A stretch of DNA of 64,000 nucleotides, from NCBI GenBank assembly GCA_017686895.1, contig GCA_017686895.1_4521.1, one strand, 5' to 3'. The notes under the pieces were generated by a model, which ran no database searches, was not told where the DNA came from, and was given only the letters and a program-made list of their open reading frames with translations. The stretch comes from a phage. The position numbers were made by a program, and so were the translations under genes. Below, one piece after another: positions 1 through 64,000 of this stretch. Every line of letters begins with the position of its first letter. Positions within the stretch are counted from its first letter, which is position 1.

Positions 1-432
1 GAAATCTGTAAGAACGAAAATATCGAAATCGCTGATATGAAAGTTGTTGCAGCTCTGGTTAAAAAGAACTTCCCGGACTTTCGTCGCACAATCGGCCAAT
101 TAGACCAGTACTCGTCTAAAGGTGTTCTTGATGCAGGTATTCTGTCTATCGTAACTAATGATCGTGGCACAGTCTCTGATGTTATTGAAGCAATGAAGAA
201 CAAAGATATCAAACAACTTCGTGCATTAGCTCCAAAATATGCTGCAGATTATTCATGGTTCATCGATAAATTAGTTTCAGAATGTTACGACCAAGTTGCA
301 CCTGGTAAAAGTATTATTTCGCTTTACGAAATTGCAGGCGAAAATAATAAGTTTCATGGACTAGCAAGTAATATTGAATTACATGTTATGTATATGCTTC
401 TTCAACTGACCTGTGAACTGACTTGGAAATAA
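1..432 (+). CDS. 44: Clamp loader large subunit gp44, C-terminal part (5' end upstream of window)
   Basis: Open in frame from position 1; C-terminal sequence ([11 protein letters not shown]...[11 protein letters not shown]...) matches recalled T4 gp44; followed by 62/regA/43 as in T4. Confidence 0.85.
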
Positions 433-433
433 T

Positions 434-997
434 ATGAACTTATTCGATGATGACGTCCAGCTTAACGAGCACCAAATTGCATGGAAGTCTAATGACGCTG
501 ATGCGATTCAAAAATGTGCTGATATGTTTAAAGAAAAACCTGAGAATGAATTCTTTAAAATCATTAATGCTATTAATGAAAAGAAATCTATGTCAATTGC
601 TCAGGTCGACTACTCAAAATTTATGGTTGAGAACTCATTATCCCAGTTTCCAGAATGTATGCCAGCTGTTTACATGATGAACTTAGTCGGTTCTGAATTA
701 AGCGATGAAGCGCACTTCAACTATATGATGGCGGCAATTCCGCGTGGTCGTCGATTCTCTAAATGGGCTAAACTAGTCGAAGACACTTCAGAGTTACTAG
801 TTATCAAACTGTTGATGAAACATTACACAATCAACATGAATGACGCCACTGAGTATAAGCGGCTCCTTGAAAAAAATAACAAGTTGCCAATAGTCCTTAA
901 AGAACTGAAGGCCATGGTCACTGATGAATTTCTCAAAGAAGTTACCAAAAACGTGAAAGAACAAAAACAATTTAAAAAATTAGCATTGGAATGGTAA
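434..997 (+). CDS. 62: Clamp loader small subunit gp62
   Basis: 187 aa, same length as T4 gp62; near-identical recalled motifs (DDx[32 protein letters not shown]). Confidence 0.9.
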
Positions 998-999
998 AA

Positions 1000-1368
1000 A
1001 TGATTGAAATTAAATTGAAGAACCCCGAAGATTTTCTGAAAGTCAAAGAGACTTTGACCCGTATGGGCATCGCTAATAACAAGGATAAAGTCCTTTACCA
1101 GTCTTGTCATATCCTCCAAAAGCAAGGTAAATATTACATCGTCCACTTTAAAGAAATGCTGCGTATGGACGGACGTCAGGTTGATATTGATGGTGAAGAC
1201 TATCAGCGACGTGATTCGATTGCTCAGTTGCTTGAAGACTGGGGCTTGATTGTTATTGAAGACTCTGCTCGTGAAGATCTATTTAGCCTGACTAATAACT
1301 TCCGAGTTATCTCTTTTAAACAGAAAGATGACTGGACTTTGAAAGCAAAATATACAATTGGTAATTAA
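1000..1368 (+). CDS. regA: Translational repressor RegA
   Basis: Starts MIEIKLK like T4 RegA (MIEITLK); strong identity through YQSCHILQK...FKEMLRMDGRQV; ATG at 1000 preferred over the track start at 991. Confidence 0.85.
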   Translation: MIEIKLKNPEDFLKVKETLTRMGIANNKDKVLYQSCHILQKQGKYYIVHFKEMLRMDGRQVDIDGEDYQRRDSIAQLLEDWGLIVIEDSAREDLFSLTNNFRVISFKQKDDWTLKAKYTIGN

Positions 1369-1373
1369 AGCAA

Positions 1374-1389
1374 TGGGACTTCGGTCCCA
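1374..1389 (+). other. UUCG-tetraloop hairpin (TGGGAC-TTCG-GTCCCA) after regA
   Basis: Perfect 6-bp stem with TTCG loop directly after regA stop; weak U-tract (ATTTGG). Confidence 0.5.
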
Positions 1390-1421
1390 TTTGGAGTATA
1401 ATGAGTTCATCAACAAACAAA

Positions 1422-1449
1422 AGACAATAACTCGTCTAAAGGAAATTAA
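1422..1449 (+). promoter_or_regulatory. Putative gp43 autogenous translational operator (hairpin plus Shine-Dalgarno)
   Basis: Short stem AGAC/GTCT enclosing 8-nt loop AATAACTC, then SD AAGGAA and ATG 1450; the loop matches what I recall of the T4 gene 43 operator. Confidence 0.45.
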
Positions 1450-4161
1450 ATGAAAGAATTTTACTTAACGGTTGAACAGATTGGTGATTCAATTTTTGAA
1501 CGTTACATCGATTCTAATGGCCGTGAACGTACTCGTGAAGTAGAATATAAACCATCACTGTTTGCTCATTGTCCAGAAAGTCAGGCTACGAAATATTTCG
1601 ATATCTACGGTAAGCCGTGTACTCGTAAGTTGTTCGCTAATATGCGTGATGCCTCCCAATGGATTAAACGCATGGAAGATATCGGACTTGAAGCACTTGG
1701 CATGGACGATTTCAAATTGGCGTATTTGTCTGACACTTATAACTATGAAATCAAATACGACCATACAAAAATTCGTGTGGCTAACTTCGACATCGAAGTA
1801 ACATCTCCGGATGGGTTCCCTGAGCCGTCACAAGCAAAACATCCAATTGATGCTATCACCCATTATGACTCAATTGATGACAGGTTCTACGTATTTGATC
1901 TATTGAATTCTCCATATGGTAATGTAGAAGAATGGTCTATTGAAATCGCTGCTAAGCTTCAAGAACAAGGTGGTGATGAAGTTCCATCTGAAATTATCGA
2001 TAAAATCATTTATATGCCATTCGATAATGAAAAAGAATTGTTGATGGAATATCTCAACTTCTGGCAACAGAAAACTCCTGTCATTTTGACTGGATGGAAC
2101 GTTGAGTCATTTGATATTCCATATGTGTATAACCGAATCAAGAATATTTTTGGCGAATCTACTGCGAAACGTTTATCACCACATCGTAAAACTCGTGTTA
2201 AAGTTATCGAAAACATGTATGGTTCTCGTGAAATCATTACATTGTTCGGTATCTCTGTTCTTGATTATATCGACCTTTACAAAAAATTCTCTTTCACAAA
2301 CCAACCGTCGTATTCTCTGGATTACATTTCAGAATTTGAATTGAATGTCGGTAAACTGAAATATGACGGTCCTATTTCTAAACTTCGTGAAAGTAATCAC
2401 CAACGATATATTTCTTATAACATTATCGACGTGTATCGTGTATTGCAAATTGATGCTAAACGCCAGTTCATCAACTTGAGTTTGGACATGGGTTATTATG
2501 CTAAGATACAGATTCAATCTGTGTTTAGCCCAATTAAAACATGGGATGCTATTATTTTTAATAGCCTTAAAGAGCAGAACAAGGTGATTCCACAAGGTCG
2601 TTCTCACCCGGTTCAACCTTATCCTGGCGCTTTTGTTAAGGAACCTATTCCAAATCGATACAAATATGTAATGAGTTTCGACCTTACATCTCTGTATCCA
2701 AGTATTATTCGCCAAGTGAATATTAGCCCAGAAACAATAGCAGGAACGTTTAAAGTAGCTCCATTGCATGATTATATTAACGCAATCGCTGAACGTCCTT
2801 CAGATGTGTACAGTTGCTCTCCTAACGGCATGATGTATTATAAAGACCGTGACGGTGTAGTTCCAACCGAAATCACCAAGGTCTTTAATCAACGTAAAGA
2901 ACATAAAGGTTATATGCTTGCTGCTCAACGTAACGGTGAAATAATTAAAGAGGCATTGCATAATCCTAATCTTTCTGTTGATGAACCATTAGATGTTGAT
3001 TATCGTTTCGACTTCACTGACGAGATTAAAGAAAAGATTAAAAAGTTGTCTGCTAAATCTCTTAATGAAATGTTGTTTAGAGCTCAACGTACTGAAGTTG
3101 CAGGTATGACTGCCCAAATTAACCGTAAATTGCTCATCAACTCGCTTTATGGTGCACTTGGCAACGTTTGGTTCCGTTATTACGATTTGCGTAATGCTAC
3201 TGCAATCACAACATTTGGTCAAATGGCTTTACAATGGATTGAACGTAAAGTTAATGAATATCTGAATGAAGTTTGTGGTACAGAAGGTGAAGCTTTCGTT
3301 CTTTATGGTGATACAGACTCTATTTACGTATCTGCTGATAAAATTATCGATAAGGTTGGTGAATCTAAATTCCGTGATACCAACCATTGGGTAGACTTCT
3401 TAGATAAGTTCGCACGTGAACGTATGGAACCAGCTATTGATAAAGGTTTCCGTGAAATGTGTGAATACATGAACAATAAACAACACTTAATGTTCATGGA
3501 CCGAGAAGCTATCGCTGGTCCTCCGCTTGGTTCTAAAGGTATTGGTGGATTCTGGACTGGTAAGAAACGTTATGCATTAAACGTGTGGGATATGGAAGGA
3601 ACTAGATACGCTGAGCCTAAACTCAAAATCATGGGTCTAGAGACTCAGAAATCTTCGACCCCTAAAGCAGTACAGAAAGCTCTTAAAGAATGTATTCGTC
3701 GTATGCTTCAAGAAGGTGAAGAATCATTACAAGAATATTTTAAAGAGTTTGAAAAAGAATTCCGTCAATTGAATTATATTAGCATCGCGTCGGTATCTTC
3801 TGCGAATAACATTGCTAAATATGATGTAGGTGGATTCCCTGGTCCTAAATGTCCGTTCCATATTCGTGGAATTCTGACATATAACCGAGCTATCAAAGGT
3901 AATATTGATGCTCCACAAGTTGTAGAAGGTGAAAAAGTATATGTTCTGCCTTTACGTGAAGGAAACCCATTCGGTGATAAATGTATCGCATGGCCTTCTG
4001 GTACTGAAATCACAGATTTAATTAAAGACGACGTACTTCATTGGATGGACTACACTGTTCTCCTTGAGAAGACATTTATTAAACCACTTGAAGGATTCAC
4101 ATCAGCAGCGAAACTCGATTACGAGAAGAAAGCATCTCTGTTCGATATGTTCGATTTTTGA
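1450..4161 (+). CDS. 43: DNA polymerase gp43 (family B)
   Basis: 903 aa; sequence matches recalled RB69 gp43 (MKEFYLTVEQIGDSIFERYIDSNGRERTREVEYKPSLFAHCPES..., exo motifs FDIEV and YNIIDV, YGDTDS, KKRY). Confidence 0.97.
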   Translation: MKEFYLTVEQIGDSIFERYIDSNGRERTREVEYKPSLFAHCPESQATKYFDIYGKPCTRKLFANMRDASQWIKRMEDIGLEALGMDDFKLAYLSDTYNYEIKYDHTKIRVANFDIEVTSPDGFPEPSQAKHPIDAITHYDSIDDRFYVFDLLNSPYGNVEEWSIEIAAKLQEQGGDEVPSEIIDKIIYMPFDNEKELLMEYLNFWQQKTPVILTGWNVESFDIPYVYNRIKNIFGESTAKRLSPHRKTRVKVIENMYGSREIITLFGISVLDYIDLYKKFSFTNQPSYSLDYISEFELNVGKLKYDGPISKLRESNHQRYISYNIIDVYRVLQIDAKRQFINLSLDMGYYAKIQIQSVFSPIKTWDAIIFNSLKEQNKVIPQGRSHPVQPYPGAFVKEPIPNRYKYVMSFDLTSLYPSIIRQVNISPETIAGTFKVAPLHDYINAIAERPSDVYSCSPNGMMYYKDRDGVVPTEITKVFNQRKEHKGYMLAAQRNGEIIKEALHNPNLSVDEPLDVDYRFDFTDEIKEKIKKLSAKSLNEMLFRAQRTEVAGMTAQINRKLLINSLYGALGNVWFRYYDLRNATAITTFGQMALQWIERKVNEYLNEVCGTEGEAFVLYGDTDSIYVSADKIIDKVGESKFRDTNHWVDFLDKFARERMEPAIDKGFREMCEYMNNKQHLMFMDREAIAGPPLGSKGIGGFWTGKKRYALNVWDMEGTRYAEPKLKIMGLETQKSSTPKAVQKALKECIRRMLQEGEESLQEYFKEFEKEFRQLNYISIASVSSANNIAKYDVGGFPGPKCPFHIRGILTYNRAIKGNIDAPQVVEGEKVYVLPLREGNPFGDKCIAWPSGTEITDLIKDDVLHWMDYTVLLEKTFIKPLEGFTSAAKLDYEKKASLFDMFDF

Positions 4162-4167
4162 TATAAT
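4159..4167 (+). promoter_or_regulatory. Candidate extended -10 promoter (TGaTATAAT) for the sugar cassette
   Basis: TGATATAAT overlaps the gene 43 TGA stop, 35 nt before ATG 4202; no good -35 or MotA box seen. Confidence 0.35.
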
Positions 4168-4201
4168 ACCATGGACGGTAAACTAATTAAATGAGAGAAA
4201 T

Positions 4202-4837
4202 ATGAAAACTACACCAATCACTATCGCTATTGACGCAATCGTAAAACAAGCTTCTTCTTTGGCTACTATGGCCAAAGTAATTAGTCAAAACCCTGCTCGT
4301 TATAATGCTATTCTAGAAACTCTTCGACGCCCTGGACTGAGTAATTATGAAAGCCGAGTAATTATTACAGGTGTTGGTAAGAACGCTAATATCGCAACTA
4401 AAGCTTCCGAGACTTTTGCTTCACTAGGTATTCCTAGCATGTATTTGAACACCGGGCATTATTCTCATGGCGACGCAGGGTTTATTGCACCTAATGATGT
4501 ATTAGTTCACATCAGTCGTTCTGGTAAGACTGAAGAAATGATAGGTGTTGCTAAACATCTTCGTATGATTCGTCCTCAGGTTAAACAGATTCTGTTACAT
4601 TGTAACCCTGACATTCCGCAAGAATACGAAGCTCTTTTTGATTATACGTTCTGTACAGGCATCGCGGTAGAGGTTGATGAGAATTCTCTGGCTCCGACCA
4701 TGTCCACTACATTGTTGTTAGCGCTTATCGATACGTTTGCTATCAACCTTTCGTCTGAACGTGGATTTACCTCTAATGACTTCCTTAAGTTCCACCCTGG
4801 TGGTGCACTAGGTGCCATGTTACGAGGCGAACAATGA
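4202..4837 (+). CDS. SIS-domain sugar-phosphate isomerase, arabinose-5-phosphate isomerase (KdsD/GutQ)-like
   Basis: SIS motifs VGKNANIATKASETF, HGDAGF, VLVHISRSGKTEE resemble KdsD-type API rather than GmhA. Confidence 0.7.
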   Translation: MKTTPITIAIDAIVKQASSLATMAKVISQNPARYNAILETLRRPGLSNYESRVIITGVGKNANIATKASETFASLGIPSMYLNTGHYSHGDAGFIAPNDVLVHISRSGKTEEMIGVAKHLRMIRPQVKQILLHCNPDIPQEYEALFDYTFCTGIAVEVDENSLAPTMSTTLLLALIDTFAINLSSERGFTSNDFLKFHPGGALGAMLRGEQ

Positions 4838-4977
4838 AAGCAATAACAATAGGACTTTTACTATTGATGCTTGTCATGACTATCTACTGGAGCTTAACGG
4901 CTCCAGTAATGATTCCGACTCTTATAATCGGATGGATTATGATTGGACTACAAACAAAGTATGAATGCTTTAACTAG
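4834..4977 (+). CDS. Small hydrophobic protein (47 aa), not in ORF track
   Basis: ATG overlaps the upstream TGA (ATGA coupling); translation MKAITIGLLLLMLVMTIYWSLTAPVMIPTLIIGWIMIGLQTKYECFN is almost entirely membrane-like. Confidence 0.35.
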   Translation: MKAITIGLLLLMLVMTIYWSLTAPVMIPTLIIGWIMIGLQTKYECFN

Positions 4978-5018
4978 AATAGTGTACAATACACCTACTT
5001 ACCAATGAGGACCACAAC

Positions 5019-6704
5019 ATGAAAAAAGCTGTTATTCTTGGTGCTGGACTGGCAACTCGTTTGTATCCAATAACGCACCATATTCCTAAGGTGCTTGTTA
5101 ACTATAAACAAGACACTATTCTGAGCAATTTGTATACAATTTATTCTGACCTTGGTGCAGATGAAATTATTGTAGTAGTTCATTCAAAATTTGTTGAAAC
5201 TGTTCGAGCTTATTGTGAGCAAGAAGGGTTCAATGTGACTATTCGTACAGTTGATGAAGCGTATGGTTCTGCTTATGCTCTTGCTAAATTATACAAAGAT
5301 TTAGATGGCCATAACGTAATTGTTAACTGGTGTGATATTATTCCTGATTTTGGTTCATGGTCTTGGAATGTTAACGCAATCTATGTTAAGGGTGATGAAT
5401 GTCGATATAATTTCGATGGTGAAAATATCACTAACGTAGGTTCAACAGGCGGTAATGTTGTAGGAATTTATCAGTTCAAAGACTGGGAATTCTATATGGG
5501 TTCTACTGATGAGGAAATTCATGAATACTGCAAAGGGCGTGATTTCGTAGAATTCCTTTACGGCAGTGCATTCAATAAATCAGAGCTTATGAATCTAATT
5601 GATTTAGGTGATATGCCTAAACTTGAAAAAGCTCATGAAGTTCGTGAACTTAATCGTAGTTTTAATGCAGTTGAAATTGGTGAAGAAACTGTAACTAAAT
5701 TCGCATTAACCGAACAGGGACGAGCTCTTCAGAAAGATGAGATTTCGTGGTATCTTAAAGTGAAATCAGATTCAGTTCCTCAGTTAGTTTCTGTTAATGA
5801 AAATAACTTTGAAATGGAACGCATTAAAGGTAAGCCAGCATTTGAATATATTAAATCCAAATCAAGTCTTGCTCGTCCACAAATTGTTGATGCAATTTTA
5901 GATGCACTGAAATTCAGCACAGACACTTATTTTGTAAGTCCTGAAACTGTTCGTCGTGATTTCACTAAAGAATTCTATACGAAAGTTATTGATCGTTGTG
6001 AAAGCATTCAACCATTGATTGATTCATTTGGTAAAATCACACATGTGAACTACACTAAGATTGGACGTCTGAAGCCAATGCTGAAACAAGCTTTAGAACA
6101 CCTTATTCGTTATCATAACCGTTCTCAGGGACAGTACTCTGTTATTCATGGTGACCCGAACTTCAGTAATACTATGATTACTGATAACGGCGAAGTCAAG
6201 TTTATCGACCCTCGTGGATATTTTGGCGAAACCAAGATTTACGGGCCAAAATTGTACGATGAAGCTAAAGTGCTTTATGCTGTTTCAGGTTATGATGAAT
6301 TCAATGCTAATCCGACCTGGGGACAGTTTACTATTGATGAAACAACTTGTAATGTGACTATTAACATCAATCCATTAATTTACAAATATGGAAAGATGAG
6401 TTCGTTTAACGAGTATCATCATTTGGCGGTGGCAATTATCTGGATTGCATTAGGTGGTTATTTCAAGAATAATCCACTTAAAGCGGTAGCCGCATATTAT
6501 AAAGGTATGGAACTTCTGACTAAGCAATTACGCAACATGGGCCGTGTACTTCAAGACGGCTCTATTAGTTATGACGTAGCAGAACCTGTAACGGCTACTC
6601 TGATTACAAAAAATCCTGGTAAATGGGTACTAACTGATAAAGAAACTGGTGTTTCCTATCGTCCAATCGGTGGCGATATCACTCATCAATGGGAACGAAT
6701 CTAA
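5019..6704 (+). CDS. Bifunctional sugar-1-phosphate nucleotidyltransferase / APH-like sugar kinase
   Basis: N-terminal ILGAGLATRL nucleotidyltransferase motif; C-terminal HGDPNFSN...IDPRG kinase motifs (aminoglycoside/choline kinase fold). Confidence 0.7.
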   Translation: MKKAVILGAGLATRLYPITHHIPKVLVNYKQDTILSNLYTIYSDLGADEIIVVVHSKFVETVRAYCEQEGFNVTIRTVDEAYGSAYALAKLYKDLDGHNVIVNWCDIIPDFGSWSWNVNAIYVKGDECRYNFDGENITNVGSTGGNVVGIYQFKDWEFYMGSTDEEIHEYCKGRDFVEFLYGSAFNKSELMNLIDLGDMPKLEKAHEVRELNRSFNAVEIGEETVTKFALTEQGRALQKDEISWYLKVKSDSVPQLVSVNENNFEMERIKGKPAFEYIKSKSSLARPQIVDAILDALKFSTDTYFVSPETVRRDFTKEFYTKVIDRCESIQPLIDSFGKITHVNYTKIGRLKPMLKQALEHLIRYHNRSQGQYSVIHGDPNFSNTMITDNGEVKFIDPRGYFGETKIYGPKLYDEAKVLYAVSGYDEFNANPTWGQFTIDETTCNVTININPLIYKYGKMSSFNEYHHLAVAIIWIALGGYFKNNPLKAVAAYYKGMELLTKQLRNMGRVLQDGSISYDVAEPVTATLITKNPGKWVLTDKETGVSYRPIGGDITHQWERI

Positions 6705-7090
6705 TGCACCGTGTAGAAAACATGCTTAATCTTTGTTTTGATGTCGATGATTGTATAACAGAGTGGAATAACAATCGTGATTACGTGAACTTCAAACCAG
6801 ACGTCGAAATGGTGTCTGCCATTAATGCCCTGTATGATGCAGGGCATACCATAACGCTTTACACTGCTCGTGGTATGAAGTCAGTAGGTCCTGGTCGTAT
6901 AGCAATTGACATTCTCCCAAGTCTGATTCAGAACTTGGCAAACATTGGCTTGAAGTACCATAATTTGCTAACACATAAACCAGTATATGATTGGATTATC
7001 GACGACAAAGCTATGCGTCCTGACGAATTCAAAGCTCTTATGAATAAAGGCGAATTCGAAACATTTAAATCATATAAACCGAATCTATAA
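6704..7090 (+). CDS. HAD-superfamily phosphatase-like protein
   Basis: FDVDDCIT (DxD motif I), LYTAR, K...DWIIDDK; TAATG overlap with upstream gene; track start 6689 is an alternative. Confidence 0.5.
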   Translation: MHRVENMLNLCFDVDDCITEWNNNRDYVNFKPDVEMVSAINALYDAGHTITLYTARGMKSVGPGRIAIDILPSLIQNLANIGLKYHNLLTHKPVYDWIIDDKAMRPDEFKALMNKGEFETFKSYKPNL

Positions 7091-7136
7091 TAATTTAAGT
7101 AAGACCTGCAAAAACCATCGCATCAATTAACGCGAG

Positions 7137-8306
7137 ATGCAAAAAATGAATACTTTTAAAATCGGAACGAATTTTGATTTAGCTCTTCTTGATAAAATCG
7201 TAGAGCTCAATAAAACCTATCCTAATAGCTTGATAAACGAAGTATATGGCTCTACAAGAGAAATGGCTTTTGTAGCAGCCAGACCTGATTTTAGGCTTCC
7301 TGACGTTGACAAAAAGATGTTAGAAGATTACGTTAAACGTTGTAACGAATTAGGTATTTGCTTTAACTATACACTCAACACGATAAATCCTGGTTCAAAA
7401 AGAGAACTAGTTGAGTGGAAGAAGAAAGCTATTCAGGATTATGTTCAGTATCTTTGGTCAATAGGCGTATGGCGTATTACTATCGCTAACCCTGTTGTTA
7501 TGGAAATTGTTCGTGAAGTCAATAAAGATATTGAGATTGAAGTTTCAACAATTCTACATGTCGATGCGGTAACTCAAATCAAATACTTACATGACCAATA
7601 TAACATCAAAAAGGTCTGTTGCGGAATTCATAAGAACCGTTCAGTTTCTTTCCTGAAGCGTGCAGCAGAGTTTTGCAATAAGAACAATATAATATTTGAA
7701 GTTCTTGTAAATGAGTTCTGTTCTAATGCTGGTAAAGGGTATACAACACATTGTAGTTATCGTGACTCTTGCTATATTTTCCATAGTACTGATGTTACAG
7801 CTGATGATGCTAAATCCTTAAATGGATATCCAATGCAACACTGCATTAAAGCTCGTGATACAGACCCATTTAACTGGTTGAGAACTCGTTTTGTTCGTCC
7901 TCAAGATTTGAAACTTTATAATGATATTGGTATCACTCAATTCAAAGTTTCAGGACGTACAGGTAGCACAGACTACATTTTGAAAGTTCTTGAAGCATAC
8001 GCTTCTGAAAAGTTTGAAGGTAATTTGTTAGAACTGTGGAAGCCTTTAGAGACTATTTTCACTCTTGAAAATGAGACTGAGTTTTCACATACAGTAAATA
8101 TTGAAACCTCTTTGTTAGATGGCTTTTTAGAAAAAAGGTGGTTCAGACATCCAGATTTTGATTGTGCTAATGAAATCTGTGGGTCAACGTGTACATATTG
8201 TGAAAGGTATTATAAACGTCAATTATCTAAAAACGGGTTAGCAGAAAACTCCATATCTATTATTGATATAACTAACTCTGATGACGCTTTGAGGTACCCG
8301 GAATGA
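7137..8306 (+). CDS. Cys-rich protein of unknown function; weak resemblance to peptidase U32-family TIM-barrel proteins
   Basis: 389-aa ORF in the cassette; motifs NEVYGS, FKVSGRTGSTDY and clustered Cys (CxxxxGxGxxxxC, CANEICGSTCTYC); family assignment from memory only. Confidence 0.5.
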   Translation: MQKMNTFKIGTNFDLALLDKIVELNKTYPNSLINEVYGSTREMAFVAARPDFRLPDVDKKMLEDYVKRCNELGICFNYTLNTINPGSKRELVEWKKKAIQDYVQYLWSIGVWRITIANPVVMEIVREVNKDIEIEVSTILHVDAVTQIKYLHDQYNIKKVCCGIHKNRSVSFLKRAAEFCNKNNIIFEVLVNEFCSNAGKGYTTHCSYRDSCYIFHSTDVTADDAKSLNGYPMQHCIKARDTDPFNWLRTRFVRPQDLKLYNDIGITQFKVSGRTGSTDYILKVLEAYASEKFEGNLLELWKPLETIFTLENETEFSHTVNIETSLLDGFLEKRWFRHPDFDCANEICGSTCTYCERYYKRQLSKNGLAENSISIIDITNSDDALRYPE

Positions 8307-8542
8307 TTTCTAGAAAAAGTTTTAATTATAAACTTAACGAAGAGATTTTGACTATGAAACTGAACACTAACGAACAAATTCTTAAAAAGGCCCTTATGGG
8401 CCTGTTTGAAACCAAAGCGGCTAAAGTGATTAAAGAACCTGTTCAATTGGAATACTACACTGATGCATTCCTTCATAGTGTTCTTGGAAGTATAGATTCT
8501 GAAGCTTTACGTTATATCAACATTGTCAAGAAATTCAAATAA
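8303..8542 (+). CDS. Hypothetical protein
   Basis: 79-aa ORF, ATGA overlap with upstream gene. Confidence 0.45.
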   Translation: MISRKSFNYKLNEEILTMKLNTNEQILKKALMGLFETKAAKVIKEPVQLEYYTDAFLHSVLGSIDSEALRYINIVKKFK

Positions 8543-8565
8543 GCTTTATGAATTGAGTATATAAT
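8541..8565 (+). promoter_or_regulatory. Candidate middle promoter (MotA-box-like AAGCTTTAT plus TATAAT)
   Basis: MotA-like box about 12 bp upstream of TATAAT (8560-8565), 20 nt before ATG 8585. Confidence 0.3.
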
Positions 8566-8584
8566 AAATTGTATTGAGGTAAAT

Positions 8585-9301
8585 ATGGGAAAACATAACA
8601 CAATGAAATATATCAAAGCCGCAGATTTTCAAACCGCATTTAAAGCAGTCAATCGTGAAATTTTAGAAAACCCCGAATTCGTAACTGATTCTCGTATTGG
8701 ACGTTGTAATGAAATTGGGTCTATGACAGTAGTTGTTGACACTCCATCATCATTCAAAATGACCGACCCACGTATTAACCGCATCTCTTATGAATATGCC
8801 GAAGACTTCTGGAAGTTTATGATTTCTGGTGGTACCAACGCAGAAGAAGCGTTTAAGGCATATCCTAATGTCGCTAAATTTATTTCTAAACCAAAATCAG
8901 ATGTTTTGCCGGCGAACTTCAACACTTTCTATGGTCCTCGCATTGCGGCCCAATTACCAACTCTTCTAAAAGAACTTAAAGAAAAACCTAACTCTCGAAG
9001 AGTTGTGTTCCAAATTCTAGAAAGTTCTGATCAGGCTTTGCTTGATTCGGACGAAACACTTGAATATCCATGTACTGACTCAGTAACTTATTATATTCGT
9101 GATGGTAAGCTTTATACCCACTGTCATATGCGTTCTCAGAACTGTGCTGTTGTTATGCAGTTGGATTTTTATCTCCAAGGAAAATTACTTCATTATATCG
9201 CTAACGAATGCGGTGTAGAAGTTGGTGATTATACTCATACCATGGTAAGTGCCCATGTGTTTGAACGTGATTTTGATTATGTTAAAGGATTCCTTGACTA
9301 A
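8585..9301 (+). CDS. 42: Thymidylate-synthase-fold deoxycytidylate hydroxymethylase-like enzyme (gene 42 position)
   Basis: TS-fold motifs NSRRVVFQI, YPCTDSVTYYIRDG (catalytic Cys), Asp at the pyrimidine-specificity position (QLDFY) as in dCMP hydroxymethylase; more divergent from recalled T4 gp42 than neighbouring core genes. Confidence 0.6.
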   Translation: MGKHNTMKYIKAADFQTAFKAVNREILENPEFVTDSRIGRCNEIGSMTVVVDTPSSFKMTDPRINRISYEYAEDFWKFMISGGTNAEEAFKAYPNVAKFISKPKSDVLPANFNTFYGPRIAAQLPTLLKELKEKPNSRRVVFQILESSDQALLDSDETLEYPCTDSVTYYIRDGKLYTHCHMRSQNCAVVMQLDFYLQGKLLHYIANECGVEVGDYTHTMVSAHVFERDFDYVKGFLD

Positions 9302-10200
9302 TGGCTATTTTCCGCGTACCAATCTTGAGTATGCGGTCTTATGAAACTGGACAGTATGCTATCCTTAAGGATGGCAACTTCCAACTTCATTTGCACCGTG
9401 CTAATCCAGGTGATGTGATTACATATCCACGTAATGCATCTGATATTAAAGAATGCGAACGTCTTTTCCCAGAATTTAAGTTTGTTCCATTATGGTATAA
9501 AGATAACGCGTATAACACTCGTAAATATTTCTGGTCTGAAAATGAATTTGTGGTTGATTCATTAATTGCTTATTATGATTGTGATTTTCTAATCACAGAT
9601 ATCACCGGATATGACGGCGCTTTTGATGTGGAATTCAATTTCAATATCACTGCAGACCCTAATAAACCACGTTTTTATATTGACGAATTCTTAAAAACTG
9701 ATATGTTGTCGGTTAATCGTTCACTTCAAACTACTGTGTTGAATGAACGTCAAAAAGAAGTGCTGGTTAACGCAGGTGCAGATGGTAATAAGATTATCGT
9801 AACGCAGAAAGTTATACGTCCTTCCATCATGCAGCGTCTTGTAGGTGATTTGGCTCCTATTCATCTAGATGGTATTTTTCATCCATTTCGAATTAGTGAC
9901 CCGTGCTATCGTTTTGAACAAGTGGTTGAATGTGCAATTCAATTAGGCCAACCGCTTTATATAACCGATCCAAATAATAGCTTCGACAGAAATAAGTATC
10001 CTGAAGAAGCATTGATTCGAATTTTTAAACCAACTAAAACTGAGTACTATCAAATTCTTAAAGGACGTCCGAAGATTCAATATTTCGAAAATCCTGAAGA
10101 AGTATTCCATCCAGGTCTTGGTGAGTTCATCTACTTTAATGCTTTAATTTCTTCGCCGTATAATATACCTAAATATGAAGATGTCGTAATCGAGGAATAA
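9301..10200 (+). CDS. Hypothetical protein (occupies the T4 beta-glucosyltransferase position)
   Basis: 299-aa ORF, TAATG coupled to the hydroxymethylase gene; no recognisable motif. Confidence 0.55.
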   Translation: MAIFRVPILSMRSYETGQYAILKDGNFQLHLHRANPGDVITYPRNASDIKECERLFPEFKFVPLWYKDNAYNTRKYFWSENEFVVDSLIAYYDCDFLITDITGYDGAFDVEFNFNITADPNKPRFYIDEFLKTDMLSVNRSLQTTVLNERQKEVLVNAGADGNKIIVTQKVIRPSIMQRLVGDLAPIHLDGIFHPFRISDPCYRFEQVVECAIQLGQPLYITDPNNSFDRNKYPEEALIRIFKPTKTEYYQILKGRPKIQYFENPEEVFHPGLGEFIYFNALISSPYNIPKYEDVVIEE

Positions 10201-10201
10201 A

Positions 10202-10750
10202 ATGGCTAAAATTATTTTAGTAGATGGCCCGGATAATGCTGGTAAAACAACTTTCATTAATGACATAATGGAAATTAGTGAAAGATATGTAAAGATTGAT
10301 TTCCCTAAACGAACAGTTGATGGACGTTTCGATGTTAAGTCTCGAAATGAAGTTGGCTGTTTCGAAACTATGTTGAATTATTTAGACCCTACTAAGATTT
10401 ATCTATTAGACCGTGGATATATTAGTAACTGGGTTTATGGACGTATTCGACAAGATGCGGACTCGGTTCTTGACGTTTATGAACAGGATTATGTTCGTCT
10501 TTGCCAAAACCATGATGTGTTCACAATTATTTTAACACGTAACGAAATGACTGAAAGTTTTGAAGACGACCTTATTACTTTGTCTTCATTCGGTTTTAAT
10601 ACAGTAATTTCACATTTTGAAGAGTTTGCAATTCATAACGAAATCCAAACGTATCAATTACTTAATCATGATGGTGCTAACAAAGTTATAGGATTTAATG
10701 CAAGCGAACGTAATAATTTGATTACAGAAATCATCAAATGGGCTCGTTAA
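10202..10750 (+). CDS. P-loop NTPase, nucleotide/nucleoside kinase-like
   Basis: Walker A GPDNAGKTT near N-terminus; 182 aa. Confidence 0.55.
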   Translation: MAKIILVDGPDNAGKTTFINDIMEISERYVKIDFPKRTVDGRFDVKSRNEVGCFETMLNYLDPTKIYLLDRGYISNWVYGRIRQDADSVLDVYEQDYVRLCQNHDVFTIILTRNEMTESFEDDLITLSSFGFNTVISHFEEFAIHNEIQTYQLLNHDGANKVIGFNASERNNLITEIIKWAR

Positions 10751-10767
10751 GAGCCATTTAAAGTTTT

Positions 10768-10795
10768 AAATGCTGTATAACCCTTAGTATATAAT
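10768..10795 (+). promoter_or_regulatory. Candidate middle promoter for uvsX (MotA-box-like AAATGCTGTA plus TATAAT)
   Basis: Box 12 bp upstream of TATAAT 10790-10795. Confidence 0.4.
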
Positions 10796-10848
10796 CATCT
10801 TATCTTTTAAACATGAGTAAAATATAATGATGCCTATGGAAAAATACA

Positions 10849-12021
10849 ATGTCTGATTTAAAATCTCGTCTGATTAAAGCTTCTACTTCTAAAATGACTG
10901 CAGACTTGACTAAGTCTAAGCTGTTTAATAATCGTGATGAAGTCCCTACTCGTATTCCAATGTTGAATATTGCACTAGGTGGTGCACTGAATGCAGGGTT
11001 GCAATCAGGCTTAACTATTTTTGCTGCTCCTTCTAAACATTTTAAAACGTTGTTTGGGCTGACCATGGTTGCAGCATATATGAAGAAATATAAAGATGCA
11101 ATCTGTTTGTTTTATGACTCAGAATTCGGTGCTTCAGAATCTTACTTCCGTTCGATGGGTGTTGATTTAGACCGTGTAGTTCATACTCCGATTCAATCCG
11201 TCGAACAACTTAAAGTTGATATGACTAATCAGCTTGACGCGATTGAACGCGGCGATAAAGTTATTATCTTTATCGATTCAATCGGTAATACTGCATCTAA
11301 GAAAGAAACCGAAGATGCGTTGAACGAGAAAGTTGTAGGTGATATGTCTCGTGCTAAGGCACTTAAATCTCTTTTCCGTATTGTGACTCCTTATCTGACT
11401 ATTAAAGATATTCCGTGTGTTGCAATTAACCATACTGCAATGGAAATTGGCGGATTGTATCCTAAAGAGATTATGGGCGGTGGTACAGGTATTCTTTATT
11501 CCGCCAACACGGTATTTTTTATCTCTAAACGTCAGGTTAAAGAAGGTACAGAATTGACCGGTTATGACTTCACGTTGAAAGCAGAAAAATCTCGTACAGT
11601 TAAAGAGAAATCTACTTTCCCGATCACGGTTAATTTCGACGGTGGTATCGACCCATTCAGTGGCTTGTTAGAAATGGCAACTGAAATCGGTTTTGTGGTT
11701 AAGCCTAAAGCTGGTTGGTATGCTCGCGAATTCCTTGACGAAGAAACAGGTGAAATGATTCGTGAAGAAAAATCATGGCGTGCTAAAGCTACTGATTGTG
11801 TAGAATTCTGGGGACCTTTGTTTAAACATAAGCCTTTCCGTGACGCAATTGAAACTAAATATAAACTAGGTGCTATCTCTTCTATTAAAGAAGTTGATGA
11901 CGCTGTTAACGACCTTATTAATTGCAAAGCAACAACTAAAGTTCCGGTTAAAACTTCTAATGCTCCGTCTGCAGCAGATATAGAAAACGACCTTGACGAA
12001 ATGGAAGATTTCGATGAATAA
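10849..12021 (+). CDS. uvsX: Recombinase UvsX (RecA-like)
   Basis: 390 aa; syntenic with T4 uvsX; RecA-type Walker motifs. Confidence 0.92.
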   Translation: MSDLKSRLIKASTSKMTADLTKSKLFNNRDEVPTRIPMLNIALGGALNAGLQSGLTIFAAPSKHFKTLFGLTMVAAYMKKYKDAICLFYDSEFGASESYFRSMGVDLDRVVHTPIQSVEQLKVDMTNQLDAIERGDKVIIFIDSIGNTASKKETEDALNEKVVGDMSRAKALKSLFRIVTPYLTIKDIPCVAINHTAMEIGGLYPKEIMGGGTGILYSANTVFFISKRQVKEGTELTGYDFTLKAEKSRTVKEKSTFPITVNFDGGIDPFSGLLEMATEIGFVVKPKAGWYAREFLDEETGEMIREEKSWRAKATDCVEFWGPLFKHKPFRDAIETKYKLGAISSIKEVDDAVNDLINCKATTKVPVKTSNAPSAADIENDLDEMEDFDE

Positions 12022-12355
12022 TCTCGATGATTTAAATCTAGAAATCGTTGATGAATCCCCTTCTTCGGAAGGGGAGGACATTCGCAAAGAACGAGTGTTT
12101 AATGAATCTCTTAAAATTATCCGTTCAGCAATGGAAAATGTCATTCAAGAGATTCTGATTACACTTGAAGACGGTTCCCATCATATAGTCTATATTACAA
12201 AACTAGACTGGGTTGATGGTAAAATCGTAATGGACTTTGCAGTTCTTGACCAGGACAGAAAAGCAGAACTTGCACCACACGTTGAAAAATGTGTTACAAT
12301 GCAAGTACAACAAGCTTTTAATGAACGAACCAAGAAAAAATTTAAATTCTTTTAA
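11993..12355 (+). CDS. 40: gp40-like protein
   Basis: 120-aa ORF between uvsX and 41 as in T4. Confidence 0.5.
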   Translation: MTKWKISMNNLDDLNLEIVDESPSSEGEDIRKERVFNESLKIIRSAMENVIQEILITLEDGSHHIVYITKLDWVDGKIVMDFAVLDQDRKAELAPHVEKCVTMQVQQAFNERTKKKFKFF

Positions 12356-12364
12356 GGAGTTATC

Positions 12365-13807
12365 GTGGTAGAAATTATTTTGTCTCATCTAGTATACGAC
12401 CAGGCTTATTTTTCTAAGGTCTGGCCTTATATGGATTCTGACTATTTTGAGCGTGGACCGGCAAAAAATGTCTTTAAAATTATAAAGAGCCACGTTAACG
12501 AATATAATGCAATGCCATCTATCAATGCGTTAAAGGTGGCTTTAGATAACAGTTCTTTAACTGAAGCCGAATATAAAGGAACTTCAGACCTAATTGAAAA
12601 ATTGGCTGATACTCCTGAAGACCATGAATGGTTGGTTAAAGAAACTGAGAAATATATCCAGCAAAAAGCGATGTATAATGCTACATCCAAAATCATTGAG
12701 ATTCAGTCTAATGCTGAACTACCTCCGGAACAACGTAACAAGAAAATGCCTGACGTAGGAGCTATTCCTGATATTATGCGTCAAGCACTTTCAATTTCGT
12801 TCGATAGTTATGTTGGGCATGACTGGATGGAAGACTATGAAGCACGTTGGCTTTCTTATCTAAATAAAGCACGTAAGGTCCCGTTCAAATTAAACATTTT
12901 GAATAAAATCACCAAAGGCGGCGCAGAAACAGGTACACTAAACGTTTTAATGGCTGGTGTTAACGTCGGTAAATCTTTAGGCCTTTGTTCACTTGCTGCA
13001 GATTATCTTCAAACAGGTCATAATGTTCTTTATATTTCCATGGAAATGGCTGAAGAAGTTTGTGCTAAGCGTATAGATGCAAACATGCTTGACGTATCAC
13101 TCGATGATATCGATGATGGTAACATATCTTATGCTGAATATAAAGCCAAGATGGAAAAATGGCGTTCAAAAACAACATTAGGACGTTTAGTAGTTAAACA
13201 GTATCCTACTGGCGGAGCTAATGCTAATACATTCCGTGCATTGCTTAATGAGTTAAAACTTAAGAAGAACTTTGTGCCATCTGTAATCATGGTTGATTAC
13301 TTAGGTATTTGTGGGTCTTGTCGTATCAGAGTTTACACTGAAAATAGCTACACATTAGTTAAAGCTATCGCAGAAGAACTTCGTGCATTAGCAGTAGAAT
13401 CTGAAACAGTTCTATGGACTGCAGCTCAAGTAGGACGTGCAGCATGGGATGCTTCAGACATGAACATGAGTGATATCGCAGAATCAGCAGGTTTACCAGC
13501 AACGGCAGATTTCATGTTGGCTGTAATTGAAACCGAAGAACTTGCACAAGCTGAACAACAACTTATCAAACAAATCAAATCACGATACGGCGATAAGAAT
13601 AAGTGGAATAAATTCCTGATGGGTGTACGTAAAGGCAATCAGAAATGGGTTGAGATTGAGCAAGAAGGCATGAACACACCTAACACAGTAAATGAAAACG
13701 CAGGTGCTCAGATGCGTCAGGCAGAGGTGAATCGTACGGAACGCGTAGGTAAAGCCAAAGCAACACGTGCTGACCTAGATAGCTTAGCCAATGAGTTAAA
13801 ATTTTAA
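12365..13807 (+). CDS. 41: Replicative DNA helicase gp41 (DnaB-like)
   Basis: 480 aa; starts MVEIILSHL like T4 gp41; GTG start codon 7 nt after AAGGAG. Confidence 0.93.
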   Translation: MVEIILSHLVYDQAYFSKVWPYMDSDYFERGPAKNVFKIIKSHVNEYNAMPSINALKVALDNSSLTEAEYKGTSDLIEKLADTPEDHEWLVKETEKYIQQKAMYNATSKIIEIQSNAELPPEQRNKKMPDVGAIPDIMRQALSISFDSYVGHDWMEDYEARWLSYLNKARKVPFKLNILNKITKGGAETGTLNVLMAGVNVGKSLGLCSLAADYLQTGHNVLYISMEMAEEVCAKRIDANMLDVSLDDIDDGNISYAEYKAKMEKWRSKTTLGRLVVKQYPTGGANANTFRALLNELKLKKNFVPSVIMVDYLGICGSCRIRVYTENSYTLVKAIAEELRALAVESETVLWTAAQVGRAAWDASDMNMSDIAESAGLPATADFMLAVIETEELAQAEQQLIKQIKSRYGDKNKWNKFLMGVRKGNQKWVEIEQEGMNTPNTVNENAGAQMRQAEVNRTERVGKAKATRADLDSLANELKF

Positions 13808-13813
13808 TAAAAA

Positions 13814-13829
13814 GGAGACTTCGGTCTCC
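13814..13829 (+). terminator. UUCG-tetraloop hairpin (GGAGAC-TTCG-GTCTCC) after gene 41
   Basis: Perfect 6-bp stem, TTCG loop, followed by TTT. Confidence 0.5.
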
Positions 13830-13836
13830 TTTCGGG

Positions 13837-13866
13837 GTTTACATCTTCCTCTAGGCATGATATGAT
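13837..13866 (+). promoter_or_regulatory. Early-type promoter GTTTAC-N18-TATGAT
   Basis: Spacer contains TTCCTCT, complementary to the downstream SD AGAGGAA (13883-13889). Confidence 0.5.
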
Positions 13867-13895
13867 GTACTTACACAAACCAAGAGGAAAACATT

Positions 13896-14270
13896 ATGAA
13901 TATGTCTCAAGCAATTTTTACTGCAATCACCGAAAACACAACTGTTGAAGTAGTTTCTCCGCTGGCAACCTACGTTATTCTTGCTCCTAAAACTATTGTA
14001 TCTCGTATGGAAAACACAGGCAAACGTATCGTACAAATAGTTGGAGCTGGAAATCAAAAACTTGATTATCTACGAACCATCAAAGCTTACGAACATTTCC
14101 AACTCGAAAAAGGTTCTCCTATCCAGGTAGAACTCGTAAATGGTGATATCGTTCGAGCAATGTTCCATCATTTCTATGCATTGAATGACCCATCTAAAGC
14201 GGTTCGTTTAATTGCATATGACGCAAACCAAAACGAAATCAACGCAGATATATCTAAATTACATTTTTAA
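13896..14270 (+). CDS. Hypothetical protein
   Basis: 124-aa ORF with SD AGAGGAA. Confidence 0.5.
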   Translation: MNMSQAIFTAITENTTVEVVSPLATYVILAPKTIVSRMENTGKRIVQIVGAGNQKLDYLRTIKAYEHFQLEKGSPIQVELVNGDIVRAMFHHFYALNDPSKAVRLIAYDANQNEINADISKLHF

Positions 14271-14299
14271 GTTTACTTCTCCAGTAGTTGTGTTATTAT
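14271..14299 (+). promoter_or_regulatory. Early-type promoter GTTTAC-N17-TATTAT embedded in a 12-bp inverted repeat
   Basis: Arms CTCCAGTAGTTG (14279-14290) and CAACTACTGGAG (14308-14319) flank the -10; the downstream arm contains the SD. Confidence 0.55.
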
Positions 14300-14325
14300 A
14301 GACCTATCAACTACTGGAGAACAAA

Positions 14326-14643
14326 ATGAAAACCATCGATTGTAAAGCAGAATTTAAGATTTTTTATCACGGTTCAAGTAGTTCAGCTAACATCGAAAAC
14401 ATGCTTTGTCCTCCTGAAGAAACAGGAGTTCTGTCTGAAACTGGACGTAAGAAAAACTTGGATCGTGTATTCTTTACTGAAGATATCGGTTTAGCAAAGA
14501 TTTATGCAGGACGAGCAGCACGCTCTTATGGAGGTGAACCACGTCTCTATCGAGTAATTTCTCCGGTAGATGTAGTTCAAATGAATGATACTAAAGGCGC
14601 TACAGTTTATCACGCTGAATGGGCATTTTGCGAGGAAATATGA
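14326..14643 (+). CDS. Hypothetical protein
   Basis: 105-aa ORF. Confidence 0.5.
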   Translation: MKTIDCKAEFKIFYHGSSSSANIENMLCPPEETGVLSETGRKKNLDRVFFTEDIGLAKIYAGRAARSYGGEPRLYRVISPVDVVQMNDTKGATVYHAEWAFCEEI

Positions 14644-14831
14644 GCAAATTAACTAAAGTTACTTTTATCGGTTGGTTTAAAAGCGGTGAGATGTTCACTA
14701 AAGATATCATGTTATCAGGTGATCGCGAAGAAATCGAGTGGGTTACGGTACAACTTGCTGAAGTGAACAATGCATTAGTTAAAGCATTTATTAATGACGA
14801 GAAAGTTTTTGAAGCTGATTTCAGAGGATAA
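14640..14831 (+). CDS. Small protein, possibly Dmd (61.5)-like antitoxin
   Basis: 63 aa from ATG 14640 (SD GAGGAAA, ATGA overlap); position next to gene 41 and motifs KVTFIGWF, NALVKAFI resemble my uncertain recollection of T4 Dmd. Confidence 0.35.
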   Translation: MSKLTKVTFIGWFKSGEMFTKDIMLSGDREEIEWVTVQLAEVNNALVKAFINDEKVFEADFRG

Positions 14832-14832
14832 T

Positions 14833-15045
14833 ATGTATTCAACTGTGTTTAAACCATCAACATACGAATTTGCATCAACTACACAATGGAAAGCTCTTAT
14901 TCTGGAAGGATGGGAACTAATGATGGACTGCGAAGCATCTGAAAAGTTTCCACACGGCAAAGTGGACTTCGTTAAATTTGCTGTACGTCCGACTAAACGA
15001 CAGATTCGTCAAGAAAAACGCAAATTTCGAAAAAGTTTAAAATAG
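14833..15045 (+). CDS. Hypothetical protein
   Basis: 70 aa from ATG 14833 (SD GAGGA); basic C-terminus. Confidence 0.4.
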   Translation: MYSTVFKPSTYEFASTTQWKALILEGWELMMDCEASEKFPHGKVDFVKFAVRPTKRQIRQEKRKFRKSLK

Positions 15046-15047
15046 CT

Positions 15048-15077
15048 GTTTACAAGCACCACATACTGTGTTACTAT
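15048..15077 (+). promoter_or_regulatory. Early-type promoter GTTTAC-N18-TACTAT
   Basis: Followed by the CTATCAACTAC element shared with the 14300 promoter. Confidence 0.4.
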
Positions 15078-15105
15078 CTTTCTATCAACTACAGAGGAAA
15101 TTGAA

Positions 15106-15474
15106 ATGAAAAAATTAATCGCTTTAGCAATGGTATTTGGATTAACCGGATGTGGTGCCCATGGCTTTATCCCTAATAACGTCGGCCAATTGATTTACAA
15201 TCCGAATGTTAAACAGTACGACCAACCTAAAGTTGAAGTGGAAGACCCGGTTACTGTAGGTAATCGAATGATTCAAGCTGATGCCCATGCTCAACGTTAT
15301 CGTGACTCTGATACCGTAGCATTGTCAAAAGAACAACGCGTTAAAGAACATTGTCTACAGGCTACTGAAATCGCATTCATTCGCTATGTTGAAACAACTG
15401 GTAAAGAGCCTACCCAGAAACAAATCGCGAATAACTACGTCCAGTGTATTGAACGTTTAAACAAATTTAATTAA
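15106..15474 (+). CDS. Putative lipoprotein
   Basis: Signal peptide with lipobox LTGC (MKKLIALAMVFGLTGCG). Confidence 0.6.
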   Translation: MKKLIALAMVFGLTGCGAHGFIPNNVGQLIYNPNVKQYDQPKVEVEDPVTVGNRMIQADAHAQRYRDSDTVALSKEQRVKEHCLQATEIAFIRYVETTGKEPTQKQIANNYVQCIERLNKFN

Positions 15475-15535
15475 TTGGTTTACACCAAAGTTAAAATAAG
15501 ATACTATAAACATAACAAATCAAGAGGAAATTAAC

Positions 15536-15784
15536 ATGGAATTATTCGTAGCTAGTTCAGTAGCAGTTTTAATCGCAGGTATTGGTTCAATCATCATTTA
15601 CATGTTGCCTTGGGTAATCGCACTTATTCGTGGCACAAAAAGCACAACAGCAATCTTCTTTGTATCTTTACTCTTTAACTGGACGATGGTTGGTTGGATT
15701 GGAACTTTAATTTGGTCTATCGTTGCCGAAAAGAAATCTGCTCAGCAGCCTCAACAAGTAATTATTATTCGCGAAAAAGAATAA
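15536..15784 (+). CDS. Superinfection-immunity (Imm)-family small membrane protein
   Basis: YMLPWVIALIRG...NWTMVGWIGTLIWSI matches the Imm-family signature as I recall it. Confidence 0.55.
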   Translation: MELFVASSVAVLIAGIGSIIIYMLPWVIALIRGTKSTTAIFFVSLLFNWTMVGWIGTLIWSIVAEKKSAQQPQQVIIIREKE

Positions 15785-15788
15785 ACTT

Positions 15789-15818
15789 GTTTACATTATA
15801 GATGGACTATAGTATAGT
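15789..15818 (+). promoter_or_regulatory. Early-type promoter GTTTAC-N18-TATAGT
   Basis: Followed by AGTCCTATCAA box; imperfect inverted repeat GGACTA/TAGTCC around the -10. Confidence 0.45.
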
Positions 15819-15847
15819 AGTCCTATCAAATTAACTAAGGAGTTAAA

Positions 15848-16141
15848 ATGAAAAAGTTATCATTGGCAGCAATCTTACTTGCAGTATCATGTGCACCGGC
15901 TCCAGTTACGGCAGGTTATGATAAAGACCTCTGTGAGTGGTCAATGACTGCAAATCAAGAAGATGTTGAACAACAAATCTTCTCTGATATCATGAACATC
16001 ACTAAACGAGACCGTCCTAATATGGTTAATAAAGTTGTTGAACAACTTAAGTCTGGCGGTATCATGCAGTACAATTATGTTTTGTATTGTGACCCTAATT
16101 TCGATAACAAAGATATCGTAACCGAAATCACAGGTGAATAA
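15848..16141 (+). CDS. Secreted small protein, Spackle (sp/61.3)-like by size and position
   Basis: 97 aa with N-terminal signal peptide (MKKLSLAAILLAVSCAPA); T4 sp is about this size in this interval. Confidence 0.4.
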   Translation: MKKLSLAAILLAVSCAPAPVTAGYDKDLCEWSMTANQEDVEQQIFSDIMNITKRDRPNMVNKVVEQLKSGGIMQYNYVLYCDPNFDNKDIVTEITGE

Positions 16142-16793
16142 TATGATTTATTACATGCACAAAAACGCACCATTTAAATATGGTAAATTTCCTAATGCAC
16201 AATGTTATAATATAACGCCGAACGAAAATAATAACGGATATCATATTGGTGTAATTTTTGTAATTGTTAAAGATAACGAAATCGTTGCCTGGGCCGATTT
16301 TAAAGGTACAACATATGATGTTAATCCTGTGCCTTTCACATATTACAATATAATGGATTTGGCATATGATTATAATTGGTTTAATCATGACGCGTTGGCT
16401 CATATTGAAGGTGTAGGATTTGACATCTCTTATTCTAGCTATTCATTATGTCCTATGAGCAGGGCTCATGGTAAAGATGCATCATATCTTTCATTTCGGA
16501 AACGTGTAAACTTCAAACGTAGTACAGAGTATGTTGGCGGACTCTTTGTTAAAGATAATAAAATAACCCGTATTAGTTATCCTTTAAGTGTAGGTCAAAA
16601 AGATGTTGATGTTGATTTAGACTTAACTGAAAATAACATTAATCGTATTGCTTCTGTATATTTTGATATCGATGAAAAAATTGTAGTGTGTGGATACGAA
16701 TTACCACCTGAAGAAAAGGCTGAAGCAGTTGAAGTCGAATTAGAAATTTCTGTTGATGACCAAATATTTAATGCATTTATGAATCGAGGTTAA
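16134..16793 (+). CDS. Hypothetical protein (61.2 position)
   Basis: 219-aa ORF. Confidence 0.5.
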   Translation: MNNMIYYMHKNAPFKYGKFPNAQCYNITPNENNNGYHIGVIFVIVKDNEIVAWADFKGTTYDVNPVPFTYYNIMDLAYDYNWFNHDALAHIEGVGFDISYSSYSLCPMSRAHGKDASYLSFRKRVNFKRSTEYVGGLFVKDNKITRISYPLSVGQKDVDVDLDLTENNINRIASVYFDIDEKIVVCGYELPPEEKAEAVEVELEISVDDQIFNAFMNRG

Positions 16794-16794
16794 A

Positions 16795-16992
16795 ATGACT
16801 ACTGCAATTTGCACTGGTTCTAAAATTAGTGTTTTTACAAGTTTTGAAGATTATGAAGTTGTTTCAAAACACCAACGCCATATTAGCGTAAAAGCTAATG
16901 ACGGTGTAATTTGGAATATTCCACAGTATGAAGGCACTACATATGAAGTCACAGATATAAATGGTGACAAAGCAATCTTTGTAATTGATTAA
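16795..16992 (+). CDS. Hypothetical protein
   Basis: 65-aa ORF. Confidence 0.4.
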   Translation: MTTAICTGSKISVFTSFEDYEVVSKHQRHISVKANDGVIWNIPQYEGTTYEVTDINGDKAIFVID

Positions 16993-17011
16993 ATATACTC
17001 AGGAGGTACCT

Positions 17012-17479
17012 ATGGGTATTATTAACACTGCAATAGATTCTGTTTACGCATATAAGTTTATTCGACTAATGCAAAAACCTTTTACTGAATGGAAAGCGTA
17101 TGAAGCCAAAATCATCGATGAACGTGGGAGTGTTCTTAAACGCCCTTCCACTCCTGAAGAGAAAGCGGCTTATACACCTTTTCATGCTTCAGTTCGTTCA
17201 ATGAAGCGAATGATGAGCACTGTTCCAGGTCTTAATGGAATGGCCTCAATGATGTCTGCCTGGAGTGCTGTAGCTTCACGCTATAACATTACGGAAGAAC
17301 AACAGAAAGAAATATTTAAAGAACTCCCTTTATTTGAGGATATGGTTGCTGGTGATTCAGGTGGCAGCCCTCAAGCTATTGCATCAGGAACAACTACAGG
17401 TGCAGTAGTAAATAAAGGTCCAGAACAAATTCCTTCCAAGAAAAGAAAGCGAATTAAAGTAAATATTAATAAGTTGTGA
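17012..17479 (+). CDS. Hypothetical protein
   Basis: 155 aa from ATG 17012 (SD AGGAGG). Confidence 0.5.
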   Translation: MGIINTAIDSVYAYKFIRLMQKPFTEWKAYEAKIIDERGSVLKRPSTPEEKAAYTPFHASVRSMKRMMSTVPGLNGMASMMSAWSAVASRYNITEEQQKEIFKELPLFEDMVAGDSGGSPQAIASGTTTGAVVNKGPEQIPSKKRKRIKVNINKL

Positions 17480-17518
17480 TATGATGGCCTTATTAATTTA
17501 AGGCCTCTGGAGAATACT

Positions 17519-18541
17519 ATGGCTGAATGGATAGATAATGAATTTGCTTATCGTGCGTTTTCTCACCTACCTCGTTTTAGACAAATCAATAATTCAAGCA
17601 CATTTAAATTAACATTTCGATGTCCAGTTTGTGGCGACTCCCAGACAGATGCAATGAAAGCTCGCGGATGGTATTATGGTGGAACTCCAGGTAATGTGCA
17701 TTGCTATAACTGTCAATATCATAATACAATTTCCGGATACTTAAAAGAGTATGATGAAGAGCTTTATCGCGAATATCTAATGGAAGTTCGTAAAGAAAAA
17801 GCTAGAATGGAACCAAAGATTGAAAAGGTTCCTGAAGCTAAGCCGGAACCAGAGAAAAAGACTATAAATTCTTTGCCGTCTTGTTCTCGTCTGGACAAGC
17901 TGCCCGAAGAGCATCCTATTGTGAAATATGTTAAGTCTCGGTGTATTCCTAAAGAATCATGGAACAGATTATGGTTCACATTAGAATGGCCTAAATTGGT
18001 CAACAAGATTCAACCTGGTACGTATAAGAAAGAGATTCCCGAACCACGTTTAGTGATTCCTATTTTTAATAAAGATGGGAAGGCCGAGTCATTCCAAGGA
18101 CGTGCACTTCGTAAAGATGCTCCTCAGAAATATATCACTATTAAAGCGTTTGAGTCTGCAACAAAAATTTATGGTGTTGAACGTGTTAAGGAAGGGGACG
18201 TCTGGGTAATGGAAGGCCCTATTGATAGTTTATTCATACCCAATGCAATCGCTATTACAGGCGGCTCGATAGATTTAGATGTGGTACCATTTAAAGAACG
18301 TCGGGTATGGGTAATGGATAATGAACCTAGGCATCCGGATACTATAGCTCGTATGAAGCGATTAGTTGATGCAGGCGAACGTGTCATGTTCTGGGACCGA
18401 GCTCCATGGAGATCAAAGGATGTGAATGATATGGTAATGAAAGAAAATGCAACACCACAAGAAATTTTAGAATATATGAAACAGAATATTTCAAGTGGGT
18501 TGCATGCTAAAATGAGATTATCTCGTTATTCGAAGATTTAA
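17519..18541 (+). CDS. 61: DNA primase gp61
   Basis: 340 aa; zinc-ribbon CPVCGDSQTD...CYNCQYHN; syntenic with T4 61. Confidence 0.9.
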   Translation: MAEWIDNEFAYRAFSHLPRFRQINNSSTFKLTFRCPVCGDSQTDAMKARGWYYGGTPGNVHCYNCQYHNTISGYLKEYDEELYREYLMEVRKEKARMEPKIEKVPEAKPEPEKKTINSLPSCSRLDKLPEEHPIVKYVKSRCIPKESWNRLWFTLEWPKLVNKIQPGTYKKEIPEPRLVIPIFNKDGKAESFQGRALRKDAPQKYITIKAFESATKIYGVERVKEGDVWVMEGPIDSLFIPNAIAITGGSIDLDVVPFKERRVWVMDNEPRHPDTIARMKRLVDAGERVMFWDRAPWRSKDVNDMVMKENATPQEILEYMKQNISSGLHAKMRLSRYSKI

Positions 18542-18735
18542 ACAAGCCCTATAATAGCAAAGGCCAAATCAACTACAGTATCCAATGGAACAGAAGGAAC
18601 TATAATACCATGGGCAACTAACAATGGTGCAATCCCGAAGTTCCATGAAATAATGCCACCTACAACTATTGCAGCGATGGCAGTTTTCTTTTTATTGCCT
18701 TTAATAGCGTTGATTAACGACGGAAGTTTAAACAT
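18538..18735 (-). CDS. Small hydrophobic protein on the minus strand
   Basis: 65-aa ORF with strong SD (AAGGAG 7 nt upstream), two predicted membrane segments; convergent with gene 61. Confidence 0.4.
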   Translation of the reverse strand: MFKLPSLINAIKGNKKKTAIAAIVVGGIISWNFGIAPLLVAHGIIVPSVPLDTVVDLAFAIIGLV

Positions 18736-18823
18736 AATATCTCCTTAGTTACCTATTATTTATTACGCTTTATAAAATTAATGTTAGAATTAACTCTCTT
18801 ATACTGAATTGAAAGGAAAAATA

Positions 18824-19345
18824 ATGGCGCACTTTAATGAATGTTCACAACTTATTTCTGGTGTTGATAAAGCAGAAGAAGTTTATTTTAATGCTCTGAT
18901 TCACGAAGATAAAGACCCACTTCAGGTAATGCTTGATATGCAGAAATCTTTACAGGTTCGTCTGGCAAATGACAAGCCTGAACATAACAAACATCCTGAT
19001 GAATTGGCTACTGCTGGTGATGTTGTTGATTGGCTGCGTAATCAGAAAGATTATATTGATGATGAATTCCGTGAACTGTTGACTTCACTTGGTGGTATGA
19101 GCAATGGTGAAAAAGCCGCCAGCAGTGTATGGAAGCCTTGGAAAGCACAACATGCTGAATATCGAAATCGTCGTATCGATGAACTGTCTCCTGAAGACCA
19201 GCTTGAAATTAAATTTGAGATGATTGATATTCTTCATTTCGTTCTGAATATGTTCCAAGGTCTGGGTCTTTCTGCTGAAGAAATCTTTAAACTTTACTAC
19301 TTGAAAAACCAACACAACTTTGAACGTCAGGATAATGGTTACTAA
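18824..19345 (+). CDS. 56: dCTPase/dUTPase gp56 (MazG-like)
   Basis: Starts MAHFNEC like T4 gp56; DKDPLQVMLDMQ, FRELLTSLG, EEIFKLYYLKN conserved. Confidence 0.85.
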   Translation: MAHFNECSQLISGVDKAEEVYFNALIHEDKDPLQVMLDMQKSLQVRLANDKPEHNKHPDELATAGDVVDWLRNQKDYIDDEFRELLTSLGGMSNGEKAASSVWKPWKAQHAEYRNRRIDELSPEDQLEIKFEMIDILHFVLNMFQGLGLSAEEIFKLYYLKNQHNFERQDNGY

Positions 19346-19351
19346 TTAAGT

Positions 19352-19359
19352 TATAAATA
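19352..19359 (+). promoter_or_regulatory. Late promoter TATAAATA upstream of soc
   Basis: Exact T4 late consensus about 30 nt before soc ATG. Confidence 0.55.
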
Positions 19360-19390
19360 CACCTGTAATTAAACAACAAAGGAGTTAATT

Positions 19391-19627
19391 ATGGGTGGTT
19401 ATGTAAACATCAAAACCTTTACGCATCCTGCTGGTGAAGGCAAAGAAGTTAAAGGTATGGAAGTTTCTGTTCCGTTTGAGATTTATTCAAACGAACATCG
19501 GATTGCAGATTCTCATTACCAAATCTTTCCATCAGAAAAGGCAGCTTATTCTACTGTAGTTTCTAATGCAGCTGACTGGAAAACTAAGAACGCTGAAATG
19601 TTTACCCCTACACCAGTAAGTGGTTAA
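19391..19627 (+). CDS. soc: Small outer capsid protein Soc
   Basis: 78 aa; GYVNIKTF, HYQ.FPSEKAAYSTV match recalled T4 Soc. Confidence 0.8.
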   Translation: MGGYVNIKTFTHPAGEGKEVKGMEVSVPFEIYSNEHRIADSHYQIFPSEKAAYSTVVSNAADWKTKNAEMFTPTPVSG

Positions 19628-19635
19628 ATAATTTA

Positions 19636-19660
19636 AGGAATCCTTCGGGATTCCTTTTTT
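19636..19660 (+). terminator. Rho-independent terminator (AGGAATCC-TTCG-GGATTCCT plus T-run) after soc
   Basis: 8-bp stem, UUCG loop, TTTTT tail. Confidence 0.7.
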
Positions 19661-19728
19661 CGTTTCTAGAGTTTACATCCACTAAAAACTATGTTAAGAT
19701 ATTCTTACTTACTCAAGAGGAGAACATT

Positions 19729-19956
19729 ATGTTAAATCGTTGGATTAAACCTAATAACACATTAGGTGCTTTGATTGCTCAAGAAGTTTCGTTGAAATAC
19801 GGCCTTGGATATTATGATGACGTAGTCGTACACTCATTCATGATGGATGGTGAAGACGTCAAATTTAATGCCGAAATCCGTTGGGATGATGGTGGTGTTC
19901 GTTTTGTTCGAGGAACAATTAATGCTTACGATGCTGAAGAAGTTATTTGTTGTTAA
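19729..19956 (+). CDS. Hypothetical protein
   Basis: 75-aa ORF with SD GAGGAGAA. Confidence 0.45.
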   Translation: MLNRWIKPNNTLGALIAQEVSLKYGLGYYDDVVVHSFMMDGEDVKFNAEIRWDDGGVRFVRGTINAYDAEEVICC

Positions 19957-19969
19957 ACCAGGCGAAGGT

Positions 19970-20158
19970 ATGATGCCTATTCCTGATACACATGAAAAAA
20001 GTTGGGAATATATTGGTGACGGCATGATGGAAGAAGTTATTCGTCCTAAGTCTGCTTCAAGCTCTTCAAGTTATAATCATTCTTACGTATCATCCTGGTC
20101 TGGAGATTCTGGTTCAAGTTATTCTGATTGTAGTTCGGACTCAGGGAGCTGCGAATGA
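19970..20158 (+). CDS. Hypothetical protein with Ser-rich C-terminal tail
   Basis: 62 aa from ATG 19970 (SD GAAGG). Confidence 0.35.
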   Translation: MMPIPDTHEKSWEYIGDGMMEEVIRPKSASSSSSYNHSYVSSWSGDSGSSYSDCSSDSGSCE

Positions 20159-20333
20159 ACAGAATAGTAAAATGGTTTAAAAGCTGGAATGATGGAGTCG
20201 GACCAGAAGATTGGTTAGATGCTCTTGAAGAGAATATGGCTAAAGAATTCCAGAAACATGAAGAAAAACTCGTCGAAGATGAAGGCGAACGTATTGTAAA
20301 ACTTTATATGGGTGAACCATCGAGGAAATTATA

Positions 20334-20798
20334 ATGGATGCTATGTTATTTAAAATGTATTTGCTTGAAGCCAAGTCATTTAAACATATACCAGTAGAAG
20401 ATAAGACTCCACTAGAAATAGCTATTCTCATTAACAAAAGTCTAAATAATCCGCAATATATCGTAGAAGAATTCTGCAAATTGCAGATTCCTAAAGGTTA
20501 CAAAATTCGTGTAGAGCGAGTTGGAGCTATTACTCATTCTAAAAATTCTCCGTTTAGTCTTGAAGAAGGCATAAAGGACTTAGGGTATGAATCTACAGAA
20601 AATGCTGTTTATGTGAATCCTGAAAAGCGTTTAGACCTGTTTGAAAAGCGAGACCATACGTATTTTGCCAAAAAATACTTTATTACATCATTAGCAGATT
20701 TAATCCATTTGCAACGAGCTATTTGGAAATTTTTTAAGACAAAAGGTGTAGCACTAGAAACATTCTCTGAACCTGCTAGTTTTTATTTAGGTGAATAA
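20334..20798 (+). CDS. Hypothetical protein
   Basis: 154-aa ORF. Confidence 0.5.
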   Translation: MDAMLFKMYLLEAKSFKHIPVEDKTPLEIAILINKSLNNPQYIVEEFCKLQIPKGYKIRVERVGAITHSKNSPFSLEEGIKDLGYESTENAVYVNPEKRLDLFEKRDHTYFAKKYFITSLADLIHLQRAIWKFFKTKGVALETFSEPASFYLGE

Positions 20799-20979
20799 TA
20801 TGGACCTTATGAGTATGTTTGACGAGCCTGAAGTTGAGGCTCCTAAAGTGCATCGTAGTGAACTTGTTGATGAACTAGATAGTATTATACAACGACACGG
20901 CTTTAGTTTACCATTAGATGTCCTGAAAGACCTCGCCTCTTATTATGATGACCCTCCACCATGGAGTCCTTGGAAATGA
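20791..20979 (+). CDS. Hypothetical protein
   Basis: 62-aa ORF, acidic. Confidence 0.4.
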   Translation: MNNMDLMSMFDEPEVEAPKVHRSELVDELDSIIQRHGFSLPLDVLKDLASYYDDPPPWSPWK

Positions 20980-21139
20980 AAGAGAAATTGAAAGAGAAAT
21001 TCTTACTAGAAATCAAGGAAAAAGACTTTGAGACATGGTATCGAATGGTGAAAGGGTTGACATTGCTTTTTAAAGCATCGTTATTCGTGTTAGAACAACC
21101 TGGCCCTGATGGACCTTTAGTAGGAAAGCTTAAAAAGTA

Positions 21140-21168
21140 GTTTACATTCCCTCCTCTCGTGTTATGAT
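21140..21168 (+). promoter_or_regulatory. Early-type promoter GTTTAC-N17-TATGAT
   Basis: The G of GTTTAC is the last base of the upstream TAG stop; spacer CCTCC is complementary to downstream SD GGAGG. Confidence 0.5.
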
Positions 21169-21195
21169 AGGCTTATCTTTAAATGGAGGTCTATC

Positions 21196-21777
21196 ATGAC
21201 ATGTCAATCTGAACTTCAAGAACGCGAATATCTCGCAGCACTAATTGATGATAAATTCACTAAACAAGAACAAAACATTCTCTGGGCTTGCACTGATTAT
21301 AAGGAAGACCCGGATTTCCACTATGAATTAGACCATCTTGTTCGTAAGCATATGACTTCTACAGTACCAGTAGAACTCTACCGTGGTGTAACTCCAGAAG
21401 AAGTAGAACGTCTTTCCCTTCTTTCTGTTGGATGTCATTGGTCTCCCGGACGAGTAACATCGTTTACAACAGACTTTGGTACGGCCAGACAGTTCTCTGG
21501 GAGTTGGGAATATCAAACGTACACTATTCTTAGTCTCAGGAATGCTCCGTTCATTTTCGATTACTACCAAAACATGGTTAACATTGTACTCGCCGGAAAG
21601 AACCCTAAGCATGTTATGGAAGAAAAACGTGTTGACGTCCTAGATATGATTGAATCTGAACAAGAATACATGGTCTCAGGTATCTCTAGATTTGAGATTG
21701 TAGAAATTGAAGACTTAGAATATGACCCTTTATCTCGGTTATACAAAATCATTCATTTGAAAATGTTGAATTTTTAG
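21196..21777 (+). CDS. modB: ADP-ribosyltransferase, ModB-like
   Basis: R-S-E ART motifs: LYRG, SFTTDF, ESEQEYMV; T4 order modB-modA in this direction. Confidence 0.6.
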   Translation: MTCQSELQEREYLAALIDDKFTKQEQNILWACTDYKEDPDFHYELDHLVRKHMTSTVPVELYRGVTPEEVERLSLLSVGCHWSPGRVTSFTTDFGTARQFSGSWEYQTYTILSLRNAPFIFDYYQNMVNIVLAGKNPKHVMEEKRVDVLDMIESEQEYMVSGISRFEIVEIEDLEYDPLSRLYKIIHLKMLNF

Positions 21778-21834
21778 TGTACAAACTCTTCCGATGATGA
21801 TACTATACCTTTATCAACCACAGGAGAAACCTAA

Positions 21835-22443
21835 ATGTTTATGCCGTATAACGAGTGTGAAATTGAAGAAATGGTTCGTCGTGCTCAAAACCCCGAATAT
21901 CAAGATGTATTGCAGTACGAAATTGATAGTCAATTCAGCGACATTGAACAAAGTGTACTGTGGCAGTGTATGGAAAACAAGCCAGTCTGTATTCAACAGG
22001 AGTTAAGTTCAATCGTTCGTAGAAATTGGACGTCTTCTGTTCCTGAGACAATGTATCGTGGAATCTCTAAGAAAACTATGGCCGCACTCGATGATAAAGG
22101 CATTGGTAGTATTATTAAATTTGACAGAGTAATGAGCTTCAGCCCAGTGTTCGGTGTAGCACGTAACTTTGCTTCGTATAATTTTTACGGAACATTTAAT
22201 ATGTTCTGCATCAAAGATGCACCGTTTGCTTTCAACTTCCGTGAACATATGCTTAACATGATTCTGGCTGCGCCATCTTGTGAGTTCAATGGAGCTTTCC
22301 CTGAAGCGACAAGACGGTCTAATGCTAGACTTATATCTGACGAATGTGAATTTATGCTCCCTATAGGGACTACACTGCGTGTAGATTCTATTATTCAAGA
22401 TGGACGTTATACAATCTGGAATCTGTCTATTGTCAGTTACTGA
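21835..22443 (+). CDS. modA: ADP-ribosyltransferase, ModA-like
   Basis: MYRG, MSFSPVFG, SDECEFML; paralog of the preceding gene. Confidence 0.6.
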   Translation: MFMPYNECEIEEMVRRAQNPEYQDVLQYEIDSQFSDIEQSVLWQCMENKPVCIQQELSSIVRRNWTSSVPETMYRGISKKTMAALDDKGIGSIIKFDRVMSFSPVFGVARNFASYNFYGTFNMFCIKDAPFAFNFREHMLNMILAAPSCEFNGAFPEATRRSNARLISDECEFMLPIGTTLRVDSIIQDGRYTIWNLSIVSY

Positions 22444-22595
22444 CTGAATTGGAATAACCGGATGGAACTCAGAACCATTATAACACATAAAAAATTAAAG
22501 CATTTTATGAAAAAAGAGTGTACACTACCTGAGGGCATGATATTATAAGCTTATCAGCTAAATGACCTAACGTCCGTAAGACAGAGGAAAATATT

Positions 22596-23342
22596 ATGTT
22601 ATCAAATAATAAAATTAACAAAATCAATCGTCGTCTTGACCACACCAGAGCTTCTGCGAAGAGACACTCTAAGGATTTTAACTTGGACTTTAATTACCTT
22701 AAAAACATTCTTGATCAAAAGGTCTGCGCTTACTCAGGTGAATCTTTTAATAACTCTGTTGAAGGTGAGAAATTATCCTTAGAACGTTTTAATAATGATA
22801 TAGGCTACATTAAAGGTAATGTTATCCCGGTTAAGAAAAAATATAACACGGCTCGTTCTGATTTAACATTAGAAGAACTTATTGAGAAACGTGATGCCAT
22901 TGCAAGACGTATCGCTAATCCTTCTGCCCGTAAAGTAGAGAAACTTAATCTCGACGAGAAGAAATGGGCCCAAATTAAAAAGGTTTATGGTGCTATTTTA
23001 AAAATCCGAGCAAAACGTGAAAATCGTGTTAAGCATATGGCGAACATGATGAAAAATCAACCTTTATCTAACGAATCTAAACTTAGAATTGTTGCTTTAA
23101 AAGCACGCATTAATGGCTCACATCAAGCAGAAGGCCATGAACTTACTAAACTCAACGTTCTTCTTAAAGGCTCTGACTGGAAAACTAAAACTAAATTAAC
23201 TGACGCTGAATCGCTTTTCGATACATATGATAAAGTTATCCAAGGTCTGCAACGTTTTGAAAAGATTGGTTTCATTGGTAAATTAAAATTGAAACGTGGC
23301 TTACCACTTAACGCATCATTATTCCAACTGATTAAAGGTTAA
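22596..23342 (+). CDS. Hypothetical basic protein (srd position)
   Basis: 248-aa ORF; N-terminal region resembles a degenerate HNH motif. Confidence 0.5.
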   Translation: MLSNNKINKINRRLDHTRASAKRHSKDFNLDFNYLKNILDQKVCAYSGESFNNSVEGEKLSLERFNNDIGYIKGNVIPVKKKYNTARSDLTLEELIEKRDAIARRIANPSARKVEKLNLDEKKWAQIKKVYGAILKIRAKRENRVKHMANMMKNQPLSNESKLRIVALKARINGSHQAEGHELTKLNVLLKGSDWKTKTKLTDAESLFDTYDKVIQGLQRFEKIGFIGKLKLKRGLPLNASLFQLIKG

Positions 23343-23344
23343 TT

Positions 23345-23656
23345 ATGGTTTATGTATATGCAATAGTTTATCGAGATATGGAAGGATTTACTGTCCCGGT
23401 CCCACTTGATGAGCATCGTCCTGCAGTATTTTTTAGAAAGGATATTGCAGATAAAGTTTTCGATACTTTGAAAACACAGTATAAAACAGATTTAAAAACG
23501 GGAGTTCTAAGAATGGTCGAAACTCCGCGTAAGTTCTGGTTTAATAAGCTTGAAATGAAACACGTTAAACTAGATGCGGAGACGCAAAGATTGTATCAAC
23601 GAATCCTGGACACAGGCCGTATTGTTAGTATTCCAATTGCAGGGACTTTACGATGA
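23345..23656 (+). CDS. Hypothetical protein (dda.1 position)
   Basis: 103-aa ORF, ATGA overlap with dda. Confidence 0.5.
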   Translation: MVYVYAIVYRDMEGFTVPVPLDEHRPAVFFRKDIADKVFDTLKTQYKTDLKTGVLRMVETPRKFWFNKLEMKHVKLDAETQRLYQRILDTGRIVSIPIAGTLR

Positions 23657-24966
23657 CATTTGATGATTTGACTGAAGGCCAGAAAAACGCCTTCAACGTT
23701 GTTATGAAAGCTATTAAAGAAAAGAAACATCACGTAACTATTAATGGGCCTGCCGGTACAGGTAAAACAACCCTTACTAGATTCATCGTTGAAGCCCTTA
23801 TTTCTTCTGGAGAATCAGGTATTATTTTAGCAGCCCCTACACACGCTGCTAAAAAGGTTCTAAGCAAACTTGCAGGTCAAGAAGCATCGACTATTCATAG
23901 CATTCTTAAAATCAACCCAACTACATACGAAGAAAACGTATTGTTTGAGCAGAAAAAGGTTCCCGACTTAGCCTTGTGTCGTGTACTGTTATTTGATGAA
24001 GCGTCAATGTGCGACCGTCCTCTGTTTAAAATAATGTTAGCTAGTATCCCTAAATGGTGTACAGTAATTGGAATTGGTGACAGATGCCAGATTCGACCGG
24101 TAGACCCAGGCGAATCCACTGCGTATCTAAGTCCTTTCTTCACTCACAAAGACTTCGTGCAATGCAACCTTACAGAAGTTAAACGTAGCAATGCGCCAAT
24201 TATTGATGTTGCGACTGATATTCGTAATGGCAAATGGATTTACGATAAAGTAGTTGATGGGCATGGTGTTCATGGATATACAGACCTTAAATCGTATATG
24301 ATGAACTATTTTAACGTCGTTAAAACTCCTGAAGACCTTTTCGAAAATCGAATGATGGCATTCACAAATAAGTCGGTGGACAAGTTAAATTCAATTATTC
24401 GCCGAAAACTTCTTGAAACAGAAAAACCATTTATTAAAGACGAAGTCATTGTTCTACAAGAGCCATTTACTAAGACATATAAGCTAGACGGTAAAAATAT
24501 GACCGAAATGCTTTTCAATAATGGGCAATTCGTTCGTATTCGAGATGCTGTAGAAACGTCTACATTCGTTAAAGCACGTGGTGTTTCAGGCGAATATATG
24601 ATACGATACTGGAATCTTACAGTAGAAACATATGGTGATGATGAAGAATACATCCGCGAAGATATAAAGGTTATTTCTTCTGAAGAAGAGCTTTATAAAT
24701 TCAATTTGTTTTTGGCTAAGACCGCAGAAACATACAAATTTTGGAATAAAGGTGGTAAAGCTCCATGGAGCGAATTCTGGGATGCTAAACGTATGTTCAC
24801 TAAGGTGAAGGCGCTACCAGTATCAACCTTCCATAAGGCCCAGGGTATGTCTGTTGACACAGCCTTTGTTTATACACCGTGTATCCATTATGCTGATTCA
24901 GAATTAGCTAAACAGTTGTTGTATGTCGGCACAACTCGTGGTCGTTTTGACGTCCATTTTATTTGA
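23653..24966 (+). CDS. dda: DNA helicase Dda (SF1B)
   Basis: 437 aa; Walker A GPAGTGKTT, DEASM; syntenic. Confidence 0.9.
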   Translation: MTFDDLTEGQKNAFNVVMKAIKEKKHHVTINGPAGTGKTTLTRFIVEALISSGESGIILAAPTHAAKKVLSKLAGQEASTIHSILKINPTTYEENVLFEQKKVPDLALCRVLLFDEASMCDRPLFKIMLASIPKWCTVIGIGDRCQIRPVDPGESTAYLSPFFTHKDFVQCNLTEVKRSNAPIIDVATDIRNGKWIYDKVVDGHGVHGYTDLKSYMMNYFNVVKTPEDLFENRMMAFTNKSVDKLNSIIRRKLLETEKPFIKDEVIVLQEPFTKTYKLDGKNMTEMLFNNGQFVRIRDAVETSTFVKARGVSGEYMIRYWNLTVETYGDDEEYIREDIKVISSEEELYKFNLFLAKTAETYKFWNKGGKAPWSEFWDAKRMFTKVKALPVSTFHKAQGMSVDTAFVYTPCIHYADSELAKQLLYVGTTRGRFDVHFI

Positions 24967-24975
24967 GAGAAAATT

Positions 24976-25653
24976 ATGAGCACTGATGTTATTATAGATT
25001 TTGAAACATTCGGCAATACATCAAAAGCGGCTGTTATTGACCTTGCGGTTATTGCATATAATTCAGACCCTGAAGTTGTTGAATCATTTGAAGAACTTGT
25101 TCAACGAGGTAAGCGAATTAAATTTAATTTAGCTTCTCAAAAAGGGAAGCGAGTTTTCGCTAAATCCACTATGAAATGGTGGAAAGAACAATCAGCAGAA
25201 GCACGTAAAAACCTGGCCCCATCTGAAGACGATGTCACTACGCTTGAAGGCATTAAAATCTTTTTAGATTATTGTCGAGCTAATAAAGTTGACCAATGGA
25301 AATCACAGATGTGGTGCCGTGGTATGAGCTTTGACTTCCCGATATTGGTCGATTTGATTCGTGACCTCTATCGTGATGAAGGTGTTCTTGAACCAGATAT
25401 TGATACCGATAAATTAGAACCTGTTAAATTCTGGGCTCAACGCGATATTCGTACGGCAATCGAAGCTTACTCGTTGACACGAGGATTAAGTATGTGTCCA
25501 TTACCGATGGGTACTCTAAAAGGATTCGTTGCCCATGATAGTATTCATGATTGTGCTAAAGATATTTTGATGTTAAAATATGCTCAGCGTTATGCGCTTG
25601 GTCTTGAAGATGTACCTGAGAATCCTGACCCGTTAAGTGTAAAACAGCGATAA
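24976..25653 (+). CDS. dexA: Exonuclease A DexA
   Basis: 225 aa; IIDFE, RGMSFDFPILVDLIRD, AHDSIHDCAKDI match recalled T4 DexA. Confidence 0.9.
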   Translation: MSTDVIIDFETFGNTSKAAVIDLAVIAYNSDPEVVESFEELVQRGKRIKFNLASQKGKRVFAKSTMKWWKEQSAEARKNLAPSEDDVTTLEGIKIFLDYCRANKVDQWKSQMWCRGMSFDFPILVDLIRDLYRDEGVLEPDIDTDKLEPVKFWAQRDIRTAIEAYSLTRGLSMCPLPMGTLKGFVAHDSIHDCAKDILMLKYAQRYALGLEDVPENPDPLSVKQR

Positions 25654-25658
25654 AACCA

Positions 25659-25688
25659 GTTTACAACCAAGGATGGTTGGAGTATAAT
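25659..25688 (+). promoter_or_regulatory. Early-type promoter GTTTAC-N18-TATAAT
   Basis: Spacer ...CAAGGATGGTTGGAGTATAAT is near-duplicated at 26215-26245. Confidence 0.5.
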
Positions 25689-25718
25689 CTTTCTATCTTA
25701 ACCAAACAGGAAAACATT

Positions 25719-26213
25719 ATGAATATCAATACTACGGCTACTTACATCCTGAAAGATGAAAAACAAATCAACTGGTACGGTGCTTCAGTGCGAGCTTATG
25801 AAAAGTTTTGTGAAATTTTAGGTGCCACTCAAGGTAATAGTTTCACTATTGTTAACTTCATCAAACAAGTTGAAGGCCCTTGGTTATTCTTAGAAATTAA
25901 AAATTCATATGGTACAATTTCTACCACCGCCCTTCCAAGCACCGACTTTGAACTGTTGATTGAAGAAGTAGAACCCGTTAAAGATATCTGTATTGATATG
26001 GATATCGCTTGTATGTACGGTACTCTGATTAAGCCTATTGAGCCTACTGATTTGTTGTGTAAATATGTTTCAATTCGACGCCCATTCGCTGGTCCAGTAA
26101 ATGGATGGGTGACTGATCAGTGGATTGAAGACGGTGTTGAACTTCTGAACGTTGTTCATGCAGGTGATTTTAGTGTAGTTCCACGTAGTGCTGTGGTTAA
26201 TATCCTTAATTAA
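25719..26213 (+). CDS. Hypothetical protein, paralog family member 1
   Basis: Shares C-terminal motif W(I/V)EDG..L.N(I/V)V..GDF.VV with the next two genes. Confidence 0.5.
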   Translation: MNINTTATYILKDEKQINWYGASVRAYEKFCEILGATQGNSFTIVNFIKQVEGPWLFLEIKNSYGTISTTALPSTDFELLIEEVEPVKDICIDMDIACMYGTLIKPIEPTDLLCKYVSIRRPFAGPVNGWVTDQWIEDGVELLNVVHAGDFSVVPRSAVVNILN

Positions 26214-26214
26214 T

Positions 26215-26245
26215 GTTGTACATCCAAGGACGGGTGGAGTATAAT
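26215..26245 (+). promoter_or_regulatory. Promoter-like element GTTGTA...TATAAT (duplicate of the 25659 element)
   Basis: CAAGGACGGGTGGAGTATAAT nearly identical to the upstream copy. Confidence 0.4.
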
Positions 26246-26274
26246 GAATTCAACTTAAACAAAGAGAGAAAATT

Positions 26275-26760
26275 ATGAATCTTGGTATTATTGGTGAAAT
26301 CGTTCGCGTATCTAACAAATCTCGTTCTAAAGCAGCAGGAAAATTGGTCGAAGTTGTAAGTATTCAACTTAAAGAAGGCGTTAAAGATGAAGATTCTGAG
26401 GTAAAAGTTCGTATTATTCCTAGTCTTGGGTCGAGGGAAACTCAGTTCGCTTATGTTCGTGCAAAGTTCTTGGAAACTCCTGCGAGTAGTGCTTTTGCTT
26501 CAAGAGAAAAAGTTGAATCCACAGAGCCTAATGTACAGTTCAAATGGGCCTTGTGTAAAGGTGTTGAATTCCAGACTGATAAAGAATTTGACTTCATCGA
26601 TGAATATGGTTATCCAAGCACAACTGATACCATGTGTGGCTTCATTAGTGACCAATGGGTAGAAGATGGTGAAAAGTTATACAATATCGTATTCTTAGGT
26701 GACTTCCGAGTTGTTAAAGAATCCGAAATCACTCGCTATGTGTCTCCTCGTAAAGCTTAA
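26275..26760 (+). CDS. Hypothetical protein, paralog family member 2
   Basis: N-terminal SRSKAAGKLVEV and C-terminal ISDQWVEDGEKLYNIVFLGDFRVV shared with 26770-27189. Confidence 0.55.
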   Translation: MNLGIIGEIVRVSNKSRSKAAGKLVEVVSIQLKEGVKDEDSEVKVRIIPSLGSRETQFAYVRAKFLETPASSAFASREKVESTEPNVQFKWALCKGVEFQTDKEFDFIDEYGYPSTTDTMCGFISDQWVEDGEKLYNIVFLGDFRVVKESEITRYVSPRKA

Positions 26761-26769
26761 GGAATTATT

Positions 26770-27189
26770 ATGAATATTGTAAATCTCTCTACAGGTGATT
26801 ACGTATATGTATCTGTTGCTTCTCGCTCTAAAGTTGCCGGGAAGTTGGTTGAAGTTCTTTCTGTGAGTGATCCGGTTTTTGGTCGTAACCAAGTTAAAGT
26901 TCGTGATGCTAATGGTAATATTGGCTACGTCTCAAGCCAGTTCATTGAGCCAGAAGAAAAAGCGTTCAAATGGGGACTATGCAGATCAGTTTCTGTTGAA
27001 AAAGACCATGAATTCACTATTGCTGCGGCAACTGATGGAACGCCATGGAAAACTAAGCAAATCGCCGGATTTATTAGCGACCGTTGGGTAGAAGATGGTG
27101 TTAAGCTTTATAACATCGTTTTCGCTGGTCAGTTCATGGTAGTTCCTGAATTCCAAATTAAAAAATATAGCCCAGCTGCTTTCGCATAA
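26770..27189 (+). CDS. Hypothetical protein, paralog family member 3
   Basis: SRSKVAGKLVEV...ISDRWVEDGVKLYNIVFAGQFMVV. Confidence 0.55.
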   Translation: MNIVNLSTGDYVYVSVASRSKVAGKLVEVLSVSDPVFGRNQVKVRDANGNIGYVSSQFIEPEEKAFKWGLCRSVSVEKDHEFTIAAATDGTPWKTKQIAGFISDRWVEDGVKLYNIVFAGQFMVVPEFQIKKYSPAAFA

Positions 27190-27193
27190 AGTT

Positions 27194-27222
27194 GTTTACT
27201 TCTCCTCTGGTTTTGATATTAT
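27194..27222 (+). promoter_or_regulatory. Early-type promoter GTTTAC-N17-TATTAT embedded in an 11-bp inverted repeat
   Basis: Arms CTCCTCTGGTT (27202-27212) and AACCAGAGGAG (27232-27242); downstream arm is the SD of the 27249 gene. Confidence 0.55.
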
Positions 27223-27248
27223 AACCATATCAACCAGAGGAGAATAAT

Positions 27249-27773
27249 ATGTTAGTTTACCGCGTAGAACGTAGTTTTTGCACTCAACGTGAATCATTAC
27301 CAGGAATTGCTATCGAAGACGGTAAAGCCGTCAGAATTTGGGAAACCTCTTGGAATAAAGAACCTCGTTCGCCATACGGTTGGTCGGGCACCGACAACTC
27401 TGAAGAAACATGGGAGTTCCTTGATAAGCATGGAATACTCTCAGGTAACTTCTACCATCACGGCGACAACTATAATGTCCCTAATCGTCCTACAGTAAAT
27501 GAAGACAAACTTCTTGAACAAAATATCTTAAGATACCATAGAATTGAGTACACATTTGAATTGAGTGAAGATTGGGCTCAAGGGTTCTATTTTGGATTTG
27601 AAAGCGTTGACGCGGTTTATGCATGGTTTGATGACCAGGTGGATGTTGAACTCTTGAAAGCTAAAGGATACTACATCGCGGTCTATGAAGCACCTGATTT
27701 CATCCTCGGAAGTTGTCAATTAATGTTTAGACGTTCATTGGCAGAACAAGTTGATTTTATTTTGCTAAAATGA
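27249..27773 (+). CDS. Hypothetical protein
   Basis: 174-aa ORF. Confidence 0.5.
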   Translation: MLVYRVERSFCTQRESLPGIAIEDGKAVRIWETSWNKEPRSPYGWSGTDNSEETWEFLDKHGILSGNFYHHGDNYNVPNRPTVNEDKLLEQNILRYHRIEYTFELSEDWAQGFYFGFESVDAVYAWFDDQVDVELLKAKGYYIAVYEAPDFILGSCQLMFRRSLAEQVDFILLK

Positions 27774-27830
27774 TGTACAACAACTATGGTCTATGATACT
27801 ATAGACCTATCAAAACAAGAGGAGAATATT

Positions 27831-28058
27831 ATGAAACGTCAAATCATTAAAAACGTAACTACTGATTCAAACATCGATGAGTTTGAAGATGTTCTGTTTA
27901 ATCCTGATTTAGTTGTTGTACAGAAAAACTGGACCAGATTTTTATGCTACACCGAAGTGGTTTACGTTTACGAAAAACTCGGCGATGAAATGCCTATCTA
28001 CGGTATCTTCCGTGAAATCACTGAAAACGGTACAACTTATTGGAAGGAAACTTACTAA
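27831..28058 (+). CDS. Hypothetical protein
   Basis: 75 aa from ATG 27831 (SD GAGGAGA). Confidence 0.45.
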
Positions 28059-28468
28059 TGGCTAATAAATTCCGCGTTAACTCGTGGTACCAATTTAAAG
28101 ATAAACGTGCCCAAGAAGAGTTTATTAAAAACCACACTGATAATGGGATTTATGCACGACGTCTTGGCATGGAACCATTTAAAGTATTAGATGTTGACCA
28201 TCTTGGTCGTCCTACTAAAATTGTGACATCTACTGGCACGGTTGGATACGCAACAGGCGGTGATATCCTTGATGAAAACTTTATCTGGCTCTCCACGAAT
28301 GAAGCAGAATTCTTTGACGAAGTTGGAAATCCGTATCAAGCGTCCGAAGAGCAAGATTCTGGTGAACTTGACGAATTGTCTGAATTTCCGGTGATGACAA
28401 TTACTATCGAAAATAACGACCAGGCATGGTCTTTGTATCAAATGTTGAAAGCACATTTTAAGGAATAA
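28058..28468 (+). CDS. Hypothetical protein
   Basis: 136 aa from ATG 28058 (TAATG coupling). Confidence 0.5.
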
Positions 28469-28470
28469 TA

Positions 28471-28650
28471 ATGCCGTTATACGACTATAAATGCCAATCT
28501 GAAGATTGCGGACATGAATATGAAAAAATTAAAAGGATTTCTGAACGAGAAAACGATGTTTGCCCTGAATGTCATCGTCTGTCTACTCGTCGGGTTTCTG
28601 CTCCTAAACATGTGAACGGTGGTTTTTACGACTTACTTAAGAAGGGTTAA
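28471..28650 (+). CDS. FmdB-type zinc-ribbon small protein (59 aa), not in ORF track
   Basis: MPLYDYKCQSEDCGHEYE...CPECH: CxxC...CxxC with the FmdB-like N-terminus; SD AAGGAA. Confidence 0.5.
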   Translation: MPLYDYKCQSEDCGHEYEKIKRISERENDVCPECHRLSTRRVSAPKHVNGGFYDLLKKG

Positions 28651-28652
28651 TT

Positions 28653-29078
28653 ATGGCTTTTAAAGGTTTTGAAGTTGGTAAGAAATATCGTATTATCAAA
28701 GGTCAAGAAGATAATTTCTTGAGAATTCTTAATACGACCGGTAAACGTCTTAATACTAATCTGCATACTACTTTATTGTCCAAAGATTTTATTGTGGAAG
28801 AGATGATTGGTTACGGTGTTTCGGTTATTGCTGTAGAAGCCGTAGGCGATTATGGTCGAACTATTCATAGTATGCAAGGTGATATTCTGCTTTATGGTGC
28901 AGAATTTAAATTCTTTGAAGAAGTTCCGGAACCAGATACATCTGTCGATTTCAAAAAAGGCTCTATAGAATTTGTTGATGGATCGGTGATCGTATCAGGC
29001 GATGTGGTCATTACAGTTAAAAGTGAACAAGGGCGTTTGGCTGTAATTGATGCACTTCAGAAAATTAAATTTAAATAA
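28653..29078 (+). CDS. Hypothetical protein
   Basis: 141-aa ORF. Confidence 0.5.
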   Translation: MAFKGFEVGKKYRIIKGQEDNFLRILNTTGKRLNTNLHTTLLSKDFIVEEMIGYGVSVIAVEAVGDYGRTIHSMQGDILLYGAEFKFFEEVPEPDTSVDFKKGSIEFVDGSVIVSGDVVITVKSEQGRLAVIDALQKIKFK

Positions 29079-29095
29079 GGGCTTCGGCCCTTTTT
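29078..29095 (+). terminator. Rho-independent terminator (AGGGC-TTCG-GCCCT plus TTTTT)
   Basis: Overlaps the stop codon of the upstream gene. Confidence 0.6.
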
Positions 29096-29119
29096 GCTTT
29101 AGATTTCGGATGATAGAAT
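29093..29119 (+). promoter_or_regulatory. Candidate middle promoter for gene 39 (MotA box TTTGCTTTA plus TAGAAT)
   Basis: Box matches the MotA consensus; 12 bp to the -10. Confidence 0.45.
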
Positions 29120-29141
29120 ACCTTCATAACGAGGAGACAAC

Positions 29142-30959
29142 ATGATTAAAAACGAAATTAAGGTATTGTCAGATGTAGAACATATTAAGAAACGTAGTGG
29201 TATGTATATTGGTTCTTCGGCTAAAGAAGCACATGAGCGTTTTTTGTTTGGTAAATATCAACAAGTTGAATATGTTCCTGGTCTGGTTAAATTAATCGAT
29301 GAGATTATTGACAACTCGGTTGATGAAGCTATTCGTACATCATTTAAGTTTGCAAATAAAATTGATGTGCAAATTAAAAATAATCAAGTTTCGGTGGAAG
29401 ATAACGGACGTGGTATTCCTCAAGGTTTAGTTACTGACCAAACAGGTGAACAAATTCCTGGGCCTGTAGCAGCCTGGACTATTCCAAAGGCCGGTGGTAA
29501 CTTTGGTGATGATTCTGAACGCAAGACTGGTGGTATGAACGGCGTCGGGAGTAGTTTAACTAATATCTTCTCTACGTTGTTTACAGGCATCACGTCAGAT
29601 GGCGAAAATGAAATCACTGTTAACTGTTCAAACGGAATGGAAAACAAATCATGGTCTTCTAAGAAATCTAAAGGTAAAGGCACTAAAGTAATCTTCACTC
29701 CTGATTTCACTTCATTTGAAGAGAATAATTTATCTCAAATTTATTTAGATATTACTTTAGACCGACTTCAAACATTGGCAGTTGTTTATCCTGATATCAA
29801 GTTCACATTTAATGGTAAAAAGGTTGATGGTAATTTTAAACGATTTGCTAAACAATTTGGTGAAGATAACATCATTCAAGAAAATGATAAAGTCTCTATA
29901 GCATTCACAACATCACCAGATGGCTTCCGTCATTTAACTTATGTGAATAACATCCATACTAAAAATGGTGGTCATCATGTTGAATGTGTAATGGATGATA
30001 TTTGCGAACATCTTTTACCGGGTATTAAAAAGAAATATAAGGGTATTGAAGTCACTAAAGCTCGTGTTAAAGAATGCCTCACAATGTTGATGTTTATTAG
30101 AGACATGAGCAATATGCGTTTTGATTCTCAGACTAAAGAACGTTTAACGTCAACGTATGGTGATATTCGTAATCATATCCAATTAGATGCTAAGAAAATT
30201 GCTCAGGCACTTCTTAAAAACGAAGCCTTGATTATGCCTATTGTTGAAGCAGCATTAGCTCGTAAATTGGCAGCAGAAAAGGCTGCAGAAACTAAAGCAG
30301 CTAAAAAGGCAACTAAAGCTAAGGTTCATAAGCATATTAAAGCTAACCGATGTGGTAAAGATGCAGATACGACATTGTTTTTAACAGAAGGTGATTCGGC
30401 AATTGGTTATCTCATTGATGTTCGTGACCGTGAACTACACGGTGGATTCCCATTACGTGGTAAGGTGATGAATAGCTGGGGTATGTCATATGCTGATATG
30501 ATGAAGAACAAAGAGCTCTTTGATATCTGTGCTATCACAGGTCTTATTCTTGGTGAAAAGGCAGAGAATACGAACTATCGTAATATTGCAATTATGACTG
30601 ATGCAGATCACGACGGTCTTGGAAGTATCTATCCGGCTTTGCTTGCTTTCTTTAGTAATTGGCCTGAATTGTTTGAACAAGGACGTATTCGCTTTGTTAA
30701 AACGCCTGTAATTATTGCACAAATTGGCAAAACTCAAAAATGGTTTTATACTGTAGCTGAGTATGAAGAAGTTAAAGATACACTGCCTAAGCATAGTATT
30801 CGATACATCAAGGGATTAGGCTCCCTTGAAAAGTCAGAATATCGTGAAATGATTCAGAACCCTGTGTACGACGTAGTTAAACTTCCTGAAAATTGGAAAG
30901 AACTCTTTGAAATGTTGATGGGTGATGATTCAGAACTTCGTAAAGAATGGATGTCCTAA
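29142..30959 (+). CDS. 39: DNA topoisomerase II large subunit gp39 (GyrB-like, single unsplit ORF)
   Basis: 605 aa with GHKL ATPase (VEDNGRGIP) and Toprim (LTEGDSA, DADHDG) in one frame; T4 splits this into 39 and 60. Confidence 0.92.
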   Translation: MIKNEIKVLSDVEHIKKRSGMYIGSSAKEAHERFLFGKYQQVEYVPGLVKLIDEIIDNSVDEAIRTSFKFANKIDVQIKNNQVSVEDNGRGIPQGLVTDQTGEQIPGPVAAWTIPKAGGNFGDDSERKTGGMNGVGSSLTNIFSTLFTGITSDGENEITVNCSNGMENKSWSSKKSKGKGTKVIFTPDFTSFEENNLSQIYLDITLDRLQTLAVVYPDIKFTFNGKKVDGNFKRFAKQFGEDNIIQENDKVSIAFTTSPDGFRHLTYVNNIHTKNGGHHVECVMDDICEHLLPGIKKKYKGIEVTKARVKECLTMLMFIRDMSNMRFDSQTKERLTSTYGDIRNHIQLDAKKIAQALLKNEALIMPIVEAALARKLAAEKAAETKAAKKATKAKVHKHIKANRCGKDADTTLFLTEGDSAIGYLIDVRDRELHGGFPLRGKVMNSWGMSYADMMKNKELFDICAITGLILGEKAENTNYRNIAIMTDADHDGLGSIYPALLAFFSNWPELFEQGRIRFVKTPVIIAQIGKTQKWFYTVAEYEEVKDTLPKHSIRYIKGLGSLEKSEYREMIQNPVYDVVKLPENWKELFEMLMGDDSELRKEWMS

Positions 30960-30975
30960 GCTCCTTCGGGAGCTT
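30958..30975 (+). other. UUCG-tetraloop hairpin (AAGCTCC-TTCG-GGAGCTT) overlapping the gene 39 stop
   Basis: 7-bp perfect stem; weak U-tract. Confidence 0.5.
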
Positions 30976-31001
30976 CATTTTAATTTTAATAAGGCTTAAT
31001 T

Positions 31002-32102
31002 ATGAAAGTTATGTTTATCCCATCTCGTGCAGTCCCATTTAATCCTGACCGTGTACAAGGTGGTCTTGAAGCAGTACATTTAAATGTGTTGAAATATCTT
31101 GTGTCCATCGGTGCTGATATTGATTATATCGGCTTTGATAATGACGTGTTTGGTGATTGGAAAGTTACACACCATCCTGTCGGCCATCTGACTAAATTCA
31201 GTCTAGGTATGAGTTATACTATGGCTCGTAAGATTGTTGAACTAGCCGGCATCCATGAATACGATTTTGTTGTTACTATGGAACCGACTAAACTAACCGT
31301 TCAGGCAATTAAAGACGCAGGTCTCTCTAAAGTTCATAAGAATTTTATGGCAACACCATTTGAACCGGTATCTCGTGGCATTGTTCAAATTTGGGACCAG
31401 ACTATTCAAATTCATAAGAATGGTGGTAAGAGTTATGCTCCTACTAAAGCCTTCCGTGAATTTGAACGCAAATATTGTTATATGACTTCAGGTCTGACTG
31501 ACAAAATTGATTATGATTATTGGCGAGCAAATCCGTTGTTTGAAGCCGAAGATTATCCGGTTATTTGTTTGAATGAGAAACCTGAAGTTCTTCCGGCGAC
31601 TGATCTGATTATTAGTGCACAACGTTATGACACTAAAATGCGTCGTACTGATGTTGCTCTTGAAGCGATTAAAGCACTAGGCGAAAATGGTGTAGGATAC
31701 TGTCCTAGTAAATGGGCGCCACCGGCTAAGTATCCTGTTATTATTGATGCTCCACATAGTGAAATCATGGAACGTCTTAAAACAGCTAAAGCACTTATCA
31801 ATACGTGTCCTGACACAGGTACGGTAGAGAATAGTTCTATTGAAGCCATCTCTAAAGGTGTCCCTGTAATCCAGTTAGTTTTTAAGGATTATCCTCATGC
31901 GACATTTGAATACGACCCAGATACTGTGCGTGTAGAAATTGATTCCTCTACTCCTAAGAAAGAAGTAGTTGCGCTTTACACAAAAGCTGTATTAGAATTC
32001 ACTGACACATACGAAGCTCGAGTTAAACGTGCTGAAGCCGTATGGAAGAAGTATAACCGAGATGCAGTTGTTGCGATGTGGGATAAAATCTTCACAGCGT
32101 AA
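31002..32102 (+). CDS. GT-B-type glycosyltransferase, candidate hmC-DNA arabinosyltransferase
   Basis: 366 aa; N-terminal DRVQGGLEAVHL and C-terminal TGTVENSSIEAISKGVPVI (E-x7-E-like); lies between 39 and rIIA. Confidence 0.7.
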   Translation: MKVMFIPSRAVPFNPDRVQGGLEAVHLNVLKYLVSIGADIDYIGFDNDVFGDWKVTHHPVGHLTKFSLGMSYTMARKIVELAGIHEYDFVVTMEPTKLTVQAIKDAGLSKVHKNFMATPFEPVSRGIVQIWDQTIQIHKNGGKSYAPTKAFREFERKYCYMTSGLTDKIDYDYWRANPLFEAEDYPVICLNEKPEVLPATDLIISAQRYDTKMRRTDVALEAIKALGENGVGYCPSKWAPPAKYPVIIDAPHSEIMERLKTAKALINTCPDTGTVENSSIEAISKGVPVIQLVFKDYPHATFEYDPDTVRVEIDSSTPKKEVVALYTKAVLEFTDTYEARVKRAEAVWKKYNRDAVVAMWDKIFTA

Positions 32103-32194
32103 ATCCTGAATAGCCTGAGGCACTATTACACATAAGATGATAGATTATATGGTCTTTAGTAATAGTGCCCTAGGAATCTACTGAAGAGAATATT

Positions 32195-32395
32195 ATGAGA
32201 ACATATAACGTGGACTTGGAACTTTTTGATAAAGCAGTGCTCCGGGAATTCCGGCTTATCCAAAGATTTTTTGATATTGAGTCAGCAGAGTCCTTTAAAG
32301 AACGCTTTAAAGAAATTCGATATAAAATACAAACCGATACAGCTACTAAAGAAGAACTTCTTGAAGTAGCAGAAATTTTTAAACGTAACTTGTGA
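32195..32395 (+). CDS. Hypothetical protein (rIIA.1 position)
   Basis: 66-aa ORF. Confidence 0.45.
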   Translation: MRTYNVDLELFDKAVLREFRLIQRFFDIESAESFKERFKEIRYKIQTDTATKEELLEVAEIFKRNL

Positions 32396-32407
32396 TGAGA
32401 GAAAAAT

Positions 32408-34621
32408 ATGATTATTGAAACGGCTAAAGAAACGATTATTGGTTCAGGCGGTAAGAGCACAGCATTTACTATTCAAGGCAATAGCAAAGTTTATAAGATT
32501 TTGTCTAATGACCTTTATACAAACAAAGAATTGGCTTGTGTACGTGAATTAATTACAAACTGTATCGATGGACAAATTCTTAACGGTTGCACTGATAAGT
32601 TTATTATTCAGGCTCCAGGTCGGTTAGACCCGCGCTTTGTAGTTCGAGACTTTGGTCCTGGTATGAGCGATTTCACCATTAGAGGTAATGACGAAGAGCC
32701 AGGAATTTATAACTCATATTTTGCTTCAACTAAAACATCGAGTAACGATTTCATCGGTGGATTCGGACTCGGCTCTAAAGCTCCGCTAGCATATACCGAT
32801 ACGTTTAACCTTACGTCTTATCACAACGGCGAAGTTCGTGGTTACGTAATCTACCAAGATGACACGGGTCCACAAATTAAGCCGACCTTTGTAGATAAGA
32901 TGGGTCCTGATGACCGTACTGGTGTAGAAGTAGTTGTACCGGTTAACCCGGAAGATTTTGAAAAGTTCGCATCCGAAATTGCATATGTTATGCGTCCTCT
33001 AGGTGATATTGCAGAAGTTCGTGGTGTTAAAGATATTAAATACTTCCCTGAATTTGACGATGTATATTTGGCCAAGGAAGCTCCATGGGGTGAACGCGGT
33101 AATATCATGGCTGTTTATGGCGGTATTGTATATCCAATCGGAAGTGTTATTAAAGAACAAACATGGATGATGACTCGATGCACTACAGCTTATATTAAAT
33201 TCCCTATGGGTGAACTAGACGTAGCTCCGTCTCGTGAAGCATTGTCATTTGATAAACGTACAGTAGCAAATATCCATAAACGCGTTGCAGAAATCGATGC
33301 TAAATTGTTCGCTGAAGATTCTAAGAAATGGATTGATTGTAAATACCCGCGTCATGTGTTCCGTGAAATTGATTCTCTTGGCTATACCGCTCGTAAATAC
33401 ATGGAAAAGGCCGGGTCTAATATTGAATCGCTGAAATACTCCAAAGAACAACTAACTTATTCTGAGTTGTACAAACGTTTTAAAATGGGGCCTGAGTGGT
33501 GTAATCTTGGCGTAGTATACGATATCGTTGAATCCCCTCGTCTTCGTCGTATTCGTGAAAGTGGTAGCTCAACGGCAACCATTTCAATTAACAGTCTGAT
33601 TGGCATTAACATTAAAAATGTTGAAATTGTTATTGACGACGTTAAGGGACGCGTTCCATTAATGCGAGCTCTTAATTCAATTGAAATGTCTAAAGACGAG
33701 GTTAAATTAACTGGTAAAGTTCCACGCGGTTTTGGTAAAAGTGTACTATTCGTTGACCCTACAGACGAAGATGCAATGAAACTTCTGGAACGCCTTAAAG
33801 TTATCTTTGATGGCGACAATATTAACATGTACAAGACTTCAGAGCTTTTACAAATCGTTAAGCCATGGATTGAAGTCAGGAAACGGACTAATGAGCCTCG
33901 TCCTAAATCGCCAAGTGCTCATCGATTCTTTAAGAATGAAAATGATGTTTGGGTATCAGAAGACCTCTTTATTCCGGCAAGTGAAGCAGATGAAATCCAA
34001 GGTTATGCTATAGTTCGTAATCGTTCTAATGCTGAATGTCTTGACGCAGATAAAGGTTGGTTGAACTATGACTCCAATTTCTTGACCCGTATTGCTGATT
34101 TGTCAGGTATTAAAGAGTTCACTGTAGTTCGTCCGCAGATTGCTAAGAAAGTTCGTAAACTTGGTGAAGTAGAATGCTTGTTCGAAAAATCAATTAATGA
34201 CTATATTACGCTAATCGATAAAGTGGATTATGATGAGTATGTATCACCAAGTCGTAGAGCACAGCCTTATTTGAATCATATTACTCGTAATGAAGAGCTT
34301 AACTTCCTTAGTAAGTATTTTAGCTCTAAGAACAAAGAAATCAGTAAAGACTTTGCAAAACTCTCAACAGTAAATAATCGTTGGGGATGGAATCGATTCG
34401 CAGGTGCTACTAATACAGACCTGAATAAGAAGTTAGAATTGTGTGCTAAAATTTTCGATAAGCTTAAAGATAATGCTTACGATAATGATGATAAAATGGT
34501 TATTGAATTCGAAACCAATTATCATATTGTGTCAGACTACATGGGACGACGTGGTACTCTTTCTAAAGAACAAGTCGCTCAAATCGTTAAATTCATGAAG
34601 GCTGTGGAAGCAGCCAAATAA
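32408..34621 (+). CDS. rIIA: rIIA protein
   Basis: 737 aa; extensive identity to recalled T4 rIIA (ELITN.ID, GRLDPRFV.RDFGPGMSDF, NDFIGGFGLGSK). Confidence 0.95.
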   Translation: MIIETAKETIIGSGGKSTAFTIQGNSKVYKILSNDLYTNKELACVRELITNCIDGQILNGCTDKFIIQAPGRLDPRFVVRDFGPGMSDFTIRGNDEEPGIYNSYFASTKTSSNDFIGGFGLGSKAPLAYTDTFNLTSYHNGEVRGYVIYQDDTGPQIKPTFVDKMGPDDRTGVEVVVPVNPEDFEKFASEIAYVMRPLGDIAEVRGVKDIKYFPEFDDVYLAKEAPWGERGNIMAVYGGIVYPIGSVIKEQTWMMTRCTTAYIKFPMGELDVAPSREALSFDKRTVANIHKRVAEIDAKLFAEDSKKWIDCKYPRHVFREIDSLGYTARKYMEKAGSNIESLKYSKEQLTYSELYKRFKMGPEWCNLGVVYDIVESPRLRRIRESGSSTATISINSLIGINIKNVEIVIDDVKGRVPLMRALNSIEMSKDEVKLTGKVPRGFGKSVLFVDPTDEDAMKLLERLKVIFDGDNINMYKTSELLQIVKPWIEVRKRTNEPRPKSPSAHRFFKNENDVWVSEDLFIPASEADEIQGYAIVRNRSNAECLDADKGWLNYDSNFLTRIADLSGIKEFTVVRPQIAKKVRKLGEVECLFEKSINDYITLIDKVDYDEYVSPSRRAQPYLNHITRNEELNFLSKYFSSKNKEISKDFAKLSTVNNRWGWNRFAGATNTDLNKKLELCAKIFDKLKDNAYDNDDKMVIEFETNYHIVSDYMGRRGTLSKEQVAQIVKFMKAVEAAK

Positions 34622-34630
34622 GGAAACATT

Positions 34631-35578
34631 ATGTACAATATTAAATGCTTGTCTCAAGAAGAACAGTTAGAAGCTTACGGCCTGGTTGAATCAGGCAAAT
34701 GGACTCGTAAAGAAATTGCCGATTACTTCGACATTTCAACAGATACTCTTCGTAAGATTGTTAAGAATTTTAAAGCAGAAGGCGTTGTCCCTGAAGCAAA
34801 CGATGCCTCTTATGTAATCGAAGAAGTTCCAGAAAATGATGAACCTATTATCGGCGGACATCGTCCAGAAATCGTATGGAACGCATCATCTAAATTTATT
34901 TCAATCATTGAAGGACGCGTAGCATACAATGCGACCCCATCAAGTCATGCAAATTTTGAAGAAATTAAAGCTAATCTGGTCGCAGGAAACCTTAGTAAAG
35001 CTGTCGAACTTATTAACATCAAGAAAGCTATTACTAAGTTTGTTGATGGTAATGTTACTATTGAAGGTGGTAGTTTATTTTATCAAGGTATAGAGATTCG
35101 TTCAGGGCTGGTTAACCGTATTATTGATTCCATGGAAAAAGGTGAAGACTTTAAATTCTATCTGCCATTCCTTGAAAACCTGTTAGAAAACCCAAGCGAA
35201 AAAGCTGTACAACGTTTATTCGACTTCTTGGTTGCAAATGATATTGAAATCACTGAAGATGGGTATTTCTATGCGTGGAAAGTAGTTCGTAAAGACTATT
35301 TAGATTGTTATAGCGGTACATTTGATAACTCACCAGGTAAAGTTGTTTCAATGCCTCGTACTCGTGTTAACGATGATGATACACAAACCTGCTCCCGCGG
35401 TCTACATGTTTGCGCTAAATCATATATTCGTTACTTTGGTTCAAGCTCAGATAAAGTTGTTAAGGTTAAAGTTCATCCACGTGATGTTGTATCCATCCCA
35501 GTTGACTATGGTGATGCTAAGATGCGTACTTGTCGTTATGAAGTAATTTCAGACGTTACTGAATTATTTGCAGAATAA
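34631..35578 (+). CDS. rIIB: rIIB protein
   Basis: 315 aa; starts MYNIKCL; C-terminal half near-identical to recalled T4 rIIB. Confidence 0.95.
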   Translation: MYNIKCLSQEEQLEAYGLVESGKWTRKEIADYFDISTDTLRKIVKNFKAEGVVPEANDASYVIEEVPENDEPIIGGHRPEIVWNASSKFISIIEGRVAYNATPSSHANFEEIKANLVAGNLSKAVELINIKKAITKFVDGNVTIEGGSLFYQGIEIRSGLVNRIIDSMEKGEDFKFYLPFLENLLENPSEKAVQRLFDFLVANDIEITEDGYFYAWKVVRKDYLDCYSGTFDNSPGKVVSMPRTRVNDDDTQTCSRGLHVCAKSYIRYFGSSSDKVVKVKVHPRDVVSIPVDYGDAKMRTCRYEVISDVTELFAE

Positions 35579-35583
35579 TAATT

Positions 35584-35604
35584 GGGGACTTCGGTCCCCT
35601 TTTT
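35584..35604 (+). terminator. Rho-independent terminator (GGGGAC-TTCG-GTCCCC plus TTTTT) after rIIB
   Basis: Perfect 6-bp GC-rich stem, UUCG loop, T-run. Confidence 0.75.
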
Positions 35605-35618
35605 CTTTAGGGGTAATT

Positions 35619-35906
35619 ATGATTCATCCATTTGACGTATCAGAATCCAAAATTGCTAATCTTCGTGGTCATCATAAGTGTAAATCAGTTTATTGTGCTA
35701 AATTGGTAAAACATCCTGGTGATGCACACTACGGCTGGTTAGAATGCGACGAAGTTGTTATTGAAATCCCACCGGTAGATGCTAACTATCTTGAAGAAGG
35801 AGACCGCATTTATTTTGGCGAACTACACATCAGAGGTATCTATGGTAAAGACGAACTTGGGACTGTTGAGACTGAAGAATCTTCCGACATTTATCCTGTC
35901 GAATGA
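35619..35906 (+). CDS. Hypothetical protein
   Basis: 95 aa from the ATG after the terminator; track ORF 35568 begins inside the terminator. Confidence 0.4.
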   Translation: MIHPFDVSESKIANLRGHHKCKSVYCAKLVKHPGDAHYGWLECDEVVIEIPPVDANYLEEGDRIYFGELHIRGIYGKDELGTVETEESSDIYPVE

Positions 35907-35922
35907 GTTTTTGACTAGTGAA

Positions 35923-36399
35923 ATGAAAGTGAAGATTGCTGACACTGCTCGGTATTCACTAAGCCAAAATCCAGACCAAAACAAAGAAGATGTAGTTCGA
36001 CGTTGTAAGGTTGCAGTCTTTGCAGAGTATGTAGTAGCAAATTGGCTAGACGGATATGTTAATAAAGGTATTGAAGATGTAGAAGACCCGTACACGTATG
36101 CATGGGACGTGTTAGCCCATCCCAAATATTGTGGAATTCGTGTAGAAGTCAAGACACATCAGATGGATTCTAAATGGATTTCTGTTACCACAGGATACAG
36201 TGGTGATTATCCGGGTGGCAACGGAATCAACATAGGGCCCTTCCTTAATCATCGAGTCGCTGACTGTATTATTATATTGAATGTCAAAGAAACCTCACCT
36301 GACGTCTTCTCTTATTCTATAAAGTTCGTTGGAGACCATGAAGACCTAAAGAAAATCGTCCGCAAGAGCAACTACAACGGGTGGTATCTTCATCTTTAA
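35923..36399 (+). CDS. Hypothetical protein (denB position)
   Basis: 158 aa from ATG 35923; the upstream extension to 35779 would overlap the previous ORF by over 120 nt. Confidence 0.35.
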   Translation: MKVKIADTARYSLSQNPDQNKEDVVRRCKVAVFAEYVVANWLDGYVNKGIEDVEDPYTYAWDVLAHPKYCGIRVEVKTHQMDSKWISVTTGYSGDYPGGNGINIGPFLNHRVADCIIILNVKETSPDVFSYSIKFVGDHEDLKKIVRKSNYNGWYLHL

Positions 36400-36411
36400 T
36401 TTCATAAAAGT

Positions 36412-36441
36412 GTTTACAACTAAGTAGGACTATGATATAGT
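36412..36441 (+). promoter_or_regulatory. Early-type promoter GTTTAC-N18-TATAGT
   Basis: Followed by AGTCCTATC box. Confidence 0.45.
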
Positions 36442-36467
36442 AGTCCTATCTAAAAGAGGATAACATC

Positions 36468-36731
36468 ATGAAATTTAAATTTTTCTACGCAAAACATAAA
36501 GTGACTGGTGAGTTTGTTTCAATGTACAACACTGCAGATGACGAAGGGATGATTTATACTCATTTAGGTCTATCTCATTGGGACTCAGACGTGCCTTATA
36601 TGTCATCCGAAGCCGAAATAACTCGTTTAGTTAATGGACATATGAATGACCATTTTGGTGTTATTCTTTCTAAAGACCTTAAAGAGGTTATCAACAAAGG
36701 ATATATGGAACTCGCGGAAGTTGAGATATGA
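36468..36731 (+). CDS. Hypothetical protein
   Basis: 87-aa ORF. Confidence 0.5.
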   Translation: MKFKFFYAKHKVTGEFVSMYNTADDEGMIYTHLGLSHWDSDVPYMSSEAEITRLVNGHMNDHFGVILSKDLKEVINKGYMELAEVEI

Positions 36732-36923
36732 GCTCTAAAATGTGGATTGGAATATGGTTGCTTAGTATCCCAATGATTTGTATAATATTTTCAATTGTGT
36801 TGAGGTACTTATGAAAAATGCACTTCTTATTGTACTAAAAACAATTTGTGATACTGGTTTTTACATTGCATGTTCGTTCACTGGAACATGGCTGGCTTTA
36901 ACATATTTTAATGTAATTTAATT

Positions 36924-36953
36924 GTTTACATCATGGTAGGATTATGGTATAGT
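36924..36953 (+). promoter_or_regulatory. Early-type promoter GTTTAC-N18-TATAGT
   Basis: Followed by AGTCCTATCAA box. Confidence 0.45.
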
Positions 36954-36981
36954 AGTCCTATCAAAACACGAGGAATACAAA

Positions 36982-37182
36982 ATGGCTAAGCTTTTTAAAG
37001 ATGTTGAAATTGGTGAAAAATTTGTCCTGAATAATGGTCAGCAGCTTATTCGTGTAGCTTCTATAGCCGGACAAACTCATAACTGCATCGCCCCAACGTG
37101 TTGGACCCGATTCTTTATTGAGGATGACACCGAATGTTTAACCGTTGAAGAGCTTTTTGAACGTTCTGATATGACCGAATAA
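36982..37182 (+). CDS. Hypothetical protein
   Basis: 66-aa ORF. Confidence 0.45.
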   Translation: MAKLFKDVEIGEKFVLNNGQQLIRVASIAGQTHNCIAPTCWTRFFIEDDTECLTVEELFERSDMTE

Positions 37183-37184
37183 AA

Positions 37185-37221
37185 TTGTACAAACTCTTGA
37201 GAGCAGAGTATAATGCTCTCA
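37185..37221 (+). promoter_or_regulatory. Promoter-like element TTGTAC-N18-TATAAT with flanking inverted repeat
   Basis: TGAGAGC (37198-37204) and GCTCTCA (37215-37221) bracket the -10. Confidence 0.4.
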
Positions 37222-37258
37222 TGGATTACAAAAACATTAATCAATTGAGGAAATTAGC

Positions 37259-37705
37259 ATGTCCAAATATTTAACTCGTAAAGACCTTCTGGCCGTTGGC
37301 GGTGAAGTTGTTGCAGTAGTTCGTAATGGTGAATACGGTTCCGAAGTTTCTAAAGAGTTTCGTTCTCGTGAAGGTTTTTACTTCTTTGTTAAAGGTTCAT
37401 CTGACTGGCGACAAGTAGCAGCACGATTCTTTGTAGGACGTCAACGTTCTAAACAAGGGTTAGATGCAATTCTTTCTCACATTCGTCAAGGCCGTTCACA
37501 ACTAGCTCGTACCATGGGTACTAATAATATTGAATATGACGTAATTTTTGTTTCAGCCAAGAACATGAAACCTCTGACCACTGGTTATGGTAAAGGTCAA
37601 TTGGCTCTGGCATTCACTCGCAATCATTCATCAGAATATCAAACACTCACTGAAATGAACCGTCTCCTGGCTGATAATTTCAAATTCATTCTGCAGAGTT
37701 ACTAA
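37259..37705 (+). CDS. ndd: Nucleoid disruption protein Ndd
   Basis: 148 aa; FYVGNQRSKQG...LSHIRQ.RSQLART...[19 protein letters not shown] matches recalled T4 Ndd. Confidence 0.8.
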
Positions 37706-38048
37706 TTTATATAGGCCTATTAAGTTAGGCCTTTAATTTATTTTTGAGGTAATTAAAATGGTAGCATGGATTATTGCATTGCTGTGTTGGTCGTTTTTAT
37801 TCGTTAGCACTTTAGTTACAGGCGAAACAACAGTATTTCAACAGGCCGTATCACAAGGTACCTTAGCGGTCTTAGCTCTTATTAACGTGTTAAAAGGCGA
37901 GTAATGATTAAGAAAATCTTAGCAGGAGCCTTCGGGCTCTTGTTGTTGCTTACGGTTCTGTATTATGGTGTGATGTTTGGACTAATCCAAGTGGTGCTTT
38001 TCATTTCAGATGTTATAATGGTTATTCGTTCATTAATATGGTGAAAAT

Positions 38049-39374
38049 ATGCAATTGAATTCTCGTAATCTAAAAAGTATTATTGATAACGAAGCCTTAG
38101 CATATGCGATGTACACCGTTGAAAACCGTGCAATCCCAAACATGATTGATGGATTTAAGCCGGTTCAACGTTTTGTTGTTCATCGGGCATTAGATTTGGC
38201 TCGTGGTAATAAAGAAAAATTTCATAAACTTGCGTCAATTGCAGGAGGTGTTGCAGATTTAGGTTATCATCATGGCGAATCTTCTGCACAAGATGCAGGT
38301 GCATTGATGGCTAATACGTGGAATAACAACTATCCACTGTTAGACGGCCAGGGCAACTTTGGTTCTAGAACAGTCCAAAAAGCTGCAGCATCTCGTTATA
38401 TTTTTGCTCGTGTAAGTAAAAATTTCTATAATGTCTATAAAGATACTGAATATGCTCCAGCACATGAAGATAAAGAACACGTTCCACCAAAATTCTATCT
38501 TCCTATTATTCCGACAGTTCTTTTGAATGGCGTCTCTGGTATTGCAACCGGTTACGCAACAAATATTCTGCCTCATAGTTTTAAATCAGTTAAAAAGGCT
38601 GTATTACAAGCTCTTCAAGGTAAAAATGTCACTAAGCCAAAAGTTGAATTCCCAGAATTCCGTGGTGAAGTACATGAAGTTGATGGGCGTTATGAGATTC
38701 ACGGAACATATAAGTTCACATCTCGCACTCAAATGCAGATAACTGAAATCCCATATAAATTCGACCGTGAAACGTATGTGAGTAAGGTTCTTGACCCGTT
38801 GGAAGACAAAGGTCTAATCTCATGGGAAGATGATTGTGGTGAACACGGCTTTGGGTTTAAGGTGAAGTTCCGTAAAGAGTACTCGCTTCCAGATGACGAA
38901 GAGCTACGTCATGAAAAAATCATGAAAGATTTTAGTCTCATCGAACGTCGTTCACAAAACATCACAGTGATTAATGAAAAGGGTAAATTGGCGGTCTACG
39001 ATAACGTAGTGGACTTAATCAAAGATTTTGTTGAAGTCCGTAAGACTTACGTTCAGAAACGTATTGATAACAAAATCCTTGAATCTGAAAAAGCATTTAA
39101 ACTTGCTTTTGCTAAGGCACACTTCATCAAAAAAGTTATCAGTGGCGAAATTGTGATTCAGGGCAAGACTCGTAAAGCTTTGACTGAAGAGCTAGCACAA
39201 ATCGAAATGTATAAAGAACATGTCGATAAACTGGTAGGTCTTAACATCTTCCATATCACTTCCGACGAAGCACGGAAACTAGCAGAAGAAGCTAAAGCTA
39301 AGAAAGAAGAAAATGAGTATTGGAAGTCTACTGATGTTGTGACAGAGTACACTAAAGACTTGGAGGCACTTTGA
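38049..39374 (+). CDS. 52: DNA topoisomerase II medium subunit gp52 (GyrA-like)
   Basis: 441 aa; starts MQLN.R.LKSIIDNEALAYAMYTVENRAIPNMIDGFKPVQRF as in T4 gp52. Confidence 0.93.
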   Translation: MQLNSRNLKSIIDNEALAYAMYTVENRAIPNMIDGFKPVQRFVVHRALDLARGNKEKFHKLASIAGGVADLGYHHGESSAQDAGALMANTWNNNYPLLDGQGNFGSRTVQKAAASRYIFARVSKNFYNVYKDTEYAPAHEDKEHVPPKFYLPIIPTVLLNGVSGIATGYATNILPHSFKSVKKAVLQALQGKNVTKPKVEFPEFRGEVHEVDGRYEIHGTYKFTSRTQMQITEIPYKFDRETYVSKVLDPLEDKGLISWEDDCGEHGFGFKVKFRKEYSLPDDEELRHEKIMKDFSLIERRSQNITVINEKGKLAVYDNVVDLIKDFVEVRKTYVQKRIDNKILESEKAFKLAFAKAHFIKKVISGEIVIQGKTRKALTEELAQIEMYKEHVDKLVGLNIFHITSDEARKLAEEAKAKKEENEYWKSTDVVTEYTKDLEAL

Positions 39375-39450
39375 GTGCCCTAGCCTTAGGATTTCTCAGT
39401 GCAATAGCTGCACTAGTGATTTGGCTGTATTGGTTGGACAATCATGATTA

Positions 39451-39470
39451 GGGAGCTTCGGCTCCCTTTT
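39451..39470 (+). terminator. Rho-independent terminator (GGGAGC-TTCG-GCTCCC plus TTTT)
   Basis: Perfect stem, UUCG loop, T-run. Confidence 0.7.
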
Positions 39471-39492
39471 GTGCATTTTTTCTCACAAAACA

Positions 39493-39521
39493 GTTTACAT
39501 GTGCTTCAAACGTGATATTAT
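39493..39521 (+). promoter_or_regulatory. Early-type promoter GTTTAC-N17-TATTAT with TGCTTCA in the spacer
   Basis: Followed by AGACCTATCAAAAC; near-duplicate of the promoter at 39814. Confidence 0.55.
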
Positions 39522-39560
39522 AGACCTATCAAAACAAAACAACCAAATTGGAGAAATAAA

Positions 39561-39776
39561 ATGTCTAAAATGAAATTAACCCAAAACACAACTACTCGTT
39601 TCGGTAAAGTCAAACCCGGTATGAATGCTCTCCGTAAAGCACTTGTTGAAGAATTAAATTTCTTAGAAGTTGAAATCAATTCTTTAGTGGTTCGCGGTTC
39701 AAATGGACATCATTTAGAAAAGCTTCGTTCTAAAAAGGCAAAACTTATTAGCCTTATTAAAGAAATGAGTTTGTAA
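39561..39776 (+). CDS. Hypothetical protein
   Basis: 71-aa ORF; N-terminus similar to the motA N-terminus (MSK..., shared leader TTGGAGAAATAAAATGTCTAAA). Confidence 0.45.
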   Translation: MSKMKLTQNTTTRFGKVKPGMNALRKALVEELNFLEVEINSLVVRGSNGHHLEKLRSKKAKLISLIKEMSL

Positions 39777-39813
39777 ATTTTACCAGGGCTTTTGAAAAAG
39801 AGCCCAAAATAAA

Positions 39814-39842
39814 GTTTACTTTTGCTTCAAACATGATATTAT
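39814..39842 (+). promoter_or_regulatory. Early-type promoter GTTTAC-N17-TATTAT for motA
   Basis: Spacer contains TTTGCTTCA; followed by AGACCTATCAAAC. Confidence 0.55.
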
Positions 39843-39878
39843 AGACCTATCAAACAAATACTAATTTGGAGAAATAAA

Positions 39879-40511
39879 ATGTCTAAAGTTACTTACATCA
39901 TCAAAGCTTCTGAAAACGCTCTGAATGAAAAAACTGCTGCAATAATGGTTTATATCATTAAGAACAACTTCACCACTGCTGCCAATGTCCGTGAAGCTCT
40001 GAAAGCGGAATACAATGCATCGGTTGTTAACTCTAACATTGGTGTATTGATTAAAAAAGGTTTAGTCGAAAAATCCGGTGATGGACTTGTGGCAACCGGC
40101 GAAGCAATGGATATTATCCAAAAAGCTGCAGACCTATTTGCTCAAGAAAATGCTCCAGAACTTCTCCAGAAACGTAACACCAGAAAAGCACGTGGAGTTA
40201 CTCCTGAAATGCATGAACTAGCGAACTTTGTTTTTGAAAATATTAAAGATAAAGTTGAAGTTAAAGAAATTGGTGAAAACCGTAGTAACTTAGAAGTTCG
40301 ATTCGCTAAACGAGTTCTAGGCATTCGCCAAATTGAAATTCGACGAGATGGCGCTCTTAGAATCTTTGCATACAACATGTCAGAAACTGAATCAAAGCTG
40401 TTTACTTCTCTTGAAAATGATGTTAAGATTAAAATCGGTGGTAAATATACTTACATTGACTTCCCTAATGTGTCCAAAGAAATCATTACCCTTGTAACTA
40501 ACGTACTGTGA
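39879..40511 (+). CDS. motA: Middle-transcription activator MotA
   Basis: 210 aa; MSKVTYIIKAS...NSNIGVLIKKGLVEKSGDGL matches recalled T4 MotA. Confidence 0.85.
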   Translation: MSKVTYIIKASENALNEKTAAIMVYIIKNNFTTAANVREALKAEYNASVVNSNIGVLIKKGLVEKSGDGLVATGEAMDIIQKAADLFAQENAPELLQKRNTRKARGVTPEMHELANFVFENIKDKVEVKEIGENRSNLEVRFAKRVLGIRQIEIRRDGALRIFAYNMSETESKLFTSLENDVKIKIGGKYTYIDFPNVSKEIITLVTNVL

Positions 40512-40521
40512 GGAATACATA

Positions 40522-40851
40522 ATGAATAAGCTGAATATTATTAACGAACTTCGTAAATGTGCAGAACCTACTCAGGAAGGATGGGATATTTGGTACCACG
40601 GGGCTTATTTAGGGACAATTGTAAAGATTAAAGCAGGCCAATATACGGTTATTCGTGAAAATAATGACGCGCCATTTGGCCTTCGTAAAAACTACATGGC
40701 AGCGATCAGTTCATTTGTTGATGCAGCTTACGAAATCTATAAAGAAGATTATAAAGAATATCAGCAGTCACAACCGGTTATTCGTTCGATTGGTGTAAAT
40801 AAACAAGCACAAAAATCTATTTGGCAACGTATTAAGGAATGGTTTAAATGA
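40522..40851 (+). CDS. Hypothetical protein
   Basis: 109-aa ORF. Confidence 0.5.
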
Positions 40852-41309
40852 AATCATTTAAAGAACGTTTAGAGCTATTAGATTTAGCCTTGTCTCGTGA
40901 GACTCCTGAAAGTCTAGCAGAAAAATTCCAGTCCTACGGTTATAATTATTCTGCTGATGATATAATGAATGAAGTTCCTGAAATCTGTTGGCAAACGTGC
41001 TATTGGAATAATGACCAAAAAGTTCAACGTGTTATAGTATGTGCAGCTAATAGGTTTAAATTGAAGAGTGGTGGAACTCTGGTTATTCCTGGAGTTCGTC
41101 ATTACTCTAAAGATATGGCTGAAGTACTTGACATAGTTGGTCCTCAATTAGTCTCGCAACAAGTTTGTGGTGACGACCAAGGCTTTATTGACCAATACTC
41201 TAATTACTGGACACGTGAAGAAGCAATGATTATTGCAACGTATGCTGGACAGGTACGTATTGAACGTGGCGGAAGTGAGAAAGAACTTTATTCAGAGGAC
41301 CTTTATTAA
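40848..41309 (+). CDS. Hypothetical protein
   Basis: 153-aa ORF, ATGA overlap. Confidence 0.5.
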
Positions 41310-41590
41310 TGAATATTAAACAACTCCAGAAAGATGCTATTGAATCACGTATCCAAGATATCAAACGTCTTAATCATATGATGGAAGAAAACTATGGTAT
41401 GTATGCTAATCAGCCTGGTTGGGACGCTTTAGATCATCCTTATTTGGTTAATTTATGTAAAGGTGATACGTTAGCAATTATTCGTGATGGGTTAAAACCT
41501 TTCTTGCGTGACATGTATATTAAAATGAACGAAGAAATTATTAGCTCGTTGCAATATCAATTAAGGAAATTAGATGATGAGAATAATTGA
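41309..41590 (+). CDS. Hypothetical protein
   Basis: 93-aa ORF, TAATG overlap. Confidence 0.45.
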   Translation: MNIKQLQKDAIESRIQDIKRLNHMMEENYGMYANQPGWDALDHPYLVNLCKGDTLAIIRDGLKPFLRDMYIKMNEEIISSLQYQLRKLDDENN

Positions 41591-41792
41591 TTCTAAAGCA
41601 GATTATTTTAATTCTGTTAATGATAAGAATAAAGCTTTAATTCGCCACTTTATTACTGAGATGGGTTATACTGACTCTAAAGATTTGAAAGAGCACATTA
41701 TCGAATGTTCTGTGGCTAAAAAGTTTTCTTTCACAGACAAATGTTTAAACGAGGTTATAAATCATTATGAACAATCTTGTAGCAAAACATGA
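41574..41792 (+). CDS. Hypothetical protein
   Basis: 72-aa ORF. Confidence 0.4.
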   Translation: MMRIIDSKADYFNSVNDKNKALIRHFITEMGYTDSKDLKEHIIECSVAKKFSFTDKCLNEVINHYEQSCSKT

Positions 41793-41875
41793 TTTCAATA
41801 AGGCTTCTGTCCATAAGGACAAGAAGAAATCAGAACTTCAATCTAAGCGTAAACAAAAACATAAGGGTAAAGACT

Positions 41876-42163
41876 ATGTTTACTAAAATCAAAGAAAATC
41901 CTGCCACTGAACTTGTTATTCGTTGTGAAGAACTTGCAGAGCTTTATCAGGTTAACCGAGAAGTGTGTCGTAGTGTTATCGTAGATATGGCAGACGAAGT
42001 ATGTTCTCGTATTCCTTTTAGCGTTGATTTCAATCATATGAAGCCTGGTGAAATCACTATCGTCTTTGGTTCTGACTATACTGAAGAACGGGCTCTTAAT
42101 GTCCTAGAATATGAAATGTCGTTCTTTGACATACAGGACTACATTGATAGTTATAAGGAATGA
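41876..42163 (+). CDS. Hypothetical protein
   Basis: 95 aa from internal ATG 41876. Confidence 0.4.
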   Translation: MFTKIKENPATELVIRCEELAELYQVNREVCRSVIVDMADEVCSRIPFSVDFNHMKPGEITIVFGSDYTEERALNVLEYEMSFFDIQDYIDSYKE

Positions 42164-42372
42164 TATGAGCCATAATCTTCAGAACGTAGTAGAGGCAGAA
42201 CGTGAGCGTGAGGCTTTAGTCTATAATGAACTATTAGTCACGTTCTTGGCCTTACACTCGTACGAACAGGAAGACTACACTGATTACGTTAAAAGTGTAG
42301 AAAAAGCCGTTTACAATCAACACTGATAATGGTACTATACTCATATCAACCAAATGGAATGAATAAAACGTT

Positions 42373-42645
42373 ATGAATAAAGACATTGAAATCGTACGTG
42401 AAATTATTACTATTGCTTCTATTTTGATTAAATTCTCTAGGGAAGATATTGTTGAAGACCGAGCAAATTTCATCGGATTCTTGAATGAGATTGGAATTAA
42501 AAAAGATGGTCGGCAGCTAAATCAGAATTCGTTCAGAAAACTAATTACAAATTTAACTGCCGAAGAAAAGAAAACACTGATTAGTGAATTCAATGAAGGT
42601 TTTGAAAATATTTATCGCCATTTGACGATGTATTCTAACAACTAA
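42373..42645 (+). CDS. asiA: Anti-sigma-70 factor AsiA
   Basis: 90 aa; MNK.I..VREIIT.ASILIKFSREDIVE.RANFI.FLNEIG matches recalled T4 AsiA. Confidence 0.85.
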   Translation: MNKDIEIVREIITIASILIKFSREDIVEDRANFIGFLNEIGIKKDGRQLNQNSFRKLITNLTAEEKKTLISEFNEGFENIYRHLTMYSNN

Positions 42646-43305
42646 TTATTTAGCCCGCCCTAATATCCTTGCTGCTTGGTTGCATATTGCAGCCAAGCGT
42701 TCTTCATTTAGCACATCCGATCCCTTATACCAATACATAGAAACAGTTCCCGCATATATGTTATCCAAATTGAAGTAAGGACAACTATACATATACGCCA
42801 GTTCCGGAGTTTTTGATTTGGTAGGTAAGAAAGCAAAATCTGTTTTAGAAGTAAAGTGAAGTCCACTTAAATGGACCGAATATTCTGCTGTCGTTTTATC
42901 AACAGGAAATCCTCCCATAGATTTTTCAGTTACTGTGCTAGGTAACTTACCTTCATACGCAATAAGGTCGACGAAATAATTTAGATTTTTAGGTCTGAAA
43001 GAATACACCGAACTAAAATCCGCCCTTGATGTGACGTGGACTATTTGTAGTTGTTCTAAAGCCGCAGATTCAAATCGTGTATTTCTTTCTTTTTGAATTA
43101 CTTCTGTGTAAGTATCATATTTCGACCTCACGTAATAATCCATAAAAATATTCCCTTTGTACCATATTAGTGCCATTAGGAACAAAAGAACTACAACAGC
43201 AACTCTTGAAATAAGAATATTTCCAGAGGCGTTATCTTTGAAAATGCGGTCTAGCAACCCAAATAAAATATCACTAGGCGAAAATGATACTTTTGGTGCT
43301 GCCAT
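42646..43305 (-). CDS. t: Holin T
   Basis: Starts MAAPKVSFSPSDILFG (T4 T: MAAPRISFSPSDILFG); start placed at the second ATG after the GGAGG SD. Confidence 0.9.
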   Translation of the reverse strand: MAAPKVSFSPSDILFGLLDRIFKDNASGNILISRVAVVVLLFLMALIWYKGNIFMDYYVRSKYDTYTEVIQKERNTRFESAALEQLQIVHVTSRADFSSVYSFRPKNLNYFVDLIAYEGKLPSTVTEKSMGGFPVDKTTAEYSVHLSGLHFTSKTDFAFLPTKSKTPELAYMYSCPYFNLDNIYAGTVSMYWYKGSDVLNEERLAAICNQAARILGRAK

Positions 43306-43324
43306 ATTACCTCCCATTTATCAA

Positions 43325-43332
43325 TATTTATA
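43325..43332 (-). promoter_or_regulatory. Late promoter TATAAATA for t
   Basis: Exact consensus on the minus strand between gene 38 stop and t start. Confidence 0.55.
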
Positions 43333-43350
43333 ATTGAGAGGTATTATCGT

Positions 43351-44130
43351 TTAAATCCAGGAGCCGTAGATTGTGCCTGTAGCACCCCATGACGGTGAAC
43401 TTCCGAATACTGCTCTGCCAGGAGCACCACCGCCAGATCTAGATAAGTGATTACCCCATCCATCTCCGCCACGACCTCCAGCATCACCGCCATTGCCTCC
43501 GCCGAATTGGGAAGTGTAACCGGCCCCGCCCGGGGCGTCATAACTAGCATTACCACCCGGCCAATTAACGCCACCTCCGCCGATGCCAAATGGTCTACCA
43601 CCACCGCCACCTGCTGTAGCATTTGGCGCCCAGCTATTCTGTAATGACACTGCACCACCTCCGCCACCGCCTGATGCAATAACACCATAGTTCCAAATAC
43701 GAAGTCTTCCGCCGATATCATTTTGGATTACATCGCCACCATTAGTGCCTGGGTTTCCGTTTACAGTACCGTTACCACCTCGTCCCCACATATGAACTCC
43801 ACCATGAATATTCAAAGTAACATATTCATTTGGCGTATCGCCATACATAAAGAATAATGGAACATCTTTACTATATGATACTAAATTTCCAGTGATATTA
43901 AACACTATAGGTGCACTACCTGCCTCAAAACATCTATCTCGGAACCATTGACCATTGAAGTTATGGTCTGCTCCAAGTGTGTGAATAATCTCACGAGACC
44001 GACCAGCAAATTGCGACATTGATACCGGTAGTCCCAATCTTAACTGTCCAGCCGCTGCAGACATCAATCGCTGGCCTGTTTCAGCCACTGCTGATGTTCC
44101 AATCCAACCAGGAATTCCTACTACTGCCAT
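43351..44130 (-). CDS. 38: Tail fiber adhesin gp38 (T2-type, glycine-rich motifs)
   Basis: 259 aa with repeated poly-Gly blocks ([39 protein letters not shown]); immediately downstream of gene 37. Confidence 0.75.
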
Positions 44131-44140
44131 AAAAACCTCC

Positions 44141-44156
44141 AGGGCCCGAAGGCCCT
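44141..44156 (-). other. UUCG-tetraloop hairpin between genes 37 and 38
   Basis: On the minus strand AGGGCC-TTCG-GGCCCT, followed by SD GGAGG of gene 38; no U-tract. Confidence 0.5.
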
Positions 44157-44159
44157 TTA

Positions 44160-47100
44160 TTATAATAATGATTTAATTAATGCTTTCAATTCAGCAATTT
44201 CAGATTTCAATTCCTTGATTTCGTCAGTATGCTCGTTGATAGTAGCAGTATTTAAACCGATAATACCGTTATAGTTTAAACGAAGTAAGCCGGTCTCTTT
44301 ATCTTCAGAAACAAGTTCAGGTAATACTTCTTGAACTTCCTGAGCAATTAAACCTGCGGACGGTTTAACTTCGTCTGTAACAGAGTTTTTAAGCAGATAA
44401 GTATAACCGCCCAATAGTTTAGATTTCTCTTGGGCATTCTCTATAAGCTTAATTTCTGACTTACAACGAATATCAGAACGAATATAAACGTCGTTAACAT
44501 CGATGTTATCACGAACATACATACCTGCATTACAGTGGAAGTTAACATCACCGAATGTCTGAGCTAAACCAGGTCTAAAACTAAACACACCTTGGCCGTT
44601 TGCATATGCGTTGAAAATACCATCGTTTTCCCAAAGCAAACCGGTATCGTTATCTCCCAGTACAATACACGGCCCGGCCCATGCAGGGTCACCGCCGCCT
44701 GCTGATACTCTGCCGCTCTTAAGTAAGCTAGGGGCATAAAAAACACCATTATGATGGAATTCATAGATGGCTTGGGGGTCAGAACCGTTTTCCTGGTTAC
44801 CTACACGAATAATACCTTGTGCCCAGGTATTAGTAATGCGTTGCATACCAAAATCTACGCCGGATACGTATCCTTCGTTAGTAATACCGGATTTTCCTTT
44901 AATAATAGGATAATAACTATCATTACCGACATTACCAAAATCTACAAATATAGGAGCTTCTTGGCGCCATTGGTTAGCCCAGTCACCGCCCTGGTGTGCG
45001 GTCCATTGTGTACCGTTTATATGGAGGCGGTCTCTATTAAAATTAAATGTTCCTTGGCCTTGAGGAGAAAGCGATATTTCACCGTTAGTTGTTATGTATA
45101 CACCGCCTTGTGTAATGTAACTGTAAAAACCTAGACCATTGTCGGCACCGCCTTTACCAATATACCAATTATTGGCCCCGGCCGTATCAGAACGAATAAA
45201 TGATGAATCACTGGCCAAAGGAGGATTAAGAACTATTCCAGCAGCATCTTTATTAATCCAAAGAGTGCCGGTCATCGTATCACCTTCTTTGGCAACACGA
45301 GTAGCTATTGCGTCGCGAATATTAGTTACGTCGCCTGCAGAAGTAAACGTTTTCCAAATATCCGAGAAAATATTACCATTACGAGCAATAGCAGCTTCAC
45401 CACCACCGACCAGAACGTTATCTGGGAAGTTAACAGTACCGTCTTGATTAAAACGAGATGTATGTCCTTGAGTTCCGTCTTCTTTTAAATGATGAATAAC
45501 AAATGTGCCTGAATTAATTTCAGTGCCTAAAGACCAAACGGCTTTACCATTTAAAAACTTCTGTTTAACAATAGGATAATATTTGCTTACAGCATCGTCA
45601 TCGATTTCCTGGAAAATAGGAGCCGCTTGAGCATATTGAATATCATAACCGCCGGCACCCGCTCCATGGCCAACAAATTTAATATAGCCGTTCGCAGTGA
45701 TCGTATTGTATTTTGATTGTAAATCTGGAATAGTAACTTTACCAGTATCTAAAGCCATACTAAACGGGCGAAGTGGACCGATATCGCCGTGTTTACCTTC
45801 ACCGTAAGCAGTTGGAATAATATGAAGACTATCTTCTGAACGTCTAAAAATAGCTCCATAATCTGCGTTCCAAATACGAAGAGCATTCACTTCTCCAGAT
45901 GAAATTTCACCTGTTGTGTGAACTCCTCTATCTCCAGCAGTAACACCAGATGATTCAAATGAGCCATTAACGTTCATTTCTACTTCGCCAGTAGTAAGTC
46001 TTTGAATATAGCTCATCCAGCTAGTTGCATCAGAAATTTCCATAATGTTTTTACGGATACCTCCGCTTGGATCAACAAACGTATTACCCCAAACTTTAAT
46101 ATCCATATTATCAACCGAGCTGTATCCTGTTGTGTTGCCTCTAAACATTAGTGTAGAAGAATTATTTCTACCATCTATATTAACAGAACCGCCAATAACA
46201 TCAATATTACCAGGAGTAACCAACAAACCGCCATGAGTATTAATGTTTGTGGTACCCTTACCACGGAAATAGTGATGATAGTTACCGCCTTGATAATATC
46301 CCAAAAGAGTCTGACCATCTCCAAACGCGTTATTATCGTGATATGTCACAACAGTAGCAAGAGCATAGTTTTCAGTTGGAGGAGTAGTTAAATCGGCTCC
46401 ATTAGTAGAATATCCAGCTACAAATTTTCTTAGGCTAGTTGTTTCGCTAGGATTAAATAAAAACGTTTTTGTTCCATTATTAACGCTGAAATAATATCCG
46501 TCTTGATGCCATTTAAATCCAGTATCATTATCCCCAAGAACAATAGAACCTTTACCTAAGGTTGAATATGTCATAGGCCCTGATTCCATACCTACTGCAA
46601 TCGAATGGCCTGCTTGAAAACCGCCGGAATAAGCAAAAGATAACATATAATCAGTAGGGGTTGAACCAGAATACCAACTGATGCCGTTGTTTTCACAAAT
46701 TTCATGGAGCATTGCGGCCGCTGGGTCGGTACGTACAACACGTAAATTATTTTTATCTGTATTAGAATTATTATTTGCTAATGAATAGATGTCATAATCA
46801 CCTGCCTTCTTCCCGTCTGTAATGACTTTGTCAGTCAAAATCTGAGGAGTTGACATAGATTTCCATGCCGATACTTCAGGTGAAATAAATTGTCCACTGC
46901 CTGAAAATGCATAGGTGCTTTCGCTACCAGCTGCGTAGTCTTGAACTCTAATATTAATTACTTGTGTAGTTAATCCATCATTAGCAGGAGAAAAAATGAT
47001 TCCACGTTCACGGTCAGCTGAATCATGAAAACGAACATGTGATGTACCTGAACTTTTTGTAATAAGTTCTCCGCCTTCAGTCATAATCTGCCCAGCGGCA

Positions 47101-47396
47101 ATAATATCGCGAGTTACTCGAGCAATACCAGTTAAATTAAAATTACCAGTCTGAGTGAAGACGCCATTTAAAGTATAATCACCAGTTTGATTATAGTTTC
47201 CTATATGAATAACATTCCCGTCAATACTACCACCCTTAGCAAAACCAAGATCAATGATATTTCCTTGGTCGTCTTTAGTAAAAAGTACGCGGTCTTTTAA
47301 GTTTATAGCCAATTCACCTTCGGCTAATACTGAAGCGGCAGGACGTGCTCCTGCAGTTTTGCTTCTTTTAAATTGTATTTGTTTTAAAGTAGCCAT
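44160..47396 (-). CDS. 37: Long tail fiber distal subunit gp37
   Basis: 1078 aa; conserved N-terminus and C-terminal intramolecular-chaperone region; position between 36 and 38. Confidence 0.9.
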
Positions 47397-47404
47397 AAGT
47401 CCTC

Positions 47405-48061
47405 TTAATAATAGCCGAAATCTTGAACAGAATCCTTAATAACAATTTGATCAAATCGTGGAACATGTGAGGGTTGAGATGCAGGATTCTGTGAGAAAAA
47501 GTTTGGGGCGGTTAGCGCGCCGGTCATCGTATCTCCTGAACGGAGTACACGACTGTTTGCATTAGCATTAACTGTATTTATTTGACTATCAACATAATCT
47601 TTGCGAGTAAGGTCGTAATTATTTAAAGGTGCTAACGTTGTGGCTCTGAATTGAGATGCTTCAATAACGCCTTTAGAACTTATATTACCGGTGCGAGTAT
47701 CAATTACAGCAGTTCTTTCACCTGTACCTTGAGATGATTTAAACCCAATACCATACCACGAAACAATATCCATGTTTGTTTGGTCGAATGTCGCAGCGTC
47801 ACCACCACCAGAAAAAATACCATTCGTTTGGTCATCTGCTGTTTTGACTGCAATACCTTCGTTAAAGATTACCTTTTTGAGATATGTCCCACCATTTGCT
47901 TTAGATACGAAATCGTTATCAGCCGCTTTTGGCTTGTTATATTCGGTGTATAATTTAAATGTTTTATATAGGATGTCATCGCCAGCTGGCATTAAAGGAA
48001 AATTGCCTTGATGCCATATGACGGAACCACCAACTGTACTTCCGGCTTTTAAATCGGCCAT
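47405..48061 (-). CDS. 36: Long tail fiber distal connector gp36
   Basis: 218 aa (T4 gp36 about 221); position. Confidence 0.85.
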   Translation of the reverse strand: MADLKAGSTVGGSVIWHQGNFPLMPAGDDILYKTFKLYTEYNKPKAADNDFVSKANGGTYLKKVIFNEGIAVKTADDQTNGIFSGGGDAATFDQTNMDIVSWYGIGFKSSQGTGERTAVIDTRTGNISSKGVIEASQFRATTLAPLNNYDLTRKDYVDSQINTVNANANSRVLRSGDTMTGALTAPNFFSQNPASQPSHVPRFDQIVIKDSVQDFGYY

Positions 48062-48087
48062 TTCGTGTCTCCTTATTAATATTAAAG

Positions 48088-48095
48088 TATTTATA
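48088..48095 (-). promoter_or_regulatory. Late promoter TATAAATA for gene 36
   Basis: Exact consensus on the minus strand about 27 nt upstream of gene 36 ATG. Confidence 0.55.
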
Positions 48096-48099
48096 CGCG

Positions 48100-48119
48100 A
48101 AAAGGAGACCGAAGTCTCC
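48100..48119 (-). terminator. Rho-independent terminator after gene 35 (GGAGAC-TTCG-GTCTCC plus TTTT)
   Basis: Perfect hairpin on the minus strand directly after the gene 35 stop. Confidence 0.6.
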
Positions 48120-48120
48120 T

Positions 48121-49245
48121 TTATTCTGTGTACTCTTTAAATTCCTGCCCAAATACCTTACCTGTGTCGTTAGATAACTGAGTAGGCAAGTCCATTATAT
48201 CATTACCGGTTAATGATTCATCGATGTAATTAGCACGAATACCATTTAGGCCAAACTCGGCAGGTTTTGCTATACTTCCGTTACATGATACTTCAGTGAA
48301 AATAACATTTCTTAGTCCACCTTGACCGACTGGGACCGTACGGTAACAATATACTGTAAAGCCATCGGCTTCAGCTGGTATTTCAACGTATTCTTCATAT
48401 AGCTTCCACACTCCAGCAGTTCCGTCAAAGTTTATATCTTTAGATGATATAGGAGAGCTAGATGGAGACTTAAAGAAACGAATTGAAAGTCTTGTGGTTC
48501 CTTCCTCTAATAATTCTTCATCAGCCATTAATTGAAATTTCAAATAAAGAAAATCTGTAGGCTTTAATCCATAGTTTGCGATAGGAGTAACAAGGGATGA
48601 TGTAGGCATCCTTTTTATTTCATTGTTAGTTCCTCCAACAGGAGATAAAAACGTTTCTAGAGCTTCATATGTACGTCTAGGATAGCCGGTAGCACCTATA
48701 TCAGCAATAGAGTCATATACAATATCTAATGGAGTTGAGTAATCAGAAATTGTTTTCTTATTACTGTATTTTATGTGTTCTAATGCAATAGTATTTTTAC
48801 CTGAAACATAAAACGCCGAATATGAAATATCAACAAGACTAGCAACTTCAATTGACGGTATAACTGAACTCCCAGCAGCTTTAAACCATTCAATTATTTC
48901 TGGCGGCAAATTAAATTTGTTATTAGAAATAAATGCGAAAATGAAATTATCTGCGTATGTATTAACAAACGAAATAAATGCAGCTGAAGTTGCATTATTT
49001 GTAGGCGCAAAATTGTATAATTTACTATCAACTATAGTTCCATTTTCCGGATTTATTACCCTAACATTTAGTCCAATACCAAAAGACTGCAACCCTAAAG
49101 GCTCATTTTGGAACAAAATATACGGATTAGTTGTTGAAAGCGGGCATGAACCCGCTATACTTAGTTTAAATCTAACTGAATTGCTTTCCGATAAAAACGG
49201 CGTTTGGACGTATCCCTGTCCAAACCTTGCCATAAATTTTTCCAT
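48121..49245 (-). CDS. 35: Long tail fiber proximal connector (hinge) gp35
   Basis: 374 aa (T4 gp35 about 372); position between 34 and 36. Confidence 0.85.
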   Translation of the reverse strand: MEKFMARFGQGYVQTPFLSESNSVRFKLSIAGSCPLSTTNPYILFQNEPLGLQSFGIGLNVRVINPENGTIVDSKLYNFAPTNNATSAAFISFVNTYADNFIFAFISNNKFNLPPEIIEWFKAAGSSVIPSIEVASLVDISYSAFYVSGKNTIALEHIKYSNKKTISDYSTPLDIVYDSIADIGATGYPRRTYEALETFLSPVGGTNNEIKRMPTSSLVTPIANYGLKPTDFLYLKFQLMADEELLEEGTTRLSIRFFKSPSSSPISSKDINFDGTAGVWKLYEEYVEIPAEADGFTVYCYRTVPVGQGGLRNVIFTEVSCNGSIAKPAEFGLNGIRANYIDESLTGNDIMDLPTQLSNDTGKVFGQEFKEYTE

Positions 49246-49253
49246 ATAACCTC

Positions 49254-52200
49254 TTATTCAACCCATATAAATTTAACTGTTTTGTTAACCGGGTCTGGAA
49301 CAATTCTCACATTTCCTAATTGTAAGAAGTCTCGAACAGTAAGGTTTCCAATAACAGCATTATCAGATGGGATAGCACCGACATCGCTAGGTGAAGGTGG
49401 GTTGCCACTATCAAATACCATTGCAAATGAAGTCCAAGCATCTTTATTTTTCTGCCAGGTACGAGTATATCGAATACTACCACCATTTGCACCTGTAGGA
49501 TAACAAATCCAATCCTGATAAAGCGAATCTAAGCTATTGCCGAATTGAGTCAAAGTACCAGGATATTTAATTTCTTGGTCACGGTTACCTTTGTTATCAC
49601 GCGTCCAGTATCCAGGGAATTGGCTATATACGGCAGAATCGTTAATGTCAATAGACCAAAAACCTACAGTAGAAGCTGTTGGTTTATCGGTATAAACCGT
49701 GGCAGTTTTAACGCCGTTAGAAATAATCCTGTTATTTACAGTTAACCCACCGGTAGTTATTGTTGCACCACTTGTGATTTGAACACCGTTGTCAAGACGA
49801 ACTAGGCCTGTGGCATTGTTAATCGTGATCGGGCGTAAGTTATTAAACGTCCCGGTCTGGTCACCTGAGTTAGTTAATGCAATATAAGAACTGTCACCAG
49901 CATTATAAAGCATAACACCATAGTTACCGTTAATAGCTCTGAATGCAATAGGAGAACTAGAAACAATTTCGCCTGTAGCACTAATAGGCCCGGTAAATGT
50001 AGAAACACCTGTAACATTTAATCCATTTGTAGAAACAATACCTGTTGAATAAAGTGTTCCATTAATATTAAATGATACTTTATTATCAGAAGCGCGCTGA
50101 GAATAGAAATGGTATCCGGTTTCGTCACCCGCTTCAAATACTGTATCACGGGCACCATCTGTAGCGCTATTACCCCATGCTCTAACAACGAAATTCTCTT
50201 TATTACTAAGAGATTGGGTTCCTTTAGTGAAAACTATTTCGGAACCGCTAGAGTCATTAAGAGTTAATCTACGAGTAACAGATGCTTCGGAACCAAAAGA
50301 AGCAGTGCTTGTAGATACTAAAGGAGCACTCAGGTTGGTCTGTTTAGTAAGACTTAAAGAACCATTAACCGTCTGGTCGATGTCTCTACGGATGAACTGA
50401 AGAGAATCTAGACCATCTAACAGATTACTATCTACGGCTTTAGCTTTCAATGGTAAGTAGTTAGCAAGTACACGGTTTAATTCATATGGAGAAATAGCAT
50501 AACTATTTTTCTCATAAAGATTCAGGTCCTGGGTACTACCTTGAGTATCGTCACCAACGAATGTAATAGAACCGGATGAAGTTTTAACGAATCCGCGAAT
50601 TGCTGTAGTAGCAGCCCATGTTGGTTCATCCTGGACAATCCATTTTAAATTCTTAGGCGATACAGCAGTATTAGCAGAAGTTCCTGTTACAGTTTCAGCC
50701 TGAGTAGCAACCTTAATTACACCTTCAGATGTTTCAGTGGACTTAGTCCCTAAAAGCTTTTTAGGAGTAATAAGAACATCATCTAAAGTTCCTGCATTAG
50801 ATTCTGCCTGGGTCGCTACACGAAGTGTACCACGTTGTGTTTCATTTGCTTTAGAAATATCAAGAGTATAATGGTTCCACAAGGTTCCTTCTTCAATAAG
50901 TCCGGAATCAGAATTAACACTGGTACGGTCAGAAGAATCAAAATGAGTTTTAATTTTCAGTGGAGACGAGATACGAGTATCGTCAGTTCCAGTATCAAAT
51001 TCAACTTGCGTAGCAATTTCGGCTATGCCGGATAATCCTTCCGTAGCTTTCCTATCATTTAACGTCTTAGGCGTTACTGCTCTAGTATAATCAGTTCCAG
51101 TGTTAGTTTCTGCTTGCGTAGCAATTTCAATTAAACCAATACGTCCATCAGTAGAAGTTTTCTTATGCAGAGTTTCAGGAGTCACTACAGCATTAGCCCA
51201 ACCGGTTTGTGATTCACCAGCGATAACTTCACTTTCAATAGCAAGAATTACTGCGCCCTGTTGAGTAGGGGTAGCTTTATACTGGTCAAGAGCCTTTGGA
51301 GAAATAGTTAAATTATCTACGGCTTTGTTATAAACGTTAGTCCCAGCATTACCACGAACAGTAGCCGCTGTAGTACCAGTCGTAGATGTGTATTTTACAA
51401 TACCAGATAAAACTTCAGAACCTTGACGGGCATCCAATTTCTTAGGAGTAATAATAGTGGTATCATCTATGCCAGCATTAGTTTCATCCTGAGTTGCAAC
51501 TTCAGCAACACCTCTACGGGTTTCAGTTGCTGTACGTTCGTTCAATTTCTTAGGAGAAATAATCAAGTCGTCTTGGAATGCAAAATCGGTATTCTGGTTA
51601 ACTTGTGCAGTTGTTGCAATTCGAGCAATACCACGACGAGTTTCAGTTGCTGTACGATTTGCTAATGTTTCCGGAGTAATAGCCAGTTCTTTACCAGGAG
51701 CATTTTCTAAATCAACATTTGCTTGCGCTTGAGAAGCAAGAGCAATAACACCTAAACGAGCTCGAGTGGTATTGCTCGATGCATCGACTCGTTCGACGGT
51801 TACGGTGTTTTGTTGAACTACCCAATATTTTGTTTCAGATGAATAATCTTCTATATAAGCTAACTCAAGTACAGGTACATACGAAGTATCACCATTAAAT
51901 TCCAGCTCACTAACAGAAACCCATTGTGCATCAGGTGGATACTCTGAACGTTTTGGGAACTGTAATAAAGAAATACTGCTAGCAATTGTATCGCCTTCAG
52001 CAGCTTTAATTTTTACAGTTTGCCCTTTACGCATATAATTCAACGATATTTTAACAGTATCACCAGACAAAATATCTGTAGGCAAAGTAAGATTTACCGT
52101 CGAGATTGTATCATTATTAGTTCCAAAAACAAGAACTTCTTCATTAGGGCGTAAATCAGTATCATTACGAACTATACGTAAACGAGATTTCTGGTCACCT

Positions 52201-53087
52201 TCCCAAACACGCCATAAGCTATTAGCAGAATCATAAACAAAGAATGCTTCTGCAGTATTACGTCCTTCTGCTACATGAACACCGGCTTCTCGTATAGAAG
52301 TTGTATCATCGTAAGTTTTGACAATTGTGTGATATAACGGGTTTAATTTGTCTAAATCAACTAAATTAATAATATCGCCATTATTAGCATTGCGAGGCAA
52401 TGTAATATTAATAGGAGCGGCTGATGTAAAACGTCGAATGATAAAATCGTTAGGTTGCGCCTGATATGGCTTAGCAGGAGTTACTGTGACTGCATTACGT
52501 TCGTAATCAGAAACATACATTTGCCATAGGCGGTTGCTAAAAATGAAGACCATTTTAGATTTTGGGTGCGTCATTAAAACTGAACGAACCTGTTGTCCTC
52601 TAAAGTTTACAATACTTTGAGCCTCTGCAGTAATTTGAACTTTTACATAGCCTACTCTACCGCCAATATCAGACAAAATAACTGTATCGCCATTTAAAGG
52701 ATTTTTAGGCAAAGTGAAATTAATATCAGTGCCAGCTGAAGTATCAACCGCAATAGAGTTACCTACTGATAATTGGAAATCTCCGCCTTGAACTGTAATC
52801 CATTCTGCATCTGTACGAGTTGCCTTCCATTTAGCCAAAGAGAAAGGGCCCGCCGGAGCTGGAATATCACTTAAAGCTTGATAAAAACGATTATCATAAA
52901 GAACAATAAAATCTTTTGTATACGCGCGCGTATCGTCATAATTCTGTACGGTGTTTTCTTGCACCAAAAAGTCAACGTTCACGCCATCGGTGCCAACTGT
53001 GCGGTCAGCAAGCGCAACGTTAACTATCTTATCACCGCCTGCGTCAAGACCATCTTCGGCCCTGAACTTACGTTTGATGTCAACCAT
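49254..53087 (-). CDS. 34: Long tail fiber proximal subunit gp34
   Basis: 1277 aa (T4 gp34 about 1289); repetitive beta-rich sequence; position next to rnh. Confidence 0.9.
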   Translation of the reverse strand: MVDIKRKFRAEDGLDAGGDKIVNVALADRTVGTDGVNVDFLVQENTVQNYDDTRAYTKDFIVLYDNRFYQALSDIPAPAGPFSLAKWKATRTDAEWITVQGGDFQLSVGNSIAVDTSAGTDINFTLPKNPLNGDTVILSDIGGRVGYVKVQITAEAQSIVNFRGQQVRSVLMTHPKSKMVFIFSNRLWQMYVSDYERNAVTVTPAKPYQAQPNDFIIRRFTSAAPINITLPRNANNGDIINLVDLDKLNPLYHTIVKTYDDTTSIREAGVHVAEGRNTAEAFFVYDSANSLWRVWEGDQKSRLRIVRNDTDLRPNEEVLVFGTNNDTISTVNLTLPTDILSGDTVKISLNYMRKGQTVKIKAAEGDTIASSISLLQFPKRSEYPPDAQWVSVSELEFNGDTSYVPVLELAYIEDYSSETKYWVVQQNTVTVERVDASSNTTRARLGVIALASQAQANVDLENAPGKELAITPETLANRTATETRRGIARIATTAQVNQNTDFAFQDDLIISPKKLNERTATETRRGVAEVATQDETNAGIDDTTIITPKKLDARQGSEVLSGIVKYTSTTGTTAATVRGNAGTNVYNKAVDNLTISPKALDQYKATPTQQGAVILAIESEVIAGESQTGWANAVVTPETLHKKTSTDGRIGLIEIATQAETNTGTDYTRAVTPKTLNDRKATEGLSGIAEIATQVEFDTGTDDTRISSPLKIKTHFDSSDRTSVNSDSGLIEEGTLWNHYTLDISKANETQRGTLRVATQAESNAGTLDDVLITPKKLLGTKSTETSEGVIKVATQAETVTGTSANTAVSPKNLKWIVQDEPTWAATTAIRGFVKTSSGSITFVGDDTQGSTQDLNLYEKNSYAISPYELNRVLANYLPLKAKAVDSNLLDGLDSLQFIRRDIDQTVNGSLSLTKQTNLSAPLVSTSTASFGSEASVTRRLTLNDSSGSEIVFTKGTQSLSNKENFVVRAWGNSATDGARDTVFEAGDETGYHFYSQRASDNKVSFNINGTLYSTGIVSTNGLNVTGVSTFTGPISATGEIVSSSPIAFRAINGNYGVMLYNAGDSSYIALTNSGDQTGTFNNLRPITINNATGLVRLDNGVQITSGATITTGGLTVNNRIISNGVKTATVYTDKPTASTVGFWSIDINDSAVYSQFPGYWTRDNKGNRDQEIKYPGTLTQFGNSLDSLYQDWICYPTGANGGSIRYTRTWQKNKDAWTSFAMVFDSGNPPSPSDVGAIPSDNAVIGNLTVRDFLQLGNVRIVPDPVNKTVKFIWVE

Positions 53088-53121
53088 GGTAGTCCTCTTA
53101 TCATTATGTGTTCTATTTTAC

Positions 53122-53129
53122 TATTTATA
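53122..53129 (-). promoter_or_regulatory. Late promoter TATAAATA for gene 34
   Basis: Exact consensus on the minus strand about 35 nt upstream of gene 34 ATG. Confidence 0.55.
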
Positions 53130-53207
53130 AATGAGTAAAAGACTATTTACGCTTTCGAACTAGTATGTTACTATAGTCCAAGTTGACTAACTGAACAAGA
53201 GGTTCAT

Positions 53208-54125
53208 ATGGATTTAGAAATGATGTTGAATGAAGATTACAAAGAAGGTATTGCACTTGCCGACTTTAGTAACATTGCATTGGCAGCTGCATTAAACAAC
53301 TTTGAAGACGGTGATAAAATTACTGTTCCGATGGTTCGCCATGTAGTCTTGAATTCAATTCGTAAAAACGTAGTGATGTTCCGTAAGCAAGGTTATACAA
53401 AATTTGTATTGTGCATGGATAACGCTACTTCTGGATATTGGCGTCGTGACTTTGCTTACTATTATAAGAAAAATCGTAAAACCGATCGTGAAGCTTCAAA
53501 GTGGGATTGGGAAGGATATTTTACTGCACTTCATCAAGTTGTTGATGAGATTAAGAAATATATGCCATACGTTGTAATGGATATTGACAAATACGAAGCG
53601 GATGACCATATCGGTGTATTAACTAAATATTTGTCATTAGCTGGTCATAAGGTGTGTATTGTTGCATCAGATGGTGACTTTACACAATTACACAAGTACC
53701 CTAACGTTAAACAGTGGTCGCCACCGCAGAAAAAATGGGTTAAAATTAAGAATGGTTCTGCTGAAATTGATTGCATGACTAAAATTCTTAAAGGCGACCG
53801 TAAAGATGGTGTTGCGTCTGTTCGAGTTCGTGGTGACTTCTGGTTTACTCGAGTTGAAGGCGAACGAACTCCAAGCATGAAAACAACGATTATTGAAGCA
53901 ATTGCCAATGACCGTTCTCAAGCTGAAGTATTATTAAGTGCAGAAGAATATAAACGGTACCAAGAAAATTTGGTTCTCATTGATTTTGATTATATCCCTG
54001 ATAATATTGCTTCAACCATTATAGAGTATTATAACTCGTATAAACAACAACCTAAAGGCAAGATTTATTCATACTTTGTAAAATCTGGTCTTTCTAAATT
54101 AACAAGTGTAATTAATGAATTCTGA
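53208..54125 (+). CDS. rnh: RNase H (5'-3' exonuclease)
   Basis: 305 aa, same length as T4 RNase H; starts MDLEMML.EDYKEGI; SGYWRRDFAYYYKKNR and DKYEADDHI conserved. Confidence 0.92.
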   Translation: MDLEMMLNEDYKEGIALADFSNIALAAALNNFEDGDKITVPMVRHVVLNSIRKNVVMFRKQGYTKFVLCMDNATSGYWRRDFAYYYKKNRKTDREASKWDWEGYFTALHQVVDEIKKYMPYVVMDIDKYEADDHIGVLTKYLSLAGHKVCIVASDGDFTQLHKYPNVKQWSPPQKKWVKIKNGSAEIDCMTKILKGDRKDGVASVRVRGDFWFTRVEGERTPSMKTTIIEAIANDRSQAEVLLSAEEYKRYQENLVLIDFDYIPDNIASTIIEYYNSYKQQPKGKIYSYFVKSGLSKLTSVINEF

Positions 54126-54132
54126 GGTAAAC

Positions 54133-54402
54133 ATGGCTAAGAAAGAAGCAGTTGAATTTAATCAAGATGTGCATGGTGAAGAACTGGCTAAACTAGTCAA
54201 GGAAGCTTCCGATAACAAACTTAAAATTTCTGGTTATAATGAACTGATTAAAGACATTCGTACTCGTGCTAAAGAAGAGCTTGGCGTCGATGGAAAAATG
54301 TTTAATCGTTTGTTAGCTCTTTATCATAAAGACGCTCGTGACCAATTTGAAGCTGAAAATGAAGAGGTAGTCGAGCTTTATGACACAGTTTTCACTAAGT
54401 GA
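54133..54402 (+). CDS. dsbA: dsDNA-binding protein DsbA
   Basis: Starts MAKKEAVEF (T4: MAKKEMVEF); KISGYNELIKDIR, GKMFNRLLALYHKD. Confidence 0.8.
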   Translation: MAKKEAVEFNQDVHGEELAKLVKEASDNKLKISGYNELIKDIRTRAKEELGVDGKMFNRLLALYHKDARDQFEAENEEVVELYDTVFTK

Positions 54403-54718
54403 TATTAAACCGGTTGATGAGGCCGGTTTATCTGAACAAGAATTAGCAGTAAAACACGATAAAGATGATATCGCTAAATTGCTTGACCGACAAGAAAACG
54501 GATTCATTATCGAATCCATGGTTGAACAATTTGGTATGTCTTATTTAGAAGCAACAACTGCTTTCTTGGAAGAAAATTCTATTCCAGAAACACAATTTGC
54601 TAAATTTATTCCTACAGGAATTGTTGAAAAAATTACAAGCGAAGCAATTGACGAAAACATGCTTCGCCCATCAGTTGCTCGTGGTGAAAAAACTAATACG
54701 TTAGATTTCTTATTATGA
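54380..54718 (+). CDS. 33: Late transcription accessory factor gp33
   Basis: 112 aa, same length as T4 gp33; starts MTQFSL.DI.PVDE.GLSE. Confidence 0.85.
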   Translation: MTQFSLSDIKPVDEAGLSEQELAVKHDKDDIAKLLDRQENGFIIESMVEQFGMSYLEATTAFLEENSIPETQFAKFIPTGIVEKITSEAIDENMLRPSVARGEKTNTLDFLL

Positions 54719-55368
54719 TTAAAATACGCATGCCTCCTGATGGAGAACGTTATATTAACGGTAAATCAGTATATAAACTATACTTGATGTGCAAACAACA
54801 TTTTGGTGGTCGGTATGACGTAATCAAATATAACTGGTGCATGCGTGTTTCGGATAATGCATATCAAAAACGCCGAGATAAATATTTCTTTGAGAAACTA
54901 GCAGAGAAATATAAGTTAAAGGAACTCACTTTGATATTCATCAGTAACTTAGTTGCTAACCAAGATGCATGGATTGGTGAGATATCAGACGCTGATGCAT
55001 TAGTTTTCTATAGGGAATATATTGGACGTCTCAAACAAGCCAAGGAGACGTTTGCTGAAGATGTACGTAACATCTACTATTTCAGTAAGAAAGTGGAAGT
55101 TAGTGCGCTTCAAGAGATATTTGATTATAATAATAAAGTTCAGTCGAGCTACATATTTAAATTGCTACAAAGCAATATAATTTCGTTTGAAACCTTCTTG
55201 TTGTTGGATTCATTCTTGAATATTATAGATAAGCATGATGAACTTACTGACAATTTAGTCTGGCAAAATTATTCTACCAAATTAAAGGCATATCGAAAAA
55301 TACTCCAAATCGATGGAAATGCTGCCAAGAAATTGTTCATAGAAACAATAAAATCATGCAAGTATTAA
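54715..55368 (+). CDS. 59: Helicase loader gp59
   Basis: 217 aa; starts MIKIRMP; KYNWCMRVSD.AYQKRRDKYFF conserved. Confidence 0.92.
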   Translation: MIKIRMPPDGERYINGKSVYKLYLMCKQHFGGRYDVIKYNWCMRVSDNAYQKRRDKYFFEKLAEKYKLKELTLIFISNLVANQDAWIGEISDADALVFYREYIGRLKQAKETFAEDVRNIYYFSKKVEVSALQEIFDYNNKVQSSYIFKLLQSNIISFETFLLLDSFLNIIDKHDELTDNLVWQNYSTKLKAYRKILQIDGNAAKKLFIETIKSCKY

Positions 55369-55397
55369 GCTTTATTTCTTGTGTGTTAAAATTACTT

Positions 55398-55405
55398 TAT
55401 AAATA
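55398..55405 (+). promoter_or_regulatory. Late-type promoter TATAAATA upstream of gene 32
   Basis: Exact consensus about 80 nt before the gene 32 ATG. Confidence 0.4.
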
Positions 55406-55415
55406 AATCATACCA

Positions 55416-55484
55416 GCTACGAGGTATAAGTGTCGTAGCAACCAACTGTAAATAAATTAAATAATCTAAATAAAGGTAAATATA
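55416..55484 (+). promoter_or_regulatory. Gene 32 5' leader: hairpin (GCTACGA...TCGTAGC) plus AU-rich repeats, candidate autoregulatory operator
   Basis: 7-bp inverted repeat 55416-55439 followed by TAAATAAATTAAATAATCTAAATAAA; resembles the T4 gene 32 operator layout. Confidence 0.45.
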
Positions 55485-56384
55485 ATGTTTAAACGTAAAT
55501 CTACTGCTGACCTCGCTGCTCAAATGGCTAAACTGAACGGTAACAAAGGTTTCTCTTCAGAAGATAAAGGCGAATGGAAGCTGAAGCTAGATGCATCAGG
55601 TAATGGTCAAGCGGTAATTCGTTTCCTGCCAGCAAAAACTGATGATGCACTACCATTTGCAATTCTTGTTAACCACGGTTTCAAGAAAAATGGTAAATGG
55701 TATATTGAAAATTGCTCTTCTACACATGGTGATTACGACTCTTGTCCTGTATGTCAGTACATTAGTAAAAATGACCTGTACAATACCAACAAAACTGAAT
55801 ATTCTCAACTGAAACGTAAAACTTCTTATTGGGCTAATATTCTGGTTGTTAAAGACCCTCAAGCCCCAGATAACGAAGGTAAAGTATTTAAATATCGTTT
55901 CGGTAAAAAGATTTGGGACAAAATCAATGCAATGATTGCAGTTGATACCGAAATGGGTGAAACTCCAGTTGATGTTACTTGTCCGTTTGAAGGTGCTAAC
56001 TTCGTTCTGAAAGCTAAGCAGGTTTCTGGTTTTAGCAACTATGACGAATCTAAATTCTTAGGTCAATCTGAAATTCCTCGTATTAATGACGAAGCATTCC
56101 AGAAAGAACTATATGACCAGATGGTAGACCTTACTACTTTGACGGCTAAAGACCAGTTCAAATCCTTTGAAAAATTAAATGAATCTTTCGCTAAGGTTCT
56201 TGGTACTGCCGCTCTTGGTGGTGCAGCAGCCGCAGCAGCTTCTGTTGCAGATAAAGTTGCTTCTGACCTTGACGATTTTGATAAAGACATGGAAGCCTTT
56301 AGTTCTGCAAAAACTGAAGATGACTTCATGAGTTCCTCGTCTTCTGATGATGGCGACCTTGATGACCTGTTAGCTGGTCTATAA
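55485..56384 (+). CDS. 32: ssDNA-binding protein gp32
   Basis: 299 aa; starts [36 protein letters not shown]; acidic C-terminal tail. Confidence 0.95.
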
Positions 56385-56390
56385 TAAATT

Positions 56391-56412
56391 GGGAGACTTC
56401 GGTCTCCCTTTT
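56391..56412 (+). terminator. Rho-independent terminator after gene 32 (GGGAGAC-TTCG-GTCTCCC plus TTTT)
   Basis: 7-bp perfect stem, UUCG loop, T-run. Confidence 0.75.
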
Positions 56413-56439
56413 GAGTATCTGTAAATTGCCGAAAAAGTT

Positions 56440-56468
56440 GTTTACTTCTTCCCTGGATGTGTTAGTAT
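56440..56468 (+). promoter_or_regulatory. Early-type promoter GTTTAC-N17-TAGTAT
   Basis: Followed by AGACTTATCAACAAC. Confidence 0.45.
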
Positions 56469-56497
56469 AGACTTATCAACAACATGAGGAAATCAAA

Positions 56498-56890
56498 ATG
56501 GAAATCGGAAAATCTTATATCATTAACCCTTTATTTAAAGACGACTTTGTTCAAGAAGCACCACACAATAACGCTAAGATGTTAAAATTAATTGAACTCC
56601 ACGGGCCTAGTTTTGTTGTAAACGGAATGGAACCTGATTATGATAGCGATACGTCAAACGTAGTAAGTGTAACTATGGAAGATGGTACTGTATGTTCTGC
56701 CGGTGGTGAAATTGAAACTTATTTTGAGATTTATCCTGACGAGTTCAAATACTTTATTGAGGTAGATTTAGTAAAGCCTCAACCTACTAACGAAGGTATA
56801 ACTTTAGGTGTAACAAAAATCCATTGTATCGTAGATGAAACCAACGTCGACGAAATCATCAAACTTTTGCAAAAAACTTTTAAAAAGTAG
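56498..56890 (+). CDS. Hypothetical protein (frd.3 position)
   Basis: 130-aa ORF. Confidence 0.5.
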   Translation: MEIGKSYIINPLFKDDFVQEAPHNNAKMLKLIELHGPSFVVNGMEPDYDSDTSNVVSVTMEDGTVCSAGGEIETYFEIYPDEFKYFIEVDLVKPQPTNEGITLGVTKIHCIVDETNVDEIIKLLQKTFKK

Positions 56891-56927
56891 TTTATAACAA
56901 GATAGGGTTATGTTATAGTAGCCCTAT
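56890..56927 (+). promoter_or_regulatory. Early-type promoter GTTTAT-N18-TATAGT with flanking inverted repeat
   Basis: G of the -35 is the last base of the TAG stop; ATAGGGTTA / TAGCCCTAT arms bracket the -10. Confidence 0.45.
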
Positions 56928-56953
56928 CAAATAAAAGTGAAGAGGAGAATAAA

Positions 56954-57196
56954 ATGAGATTGCAACGCCAGAGCATCAAAGATTCTGAAGTTAGAGGTAA
57001 ATGGTACTTCAACATCGTCGGTAAAGACGCTGAACTTGTTGAAAAAGCTGAACATCTTTTACGCGATATGGGTTGGGAAGATGAATGCGATGGATGTCCA
57101 CTCTATGAAGATGGTGAAAGTGCAGGATTCTGGATTTACCACTCTGATGTTGAATCGTTTAAAGCTGATTGGAAAATTGTGAAAAAGTCTGTTTGA
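56954..57196 (+). CDS. Hypothetical protein
   Basis: 80-aa ORF. Confidence 0.45.
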   Translation: MRLQRQSIKDSEVRGKWYFNIVGKDAELVEKAEHLLRDMGWEDECDGCPLYEDGESAGFWIYHSDVESFKADWKIVKKSV

Positions 57197-57207
57197 GGAA
57201 AAATAAT

Positions 57208-57450
57208 ATGATTTTTGTATTTGAATTTATGAATGACGAATTCGATTATGCAATTTTTAACGCATTGCATAATCCCGATTTAAGTGAATTTAATGAAATG
57301 TTTTCTGACGCTTTGAGTATGTCAGAAGAATACTGTGGAGAATGTCAACGTGTTTGTGTGACAGTTTTTGAAAACAAAGAAAAGACATATGAAGAGTTAT
57401 TCTTTGACGCTAATAAAGCCACTGAATGGTTTATTGAAAAGGGGTTTTGA
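57208..57450 (+). CDS. Hypothetical protein
   Basis: 80 aa from ATG 57208 (SD GAGGAA). Confidence 0.4.
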   Translation: MIFVFEFMNDEFDYAIFNALHNPDLSEFNEMFSDALSMSEEYCGECQRVCVTVFENKEKTYEELFFDANKATEWFIEKGF

Positions 57451-58408
<958 letters not shown>

Positions 58409-58421
58409 TTATAGGTGCTAA

Positions 58422-59282
58422 ATGAAACAATACCAAGATTTAATTAAAAATATCCTTGAAAACGGTTACGAAACAGACGACCGTACAGGCACAGGAACAA
58501 TTGCTCTGTTCGGAACTAAATTACGTTGGGACCTGACTAAAGGATTCCCTGCAGTAACAACTAAGAAATTAGCATGGAAAGCTTGTATTGCCGAGTTATT
58601 GTGGTTCATGTCCGGTTCTACTAATGTTAATGAATTACGTCTTCGTACTCATGGTAGTCTAATTGAAGGTAAAACTATTTGGGACGACAACTATGAAAAT
58701 CAGGCAAAAGACCTTGGATATCATAGCGGCGAACTTGGTCCTATTTATGGTAAGCAATGGCGTGATTTTGGCGGTGTAGACCAATTGGTCAAAACTATCG
58801 ACCGCATTAAAGCTCTTCCTAATGATCGTCGTCAAATAGTTTCTGCATGGAATCCGGCCGAAATAAATCAAATGGCTCTTCCTCCTTGCCATATGTTCTA
58901 TCAGTTCAATGTGCGTAATGGTCATCTTGATTTACAATGGTACCAGAGAAGTGTTGATGTTTTCTTGGGTTTGCCATTCAACATTGCCTCGTACGCTGCC
59001 TTGACTCATATTGTAGCTAAGATGTGTAATCTTATCCCGGGTGATTTAGTGTTCTCAGGCGGCAACACGCATATCTACATCAATCATGTAGAACAATGCA
59101 AAGAAGTTCTTCGTCGTGAGCCTAAAGAACTGTGTGAACTTAAAATTGATTGGCCTGAAGGATTCTCTGATTGGAGCACGACATTACAGCTTCATTGGGT
59201 AACAGAGCATATGAATCCGAGTGATTTCATTCTTAAAAATTACGAATCACATCCAGCTATCAAAGCTAAAATGGCGGTATAA
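58422..59282 (+). CDS. td: Thymidylate synthase (uninterrupted)
   Basis: 286 aa; PPCH catalytic Cys, DRRQIVSAWNP, classic TS motifs; single continuous ORF. Confidence 0.93.
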   Translation: MKQYQDLIKNILENGYETDDRTGTGTIALFGTKLRWDLTKGFPAVTTKKLAWKACIAELLWFMSGSTNVNELRLRTHGSLIEGKTIWDDNYENQAKDLGYHSGELGPIYGKQWRDFGGVDQLVKTIDRIKALPNDRRQIVSAWNPAEINQMALPPCHMFYQFNVRNGHLDLQWYQRSVDVFLGLPFNIASYAALTHIVAKMCNLIPGDLVFSGGNTHIYINHVEQCKEVLRREPKELCELKIDWPEGFSDWSTTLQLHWVTEHMNPSDFILKNYESHPAIKAKMAV

Positions 59283-59283
59283 A

Positions 59284-59532
59284 ATGATTTTACGTTTTAT
59301 TAATTCATATGGCACCACAATTTTTGAAATGAAAAATCCAAGTGAACTGGATATCCCTTCACCAAATAGTGAAATCACAGTTAAAGGTGAACGATTCATT
59401 TGCCATTCACACGAACGAATTTATGAATATCGTGAATTTTGTGGTGGTTACGGTATGGAAAAAGAACCATTGGTTTATTTCGATATCACGGTCTTGACAC
59501 CTAAAGAATATGAAGAATTGGAACGTAACTAA
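59284..59532 (+). CDS. Hypothetical protein
   Basis: 82 aa from ATG 59284, directly after the td stop. Confidence 0.4.
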   Translation: MILRFINSYGTTIFEMKNPSELDIPSPNSEITVKGERFICHSHERIYEYREFCGGYGMEKEPLVYFDITVLTPKEYEELERN

Positions 59533-59750
59533 TGGGTATCAATATTCGTATTGTTCGTAAAGGACATGGTAGTAAAAAGGTGTTAGCTGAACTTTATAAT
59601 GCTAATCCTCTTGAGCTCCCTATTAAAACTGAGACAATTAATGTTGACGGCTTTGAAGAGAGAGAGTTCTCTCTGTTACAAAGGTGTATGAATATAATAA
59701 GCATAATCTTTTGGATAATGTTTATGACTGTTGGTTTGAGGTTGACGTAA
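59532..59750 (+). CDS. Hypothetical protein
   Basis: 72-aa ORF, TAATG coupling. Confidence 0.4.
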   Translation: MGINIRIVRKGHGSKKVLAELYNANPLELPIKTETINVDGFEEREFSLLQRCMNIISIIFWIMFMTVGLRLT

Positions 59751-59751
59751 C

Positions 59752-60057
59752 ATGAAAATATGCCGCGTAGTGAATAAATACAAATCAGATTTTGATGTTA
59801 ATATTCACCGTGGCACATTCTGGGGAAATTATGTAGGCAAGGATGCCTCTTCTCGAGAAGAAGCTATTGAGCTTTTCAAAAAGGATTTTATTAAAAGAAT
59901 TAGAAGTGGAGAAATCACAAAAGCTCATCTTGAACCTTTACGTGGGATGCGATTAGGATGCACATGTAAACCAAAAGCCTGTCATGGTGATATAATAGCT
60001 CTAGTGGTTAATAAACTTTTTAAAGATGAATTTAATATAGAGGACATATGCAAGTAA
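59752..60057 (+). CDS. Hypothetical protein with CxC...CHGD motif
   Basis: 101-aa ORF; LGCTCKPKACHGD. Confidence 0.45.
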   Translation: MKICRVVNKYKSDFDVNIHRGTFWGNYVGKDASSREEAIELFKKDFIKRIRSGEITKAHLEPLRGMRLGCTCKPKACHGDIIALVVNKLFKDEFNIEDICK

Positions 60058-62303
60058 CTAAGAGCAGTGGTGTATCCCAAAATTTTGATGCACAGAAAAT
60101 TATTCAAGTCTTAACTTGGCAGTGTGAAGGAACACAAATCGACCCATACGAATTGTATGAAGAAATTAAGACTCATCTGGTTGATGGGATGAGCACCAAA
60201 GATATCCAGAAGATTTGTATTAAAGTTGCAGCTAACTTGATTTCTGTCGAAGAACCTGACTATCAATATGTTGCCGCTAAAGGATTAATGTTTGCACTTC
60301 GTAAAGATGTGTATGGGCAGTTTGAACCGCCTGCTTTTATCGACCATATTTCTTACTGTGTTAATGAAGGCAAATATGACCCTGAGCTGTTGTCTCAGTA
60401 TTCAGCAGAAGAAATCATTTATCTCGATTCACAGATTAAACATGAACGAGACTTTGACTTGACTTATGCTGGTGCTATGCAGCTTAAAGAAAAATACCTG
60501 GTTAAAGATAAAACAACCGGTAAGATTTATGAAACTCCGCAGTTTGCTATCATGGCTATTGGCATGGCCTTACACCAAGACGAAACTCATGACCGTTTGA
60601 AACATATTATTCGTTTTTATGATGCTGTTTCTACTCATCAAGTTTCATTGCCTACTCCAATTATGGCAGGTGCTCGTACTCCAACTCGCCAGTTCTCTAG
60701 TTGTGTAGTTATTGAAGCCGGTGATTCGTTAAAATCTATTAACAAAACTTCAGCATCAATTATTGAATATATTTCTAAACGAGCTGGTATTGGTATCAAC
60801 GTTGGTATGCTTCGTGCAGAAGGTTCTAAGATTGGTATGGGTGAAGTTCGACATACAGGTGTTATTCCATTCTGGAAACATTTCCAAACTGCAGTAAAAT
60901 CTTGTTCTCAAGGTGGTATTCGTGGTGGTGCTGCTACAGCGTATTATCCGATGTGGCACTTAGAAGTAGAGAACCTATTAGTTCTGAAAAATAACAAAGG
61001 TGTGGATGAAAACCGTATTCGACATATGGACTATGGAATTCAGATTAATGACCTCATGATGGAACGCCTTGGCAAAAATGATTATATTACTTTATTTAGC
61101 CCTCACGAAATGTCAGGCGAACTATATTACTCGTTCTTTGAAGATCAAGATAAATTCCGTGAGCTTTATGAGAAAGCTGAAAAAGACCCAACAATCAGAA
61201 AGAAAAGAATCAAAGCACTAGAACTCTTTGAATTGTTCATGACTGAACGTTCTGGTACTGCTCGAATTTATCCACAGTTTGTTGATAACACGAATAACTA
61301 CACTCCATTTATTCGTGAAAAAGCTCCAATTCGTCAGAGTAACTTATGTTGTGAAATCGCTATTCCAACTAATGATGTGAATGGCCCTGATGCTGAAATT
61401 GGTTTATGCACGTTATCTGCTTTTGTATTAGATAAATTTGATTGGCAAGACCAAGATAAAATTAATGAACTTGCTGAAGTACAAGTACGTGCACTTGATA
61501 ACCTGTTAGACTATCAAGACTATCCGGTTCCAGAAGCTTTAAAAGCCAAAAAGCGTCGAAATCTCGGTGTTGGTGTGACGAACTATGCTGCATGGTTAGC
61601 TTCTAACTTTGCTTCATACGAAGATGCTAACGATTTGACTCATGAATTGTTTGAGAGATTACAATATGGCCTTATCAAAGCGTCAATCAAACTTGCCAAA
61701 GAAAAAGGACGTTGCGAGTATTATTCAGACACTAAATGGTCTCGAGGCGAATTACCTATCGACTGGTACAATAAAAAGATTGACCAAATCGCAGCCCCAA
61801 ACTATGTATGTGATTGGGAAGAACTACGAGCCGAACTTAAAGAACACGGGATTCGTAACAGTACACTCAGTGCTCTCATGCCATGCGAATCAAGCAGCCA
61901 GGTCTCAAATAGCACAAATGGTATTGAACCACCTCGTGGCCCAGTAAGTATTAAAGAATCTAAAGAAGGTAATTTCCGTCAAGTAGTTCCTAATATTGAA
62001 CACAACATGGGTCTTTATGACTATGCGTGGAAACTCGCTAAGAAAGGTAATAAGCCTTATCTGACACAAGTTGTTATCATGTTAAAATGGGTGTGCCAAT
62101 CTGCTTCTGCTAATACATACTACGACCCTTCAGTCTTTGAGAAAGGCAAAGTGCCAATGTCTGTAATGCTTGATGACTTGCTTTACTTCTGGTACTTTGG
62201 TGGTAAGAACCTTTACTATCATAACACTCGAGATGGTTCTGGTACAGATGACTATGAGTTAGAAACGCCTAAAGCTGAAGATTGCTCCGCTTGTAAGCTT
62301 TAA
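60048..62303 (+). CDS. nrdA: Ribonucleotide reductase class Ia large subunit
   Basis: 751 aa; catalytic NLCCEI motif and C-terminal Cys pair (CSACKL). Confidence 0.95.
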   Translation: MQVTKSSGVSQNFDAQKIIQVLTWQCEGTQIDPYELYEEIKTHLVDGMSTKDIQKICIKVAANLISVEEPDYQYVAAKGLMFALRKDVYGQFEPPAFIDHISYCVNEGKYDPELLSQYSAEEIIYLDSQIKHERDFDLTYAGAMQLKEKYLVKDKTTGKIYETPQFAIMAIGMALHQDETHDRLKHIIRFYDAVSTHQVSLPTPIMAGARTPTRQFSSCVVIEAGDSLKSINKTSASIIEYISKRAGIGINVGMLRAEGSKIGMGEVRHTGVIPFWKHFQTAVKSCSQGGIRGGAATAYYPMWHLEVENLLVLKNNKGVDENRIRHMDYGIQINDLMMERLGKNDYITLFSPHEMSGELYYSFFEDQDKFRELYEKAEKDPTIRKKRIKALELFELFMTERSGTARIYPQFVDNTNNYTPFIREKAPIRQSNLCCEIAIPTNDVNGPDAEIGLCTLSAFVLDKFDWQDQDKINELAEVQVRALDNLLDYQDYPVPEALKAKKRRNLGVGVTNYAAWLASNFASYEDANDLTHELFERLQYGLIKASIKLAKEKGRCEYYSDTKWSRGELPIDWYNKKIDQIAAPNYVCDWEELRAELKEHGIRNSTLSALMPCESSSQVSNSTNGIEPPRGPVSIKESKEGNFRQVVPNIEHNMGLYDYAWKLAKKGNKPYLTQVVIMLKWVCQSASANTYYDPSVFEKGKVPMSVMLDDLLYFWYFGGKNLYYHNTRDGSGTDDYELETPKAEDCSACKL

Positions 62304-62353
62304 GAATTTTGTTTATAATTGACTCATGGATGAGTCACTATTGAGAGAATATA

Positions 62354-63532
62354 ATGAGTACAGTTTTTAATACCCAAAAAGTTGATGTTTTGAATGAACC
62401 AATGTTCTTTGGTTCTGGTCTTGGCCTTGCGCGTTACGATATTCAACGCCATAAAGTTTTTGAAGAGCTTATTGAAAAGCAATTGTCGTTTTTTTGGCGC
62501 CCTGAAGAGGTAAACTTGATGTTGGACTCTGCGCAGTTCAATAAGCTTCCACAGTTCCAACAGAACATCTTTACGAACAACCTTAAGTATCAATCATTAT
62601 TGGATTCTATCCAAGGCAGGGCACCATCTGCGGTACTTATGGCATTACTTTCCGACCCTTCATTAGATACATGGGTTGCTACATGGACATTCAGTGAAAC
62701 CATTCACTCTCGTTCATATACTCATATCATGCGAAATCTTTATACTGATCCATCGAAGGTATTTGATGAGATTGTATTAGATGAAGCAATTATGAAACGT
62801 GCGGAATCCATTGGACGTTATTATGATGACGTTCTGATTAAAACCCGTGAATGGGAAAATGCTAAAGAAATTTTTAAACGTTTTTCCGAAAATGAATATG
62901 ATTTAGATGCATATTCAAATAGTCTTATGCACATGGAAGAATGTAAACATGACCTAATGAAGTCTCTTTATCTCTGTTTGCATGTTATCAACGCCTTAGA
63001 AGCTATTCGTTTTTATGTATCATTTGCATGTACTTTCAACTTCCATAAAAATATGGAAATTATGGAAGGCAATGCAAAGATTATGAAGTTCATTGCTCGT
63101 GACGAACAACTCCATCTCAAGGGTACTCAGTACATTATCCGTCAACTTCAATCTGGTACTGACGGTGATGAGTGGGTTCAAATTGCTAAAGAATGTGAAC
63201 AAGAAGCAGTTGACATTTTTATGGAAGTAAATAGTCAAGAGAAGGAATGGGCTGCACACCTTTTTAAAGATGGTACATGTCCGGGTATCAATACTCAGAG
63301 TATGTGTGCTTTTGTTGATTACTTGACTGTGTCTCGTATGAAACAGTGCGGTTTGCCATGCCCAATCACTGACGCTCCGACCAAGCATCCGTATCCTTGG
63401 ATTCGTGAATATCTGAACTCTGATTTAGTTCAAGCAGCTCCTCAGGAAGTTGAAATCAGTTCTTATCTTGTTGCACAAATTGATAATGATGTAGACCAAA
63501 ATGTAATCAATTCATACAAAAAATATTTCTAA
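62354..63532 (+). CDS. nrdB: Ribonucleotide reductase class Ia small subunit (uninterrupted)
   Basis: 392 aa; di-iron/tyrosyl radical motifs; single continuous ORF. Confidence 0.95.
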   Translation: MSTVFNTQKVDVLNEPMFFGSGLGLARYDIQRHKVFEELIEKQLSFFWRPEEVNLMLDSAQFNKLPQFQQNIFTNNLKYQSLLDSIQGRAPSAVLMALLSDPSLDTWVATWTFSETIHSRSYTHIMRNLYTDPSKVFDEIVLDEAIMKRAESIGRYYDDVLIKTREWENAKEIFKRFSENEYDLDAYSNSLMHMEECKHDLMKSLYLCLHVINALEAIRFYVSFACTFNFHKNMEIMEGNAKIMKFIARDEQLHLKGTQYIIRQLQSGTDGDEWVQIAKECEQEAVDIFMEVNSQEKEWAAHLFKDGTCPGINTQSMCAFVDYLTVSRMKQCGLPCPITDAPTKHPYPWIREYLNSDLVQAAPQEVEISSYLVAQIDNDVDQNVINSYKKYF

Positions 63533-63535
63533 GGA

Positions 63536-63551
63536 CGGGACTTCGGTCCCA
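63536..63551 (+). other. UUCG-tetraloop hairpin after nrdB (CGGGAC-TTCG-GTCCCA)
   Basis: Perfect stem; weak U-tract. Confidence 0.5.
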
Positions 63552-63558
63552 CTTTATT

Positions 63559-63969
63559 ATGAAAGATATTGCCGCCGAATATTCCTTTATTAAATATACA
63601 GAATTGGAGCTATTAGAAGATGCAACAATTAAAACAGTCGACGTCCCTAATAAGAAAAATGTCATATACGCTATTGCTATAGATGACGAACTTTTGTATA
63701 TTGGTAAAACCAAGAATTTAAAGAAACGCATTAACTATTATCGAACAGCCATAAATCGAAAAGACCAGACTTCAGATTCAAGAAAATCACTTATGATTTT
63801 GGATGCCTTAATGCAAGGCAAAAAGGTTGAATTCTGGGCCCGCCAATGTTTTGACCTTTCAGTCACTAACGAACTTGGTTCAATGACCATTGCAACAATG
63901 GACCTTGAAGAACCACTTTTTATCAAAAAGTTCAACCCGCCTTGGAATATCCAACATAAGAAAAAGTAG
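63559..63969 (+). CDS. denA: Endonuclease II DenA (GIY-YIG nuclease)
   Basis: 136 aa, same length as T4 EndoII; VIYAIAID...LLYIGKTKNLKKRI GIY-YIG motif; position after nrdB. Confidence 0.75.
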   Translation: MKDIAAEYSFIKYTELELLEDATIKTVDVPNKKNVIYAIAIDDELLYIGKTKNLKKRINYYRTAINRKDQTSDSRKSLMILDALMQGKKVEFWARQCFDLSVTNELGSMTIATMDLEEPLFIKKFNPPWNIQHKKK

Positions 63970-64000
63970 TTTACATACCACAAGGATTGTGGTACAATTT

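Follow-up and report, generated by a model that had tools for sequence, protein, structure and literature searches.

Gene content of the window and its UUCG hairpins

The window analysed here is a 64,000-nt stretch of phage DNA (NCBI GenBank assembly GCA_017686895.1, contig GCA_017686895.1_4521.1). Just past the stop codon of its rIIB gene lies a short G+C-rich stem-loop with a UUCG loop, one of a set of such hairpins found throughout the window. The rIIB gene belongs to a first block of plus-strand genes, which begins with 44, 62, regA, 43 ... uvsX, 40, 41 ... soc, in the same order as in phage ATK48, and continues with 39, rIIA, rIIB, denB, ndd, ac, 52, motA ... asiA. The late tail-fibre genes form the sole minus-strand block (t, 38, 37, 36, 35 and 34), and a second plus-strand block comprises rnh ... 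32, frd, td, nrdA, nrdB and denA. Intergenic sequence makes up 6% of the window.

A 12-kb piece of the window was 97.6% identical to ATK48 across its full length. ATK48 is classified in the Straboviridae, Tevenvirinae, Mosigvirus, and is an RB69-like relative of T4. Judged from this match and from the ATK48-like gene order, the window is from a T4-like Mosigvirus (RB69/ATK48-like), and the T4-like affiliation proposed for this DNA in a first-pass annotation, made from the letters alone, is borne out. Gene 39 (29142-30959, plus strand) is a single 605-aa ORF, a 39+60 fusion as in RB69, and the translational bypass of T4 gene 60 is therefore absent from the window. In T4 the take-off hairpin of that bypass, near T4 coordinate 2847, is also of the C(UUCG)G type.

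The whole window was scanned on both strands for TTCG loops closed by a perfectly paired stem of 5 bp or more, which yielded 12 matches on the plus strand and two on the minus strand. These 14 hairpins compare with a mean of 0.74 and a maximum of 4 in 300 dinucleotide shuffles. Moreover, TTCG is the most frequent tetraloop on the plus strand, where it accounts for 12 of 121 hairpins, the runner-up loop being found in four. All eleven hairpins listed in the first-pass annotation were recovered to within 1-2 nt, and three further matches were found, at 12056, 37926 and 59540. The match at 59540 looks like a chance occurrence, since its sequence (CAATA-TTCG-TATTG) is A+T-rich, has a ΔG of 0, is closed by an A-U rather than a C-G pair and lies inside an ORF. 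The genuine set thus comprises 13 G+C-rich hairpins, every one of which has a UUCG loop and a C-G closing pair (Table 1).

The stems had been described as near-identical, with either GGGAC or GGAGAC as the 5' arm. This proved to be only partly correct, as six of the eleven listed hairpins carry one of these two stems and the other five do not (GGAATCC, AAGGGC, AAGCTCC, AGGGAGC and AGGGCC). Exact matches to GGGACTTCGGTCCC are located at 1375, 35585 and 63537 on the plus strand, and exact matches to GGAGACTTCGGTCTCC at 13814 and 56392 on the plus strand and 48104 on the minus strand; for both sequences the chance expectation is none (100 shuffles). When folded in 40-nt contexts, the minimum-energy structure is the hairpin itself, with energies of -9.4 to -17.2 kcal/mol (z-scores of -1.2 to -4.2), although the ViennaRNA energies include a tetraloop bonus and so provide no independent test of the extra stability of UUCG. 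No Rfam family matched anywhere in the window at gathering thresholds, as is expected for hairpins so short.

Table 1. The 13 G+C-rich UUCG hairpins of the window (MFE in kcal/mol; d, terminator discriminant; ATK48, label in the ATK48 GenBank record where one is specified)
Site	Span	Strand	Hairpin and adjoining sequence	Placement	U-tract	Scores	T4 copy	ATK48
regA end	1372-1391	+	AATGGGAC-UUCG-GUCCCAUU, then GGAGTATAAT	starts 3 nt past regA stop, 58 nt before gene 43	weak, no real U-tract	MFE -11.7, z -2.9, d negative	29962	
inside gene 40	12056-12075	+	UCCCCUUC-UUCG-GAAGGGGA	codons 15-21, 34 nt past uvsX stop	absent	MFE -17.2	22340	
gene 41 end	13811-13832	+	AAAGGAGAC-UUCG-GUCUCCUUU, short U run	starts 3 nt past stop	weak			ARNold terminator
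soc end	19635-19656	+	AAGGAAUCC-UUCG-GGAUUCCUU, then UUUUCGUUUC	starts 7 nt past soc stop	present	T=4.76, d=+21.6	15315	
ORF upstream of 39	29077-29092	+	AAGGGC-UUCG-GCCCUU, then UUUGCUUU	overlaps ORF stop	present	d=+11.2	AAAGGCC-UUCG-GGCCUUU at 5391	ARNold terminator
gene 39 end	30958-30975	+	AAGCUCC-UUCG-GGAGCUU	overlaps gene 39 stop	weak, interrupted (CAUUUUAAUUUU)	d=-13.8		ARNold terminator
rIIB end (focal)	35584-35608	+	GGGGAC-UUCG-GUCCCC (35584-35599) + UUUUUCUUU; next sequence TTTTTCTTT	starts 5 nt past stop	present	d=+31.3, z -2.9		
ac end, inside ORF 52.1	37920-37945	+	UAGCAGGAGCC-UUCG-GGCUCUUGUUG, perfect core 37926-37939	21 nt past ac stop		MFE -16.5		ARNold terminator
gene 52 end	39450-39467	+	AGGGAGC-UUCG-GCUCCCU, then UUUGUGCAUUUU	75 nt past gene 52 stop	present	d=+16.8, z -3.6		'Rho independent terminator'
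gene 37-38 junction	44141-44156	-	AGGGCC-UUCG-GGCCCU, then directly GGAGG, 5 nt, gene 38 AUG	starts 3 nt past gene 37 stop	absent	d=-29.2		
gene 35 end, upstream of 36	48101-48122	-	AAAGGAGAC-UUCG-GUCUCCUUU, then UCGCG + TATAAATA	overlaps stop	borderline	z -4.2		
gene 32 end	56391-56408	+	GGGAGAC-UUCG-GUCUCCC, then UUUUGAGU	starts 6 nt past stop	present	d=+8.3, z -3.4		ARNold terminator
nrdB-denA junction	63530-63561	+	GGGAC-UUCG-GUCCC (63537-63550), 8 nt, denA AUG at 63559	nrdB UAA overlaps SD-like AAGGA	absent	d=-43		

A separate hairpin, AGAC-AAUAACUC-GUCU, is located at 1422-1437 on the plus strand, 13 nt ahead of the AUG of gene 43, and agrees with the 16-base translational operator hairpin published for RB69-type gp43, whose loop contains UAAC. 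The possibility that the operator is instead the UUCG hairpin at 1372 was considered and rejected, the operator being this UAAC-loop hairpin.

Strand, position and sequence context

All 13 hairpins are on the transcribed strand, including the two on the minus strand, which fall within the only block of genes read in that direction. The sequence CTTCGG is present 14 times on the sense strand, where 13 copies have flanking complementarity and form the hairpins, and 17 times on the antisense strand, where none does. Thus a single sense-strand copy lies outside a hairpin, and the complement CCGAAG is found 17 times in ordinary sequence. These counts hint that free CUUCGG may be avoided in the mRNA.

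The placement of the hairpins at gene ends, as had been claimed for them, was confirmed. Eleven of the 13 are intergenic. For ten of these the start is -2 to +7 nt from a stop codon, the exception being the more distant copy beyond gene 52. Of the 21 stable hairpins found on the sense strand of the intergenic DNA, 11 belong to this set. The two other copies are also found a short distance past a stop codon, that of uvsX or ac, but within the first codons of ORFs 40 and 52.1, respectively.

The hairpins were scored as potential terminators by U-tract content and by a discriminant, d, which reportedly stems from a 1990 analysis by d'Aubenton-Carafa. The formula was combined with modern energy parameters, so the values are approximate and the borderline calls (35, 41, 39 and regA) are soft. 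The earlier statement that some of the hairpins have U-tracts and others lack one held on both measures, with a U-tract and a positive discriminant coinciding at five sites (Table 1). By these scores about five or six hairpins look like intrinsic terminators, namely those at soc, rIIB, 32, 52, upstream of 39 and perhaps 35, with the soc hairpin as the best candidate of the set. The hairpins inside gene 40, at the 37-38 junction and at the nrdB-denA junction fall clearly among the non-terminators on the same measures.

In the ATK48 GenBank record, 10 of the 13 hairpins are annotated as putative terminators; the T4 GenBank record has no terminator features. Terminator predictors label some UUCG hairpins that are inside ORFs or translation start regions and, in the annotation of T4-like genomes, not every UUCG hairpin should be taken for a terminator. 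An automated terminator scan of positions 1-20000 returned 12 candidates compared with 11.5 in shuffles, which is no enrichment, and the soc hairpin was the sole UUCG hairpin flagged on the plus strand. A literature search found no published 3'-end maps of T4-type phages (Term-seq or cappable-seq). With respect to promoters, an early-promoter-like sequence (TTTACA-17-TATGAT) is located at 13838-13866, 6 nt after the gene 41 hairpin, and the TATAAATA sequence downstream of the gene 35 hairpin is the late-promoter consensus.

At the 37-38 and nrdB-denA junctions the hairpin would instead form part of the translation start region of the downstream gene. Split start regions, in which the SD and the AUG are separated by a hairpin, are described for T4 genes 38 and 25 (PMC3014915). 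In T4 a C(UUCG)G hairpin at 159633 is positioned between the SD (AAGGAG) and the AUG of gene 38, and this is the hairpin of the published gene 38 split start region. Gene 38 of the window does not require the split layout, since an ordinary GGAGG lies downstream of the hairpin and ahead of the AUG.

The nrdB-denA junction of the window has the order UAAGGA, hairpin, ACUUUAUU and AUG, with no other SD between the hairpin and the AUG. In 19 of 20 distinct junctions across lineages the same succession was found, that is a stop codon, GGA or GGAG, the hairpin, 3-9 nt and the AUG, and the distance from stop to AUG is nearly constant (24-32 nt). This conserved layout points to the same device for denA: as in the T4 gene 38 and 25 starts, the SD is upstream of the hairpin and the AUG shortly downstream, and the hairpin would loop out the spacer between the two. 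The nrdB-denA junction may be a third split SD-hairpin-AUG start region in T4-type phages, and no earlier description of one for denA was found in the literature searched. In the minimum-energy fold, however, the denA helix is extended by pairing of UAAGG with CUUUA, and an alternative is that this predicted longer helix masks the SD rather than presenting it. As regards the start codon itself, the T4 GenBank record (AF158101, positions 137951-137955) has denA beginning at a GTG within the 5' arm of the hairpin (giving 144 aa), and PDB chain 2WSH_A has seven residues ahead of MKEIA. The downstream ATG is the start that is conserved in 19 of 20 lineages, and the window has no equivalent of the upstream start.

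Conservation of position and structure in T4-like phages

Searches of viral contigs with rIIB, gp32 and gp41 supplied 149 loci, in which the stops of the upstream genes were placed by tblastn. The comparison with T4-like genomes that had been suggested in the first-pass annotation showed that the gene-end positions of the hairpins are kept even though the flanking proteins are only 35-85% identical. At the soc end, 37 of 38 distinct orthologous sequences have both a hairpin and a U-tract, and the nrdB hairpin is kept in 19 of 20 distinct junctions. At the rIIB end a hairpin is present in 18 of 21 distinct sequences, with GGGGAC, AAGGGC, GGAGGC, GGGGC or AGGGAC as the stem, and is followed by a U-tract in some lineages only. 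The retention of the rIIB hairpin in lineages that lack the U-tract means that termination is not the sole function under selection. Position is also conserved at 35, 32, 37 and regA and, in some lineages, at 41, while hairpins at the gene 39 and ac ends were seen solely in close relatives. In T4 itself, C(UUCG)G hairpins are present at the orthologous regA-43, uvsX-40, soc, upstream-of-39 and gene 38 start positions, as well as at the gene 60 bypass.

The stems at orthologous ends differ between lineages. Those at the regA-43 junction include GGGGC, GGGAC, GGGC and GGACC, and those at the gene 32 end GGAGCC, GGGACC, GGAACC and GGAGAC. At the 35-36 junction, where the order of stop, hairpin, U run and TATAAATA is kept in most orthologues, the stems are GAGAC, GAGCC, GGACC, AGCCC and GGGCC. 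In alignments of the nrdB, 35 and rIIB sites, four to five of the six stem pairs have changed on both sides and the closing C-G pair is invariant; since the aligned sequences were picked by a hairpin finder, the percentage paired is partly circular, but the compensating substitutions at a fixed position are not. Indeed, the gene 41 site (13811-13845 in the window) displays a complete path from a G-C through a G-U to an A-U pair, the stems being GGAGGC/GCCTCC in locus L140, GGAGGC/GTCTCC in locus L141 and GGAGAC/GTCTCC in the window, with the downstream TTTCGGGGTTTAC unchanged throughout.

Over all sites there are about 115 distinct combinations of site and stem, and 66 of them have UUCG as the loop; UUUG, UCCG, GAAA and GCAA are among the other loops that occurred at least three times. 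In 1.9 Mb of related loci CTTCGG is the most frequent closed tetraloop, with 209 occurrences on the strand of the query gene compared with 24 on the other strand, and it still ranks first where gp32 is only 36-45% identical. Taken together, the comparative data show selection to act on structure and loop, and not on stem sequence.

Most T4-like lineages retain a stable hairpin inside gene 40, 31-60 nt past the uvsX stop and within the first 15-25 codons. Its loop varies (UUCG, UCAG, GAAG, GGAA, GAAA, or loops of 3-5 nt). The encoded peptides are quite different in several lineages (SPSSEGE, EESSDEDS and EAPKGAS), which points to RNA-level selection within the coding region. Some stems are also found at unrelated gene ends of the same genome, as observed in IMGVR_UViG_2706795394, in 2974666281 and in the window: GGACC (41, 35 and 32), GAGAC (35, 32 and nrdB) and, in the window, GAGAC (41, 35 and 32).

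Interpretation and relation to known elements

The best explanation, to which a probability of roughly 85% is assigned, is that the hairpins are independent, position-specific RNA stem-loops in phage mRNAs, capped by C(UUCG)G and nearly all located just past stop codons, with a job that depends on context. The cap would allow a helix of 5-9 bp to fold fast, and to stay folded, in an A+T-rich transcript; as it stabilises such a short helix, selection could have converged on this cap in many places. Hairpins with a U-tract behind the stem (those of soc, rIIB, 32, 52 and the ORF before 39) would serve as intrinsic terminators or leaky attenuators for host RNA polymerase, a role that probably extends to 35 and, more weakly, to 41, 39 and regA. 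A terminating hairpin would close a transcription unit, and the next promoter, early or late, often lies a short way beyond it. In addition, any of the hairpins, terminating or not, could form a 3' block to 3'-to-5' exonucleases and so shield the upstream cistron, which would explain the copies just past uvsX and ac in spite of their position within the following ORF.

Exchange of sequence between sites was considered in two forms. The milder is that UUCG stems at unrelated sites have occasionally been copied or homogenised within a genome, by short-patch gene conversion or by exchange of terminator cassettes. Exact matches of the stem top (3-5 pairs next to the loop) were counted at non-orthologous sites within genomes, with permutation of genomes within sites as the reference, and were about twice as frequent as in the permuted data. 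The window itself had been chosen for its UUCG hairpins, and the test was hence rerun with the window excluded; 19 matches were then obtained compared with 10.3 (p about 0.002), in lineages that are not fully independent of one another. This excess is modest, but it is unexplained by purely independent, site-by-site evolution, and it is read as a lineage-level stem preference or as rare copying, and not as evidence for a repeat family. A test of mean identity was marginal for the top five pairs (p=0.07) and gave no signal in the lower stem or the flanks. Because the similarity within genomes stops at the stem top, the idea of a copied cassette was downgraded, and occasional copying is considered unlikely. 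Were it correct, the hairpins would in part be a dispersed family, and might offer micro-homologies for module shuffling, as has been proposed for the promoter-early stem-loop (PeSL) cassettes.

The stronger form is that a single short dispersed repeat (of the REP, MITE or PeSL-like kind) has given rise to all the hairpins, having been spread or homogenised within the genome by recombination or gene conversion, their gene-end positions being those where insertions are tolerated. Such a repeat would fit the occurrence of three GGGAC-TTCG-GTCCC and three GGAGAC-TTCG-GTCTCC copies in one window, the identical 22-mers at 13811 and 48101 and the excess of stem-top identity, and a genuine shuffling cassette, the PeSL, does exist in T4-type genomes. 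However, the 28-nt flanks are barely more similar to each other than are random segments of the window (0.294 compared with 0.267), a slight difference that is consistent with the stop codons and A+T-rich spacers which they have in common. Moreover, no target-site duplications or insertion-like patterns of presence and absence were seen, and the sites are conserved in position across genera while their stems change in place, with a G-U intermediate among them. The combination of compensated stems with the same loop at orthologous ends and non-homologous flanks points to position-specific RNA structures and not to a mobile repeat. The dispersed repeat family proposed in the first-pass annotation is thus not supported, and is regarded as improbable; the similarity of the stems can mostly be put down to shared constraints, namely a purine-rich 5' arm, the C-G closing pair and the UUCG loop.

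Another view is that the hairpins, rather than being generic structural blocks, are sites specifically recognised by an RNA-binding protein or processed by a nuclease, such as a phage endoribonuclease acting at GGAG; this is very improbable. The GGAG motif is present in the 5' arm of five of the 13, and sequence-specific RNA regulators of T4 are represented in the region by regA, within the window, and by the gp43 operator just downstream of the 1372 hairpin. The stems at orthologous sites nevertheless vary freely and only the loop and closing pair are kept, and a review reports that no proteins bind the UUCG tetraloop, which moreover makes no RNA-RNA contacts. The gp43 operator, for its part, is not one of the 13 but the UAAC-loop hairpin at 1422-1437. 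Finally, although each element is a near-perfect palindrome and several share sequence, the view that they are DNA palindromes (cruciforms, protein-binding sites, or recombination or replication signals) whose RNA folding is incidental is scarcely credible, because the coding strand carries TTCG and not CGAA in 13 of 13 cases (binomial probability about 1e-4), an orientation that follows transcription as a DNA palindrome would not, and because the asymmetric loop is the most conserved part across lineages, all of which identifies them as RNA elements.

Position-specific RNA stem-loops of this kind can be compared with several known systems. Like the intrinsic terminators of E. coli RNA polymerase, those at soc, rIIB, 32, 52 and the ORF before 39 consist of a G+C-rich stem and a U-tract at a gene end, and the next promoter often follows the hairpin. 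Unlike such terminators, at least three of the hairpins have no U-tract and several have only 3-4 U. The REP elements of E. coli form a genuine repeat family, in which a sequence of about 35 nt is conserved, and REP/BIME hairpins are 3' stabilisers of E. coli mRNAs. The proposed action as 3' exonuclease barriers between cistrons is common to REP/BIME and to the UUCG hairpins, but the latter are far smaller and, outside the cap, have no sequence in common.

PeSLs, the stem-loop cassettes of T4-type phages that have been linked to gene shuffling (PMC2839356, PMC4122927), are likewise short stem-loops of intergenic regions, with many copies in T4-type genomes. They carry an early promoter -10 box in or beside the loop and share extended sequence, whereas the UUCG hairpins share only stem composition and loop, are located upstream of promoters and are conserved in position. 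PeSL-like loci were also observed on the plus strand of the window, at 15804-15823, 36424-36449, 36934-36963, 37198-37221, 56901-56928 and 63976-63994; in these, of which GTAGGACTAT-GATATA-GTAGTCCTAT is an example, a -10-like TATA(A/G)T is found in or beside the loop and extended sequence is shared. Most of the remaining stable sense-strand intergenic hairpins of the window are of this type.

The UUCG hairpins of the window are members of the C(UUCG)G class of Tuerk et al. (1988) and are, as a class, already known. Three papers that take up this work (PMC4371310, PMC8948821, PMC7165471) describe the hairpins as unusually stable and abundant in intergenic regions of T4, as stopping reverse transcriptase and as linked to several processes. 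The present analysis matters mainly as a sanity check, in that a textbook RNA motif first noticed in T4 mRNAs has been rediscovered from raw sequence; current understanding is unchanged. A re-analysis of T4 found the hairpin context on the sense strand only, and this restriction, the loop, the C-G closing pair and the intergenic location are all shared between the T4 hairpins and those described here. Nothing essential sets the two apart; the phage in this case is a Mosigvirus, so the stems and some of the sites differ.

Follow-up and report, generated by a model that had tools for sequence, protein, structure and literature searches.

Small membrane-protein genes of the kind described here are already known in T4-like phages. 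T4 phage that carries the sa-delta-9 deletion lacks 52.1, ac, stp, ndd, ndd.1-6 and denB but is still viable (PMC6071114); hence, genes of this 'D region' are dispensable. Stimulation of phosphatidylglycerol synthesis is lost in the deletion (PMC6071114). Functional data are confined to Ac, and to T4 only. The wild-type T4 Ac allele confers sensitivity to acridines, loss of ac yields acriflavine-resistant phage, and E. coli cells that express T4 ac become sensitised (bioRxiv 10.1101/2025.06.30.662393; PMC13250531). Acriflavine resistance is also caused by the G38R substitution in T4 Ac, and it has been proposed, as a proposal only, that Ac blocks efflux through AcrAB-TolC so that the dye accumulates (bioRxiv 10.1101/2025.06.30.662393). 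Other small membrane proteins that are clustered in T-even phages, T4 Imm and Imm.1 among them, offer a broader likeness: they are early-expressed, non-essential and hydrophobic. Imm differs in having a defined role in superinfection exclusion.

The window analysed here (64,000 nucleotides of phage DNA; GenBank assembly GCA_017686895.1, contig GCA_017686895.1_4521.1) comes, as judged by sequence comparison, from an RB69-like (Mosigvirus) T4-type phage, and the region under study is 96-97% identical to RB69-group phages. An earlier note on this DNA had pointed to strings of coupled, hydrophobic micro-ORFs missed by a length cutoff. It is very probable that the four micro-ORFs are real, previously catalogued accessory genes, expressed as coupled strings and with products in the host inner membrane. 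In order, they would be Ndd.6, a 36-aa gene that is specific to Mosigvirus and fills the ndd.5 slot, Ac and gp52.1, and they would belong to the non-essential denB-ndd-ac-52 block of T-even-type phages. All five ORFs considered (the four micro-ORFs and a 47-aa ORF near the sugar genes) match phage protein families, the four micro-ORFs with E values of 4e-11 to 1e-29. HX01 annotates all four micro-ORFs as CDS, and RB69, SA79RD and T4 do so for some. The word 'missed' is therefore inappropriate, as T4 and RB69-group records have long listed ndd.6, ac and 52.1.

Comparative data were obtained mostly from GenBank phage records, and scans of IMG/VR and metagenomes (Ndd anchor, exact 22-mer) contributed about six additional loci only. 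None of the peptides is represented by an NCBIfam model, and Pfam covers 52.1 alone. When the small peptides were compared all against all with phmmer, significant matches were found within families only, and no paralogy was detected among them. An Rfam scan of positions 36300-38200 (E up to 1) matched no RNA family, and an RNA-gene explanation of this segment was dropped on that basis.

Features of the two strings and of the additional small ORFs (positions in the window)
Feature	Position	Strand	Remarks
47-aa hydrophobic ORF	4834..4977	+	phrog_3610, E 2e-26
Early-type sigma-70 promoter-like site	36413..36441	+	TTTACA-17-TATAGT, TG-extended
RB69ORF270c homologue, 87 aa, soluble	36468..36731	+	phrog_2390, E 1e-42
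Ndd.6 homologue, 28 aa	36728..36814	+	phrog_8851, E 3.7e-11
36-aa hydrophobic ORF, MKNALLIVLKTICDTGFYIACSFTGTWLALTYFNVI	36811..36921	+	phrog_18561, E 3.6e-29
Second copy of promoter-plus-hairpin repeat	36925..36953	+	repeat 36907-36966, hairpin 36934-36963
Terminator-like hairpin and T-rich tail, between ndd and ac	37713..37732	+	terminator annotated in SA79RD
Ac, 48 aa, 'acridine resistance' protein	37758..37904	+	phrog_2501, E 6.7e-22
gp52.1, 46 aa, DUF7396	37904..38044	+	PF24129, 79.9 bits vs cut-off 27, full length 1-46; phrog_3595
MotA-box middle promoter for gene 52	37995..38019	+	TGCTT, 12-nt spacer, TATAAT; within 52.1 codons 31-39
Gene 52, topoisomerase II medium subunit	38049..39374	+	anchors the ac/52.1 string downstream
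Candidate fifth micro-ORF, 26 aa, TTG start	39371..39451	+	GGAGG 5 nt upstream, TTGA overlap with gene 52 stop

Positions given previously for the 28-, 48-, 46- and 47-aa ORFs were exact. The second micro-ORF had been misplaced: it was given as 36809-36917 and 35 aa, but its ATG lies at 36811, its stop codon ends at 36921 and it encodes 36 aa. The description of the products as near-pure hydrophobic peptides suits Ndd.6 and 52.1 (GRAVY 1.61 and 1.86; best 19-residue Kyte-Doolittle windows 2.62 and 2.52) and is a poorer fit for the 36-aa ORF (1.09 and 1.59) and Ac (1.28 and 2.34). The AF2 models are of all-helical peptides.

Translational coupling, as claimed before, is consistent with the geometry of the genes. 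ATGA overlaps join the stop of ORF270c to the start of the 28-aa ORF (36728-36731) and the stop of the latter to the start of the 36-aa ORF (36811-36814); a TAATG overlap (37902-37906) joins ac and 52.1, and the gap between 52.1 and gene 52 is 4 nt. A GAGG/GGAG-like motif is found 5-10 nt upstream of every start. From this arrangement of overlaps and Shine-Dalgarno motifs we infer coupling itself.

The first string is preceded by a 60-nt repeat (36395-36454) that contains the early-type promoter-like site and a hairpin (36424-36449). A second copy, whose hairpin has a dG of -14.6 kcal/mol (z = -4.4), ends the ORF270c/Ndd.6/36-aa cassette before ndd.1. A similar layout is seen in published PeSL promoter/stem-loop cassettes (PMC2839356, PMC4122927). 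The sigma-70 early promoter would drive ORF270c, and ribosomes would re-initiate at the ATGA overlaps to produce Ndd.6 and then the 36-aa peptide. ORF270c, the first gene of the string, shows an omega of about 0.09 (S=25, N=9).

The second gene aligns in full length with its family (residues 1-28 on profile positions 1-28 of phrog_8851) and is 54% identical to T4 Ndd.6 (phmmer E 7e-9). Both proteins have 28 aa and the IP[MV]IC motif, and both genes run through an ATGA overlap into the next small ORF. Differences are that the gene is coupled here to the upstream ORF270c, which T4 lacks, and that the following 36-aa ORF is unrelated to T4 Ndd.5. When the T4, VR20 and QL01 homologues of Ndd.6 were aligned with it, a conserved motif, W-x3-W-x3-IP-[MV]-IC-x2-F, was seen in a gene located downstream of denB; a single transmembrane helix is predicted. 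Ndd.6 is intact in all 18 Mosigvirus sequences, with a pattern of changes (S=6, N=2, P=0.001) that is specific to the annotated frame. Between genera, its omega (0.19-0.37, Nei-Gojobori) is comparable to that of ndd (0.25-0.29). HX01 lists the homologue as gp199; the 87-nt gene is absent from the RB69 record, and homologues are absent from the VR20 and QL01 records. Misleading product names ('outer membrane protein', 'acridine resistance protein') are found among these genes.

Ac is annotated in RB69, SA79RD and HX01, and occupies the slot between ndd and 52.1. It matches Ac of T4 (phmmer E 5e-7) and of EcS1 (E 3.5e-9). Its likeness to the 51-aa T4 protein includes the PHROG family, the ndd-52.1 slot, a prediction of two helices (2-21 and 24-46 in the AF2 model of the protein studied here) and an S/T-V-F-x-Q-A-x-x-Q-G motif. 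In the latter, which reads TVFQQAVSQG in this phage, G34 aligns with T4 G38. The allele differs from that of T4 in being only 29% identical overall and three residues shorter; furthermore, this phage carries sugar genes of the arabinosyl-hmC type, whereas T4 uses glucosylation. Within Mosigvirus, omega is about 0.20 (S11/N7, P=0.001) and the signal is specific to the annotated frame; between genera, values range from 0.17 to 0.60 (Nei-Gojobori).

E. coli AcrZ, an inner-membrane protein of 49 aa, modulates the AcrB efflux pump and aids efflux of some substrates. Ac resembles it in size and in its single-pass or helical membrane character, and this functional analogy lies behind the proposed action of Ac on AcrAB-TolC. 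The two differ in that AcrZ supports efflux whereas Ac is proposed to block it. No sequence similarity between Ac and AcrZ was found by phmmer (E 1.4-2.6), and homology was rejected because E was above 1. In a database of 5.8 billion proteins, no bacterial homologue of Ac or 52.1 was detected: Ac was found in 4 clusters and 52.1 in 12, all of them from T4-like phages.

The most conserved member of the set is gp52.1. It has the same length as its T4 counterpart (46 aa), is 72% identical to it, shares the invariant YYG...QVVLFISD...SL.W core of DUF7396 and lies likewise upstream of gene 52; no substantial difference was found. The gene is present in 888 phage records, and AF2 models its product as one helix (residues 2-45, pLDDT 97). 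Within Mosigvirus the changes (S5/N7) are too few for significance. Compared with T4, VR20 and QL01, where synonymous sites are saturated, omega is 0.08-0.13 (Nei-Gojobori), comparable to that of gp52 (0.06-0.09).

Our analysis adds the observation that the MotA middle promoter of gene 52 lies within the most conserved 52.1 codons and overlaps the invariant core. The MotA consensus used was the published one (PMC2988021). T4, VR20, QL01 and Potts1 share the nucleotides of this site even at third codon positions; SA79RD annotates a middle promoter there. Part of the conservation of 52.1 is thus due to the embedded promoter. Beyond the ndd terminator, a second coupled string would be read as ac, 52.1 and gene 52, with gene 52 also served by its own MotA promoter inside 52.1.

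Such an overlap raises an alternative in which DNA or RNA signals are conserved instead of peptides, the frames being translated only as 'coupling leaders' that bring ribosomes to downstream genes or adjust their expression. In this view, 52.1 would serve gene 52, Ndd.6 and the 36-aa ORF would form the tail of the ORF270c message, and the amino acid sequence of the leaders would be irrelevant. Besides the promoter sequence in codons 31-39, this idea finds support in the constant position of 52.1 directly 5' of gene 52, at 4-38 nt in all six genera examined (including T4, VR20, QL01, Potts1 and EcS1), and in the persistence of start/stop overlaps where the upstream partner gene changes in the gene order of relatives. 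We consider it improbable, however, as the LYYGVMFGLIQV segment of 52.1, which lies outside the promoter, is conserved as protein with freely varying codons, and the low omega extends across the entire gene. In addition, Ndd.6 retains IP[MV]IC at 43-54% overall identity, and missense alleles of T4 Ac such as G38R, which confer resistance, prove that the peptide sequence matters. Real peptide-coding genes thus remain the preferred interpretation.

The 36-aa ORF is the member for which that interpretation is most debatable. It aligns in full length with its family (residues 1-36 on profile positions 1-36 of phrog_18561), and tblastn found it in 153 Mosigvirus-type records and in none elsewhere. 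Although it sits in the position of T4 ndd.5, the possibility that it is a diverged Ndd.5 was rejected, as phmmer found no similarity to T4 Ndd.5. Selection on this ORF appears to be weak. Within Mosigvirus, omega is about 0.31 (S=9, N=9, P=0.013), compared with 0.9-1.5 in the other two frames, and the density of variable sites is 0.183 versus 0.267 in adjacent intergenic DNA, that is, evolution is some 1.5 times slower. One in-frame codon deletion was detected, and three of the 18 sequences (PECP20, KAW3E185 and F2) have a frameshift or a lost start; these disruptions could be either homopolymer sequencing errors or real pseudogenisation. Conservation of the reading frames in related phages, which the earlier note had named as a check, is thus found for Ndd.6, Ac and 52.1, and is incomplete for the 36-aa ORF.

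Two other small ORFs deserve mention. The start of the 47-aa ORF overlaps (ATGA) the stop of the gene for arabinose-5-phosphate isomerase (4202-4837). Homologues occur in 764 phage records (gp140 in HX01), and the ORF is homologous to a small one located behind imm in T4-type phages; in T4 itself, the homologue is found in the imm-42 gap and carries no annotation in the reference record. Downstream of gene 52, the candidate fifth micro-ORF is followed by a terminator hairpin. It is open in 150 Mosigvirus records, with 77-92% aa identity, and is hardly ever annotated; QL01 and Potts1 annotate ATG-started counterparts at the same position. A PHROG search gave no match for it.

Could some or all of the frames be chance ORFs? 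T-rich codons in AT-rich DNA mimic hydrophobicity, and relatives may be too close for breakage to have occurred. In agreement with this possibility, off-frame ORFs inside genes of T4 and of the window exceed a GRAVY of 1, the 36-aa ORF is lineage-restricted, with the omega and the disruptions described above, and differences in the TTG-started ORF at 39371-39451 are mostly non-synonymous. The background of the window speaks against it. Twenty ATG micro-ORFs occupy the gaps between its 85 long ORFs, and those with both a Shine-Dalgarno motif and a hydrophobic window above 2.0 are four of the five ORFs highlighted previously, the 36-aa ORF being the exception; in contrast, only 4.5% of 311 off-frame small ORFs within genes reach 2.0. 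This enrichment indicates that the micro-ORFs are beyond chance. Moreover, Ndd.6, Ac and 52.1 are open and alignable across genera with saturated synonymous sites, with omega well below 1; selection is tied to the annotated frame, and every ORF has a Shine-Dalgarno motif and a start/stop overlap. Chance is hence a highly improbable explanation, slightly more so than the conservation of signals discussed above.

Canonical lipoboxes need G, A or S at position -1 (Lgt/LspA substrates). Least probable of all is an outer-membrane or lipoprotein-type nature of Ndd.6, with a signal peptide cut before the conserved Cys, a reading suggested by that Cys after a hydrophobic stretch and by the T4 annotation 'predicted outer membrane protein' (the phrog_8851 label is alike), and rejected on the lipobox motif: P-[MV]-I precedes the Cys, with Ile at -1, which does not match [LVI][ASTVI][GAS]C, while the VR20 and QL01 homologues lack a positively charged N-region, only about 10 residues would be left after cleavage, and the label resembles old localisation-predictor output propagated between records.

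Hence, the presence of small membrane peptides on either side of ndd and beside the sugar cassette, as proposed in the earlier note, agrees with family matches, CDS annotation in relatives and signs of frame-specific purifying selection in four of the five ORFs, and insertion into the membrane is likely from the sequences. At their length and hydrophobicity, the products would have to be alpha-helical peptides that reside in the inner membrane of the host, and their probable mode of action would be to bind and modulate larger host envelope complexes, in the manner of other small membrane proteins from bacteria and phages. Searches for ribosome profiling, proteomics or tagging data on these peptides in T4 and RB69-type phages found none, and the main texts of T4 omics, CRISPRi-ART and HIDEN-SEQ papers yielded nothing on the expression of ndd.6, 52.1 and ac or on their effects on fitness.

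An unlikely speculation is that the strings might be a toolkit of modulators in the style of AcrZ and MgtS, each directed to a different host inner-membrane machine. In such a scheme, gp52.1 could underlie the phosphatidylglycerol phenotype of sa-delta-9, or else tether or regulate the T4-type topoisomerase. If the latter were true, it would link ac, a gene for acridine uptake, with the acridine target encoded next door.

Because the genes are already known, consequences for discovery are small. Short hydrophobic genes are inconsistently annotated across T4-like genomes, and the value of these observations lies in annotation quality. Furthermore, a catalogue that includes evidence of selection ranks the targets for experiments: 52.1 and Ndd.6 come first, and the 36-aa ORF last.

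The micro-ORFs are known, named genes, and there is nothing new in their existence. All have matches in established protein families, and RB69's own record names the 48-aa and 46-aa ORFs Ac and gp52.1. The 28-aa peptide shares 54% identity with T4 ndd.6 and is found by tblastn in 759 phage records. When the positions proposed in the earlier note were compared with an ORF listing and with direct reading, four of the five were borne out. The second ORF had been placed at 36809-36917 with 35 aa, whereas its ATG lies at 36811 and its stop codon ends at 36921, giving 36 aa; this one coordinate error apart, the observation is correct. The proposed translational coupling also holds in its geometry: ATGA overlaps join the RB69ORF270c homologue (ORF270c) to the 28-aa ORF and the latter to the 36-aa ORF, TAATG joins ac to 52.1, and 4 nt separate 52.1 from gene 52. 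A GAGG/GGAG-like motif is found 5-10 nt 5' of every micro-ORF start.

Features of the micro-ORF regions and of comparison loci (window coordinates unless a locus is named; hydropathy, top 19-residue window)
Feature	Position	Match or description	GRAVY	Hydropathy
28-aa ORF (Ndd.6)	36728-36814	phrog_8851, E 3.7e-11	1.61	2.62
36-aa ORF	36811-36921	phrog_18561, E 3.6e-29	1.09	1.59
48-aa ORF (Ac)	37758-37904	phrog_2501, E 6.7e-22	1.28	2.34
46-aa ORF (52.1)	37904-38044	phrog_3595; Pfam DUF7396, 79.9 bits (cut-off 27)	1.86	2.52
47-aa ORF	4834-4977	phrog_3610, E 2e-26		
60-nt element, two copies	36395-36454; 36907-36966	80% identical; flank the ORF270c/Ndd.6/36-aa unit		
60-nt element, partial third copy	39513-39536			
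Terminator-like hairpin	37713-37732	between ndd and ac		
MotA-type middle promoter for gene 52	37995-38019	inside 52.1 codons 31-39; TGCTT 37995-37999, 12-nt spacer, TATAAT 38014-38019		
Candidate 26-aa hydrophobic ORF	39371-39451	TTG start		
Unannotated Ndd.6 homologues, 25 aa	VR20 (L012) 566-643; QL01 (L013) 933-1010	MWCLIWM.CIPVICVCFSLLL...		
'ac slot' genes of two non-Ac families	L012 2417-2581; L013 2373-2534; L014 2343-2483, 2134-2319; L015 2442-2600, 2132-2308	small, hydrophobic		
T4 imm-42 gap ORF, 49 aa	AF158101.6 (L030) 1728-1877, minus strand	ATGA overlap with imm stop		

Many spurious frames appear hydrophobic in AT-rich phage DNA, and for this reason the whole window was scanned. 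Between 85 non-overlapping long ORFs, 20 ATG micro-ORFs of 20-59 aa were detected; the only ones among them to have both an SD motif and a hydrophobic window exceeding 2.0 are four of the five ORFs under study, and the fifth, the 36-aa ORF, lies below that threshold. Just 4.5% of off-frame small ORFs inside genes (n=311) reach 2.0.

Selection was examined at two scales. Within Mosigvirus, the two alternative frames of Ndd.6, the 36-aa ORF and Ac gave omega values of ~0.6-5. Judged from these substitution patterns, Ndd.6, Ac and 52.1 are true protein-coding genes. The reading of the micro-ORFs as small coupled membrane peptides is supported by known families, by annotation in relatives and by selection. 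As to conservation in related phages, a check named in the earlier note, Ndd.6 is unbroken in 18/18 Mosigvirus sequences, and the 36-aa ORF presents three disruptions among 18.

Selection on the micro-ORFs (between genera: Nei-Gojobori, window versus T4, VR20 and QL01, or versus T4 and EcS1 for Ac, with synonymous sites near saturation; within Mosigvirus: minimum substitution counts, S and N, in 18 distinct sequences for Ndd.6 and the 36-aa ORF and 9 for Ac and 52.1)
Gene	Omega between genera	Comparable neighbour	S	N	Omega within	P
Ndd.6	0.19-0.37	ndd, 0.25-0.29	6	2	~0.08	0.001
36-aa ORF			9	9	~0.31	0.013
Ac	0.17-0.60	none	11	7	~0.20	0.001
52.1	0.08-0.13	gp52, 0.06-0.09	5	7	~0.45	not significant

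The 36-aa ORF is probably a genuine gene, though a young and dispensable one under weak constraint. By tblastn it is confined to ~153 Mosigvirus-type records, many of which annotate it as hypothetical. It fills the T4 ndd.5 slot with the same ATGA overlap, and direct comparison detected zero sequence similarity to T4 Ndd.5. Its density of variable sites in Mosigvirus is 0.183, compared with 0.089 in Ndd.6 and 0.267 in adjacent intergenic DNA. One of the 18 sequences (S143_2) has a clean in-frame codon deletion. In PECP20 and KAW3E185 the frame is broken by a -1 frameshift within a T-run, and in F2 an extra A after the ATG abolishes the start; these three single-base indels in homopolymer runs may be either sequencing errors or true loss. 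KAW3E185 carries a further 5-nt duplication at the end of the ORF.

Ndd.6 appears to be a single hydrophobic span with a conserved IP[MV]IC motif at its centre. The label 'outer membrane protein' attached to T4 Ndd.6 and phrog_8851 is unsupported: the peptide lacks a lipobox, since the Cys is preceded at -1 by Ile, some homologues have no charged N-region, and there is no basis for a beta-barrel. The VR20 and QL01 homologues are missing from the annotation of both records; at 78 nt, they are likely to fall under the minimum length of gene callers.

The 1.7 kb between 36400 and 38100 is 96-97% identical to ~150 RB69-group (Mosigvirus) T4-type phages. The gene order, taken from the annotated phages RB69, SA79RD and HX01, is rIIB, ORF272c, denB, ORF270c, 28-aa ORF, 36-aa ORF, ndd.1, ndd, ac, 52.1, gene 52, motA. 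The T4 order is denB, ndd.6, ndd.5, ndd.4, ndd.3, ndd.2a, ndd.2, ndd.1, ndd, stp, ac, 52.1, 52. In T-even phages the denB-ndd-ac-52 block is the non-essential region classically known as the 'D region'. In the genera compared, the ndd-to-gene 52 interval always holds 2-4 small hydrophobic genes whose families vary by genus, and 52.1 is their constant last member. Ac is found there in T4, RB69-type phages and EcS1. Two further families occur in the 'ac slot', the space from ndd to 52.1: a 'GAWVP' family of 46-54 aa with the motif G[AV]W[VA]P (VR20, QL01, Potts1, EcS1) and a family of 58-61 aa (Potts1, EcS1). EcS1 has Ac plus both others.

Each copy of the 60-nt element is made of an early-type promoter-like site (TTTACA-17-TATAGT) and a 10-12-bp hairpin (dG -13 to -15 kcal/mol). 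The element resembles PeSL promoter/stem-loop cassettes, for which a role in the modular shuffling of T4-type genomes has been proposed (PMC2839356, PMC4122927); however, its hairpin overlaps the -10 box and looks unlike the published stem-loop-plus-promoter layout. Shuffling of the PeSL type would fit the variation, between genera, of gene content in the slot that the two full copies flank.

AF2 predicts gp52.1 as one unbroken helix (residues 2-45, pLDDT 97, 13 sequences). The promoter embedded in the gene fits the MotA middle-promoter consensus (PMC2988021) and is marked as a middle promoter in the SA79RD annotation. Nucleotide-level conservation of this segment extends to third codon positions in T4, VR20, QL01 and Potts1. 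The invariant VLFISDVIM core of gp52.1 is translated from it and is therefore under dual constraint, as peptide and as promoter. Just upstream, the LYYGVMFGLIQV segment shows conservation at the protein level only.

Other small ORFs were also detected. The 26-aa candidate has GGAGG 5 nt upstream, its TTG start overlaps the stop of gene 52 (TTGA), and a terminator hairpin follows. Its frame stays open in 150 records of Mosigvirus (77-92% aa identity), which almost never annotate it, and its constraint looks weak. In QL01 and Potts1 this position is taken by small hydrophobic ORFs that begin with ATG and are annotated. The imm-42 gap is unannotated in the T4 reference record, and its 49-aa ORF is homologous to the 47-aa ORF of the window (764 phage records). 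The T4 homologue follows imm, while the 47-aa ORF follows an arabinose-5-phosphate isomerase gene.

Among the micro-ORFs, functional data exist for Ac alone, from T4. Loss or missense mutation of T4 ac (e.g. G38R) confers acriflavine resistance, and expression of ac in E. coli confers sensitivity to acriflavine and ampicillin; the authors propose that Ac enters the membrane and blocks efflux through AcrAB-TolC (bioRxiv 10.1101/2025.06.30.662393), an idea restated in PMC13250531. The label 'acridine resistance protein' looks misleading, as the wild-type allele gives sensitivity. AF2 predicts two helices in Ac (2-21 and 24-46, pLDDT 76), matching the ESMFold model of that preprint (bioRxiv 10.1101/2025.06.30.662393). 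The Gly at T4 G38 is kept as G34, inside TVFQQAVSQG. A search for sequence similarity between Ac and AcrZ found none. The analogy with AcrZ, the known small protein that binds AcrB, is functional and not sequence-based.

Searches of phage records and protein databases found 52.1 and Ac homologues in T4-like phages only, and because of this restriction comparative genomics adds no functional clue. The T4 deletion sa-delta-9, which removes 52.1, ac, stp, ndd, ndd.1-6 and denB, leaves the phage viable and abolishes phage-induced stimulation of phosphatidylglycerol synthesis (PMC6071114).

Follow-up and report, generated by a model that had tools for sequence, protein, structure and literature searches.

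The early promoter of ndd in a T4-type phage carries an inverted repeat, the two arms of which lie on either side of the -10 hexamer. The question raised by this locus is whether such an arrangement is fortuitous and, if it is not, whether it serves a DNA-binding protein, a structure in the DNA, recombination, or a structure in RNA. We considered it in the context of a stretch of phage DNA of 64,000 nucleotides (hereafter, the window). Judged by its similarity to known genomes, the window is derived from an RB69-like Mosigvirus, a T4-type phage: it shares 97% identity with Shigella phage Shf125875 (Mosigvirus), and its ndd region shares 99% with that of phage RB69.

Hairpins embedded in early promoters

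An early-promoter weight matrix gave 21 matches on the + strand of the window and none on the - strand. Overall, about 22 sigma-70-type early promoters are found in the window, all of them on the + strand, and 47-49 in the Shf125875 genome. Their consensus consists of GTTTAC or TGTAC, an N17-18 spacer and TAnnnT, with A-rich sequence upstream, and the promoters of the window have the start region ag.CCTATCAA in common. The presumed start of transcription is the A of cctAtcaa, 7 nt after the -10 hexamer, which is at or after the 3' arm of the hairpin. The intergenic regions are about 60-80 bp long and are occupied by the UP element, the -35 and -10 hexamers, the start site and the Shine-Dalgarno sequence. 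Each of the three promoters in the ndd neighbourhood corresponds to an early promoter predicted for RB69 by Nolan 2006 (identifiers in Table 1).

The ag.CCTATCAA motif extends from just after the -10 hexamer across the presumed start (e.g. 36442-36452, 39522-39533 and 56920-56930) and is far better conserved than in ordinary sigma-70 promoters. Part of this motif is also the 3' arm of a hairpin, and it becomes CCTACC or CCTACTG when the 5' flank changes.

At ndd, the stop codon of the preceding gene (37180-37182) is followed by the hairpin, a Shine-Dalgarno sequence at about 37247 and the ATG at 37259, the first codon of an ORF (37259-37705) whose promoter-like site is located 38 nt upstream. 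The stem is a perfect 7 bp, and the -10 hexamer is contained within the 10-nt loop (Table 1). A previous reading of the sequence alone had noted the arms TGAGAGC and GCTCTCA around this hexamer, and their coordinates proved to be exact. The three similar repeats that it had listed also exist, with some amendments. The arms at 56902/56919 are present as ATAGGGTTA (56902-56910) and TAGCCCTAT (56919-56927), but they contain one T.G wobble and thus are imperfect complements. GGACTA/TAGTCC, placed at 15805/15819, begins one base earlier in both arms (15804 and 15818). The repeat at 63976-63994 lies within the spacer, and its right arm overlaps the first two bases of the -10 hexamer. The remaining four hairpins of Table 1 had not been listed.

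Table 1. Early promoter of ndd and promoter-associated hairpins in the window. Folding energies are for RNA, and z is relative to dinucleotide shuffles.
Feature	Position	Strand	Arms and loop	Promoter and context	Fold (kcal/mol)	z
ndd early promoter	37186-37214	+		-35 TGTACA 37186-37191, 17-nt spacer, -10 TATAAT 37209-37214; consensus scan; RB69 Pe:165022		
ndd hairpin	37198-37221	+	TGAGAGC 37198-37204, loop AGAGTATAAT 37205-37214, GCTCTCA 37215-37221		-13.9	-3.5
Hairpin	56901-56928	+	GATAGGGTTA/TAGCCCTATC, one U.G wobble	-35 ~56890-56895, -10 TATAGT 56914-56919	-16.3	-5.8
Hairpin	15801-15827	+	core GGACTA 15804-15809 / TAGTCC 15818-15823	-10 TATAGT 15813-15818	-11.1	-3.6
Spacer hairpin, 'CAAGGAT-loop' subclass	63976-63994	+	TACCACAA 63976-63983, GGA, TTGTGGTA 63987-63994	-35 GTTTAC 63969-63974, -10 TACAAT 63993-63998	-8.3	-3.0
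Hairpin	36425-36448	+	TAGGACTA/TAGTCCTA, 8 bp perfect	-10 TATAGT 36436-36441; promoter of 87-aa ORF 36468-36731; RB69 Pe:165795		
Hairpin	36935-36962	+	GGTAGGATTA/TAGTCCTATC, 10 bp, one U.G wobble	-10 TATAGT 36948-36953; promoter of ndd.1-like ORF 36982-37182; RB69 Pe:165283	-14.6	-5.1
Hairpin	27788-27807	+	GGTCTAT/ATAGACC, 7 bp	-10 TACTAT 27797-27802	-9.5	-3.9
Weak spacer hairpin	25664-25679	+	CAACCA-AGGA-TGGTTG	upstream of -10 TATAAT 25683-25688		-0.33

Compared with dinucleotide shuffles, the RNA folds of seven of the eight sites had z values between -3.0 and -5.8. The exception is the hairpin at 25664-25679, which is not significant on its own and owes its support to its family. The statement that the Shine-Dalgarno sequence is not involved holds as well, as the right arms end 20-35 nt before it (at 37221, 56928, 15827, 36448 and 36962). 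The sequence downstream of the 63976 hairpin runs past the end of the window, and among the hairpins noted previously this statement covers the other three.

In the window and the Shf125875 genome taken together, most early promoters contain an inverted repeat with its left arm in the spacer between the -35 and -10 hexamers. Three classes can be distinguished by the position of the right arm. In class A, it extends from the end of the -10 hexamer to about +1/+3, and the hexamer is in the loop. About 17 of 47 promoters belong here, including those of ndd and of the hairpins at 56901, 15801, 36425-36448, 36935-36962 and 27788-27807. In class B, the entire hairpin is in the spacer and has a CAAGGAT-type loop, as at 63976, at 25664 and in the T4 promoter upstream of ndd.6. 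In class C, it extends over the Shine-Dalgarno sequence, as at 14277-14288 with 14310-14321 and at 27200-27211 with 27233-27244. Our question concerns classes A and B. Hairpins clear of the Shine-Dalgarno sequence are found in about 40% of the early promoters, a proportion that rises to about 70% if the sequestering hairpins are counted, and about one quarter of the early promoters have no hairpin at all.

Two class C promoters (TTTAC at 14272 and 27195) have spacer/Shine-Dalgarno pairs TTCTCCAGTAGT/ACTACTGGAGAA and TTCTCCTCTGGT/ACCAGAGGAGAA of 12 bp each, which fold at -21 to -24 kcal/mol, and a further spacer/Shine-Dalgarno complement is formed by 21150-21154 with 21185-21189. In read-through RNA, such pairing would hide the ribosome-binding site, whereas the promoter's own transcript would leave it free. 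The T4 RefSeq record carries no promoter features, and three T4 promoters were examined by eye. The one upstream of ndd.6 contains the spacer hairpin TACCAC-AAGGACC-GTGGTA (record coordinates 167086-167040), and the one upstream of ndd.4 shows a 14-15 bp pairing between the spacer and the Shine-Dalgarno region (record coordinates 166807-166760).

Enrichment over chance and covariation of the arms

A sequence of 64 kb contains many inverted repeats of 6-7 bp, and those described here could simply reflect chance complementarity in AT-rich sequence or be a by-product of the promoter consensus. About 5% of control -10-like hexamers have a 6-bp bracketing repeat, and the weakest example in Table 1 does not stand out by itself. 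Counted against shuffled controls, however, repeats that flank -10 hexamers are commoner than expected. In the window, the -10 hexamer is bracketed by a perfect repeat of 7 bp or longer in 4 of the 22 early promoters versus 1.55% of 2125 other -10-like hexamers (binomial p = 3.4e-4), and spacer shuffles averaged 0.16 and did not exceed 2. As a stricter control, we used chimeras in which the spacer of one promoter was joined to the downstream part of another, with the position-specific consensus retained. Repeats of at least 7 bp were present in 13/47 promoters of the Shf125875 genome versus 3.2% of its chimeras (permutation z = 7.7, 0/2000). For a viral metagenome sample (120 IMG/VR loci with 242 distinct promoter-like sites), the corresponding values were 17.8% and 2.2% (z = 13.6). 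The chimeras thus keep the consensus and yet have about eight times fewer repeats of this length.

The same dependence is seen with individual 5-mers in the IMG/VR sites. When AGCCC follows the -10 hexamer, GGGCT is present in the promoter's own spacer in 13 of 15 cases, compared with 1.3% of the other promoters. The reverse complements of TACCC, AACCC and AGACC are found in their own spacers in 4/6 cases (0.4% of others), 4/5 cases (0.8%) and 6/25 cases (0.5%), respectively. Chance, against which the compensatory changes described below also speak, is virtually excluded and is refuted for the class as a whole; single short cases such as GGACTA/TAGTCC could be partly fortuitous. The repeats are non-random and promoter-associated, and they form a class distinct from those that sequester the Shine-Dalgarno sequence, as had been proposed from the sequence alone.

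The ndd-type promoters belong to a family of the form T[TG]TAC-aaactctt-NNNNNNN-cagagTATAAT-NNNNNNN. Its members precede ndd, e.6, 55.2 and other genes in the genera Mosigvirus, Gaprivervirus, Tequatrovirus and Dhakavirus. Orthologues were obtained by BLAST against phage genomes. Unfortunately, the viral contigs contributed little here: the matches listed in a 14-mer scan with the ndd loop GCAGAGTATAATGC were unrelated and gave no usable orthologue, and a search for Ndd-encoding loci returned only three, which were near-identical. Within the family, no variation is seen in the -35 hexamer, the 5' portion of the spacer or the loop, whereas the arms vary. Fully paired combinations are TGAGAGC/GCTCTCA, AGGAGC/GCTCCT, TGGGGTC/GACCCCA, TGGGAGT/ACTCCCA and TGGGACC/GGTCCCA, and two others, TGGGAGC/GTTCCCA and TGGGAGC/GCTCCTA, contain one G.U pair each. 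Overall, 98.2% of the cells of the alignment are paired, with compensatory double changes in 5 of the 7 stem pairs. None of 500 shuffles came up to these two values, and sliding the partner columns reduced the pairing to 39-52%.

The spacer-hairpin ('CAAGGAT-loop') family co-varies in the same manner (AACCA/TGGTT, ATCCA/TGGAT, CACCA/TGGTG, and TACCAC/GTGGTA in T4). In the TATAGTAGTCCTA family, the flanks co-vary even at the expense of the conserved TATCAA start motif. Together with the enrichment, this covariation shows that pairing in the embedded hairpins is under selection.

Between promoters, the arms are unrelated to each other (GGTCTAT, TAGGACTA, AGGATGAT, TGAGAGC, TGGGGTC and others). 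This bears on the suggestion, made from the sequence alone, that the repeats are protein-binding sites. Dyad symmetry centred near a -10 hexamer is typical of repressor operators, and the repeat might be a palindromic operator for a dimeric DNA-binding protein of the phage or the host. However, no common half-site can be recognised: a single genome contains at least seven unrelated arm pairs, and what is conserved is the pairing. The arms differ freely, and the compensatory double substitutions preserve complementarity only, which contradicts the suggestion. With arms that are free to vary as long as they stay complementary, a site for a sequence-specific protein is very unlikely, and an operator is barely credible.

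Wobble pairs and upstream terminators

We next asked whether the paired molecule is RNA or DNA. Folding energies did not differ significantly between the sense and antisense strands (p = 0.12), and therefore an explicit census of mismatches was used. Internal transition mismatches on the sense strand were G.T in seven cases and A.C in none in the Shf125875 genome set, and G.T in three cases and A.C in none in the metagenome set. In the ndd family, there are two internal G.U pairs, and the lone C.A is the outermost pair of one member. In the TATAGTAGTCCTA family, where the right arm is fixed as TAGTCCTA, the single-transition variants of the left arm (TAGGGCTA, TAGGATTA and TAGGACTG) all create wobble pairs, and none of the four possible left-arm transitions that would create an A.C mismatch was seen alone. 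These counts are small and, as they include paralogues and orthologues, partly non-independent. Since transcription from the promoter itself begins at the 3' arm or beyond it, only RNA coming from upstream contains both arms. Hence, the most likely explanation is that the hairpin acts in RNA read through from upstream.

A structure in the DNA would also require pairing to be selected, and the loop always holds or adjoins the -10 hexamer. According to this alternative, a cruciform or a hairpin of the non-template strand, formed in supercoiled or transiently single-stranded DNA, would alter the activity of the promoter in which it resides. In one version, it would contribute to the shut-off of early promoters, a process described in the literature as mechanistically unexplained. 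DNA hairpins and single-stranded DNA tolerate G.T pairs too, but a bias for G.T over A.C speaks against a structure needed on both strands. A symmetric cruciform, which had been considered in the sequence-only reading, is disfavoured by this bias and by the dimensions of the repeats, as the stems are 7-10 bp and the loops are up to 10 nt long. In general, a stem of 6-10 bp that closes a loop of 4-10 nt is hardly expected to extrude as a cruciform. Furthermore, the hairpin is incompatible with initiation because the open complex keeps the left arm paired to its own complementary strand, and the geometry, such as the size of the loop and the share of the -10 hexamer that is paired, varies between promoters.

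Hairpins that are an integral part of a promoter do exist. The promoters of the phage N4 virion RNA polymerase and Frpo of plasmid F resemble the window promoters in having an inverted repeat built into them. They are recognised by the polymerase as hairpins, whereas those of the window are ordinary duplex sigma-70 promoters, in which hairpin and open complex would not coexist.

A further comparison concerns the terminators upstream. Among 123 distinct promoters of the viral contigs, an embedded hairpin (dG <= -8 kcal/mol) was found in none of the 25 that had an upstream terminator, defined as a hairpin with a T-run within 70 nt upstream, and in 36 of the 98 that had none (Fisher p = 5e-5). 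In the Shf125875 genome, where 20 of 48 promoters have a local dG <= -8 kcal/mol, the respective numbers are 0/4 and 20/44, the same trend, which is not significant. A single genome offers only four terminator-preceded promoters, and thus the larger metagenome sample was needed. The mutual exclusion of embedded hairpins and upstream terminators links the hairpins to transcripts from upstream and not to how active their own promoter is. Such a pattern would be expected if hairpin and terminator both handle incoming RNA. A role in promoter activity does not predict this exclusion, and an action at the DNA level is, in our estimate, quite unlikely.

Promoters preceded by canonical terminators such as that at 13813-13830 have no embedded hairpin. 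This terminator, AGGAGAC-TTCG-GTCTCCT followed by TT, is located directly upstream of a promoter with GTTTAC from 13837.

The embedded hairpins themselves are not canonical intrinsic terminators, as they have no U-tract and are absent from the TransTerm list of RB69. None of the promoter hairpins of the + strand is followed by a T-run, the stem being followed by a conserved AUCAA, and the three promoter hairpins near ndd are not among the 31 TransTerm terminators predicted for RB69. With Rho-independent terminators they share a stable intergenic RNA hairpin, and the two kinds exclude each other before early promoters; they differ in having no U-tract and in escaping TransTerm prediction in RB69. 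None of the Rfam covariance models matched at the gathering score anywhere in the window, and a literature search found no maps of 5' or 3' transcript ends for T4 or RB69-like phages.

Relation to known elements and possible role

Elements of this kind have been described in other T4-type phages. Arbiol et al. 2010 (PMC2839356) report 'promoter-early stem-loops' (PeSLs), the stems of which include G-T pairs, in RB49 and phi1. Comeau et al. 2014 (PMC4122927) extend them to PST/T4 and nt-1/KVP40 and suggest that they occur in probably all T4-like phages. Neither RB69 nor Mosigvirus is mentioned in these two papers, and such repeats are absent from reviews of T4 early transcription. The embedded hairpins are PeSL-type elements in the structural sense: the promoter type, the presence of a stem-loop (-8 to -16 kcal/mol), the intergenic position and the multiplicity of copies all agree with the PeSL definition. 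In both cases, a strong sigma-70-type early promoter, an AT-rich upstream region and a stem-loop are located between the stop codon upstream and the Shine-Dalgarno sequence and start codon downstream, and many paralogous copies are dispersed over the genome, often in front of small ORFs, with, for the present elements, a possible exchange of cassettes.

There are also differences. The RB49 stems are rich in G-tracts and C-tracts, whereas those of the window are mixed (GGTCTAT, TAGGACTA, TGAGAGC). The legend for PST in the 2014 paper (PMC4122927) places the stems just upstream of the promoter. The covariation, wobble bias and exclusion of terminators are not found in the available text of PMC2839356 and PMC4122927. 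Since the kind of element is already known, what is new here is limited to a further genus and to this comparative evidence.

A second precedent is provided by the hairpins of T4 e, soc, 49 and I-TevI, which sequester the ribosome-binding site and contain an internal promoter (PMC3014915). As in the T4 e/soc/49 type, the left arm lies upstream of the internal start, so that the structure can form only in read-through RNA and is absent from the RNA that the internal promoter itself initiates. The class C promoters of the window, such as those with arms at 14277-14288 and 27200-27211, have this T4 design. The known T4 cases concern late promoters, whereas the window promoters are early. In addition, the right arm of the classes considered here ends at about +1 to +3 and does not extend to the Shine-Dalgarno sequence or start codon, and therefore translation of the read-through RNA is not obviously blocked.

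With regard to function, Arbiol et al. 2010 (PMC2839356) found that one RB49/phi1 stem-loop, inserted between a promoter and lacZ, cut expression about as strongly as rrnB T1. This reporter contained a single GC-rich stem-loop from another genus, and it does not distinguish termination from effects on RNA decay or translation. By analogy, we infer that the RB69-type hairpins, devoid of a U-tract, may lower upstream expression as the RB49/phi1 element does, by one of several candidate molecular steps. The exclusion of upstream terminators lends this indirect support.

The same element is implicated in recombination. As described by Arbiol et al. 2010 (PMC2839356), crossovers occur in or next to the stem-loop, and recombination between PeSLs gives rise to mini-circles. 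It is thus conceivable that the palindromes are a recombination device only, kept for the spread of cassettes and exchange of ORFs, and play no role in expression. The promoter families are indeed scattered across four genera, where they precede unrelated genes, the right-hand junction of an ORFan replacement relative to Shf125875 falls within the promoter at 15049-15077, and near-identical promoters flank small ORFs at 36413/36925 and 39494/39815. Homologous exchange, however, needs identity and not self-complementarity, and hence the compensatory changes within a single promoter are left unexplained. Neither the strand-specific wobble bias nor the exclusion of terminators would be expected, and only one of the four large differences between the window and Shf125875 abuts a promoter. 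We consider recombination as the sole function to be unlikely. Two of these four differences are a homing-endonuclease gene and soc.1/soc.2, and therefore they are too few to test a role in recombination.

The difference that abuts a promoter is at 14820-15068, where an ORF of about 71 aa stands in place of an unrelated ORF of about 48 aa in Shf125875, and homology resumes in the promoter at 15049-15077. The GGTCTAT/ATAGACC hairpin of this promoter is intact in Shf125875, and the window's copy of the promoter has none. The other three, in order, are located at ~19346-19351 and ~54716, where the window is without soc.1/soc.2-like genes (about 350 bp in Shf125875) and without the segH homing-endonuclease gene (about 670 bp), and at 59517-60046, where an additional 420 bases or so lie between the window's nrdA.2 and nrdA homologues. 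The near-identical promoter pairs 36413-36448/36925-36962 and 39494-39540/39815-39860 flank the 87-aa ORF at 36468-36731 and a 71-aa ORF at 39561-39776 upstream of motA, respectively, and resemble tandem promoter-ORF cassettes.

The explanation that we favour, and regard as probable, is that the repeats are the stem-loop part of PeSL-type cassettes and act on RNA read through from upstream. In such compact intergenic regions, the freely variable positions are restricted to the spacer and a few bases after the -10 hexamer, and the arms are placed there. With the arms in the spacer and after the -10 hexamer, the hexamer itself is left in the loop. The promoter's own transcript, beginning at or after the 3' arm, would never contain the hairpin, which would be confined to transcripts that have run on from the next early promoter upstream. 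In these transcripts, it most likely serves to attenuate, end or insulate the RNA, whether by terminating or pausing transcription, shielding the 3' end or stopping decay, and its role would equal that of a canonical terminator ahead of a promoter. Secondarily, the conserved patches of promoter plus hairpin would provide homology for swapping promoter-ORF cassettes.

Alternatively, the hairpins might be a distinct sense-strand signal without a U-tract, as opposed to PeSL-style terminators. In RNA, such a signal might stop 5'-to-3' decay or mark a processing site exactly where the transcript of the internal promoter begins. In DNA, a hairpin of the non-template strand might be used by a phage factor in the shut-off of early promoters. 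We find a separate signal of either type distinctly improbable.

In summary, a large share of RB69-like early promoters carry a second, overlapping code, in which base-pairing is specified besides recognition by RNA polymerase. The pairing constraint on the spacer and on the positions after the -10 hexamer explains part of the 'extra consensus' of T4-type early promoters, and in promoter models of these phages, the spacer and the discriminator should be treated as linked. Transplanting or engineering these promoters also brings the hairpin along. The comparative data also lend support to the PeSL idea of a stem acting on upstream RNA, which had earlier rested on one reporter construct.

Follow-up and report, generated by a model that had tools for sequence, protein, structure and literature searches.

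Gene 38 of a Mosigvirus encodes a glycine-rich adhesin of the T-even gp38 family, predicted to cap the long tail fibre and to bind OmpF

In phage T4, gp38 (NP_049864.1) is a 183-aa chaperone that acts outside the virion, and gp37 binds the receptor itself. In T2, K3, T6, and S16, gp38 is present in the virion at the tip of the fibre and is needed for adsorption (PMC3157838, PMC6851490). Since virions of T6 gene-38 amber mutants look normal and yet have lost adsorption (PMC3157838), gp38 of this second kind probably acts as an adhesin rather than as a requirement of fibre assembly. Its docking, a polyglycine-II (PGII) lattice, and hypervariable receptor loops at the distal end are established for the family (PMC6851490, PMC12892980) and, in S16, three highly conserved tryptophans of gp38 fill three equivalent pockets of gp37 (PMC6851490). 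The receptor of PP01 is OmpC (PMC12892980) and RB51 requires OmpF (PMC3157838). RB51 takes OmpW in place of OmpF as its receptor once gp38 carries the substitution Q206L, and the opposite exchange restores OmpF (bioRxiv 10.64898/2026.04.02.716166).

[quoted passage not shown] The 12 kb around the gene are 98% identical to Shigella phage Shf125875 (Mosigvirus), and the gene order is 35-36-37-38-t-asiA, of which 36-37-38-t-asiA is as in T2. The 259-aa product matched PF05268 (Phage tail fibre adhesin Gp38) from end to end (profile positions 1-218 of 218; E = 3.8e-83; 279 bits, the cut-off being 25), PF21721 (Gp38 N-terminal domain; 8.7e-16), and PHROG 2056 ("tail fiber protein; host specificity"; 2.2e-106). 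[quoted passage not shown] The first-pass annotation had called the protein an adhesin-type gp38 and not a T4-type chaperone, and had named alignment with T2/T6/K3-type gp38 as a check. These profile and PDB matches uphold the call, as does the E value of 1.9 against T4 gp38. The alignment itself was run and gave clear matches, with identities of 48% to T2 (E = 1e-44), 65% to T6, and 57% to M1, and the T4-type alignment that was to count against the call was not found. Coordinates of the features are collected in Table 1.

Table 1. Features of the gene 37/38 region, in window coordinates
Feature	Coordinates	Strand	Basis or remark
Gene 37, long tail fibre distal subunit, 1078 aa	44160..47396	minus	PHROG 1699 (E 0)
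Predicted mature gp37 tip, aa 949-973; predicted gp38 docking surface after cleavage	44478..44552	minus	DVYIR^SD motif
Intramolecular chaperone of gp37 (105 residues, aa 974-1078), with predicted auto-cleavage	44163..44477	minus	PF13884; analogy with S16
C(UUCG)G tetraloop hairpin in the gene 37/38 spacer, AGGGCC-UUCG-GGCCCU	44141..44156	minus	Followed by RBS GGAGG and ATG
Gene 38, 259-aa receptor-recognizing adhesin	43351..44130	minus	Stop codon 43351-43353; Pfam and PDB sequence matches
N-terminal gp37-attachment domain (Gp38_N), gp38 aa 1-45	43996..44130	minus	PF21721 over aa 1-42
Central beta-helix domain, gp38 aa 46-115	43786..43995	minus	AF2 pLDDT 91-96, strands 48-115; superposes on 9v85 and 6f45_D
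Polyglycine (PGII) sandwich receptor-binding domain, gp38 aa 116-240	43411..43785	minus	Conservation profile; identical to RB51; fold match to PP01 RBD
Variable loops in the PGII domain, gp38 aa 122-130, 160-173, 183-200, 203-209, 223-232			
Q208, OmpF/OmpW switch position in gp38	43507-43509	minus	Equivalent of RB51 Q206
C-terminal strands closing the beta-helix, gp38 aa 241-259	43354..43410	minus	Modelled strands 241-255
125-aa ORF overlapping gene 38 in the +1 frame, rejected as a gene	43344..43721	minus	Shuffles, stops, substitutions, Pfam

Glycine makes up 65 of the 259 residues of gp38 (25%), 13 of them in aa 1-110 and 52 in aa 111-259 (35%), and forms runs of six (154-159), five (174-178), four (184-187), and three residues (210-212 and 233-235). 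We derived a conservation profile from an alignment of 111 sequences, i.e., the window protein and 110 database homologues. Across these, the glycine blocks were invariant or nearly so (G116 R117 G118 G119 G121, G131-132, G154-159, G174-178 with R179 P180 F181 G182, G212 G214 G215 G218 G221, and G235 G238), as was much of the C-terminus (A240 V241 G243 P246 W248 G252 I254 Y255 G256). The highest column entropies fell between the blocks, at about the five segments listed as variable loops in Table 1. The block pattern is therefore evolutionarily conserved, far beyond chance composition, and the profile confirms the earlier description of poly-Gly blocks split by short variable segments. Two hallmarks of the family, a full-length match to the adhesin profile and Gly motifs alternating with hypervariable C-terminal segments, are present in gp38. 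By analogy with S16, the PGII domain may comprise about ten Gly-rich motifs alternating with the variable loops.

An AF2 model of gp38, built on the 111-sequence alignment, had a mean pLDDT of 86, with low values (41-70) in the N-terminal 45 residues. Using Foldseek, the model was matched to 9v85_C (PP01 RBD; E = 2e-26, target TM 0.91, rmsd 1.4 Å) and to 6f45_D (S16 gp38; E = 1.5e-20, TM 0.79), and the PDB fold search returned nothing at E < 1 beyond 9V85 and 6F45_D. The predicted structure has the three-domain fold of the adhesins, i.e., an N-terminal helical attachment domain, a beta-helix, and a polyglycine-II sandwich, and superposes on the S16 and PP01 proteins (TM 0.76-0.91) at sequence identities of 44% and 62%, respectively. 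The receptor of S16, like that of PP01, is OmpC. Features predicted to be common to window gp38 and these two proteins are a PGII sandwich bearing loops at its distal end and an N-terminus that docks on the cleaved gp37 tip (PMC6851490, PMC12892980).

The neighbouring fibre gene has a matching layout. Window gp37 carries a Peptidase_S74 domain (PF13884) at aa 974-1029 (4.5e-12) and a DVYIR^SD motif at aa 969-975. The same motif was proposed as the auto-cleavage site of the fPS phages by analogy with S16, in which the intramolecular chaperone (IMC) comprises 113 residues (PMC7917993). T4 gp37, in contrast, has neither Peptidase_S74 nor DVYIR^SD and carries Collar and fibre repeats. A gp37 with a Peptidase_S74 end is the fibre layout expected where gp38 serves as the tip adhesin. 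With the gp37 stop at 44160 and the gp38 start at 44130, gene 38 lies directly downstream of a gp37 whose chaperone is predicted to be cleavable, which is the arrangement of the adhesin type.

In the mechanism that we propose, the gp37 trimer would fold aided by the intramolecular chaperone at its own C-terminus, which would then be cut off after ...DVYIR (gp37 aa 973) to expose a hydrophobic tip. One gp38 would dock on the tip of the trimer, i.e., as a predicted 1:3 cap, via its N-terminal three-helix domain (aa 1-45). The remainder of gp38 would form a short beta-helix with two long excursions, and these would build a three-layer polyglycine-II lattice out of the conserved Gly blocks. The variable segments would be loops at the distal end of this lattice, contacting the extracellular loops of an outer-membrane porin, which for the window allele would be OmpF, and reversible binding by the long fibres would then trigger engagement of the baseplate.

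From the sequence of its loops, we predict with high confidence that the primary receptor of window gp38 is OmpF. Over residues 83-259, a stretch with every Gly motif and every variable loop, the protein does not differ from RB51 gp38 (100% identity), and Q208 is the equivalent of RB51 Q206. The protein thus has both marks of the OmpF subgroup, i.e., loops like those of OmpF-dependent phages and Q at the switch site. RB51/RB68 gp38 (ACP31167.1, OmpF-type, in the same 90% cluster) has the same architecture and gene context as the window protein and is 91% identical to it overall; however, it is 2 aa shorter, differs in the N-terminal attachment domain, where it keeps all three tryptophans, and comes from a Tequatrovirus, whereas the window phage is a Mosigvirus. 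Four further phages with gp38 93-96% identical to the window protein are OmpF-dependent by experiment: Bas47 (AlbertHofmann, a Mosigvirus; 95.4%), whose ompF dependence was complemented (PMC8594841); fPS-2 (95.8%) and fPS-90 (93.0%), which use OmpF and the LPS core (PMC7917993); and FL33 (94.6%), which uses OmpF (PMC12032242). Their loops are those of the window protein; the C-terminal half carries 1-5 exchanges, among them I183L and R220W, and residues 22-37 differ. Loop by loop, identity was 90-100% with fPS-2 and Bas47, 29-44% with T2, and 6-44% (mostly <25%) with T6 and M1. T2 gp38 (BBC14865.1, 262 aa) has the family, length, domain order, Gly blocks, and a link to OmpF in common with the window protein, and the loops of the two are recognisably related, one of the compared segments being AASLKNSYPTNGS. 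However, overall identity is 48%, the beta-helix domain is 36% identical to T2 as against 89-93% for T6 and M1, and T2 also uses FadL. By sequence, window gp38 is closer to T6 and M1 in its N-terminal and beta-helix parts, and its loops are those of the RB51/RB69 OmpF subgroup and not near T2. The earlier suggestion that host range is likely to be set by the variable segments is in line with genetic and structural studies (PMC3157838, PMC6851490, PMC12892980, bioRxiv 10.64898/2026.04.02.716166).

In the attachment domain, W7, W20, and W36 of S16 gp38 align with positions 9, 22, and 37 of the window protein, which keeps W9 and has L22 (44065-44067) and S37 (44020-44022) in place of the other two tryptophans. 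The set of three tryptophans, a common feature of this domain and not a strict definition of the family, is therefore incomplete here. Codon 22 is TTG, as compared to TGG in all nine close relatives, and codon 37 is TCA, again in place of TGG in relatives. Among the 111 homologues, position 22 was W in 109 and position 37 was W in 93 and Y in 12. Of 748 phage records, two (ECML-359 and TH41) had the S37-type N-terminus and none had L22, and one metagenomic relative (P0016) had S22 together with S37. The gp37 tip before the cleavage site was identical in five phages with or without the docking tryptophans; accordingly, a search for covariation of the gp37 tip with the variant gp38 N-terminus, in the 20 residues before the cleavage site, found none. 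With two tryptophans lost, gp38 may bind gp37 less tightly or in a somewhat different way. A bolder idea, tentative and on balance improbable, is that three-Trp/three-pocket docking is not required and that this phage, ECML-359, TH41, and the S22/S37 relative form a small lineage with a relaxed or altered monomer-on-trimer interface. The last residues of gp37 and aa 1-37 of gp38 follow the Gaprivervirus ECML-359, the rest of gp37 follows the Mosigvirus Shf125875 (98-100%), and aa 38-259 of gp38 are identical to PECP20 and also follow RB51. These mosaic affinities indicate a recombination patch across the 37/38 junction, at about 44020-44200.

Four other readings of the locus were weighed. Gene 38 occupies the position of T4 gene 38, between genes 37 and t and under the same gene number, and near-identical genes are labelled "long tail fiber assembly chaperone/catalyst" in several GenBank records, so the product might be a non-virion chaperone that aids gp37 trimerisation while gp37 itself binds the receptor. 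However, the two sequences are unrelated: BLASTP against T4 gp38 (NC_000866) gave E = 1.9, no aligned piece being longer than 14 aa, and T4 gp38 has no Pfam match at all, whereas window gp38 matches the adhesin families. Window gp37 also ends in a Peptidase_S74 chaperone, predicted to be cleavable, where T4 gp37 ends in a receptor-binding needle, the T4 record itself calls the "gp38" of the T2 subfamily unrelated, and the chaperone labels are inherited annotation rather than test results. We therefore give the chaperone reading practically no weight. The same holds for the 125-aa ORF in the +1 frame as a genuine overlapping gene. It is longer than in 97.8% of synonymous-codon shuffles (mean 75 aa, sd 21; 2.2% reach 125 aa) and the frame is open in 7 of 12 relatives, but p = 0.022 is not significant once corrected, this being one of five alternative frames tested, and stops break the frame in the other five relatives (FL33, JS10, JS98, VR5, and ECML-359). 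Substitutions fall mainly at third positions of gp38 codons (45 of 58 in VR5 and 52 of 70 in ECML-359), which are second positions of the +1 frame, each altering its amino acid; over the same 126 codons, the +1 frame thus carries 47 and 55 changes in VR5 and ECML-359, respectively, as compared to 8 and 12 in gp38. The ORF had no match in a Pfam search, and its V/A/L-rich composition is the product of GGN read as GNG. Since GGN shifted by one base gives GNG, which is never a stop, long +1 frames are to be expected in gene 38, the Gly-rich half of which has 55% G+C in a 37% G+C genome. The shuffles, the stops in relatives, the substitution pattern, and the Pfam result all bear out the initial view of this ORF as an artefact of the GGN repeats. 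A 65-aa antisense ORF (43447..43644) was likewise considered and rejected, its length being that expected from shuffles (65 vs. 57, sd 20), with no Pfam match.

The remaining two readings accept the family assignment and are somewhat less remote, yet we consider both very unlikely. In one, the adhesin primarily binds a receptor other than OmpF (e.g., OmpW, FadL, Tsx, or OmpA), or else requires further receptors besides OmpF. The single substitution Q206L redirects the same allele in RB51 from OmpF to OmpW, and single loop changes can alter the receptor; T2, with its related loops, uses FadL besides or in place of OmpF (PMC3157838); and according to Trojet et al., FhuA and the full LPS core are further requirements of RB51 and RB69, so OmpF may not suffice (PMC3157838). 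On the other hand, every loop of the window protein matches RB51 exactly, the Q at the switch site included, all four of the independently typed phages above depend on OmpF, and the LPS-core dependence of this group has been ascribed to short tail fibres or indirect effects (PMC8594841). In the other reading, gene 38 is a crippled copy that has lost two docking tryptophans, so that its product would not attach to gp37 and the phage would be defective, or else L22 is a sequencing error. The near-universal W22 (109 of 111) beside the absence of L22 from the 748 phage records would fit this, as would the lack of a compensating change in the gp37 tip and the fact that the exact protein is known from one contig of one E. 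coli assembly. Against it, S37 occurs in the plaque-forming isolates ECML-359 and TH41 and S22 with S37 in the metagenomic relative, and a variant N-terminus is thus viable; moreover, the ORF of gene 38 is intact, substitutions relative to its relatives are mostly synonymous, and leucine at position 22 is still hydrophobic. A functional, OmpF-binding tip adhesin accordingly remains the reading that we prefer.

The 37/38 hairpin is conserved in Shf125875, Bas47, ECML-359, T2, and T4, and its folding energy was not unusual compared to shuffles (z = -0.85). Perfect C(UUCG)G hairpins number 13 in the window (including those at 44141-44156, 1375, 29078, 35585, and 48118). Since the 37/38 copy is one of these 13 and is conserved in both T2 and T4, it is a known intercistronic feature of T-even phages. 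Downstream, gene t (holin, 42646-43317) has its mechanical ORF start at 43317 (MGGNMAAP..., 223 aa); a second ATG at 43305, preceded by GGGAGG, gives 219 aa as in homologues. The T4 late-promoter consensus TATAAATA lies at 43325-43332. In fPS-90 (locus L007, 801-897), the annotated holin CDS starts within gene 38, with an overlap of 40 nt, and this start call is probably over-extended.

The database entries for this family also deserve comment. The exact 259-aa protein is NCBI EHH5496362.1, "receptor-recognizing protein [Escherichia coli]", from a 170,199-bp contig, and belongs to a 123-member 90% cluster that includes the gp38 of RB51/RB68 and of FL31. Relatives of this gp38 carry the name of Salmonella enterica or even of Bacillus cereus in the database (P0024, P0131, and others), so such entries under bacterial names are phage sequences within bacterial assemblies, or contamination. 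One 303-aa protein from an E. coli assembly (P0077) joins Peptidase_S74 and GP38 domains, apparently through a read-through or a frameshift that fused the C-terminus of gp37 to gp38. Adhesin-type gp38 is still entered as "long tail fiber assembly chaperone/catalyst" in KM407600, PQ572755, MH992122, HQ829472, OR525701, and others; this label is a name carried over from T4 and is unfit for the adhesin type.

The family, the fold, the role of the loops, and the OmpF/OmpW switch in the same allele have all been published, and the identification made here is correct but already known. The sole unusual detail of this gp38 is the loss of docking tryptophans; if the protein still caps gp37 normally, a relaxed interface would perhaps ease exchange or shedding of the adhesin. 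Phages of four genera, Mosigvirus, Tequatrovirus, Dhakavirus, and Gaprivervirus, carry the same OmpF-type allele at 93-97% protein identity (loci L003-L013), which indicates that the adhesin module moves horizontally across the T-even genera. A receptor call such as OmpF, made from sequence alone, is useful for the prediction of host range and for the design of phage cocktails.
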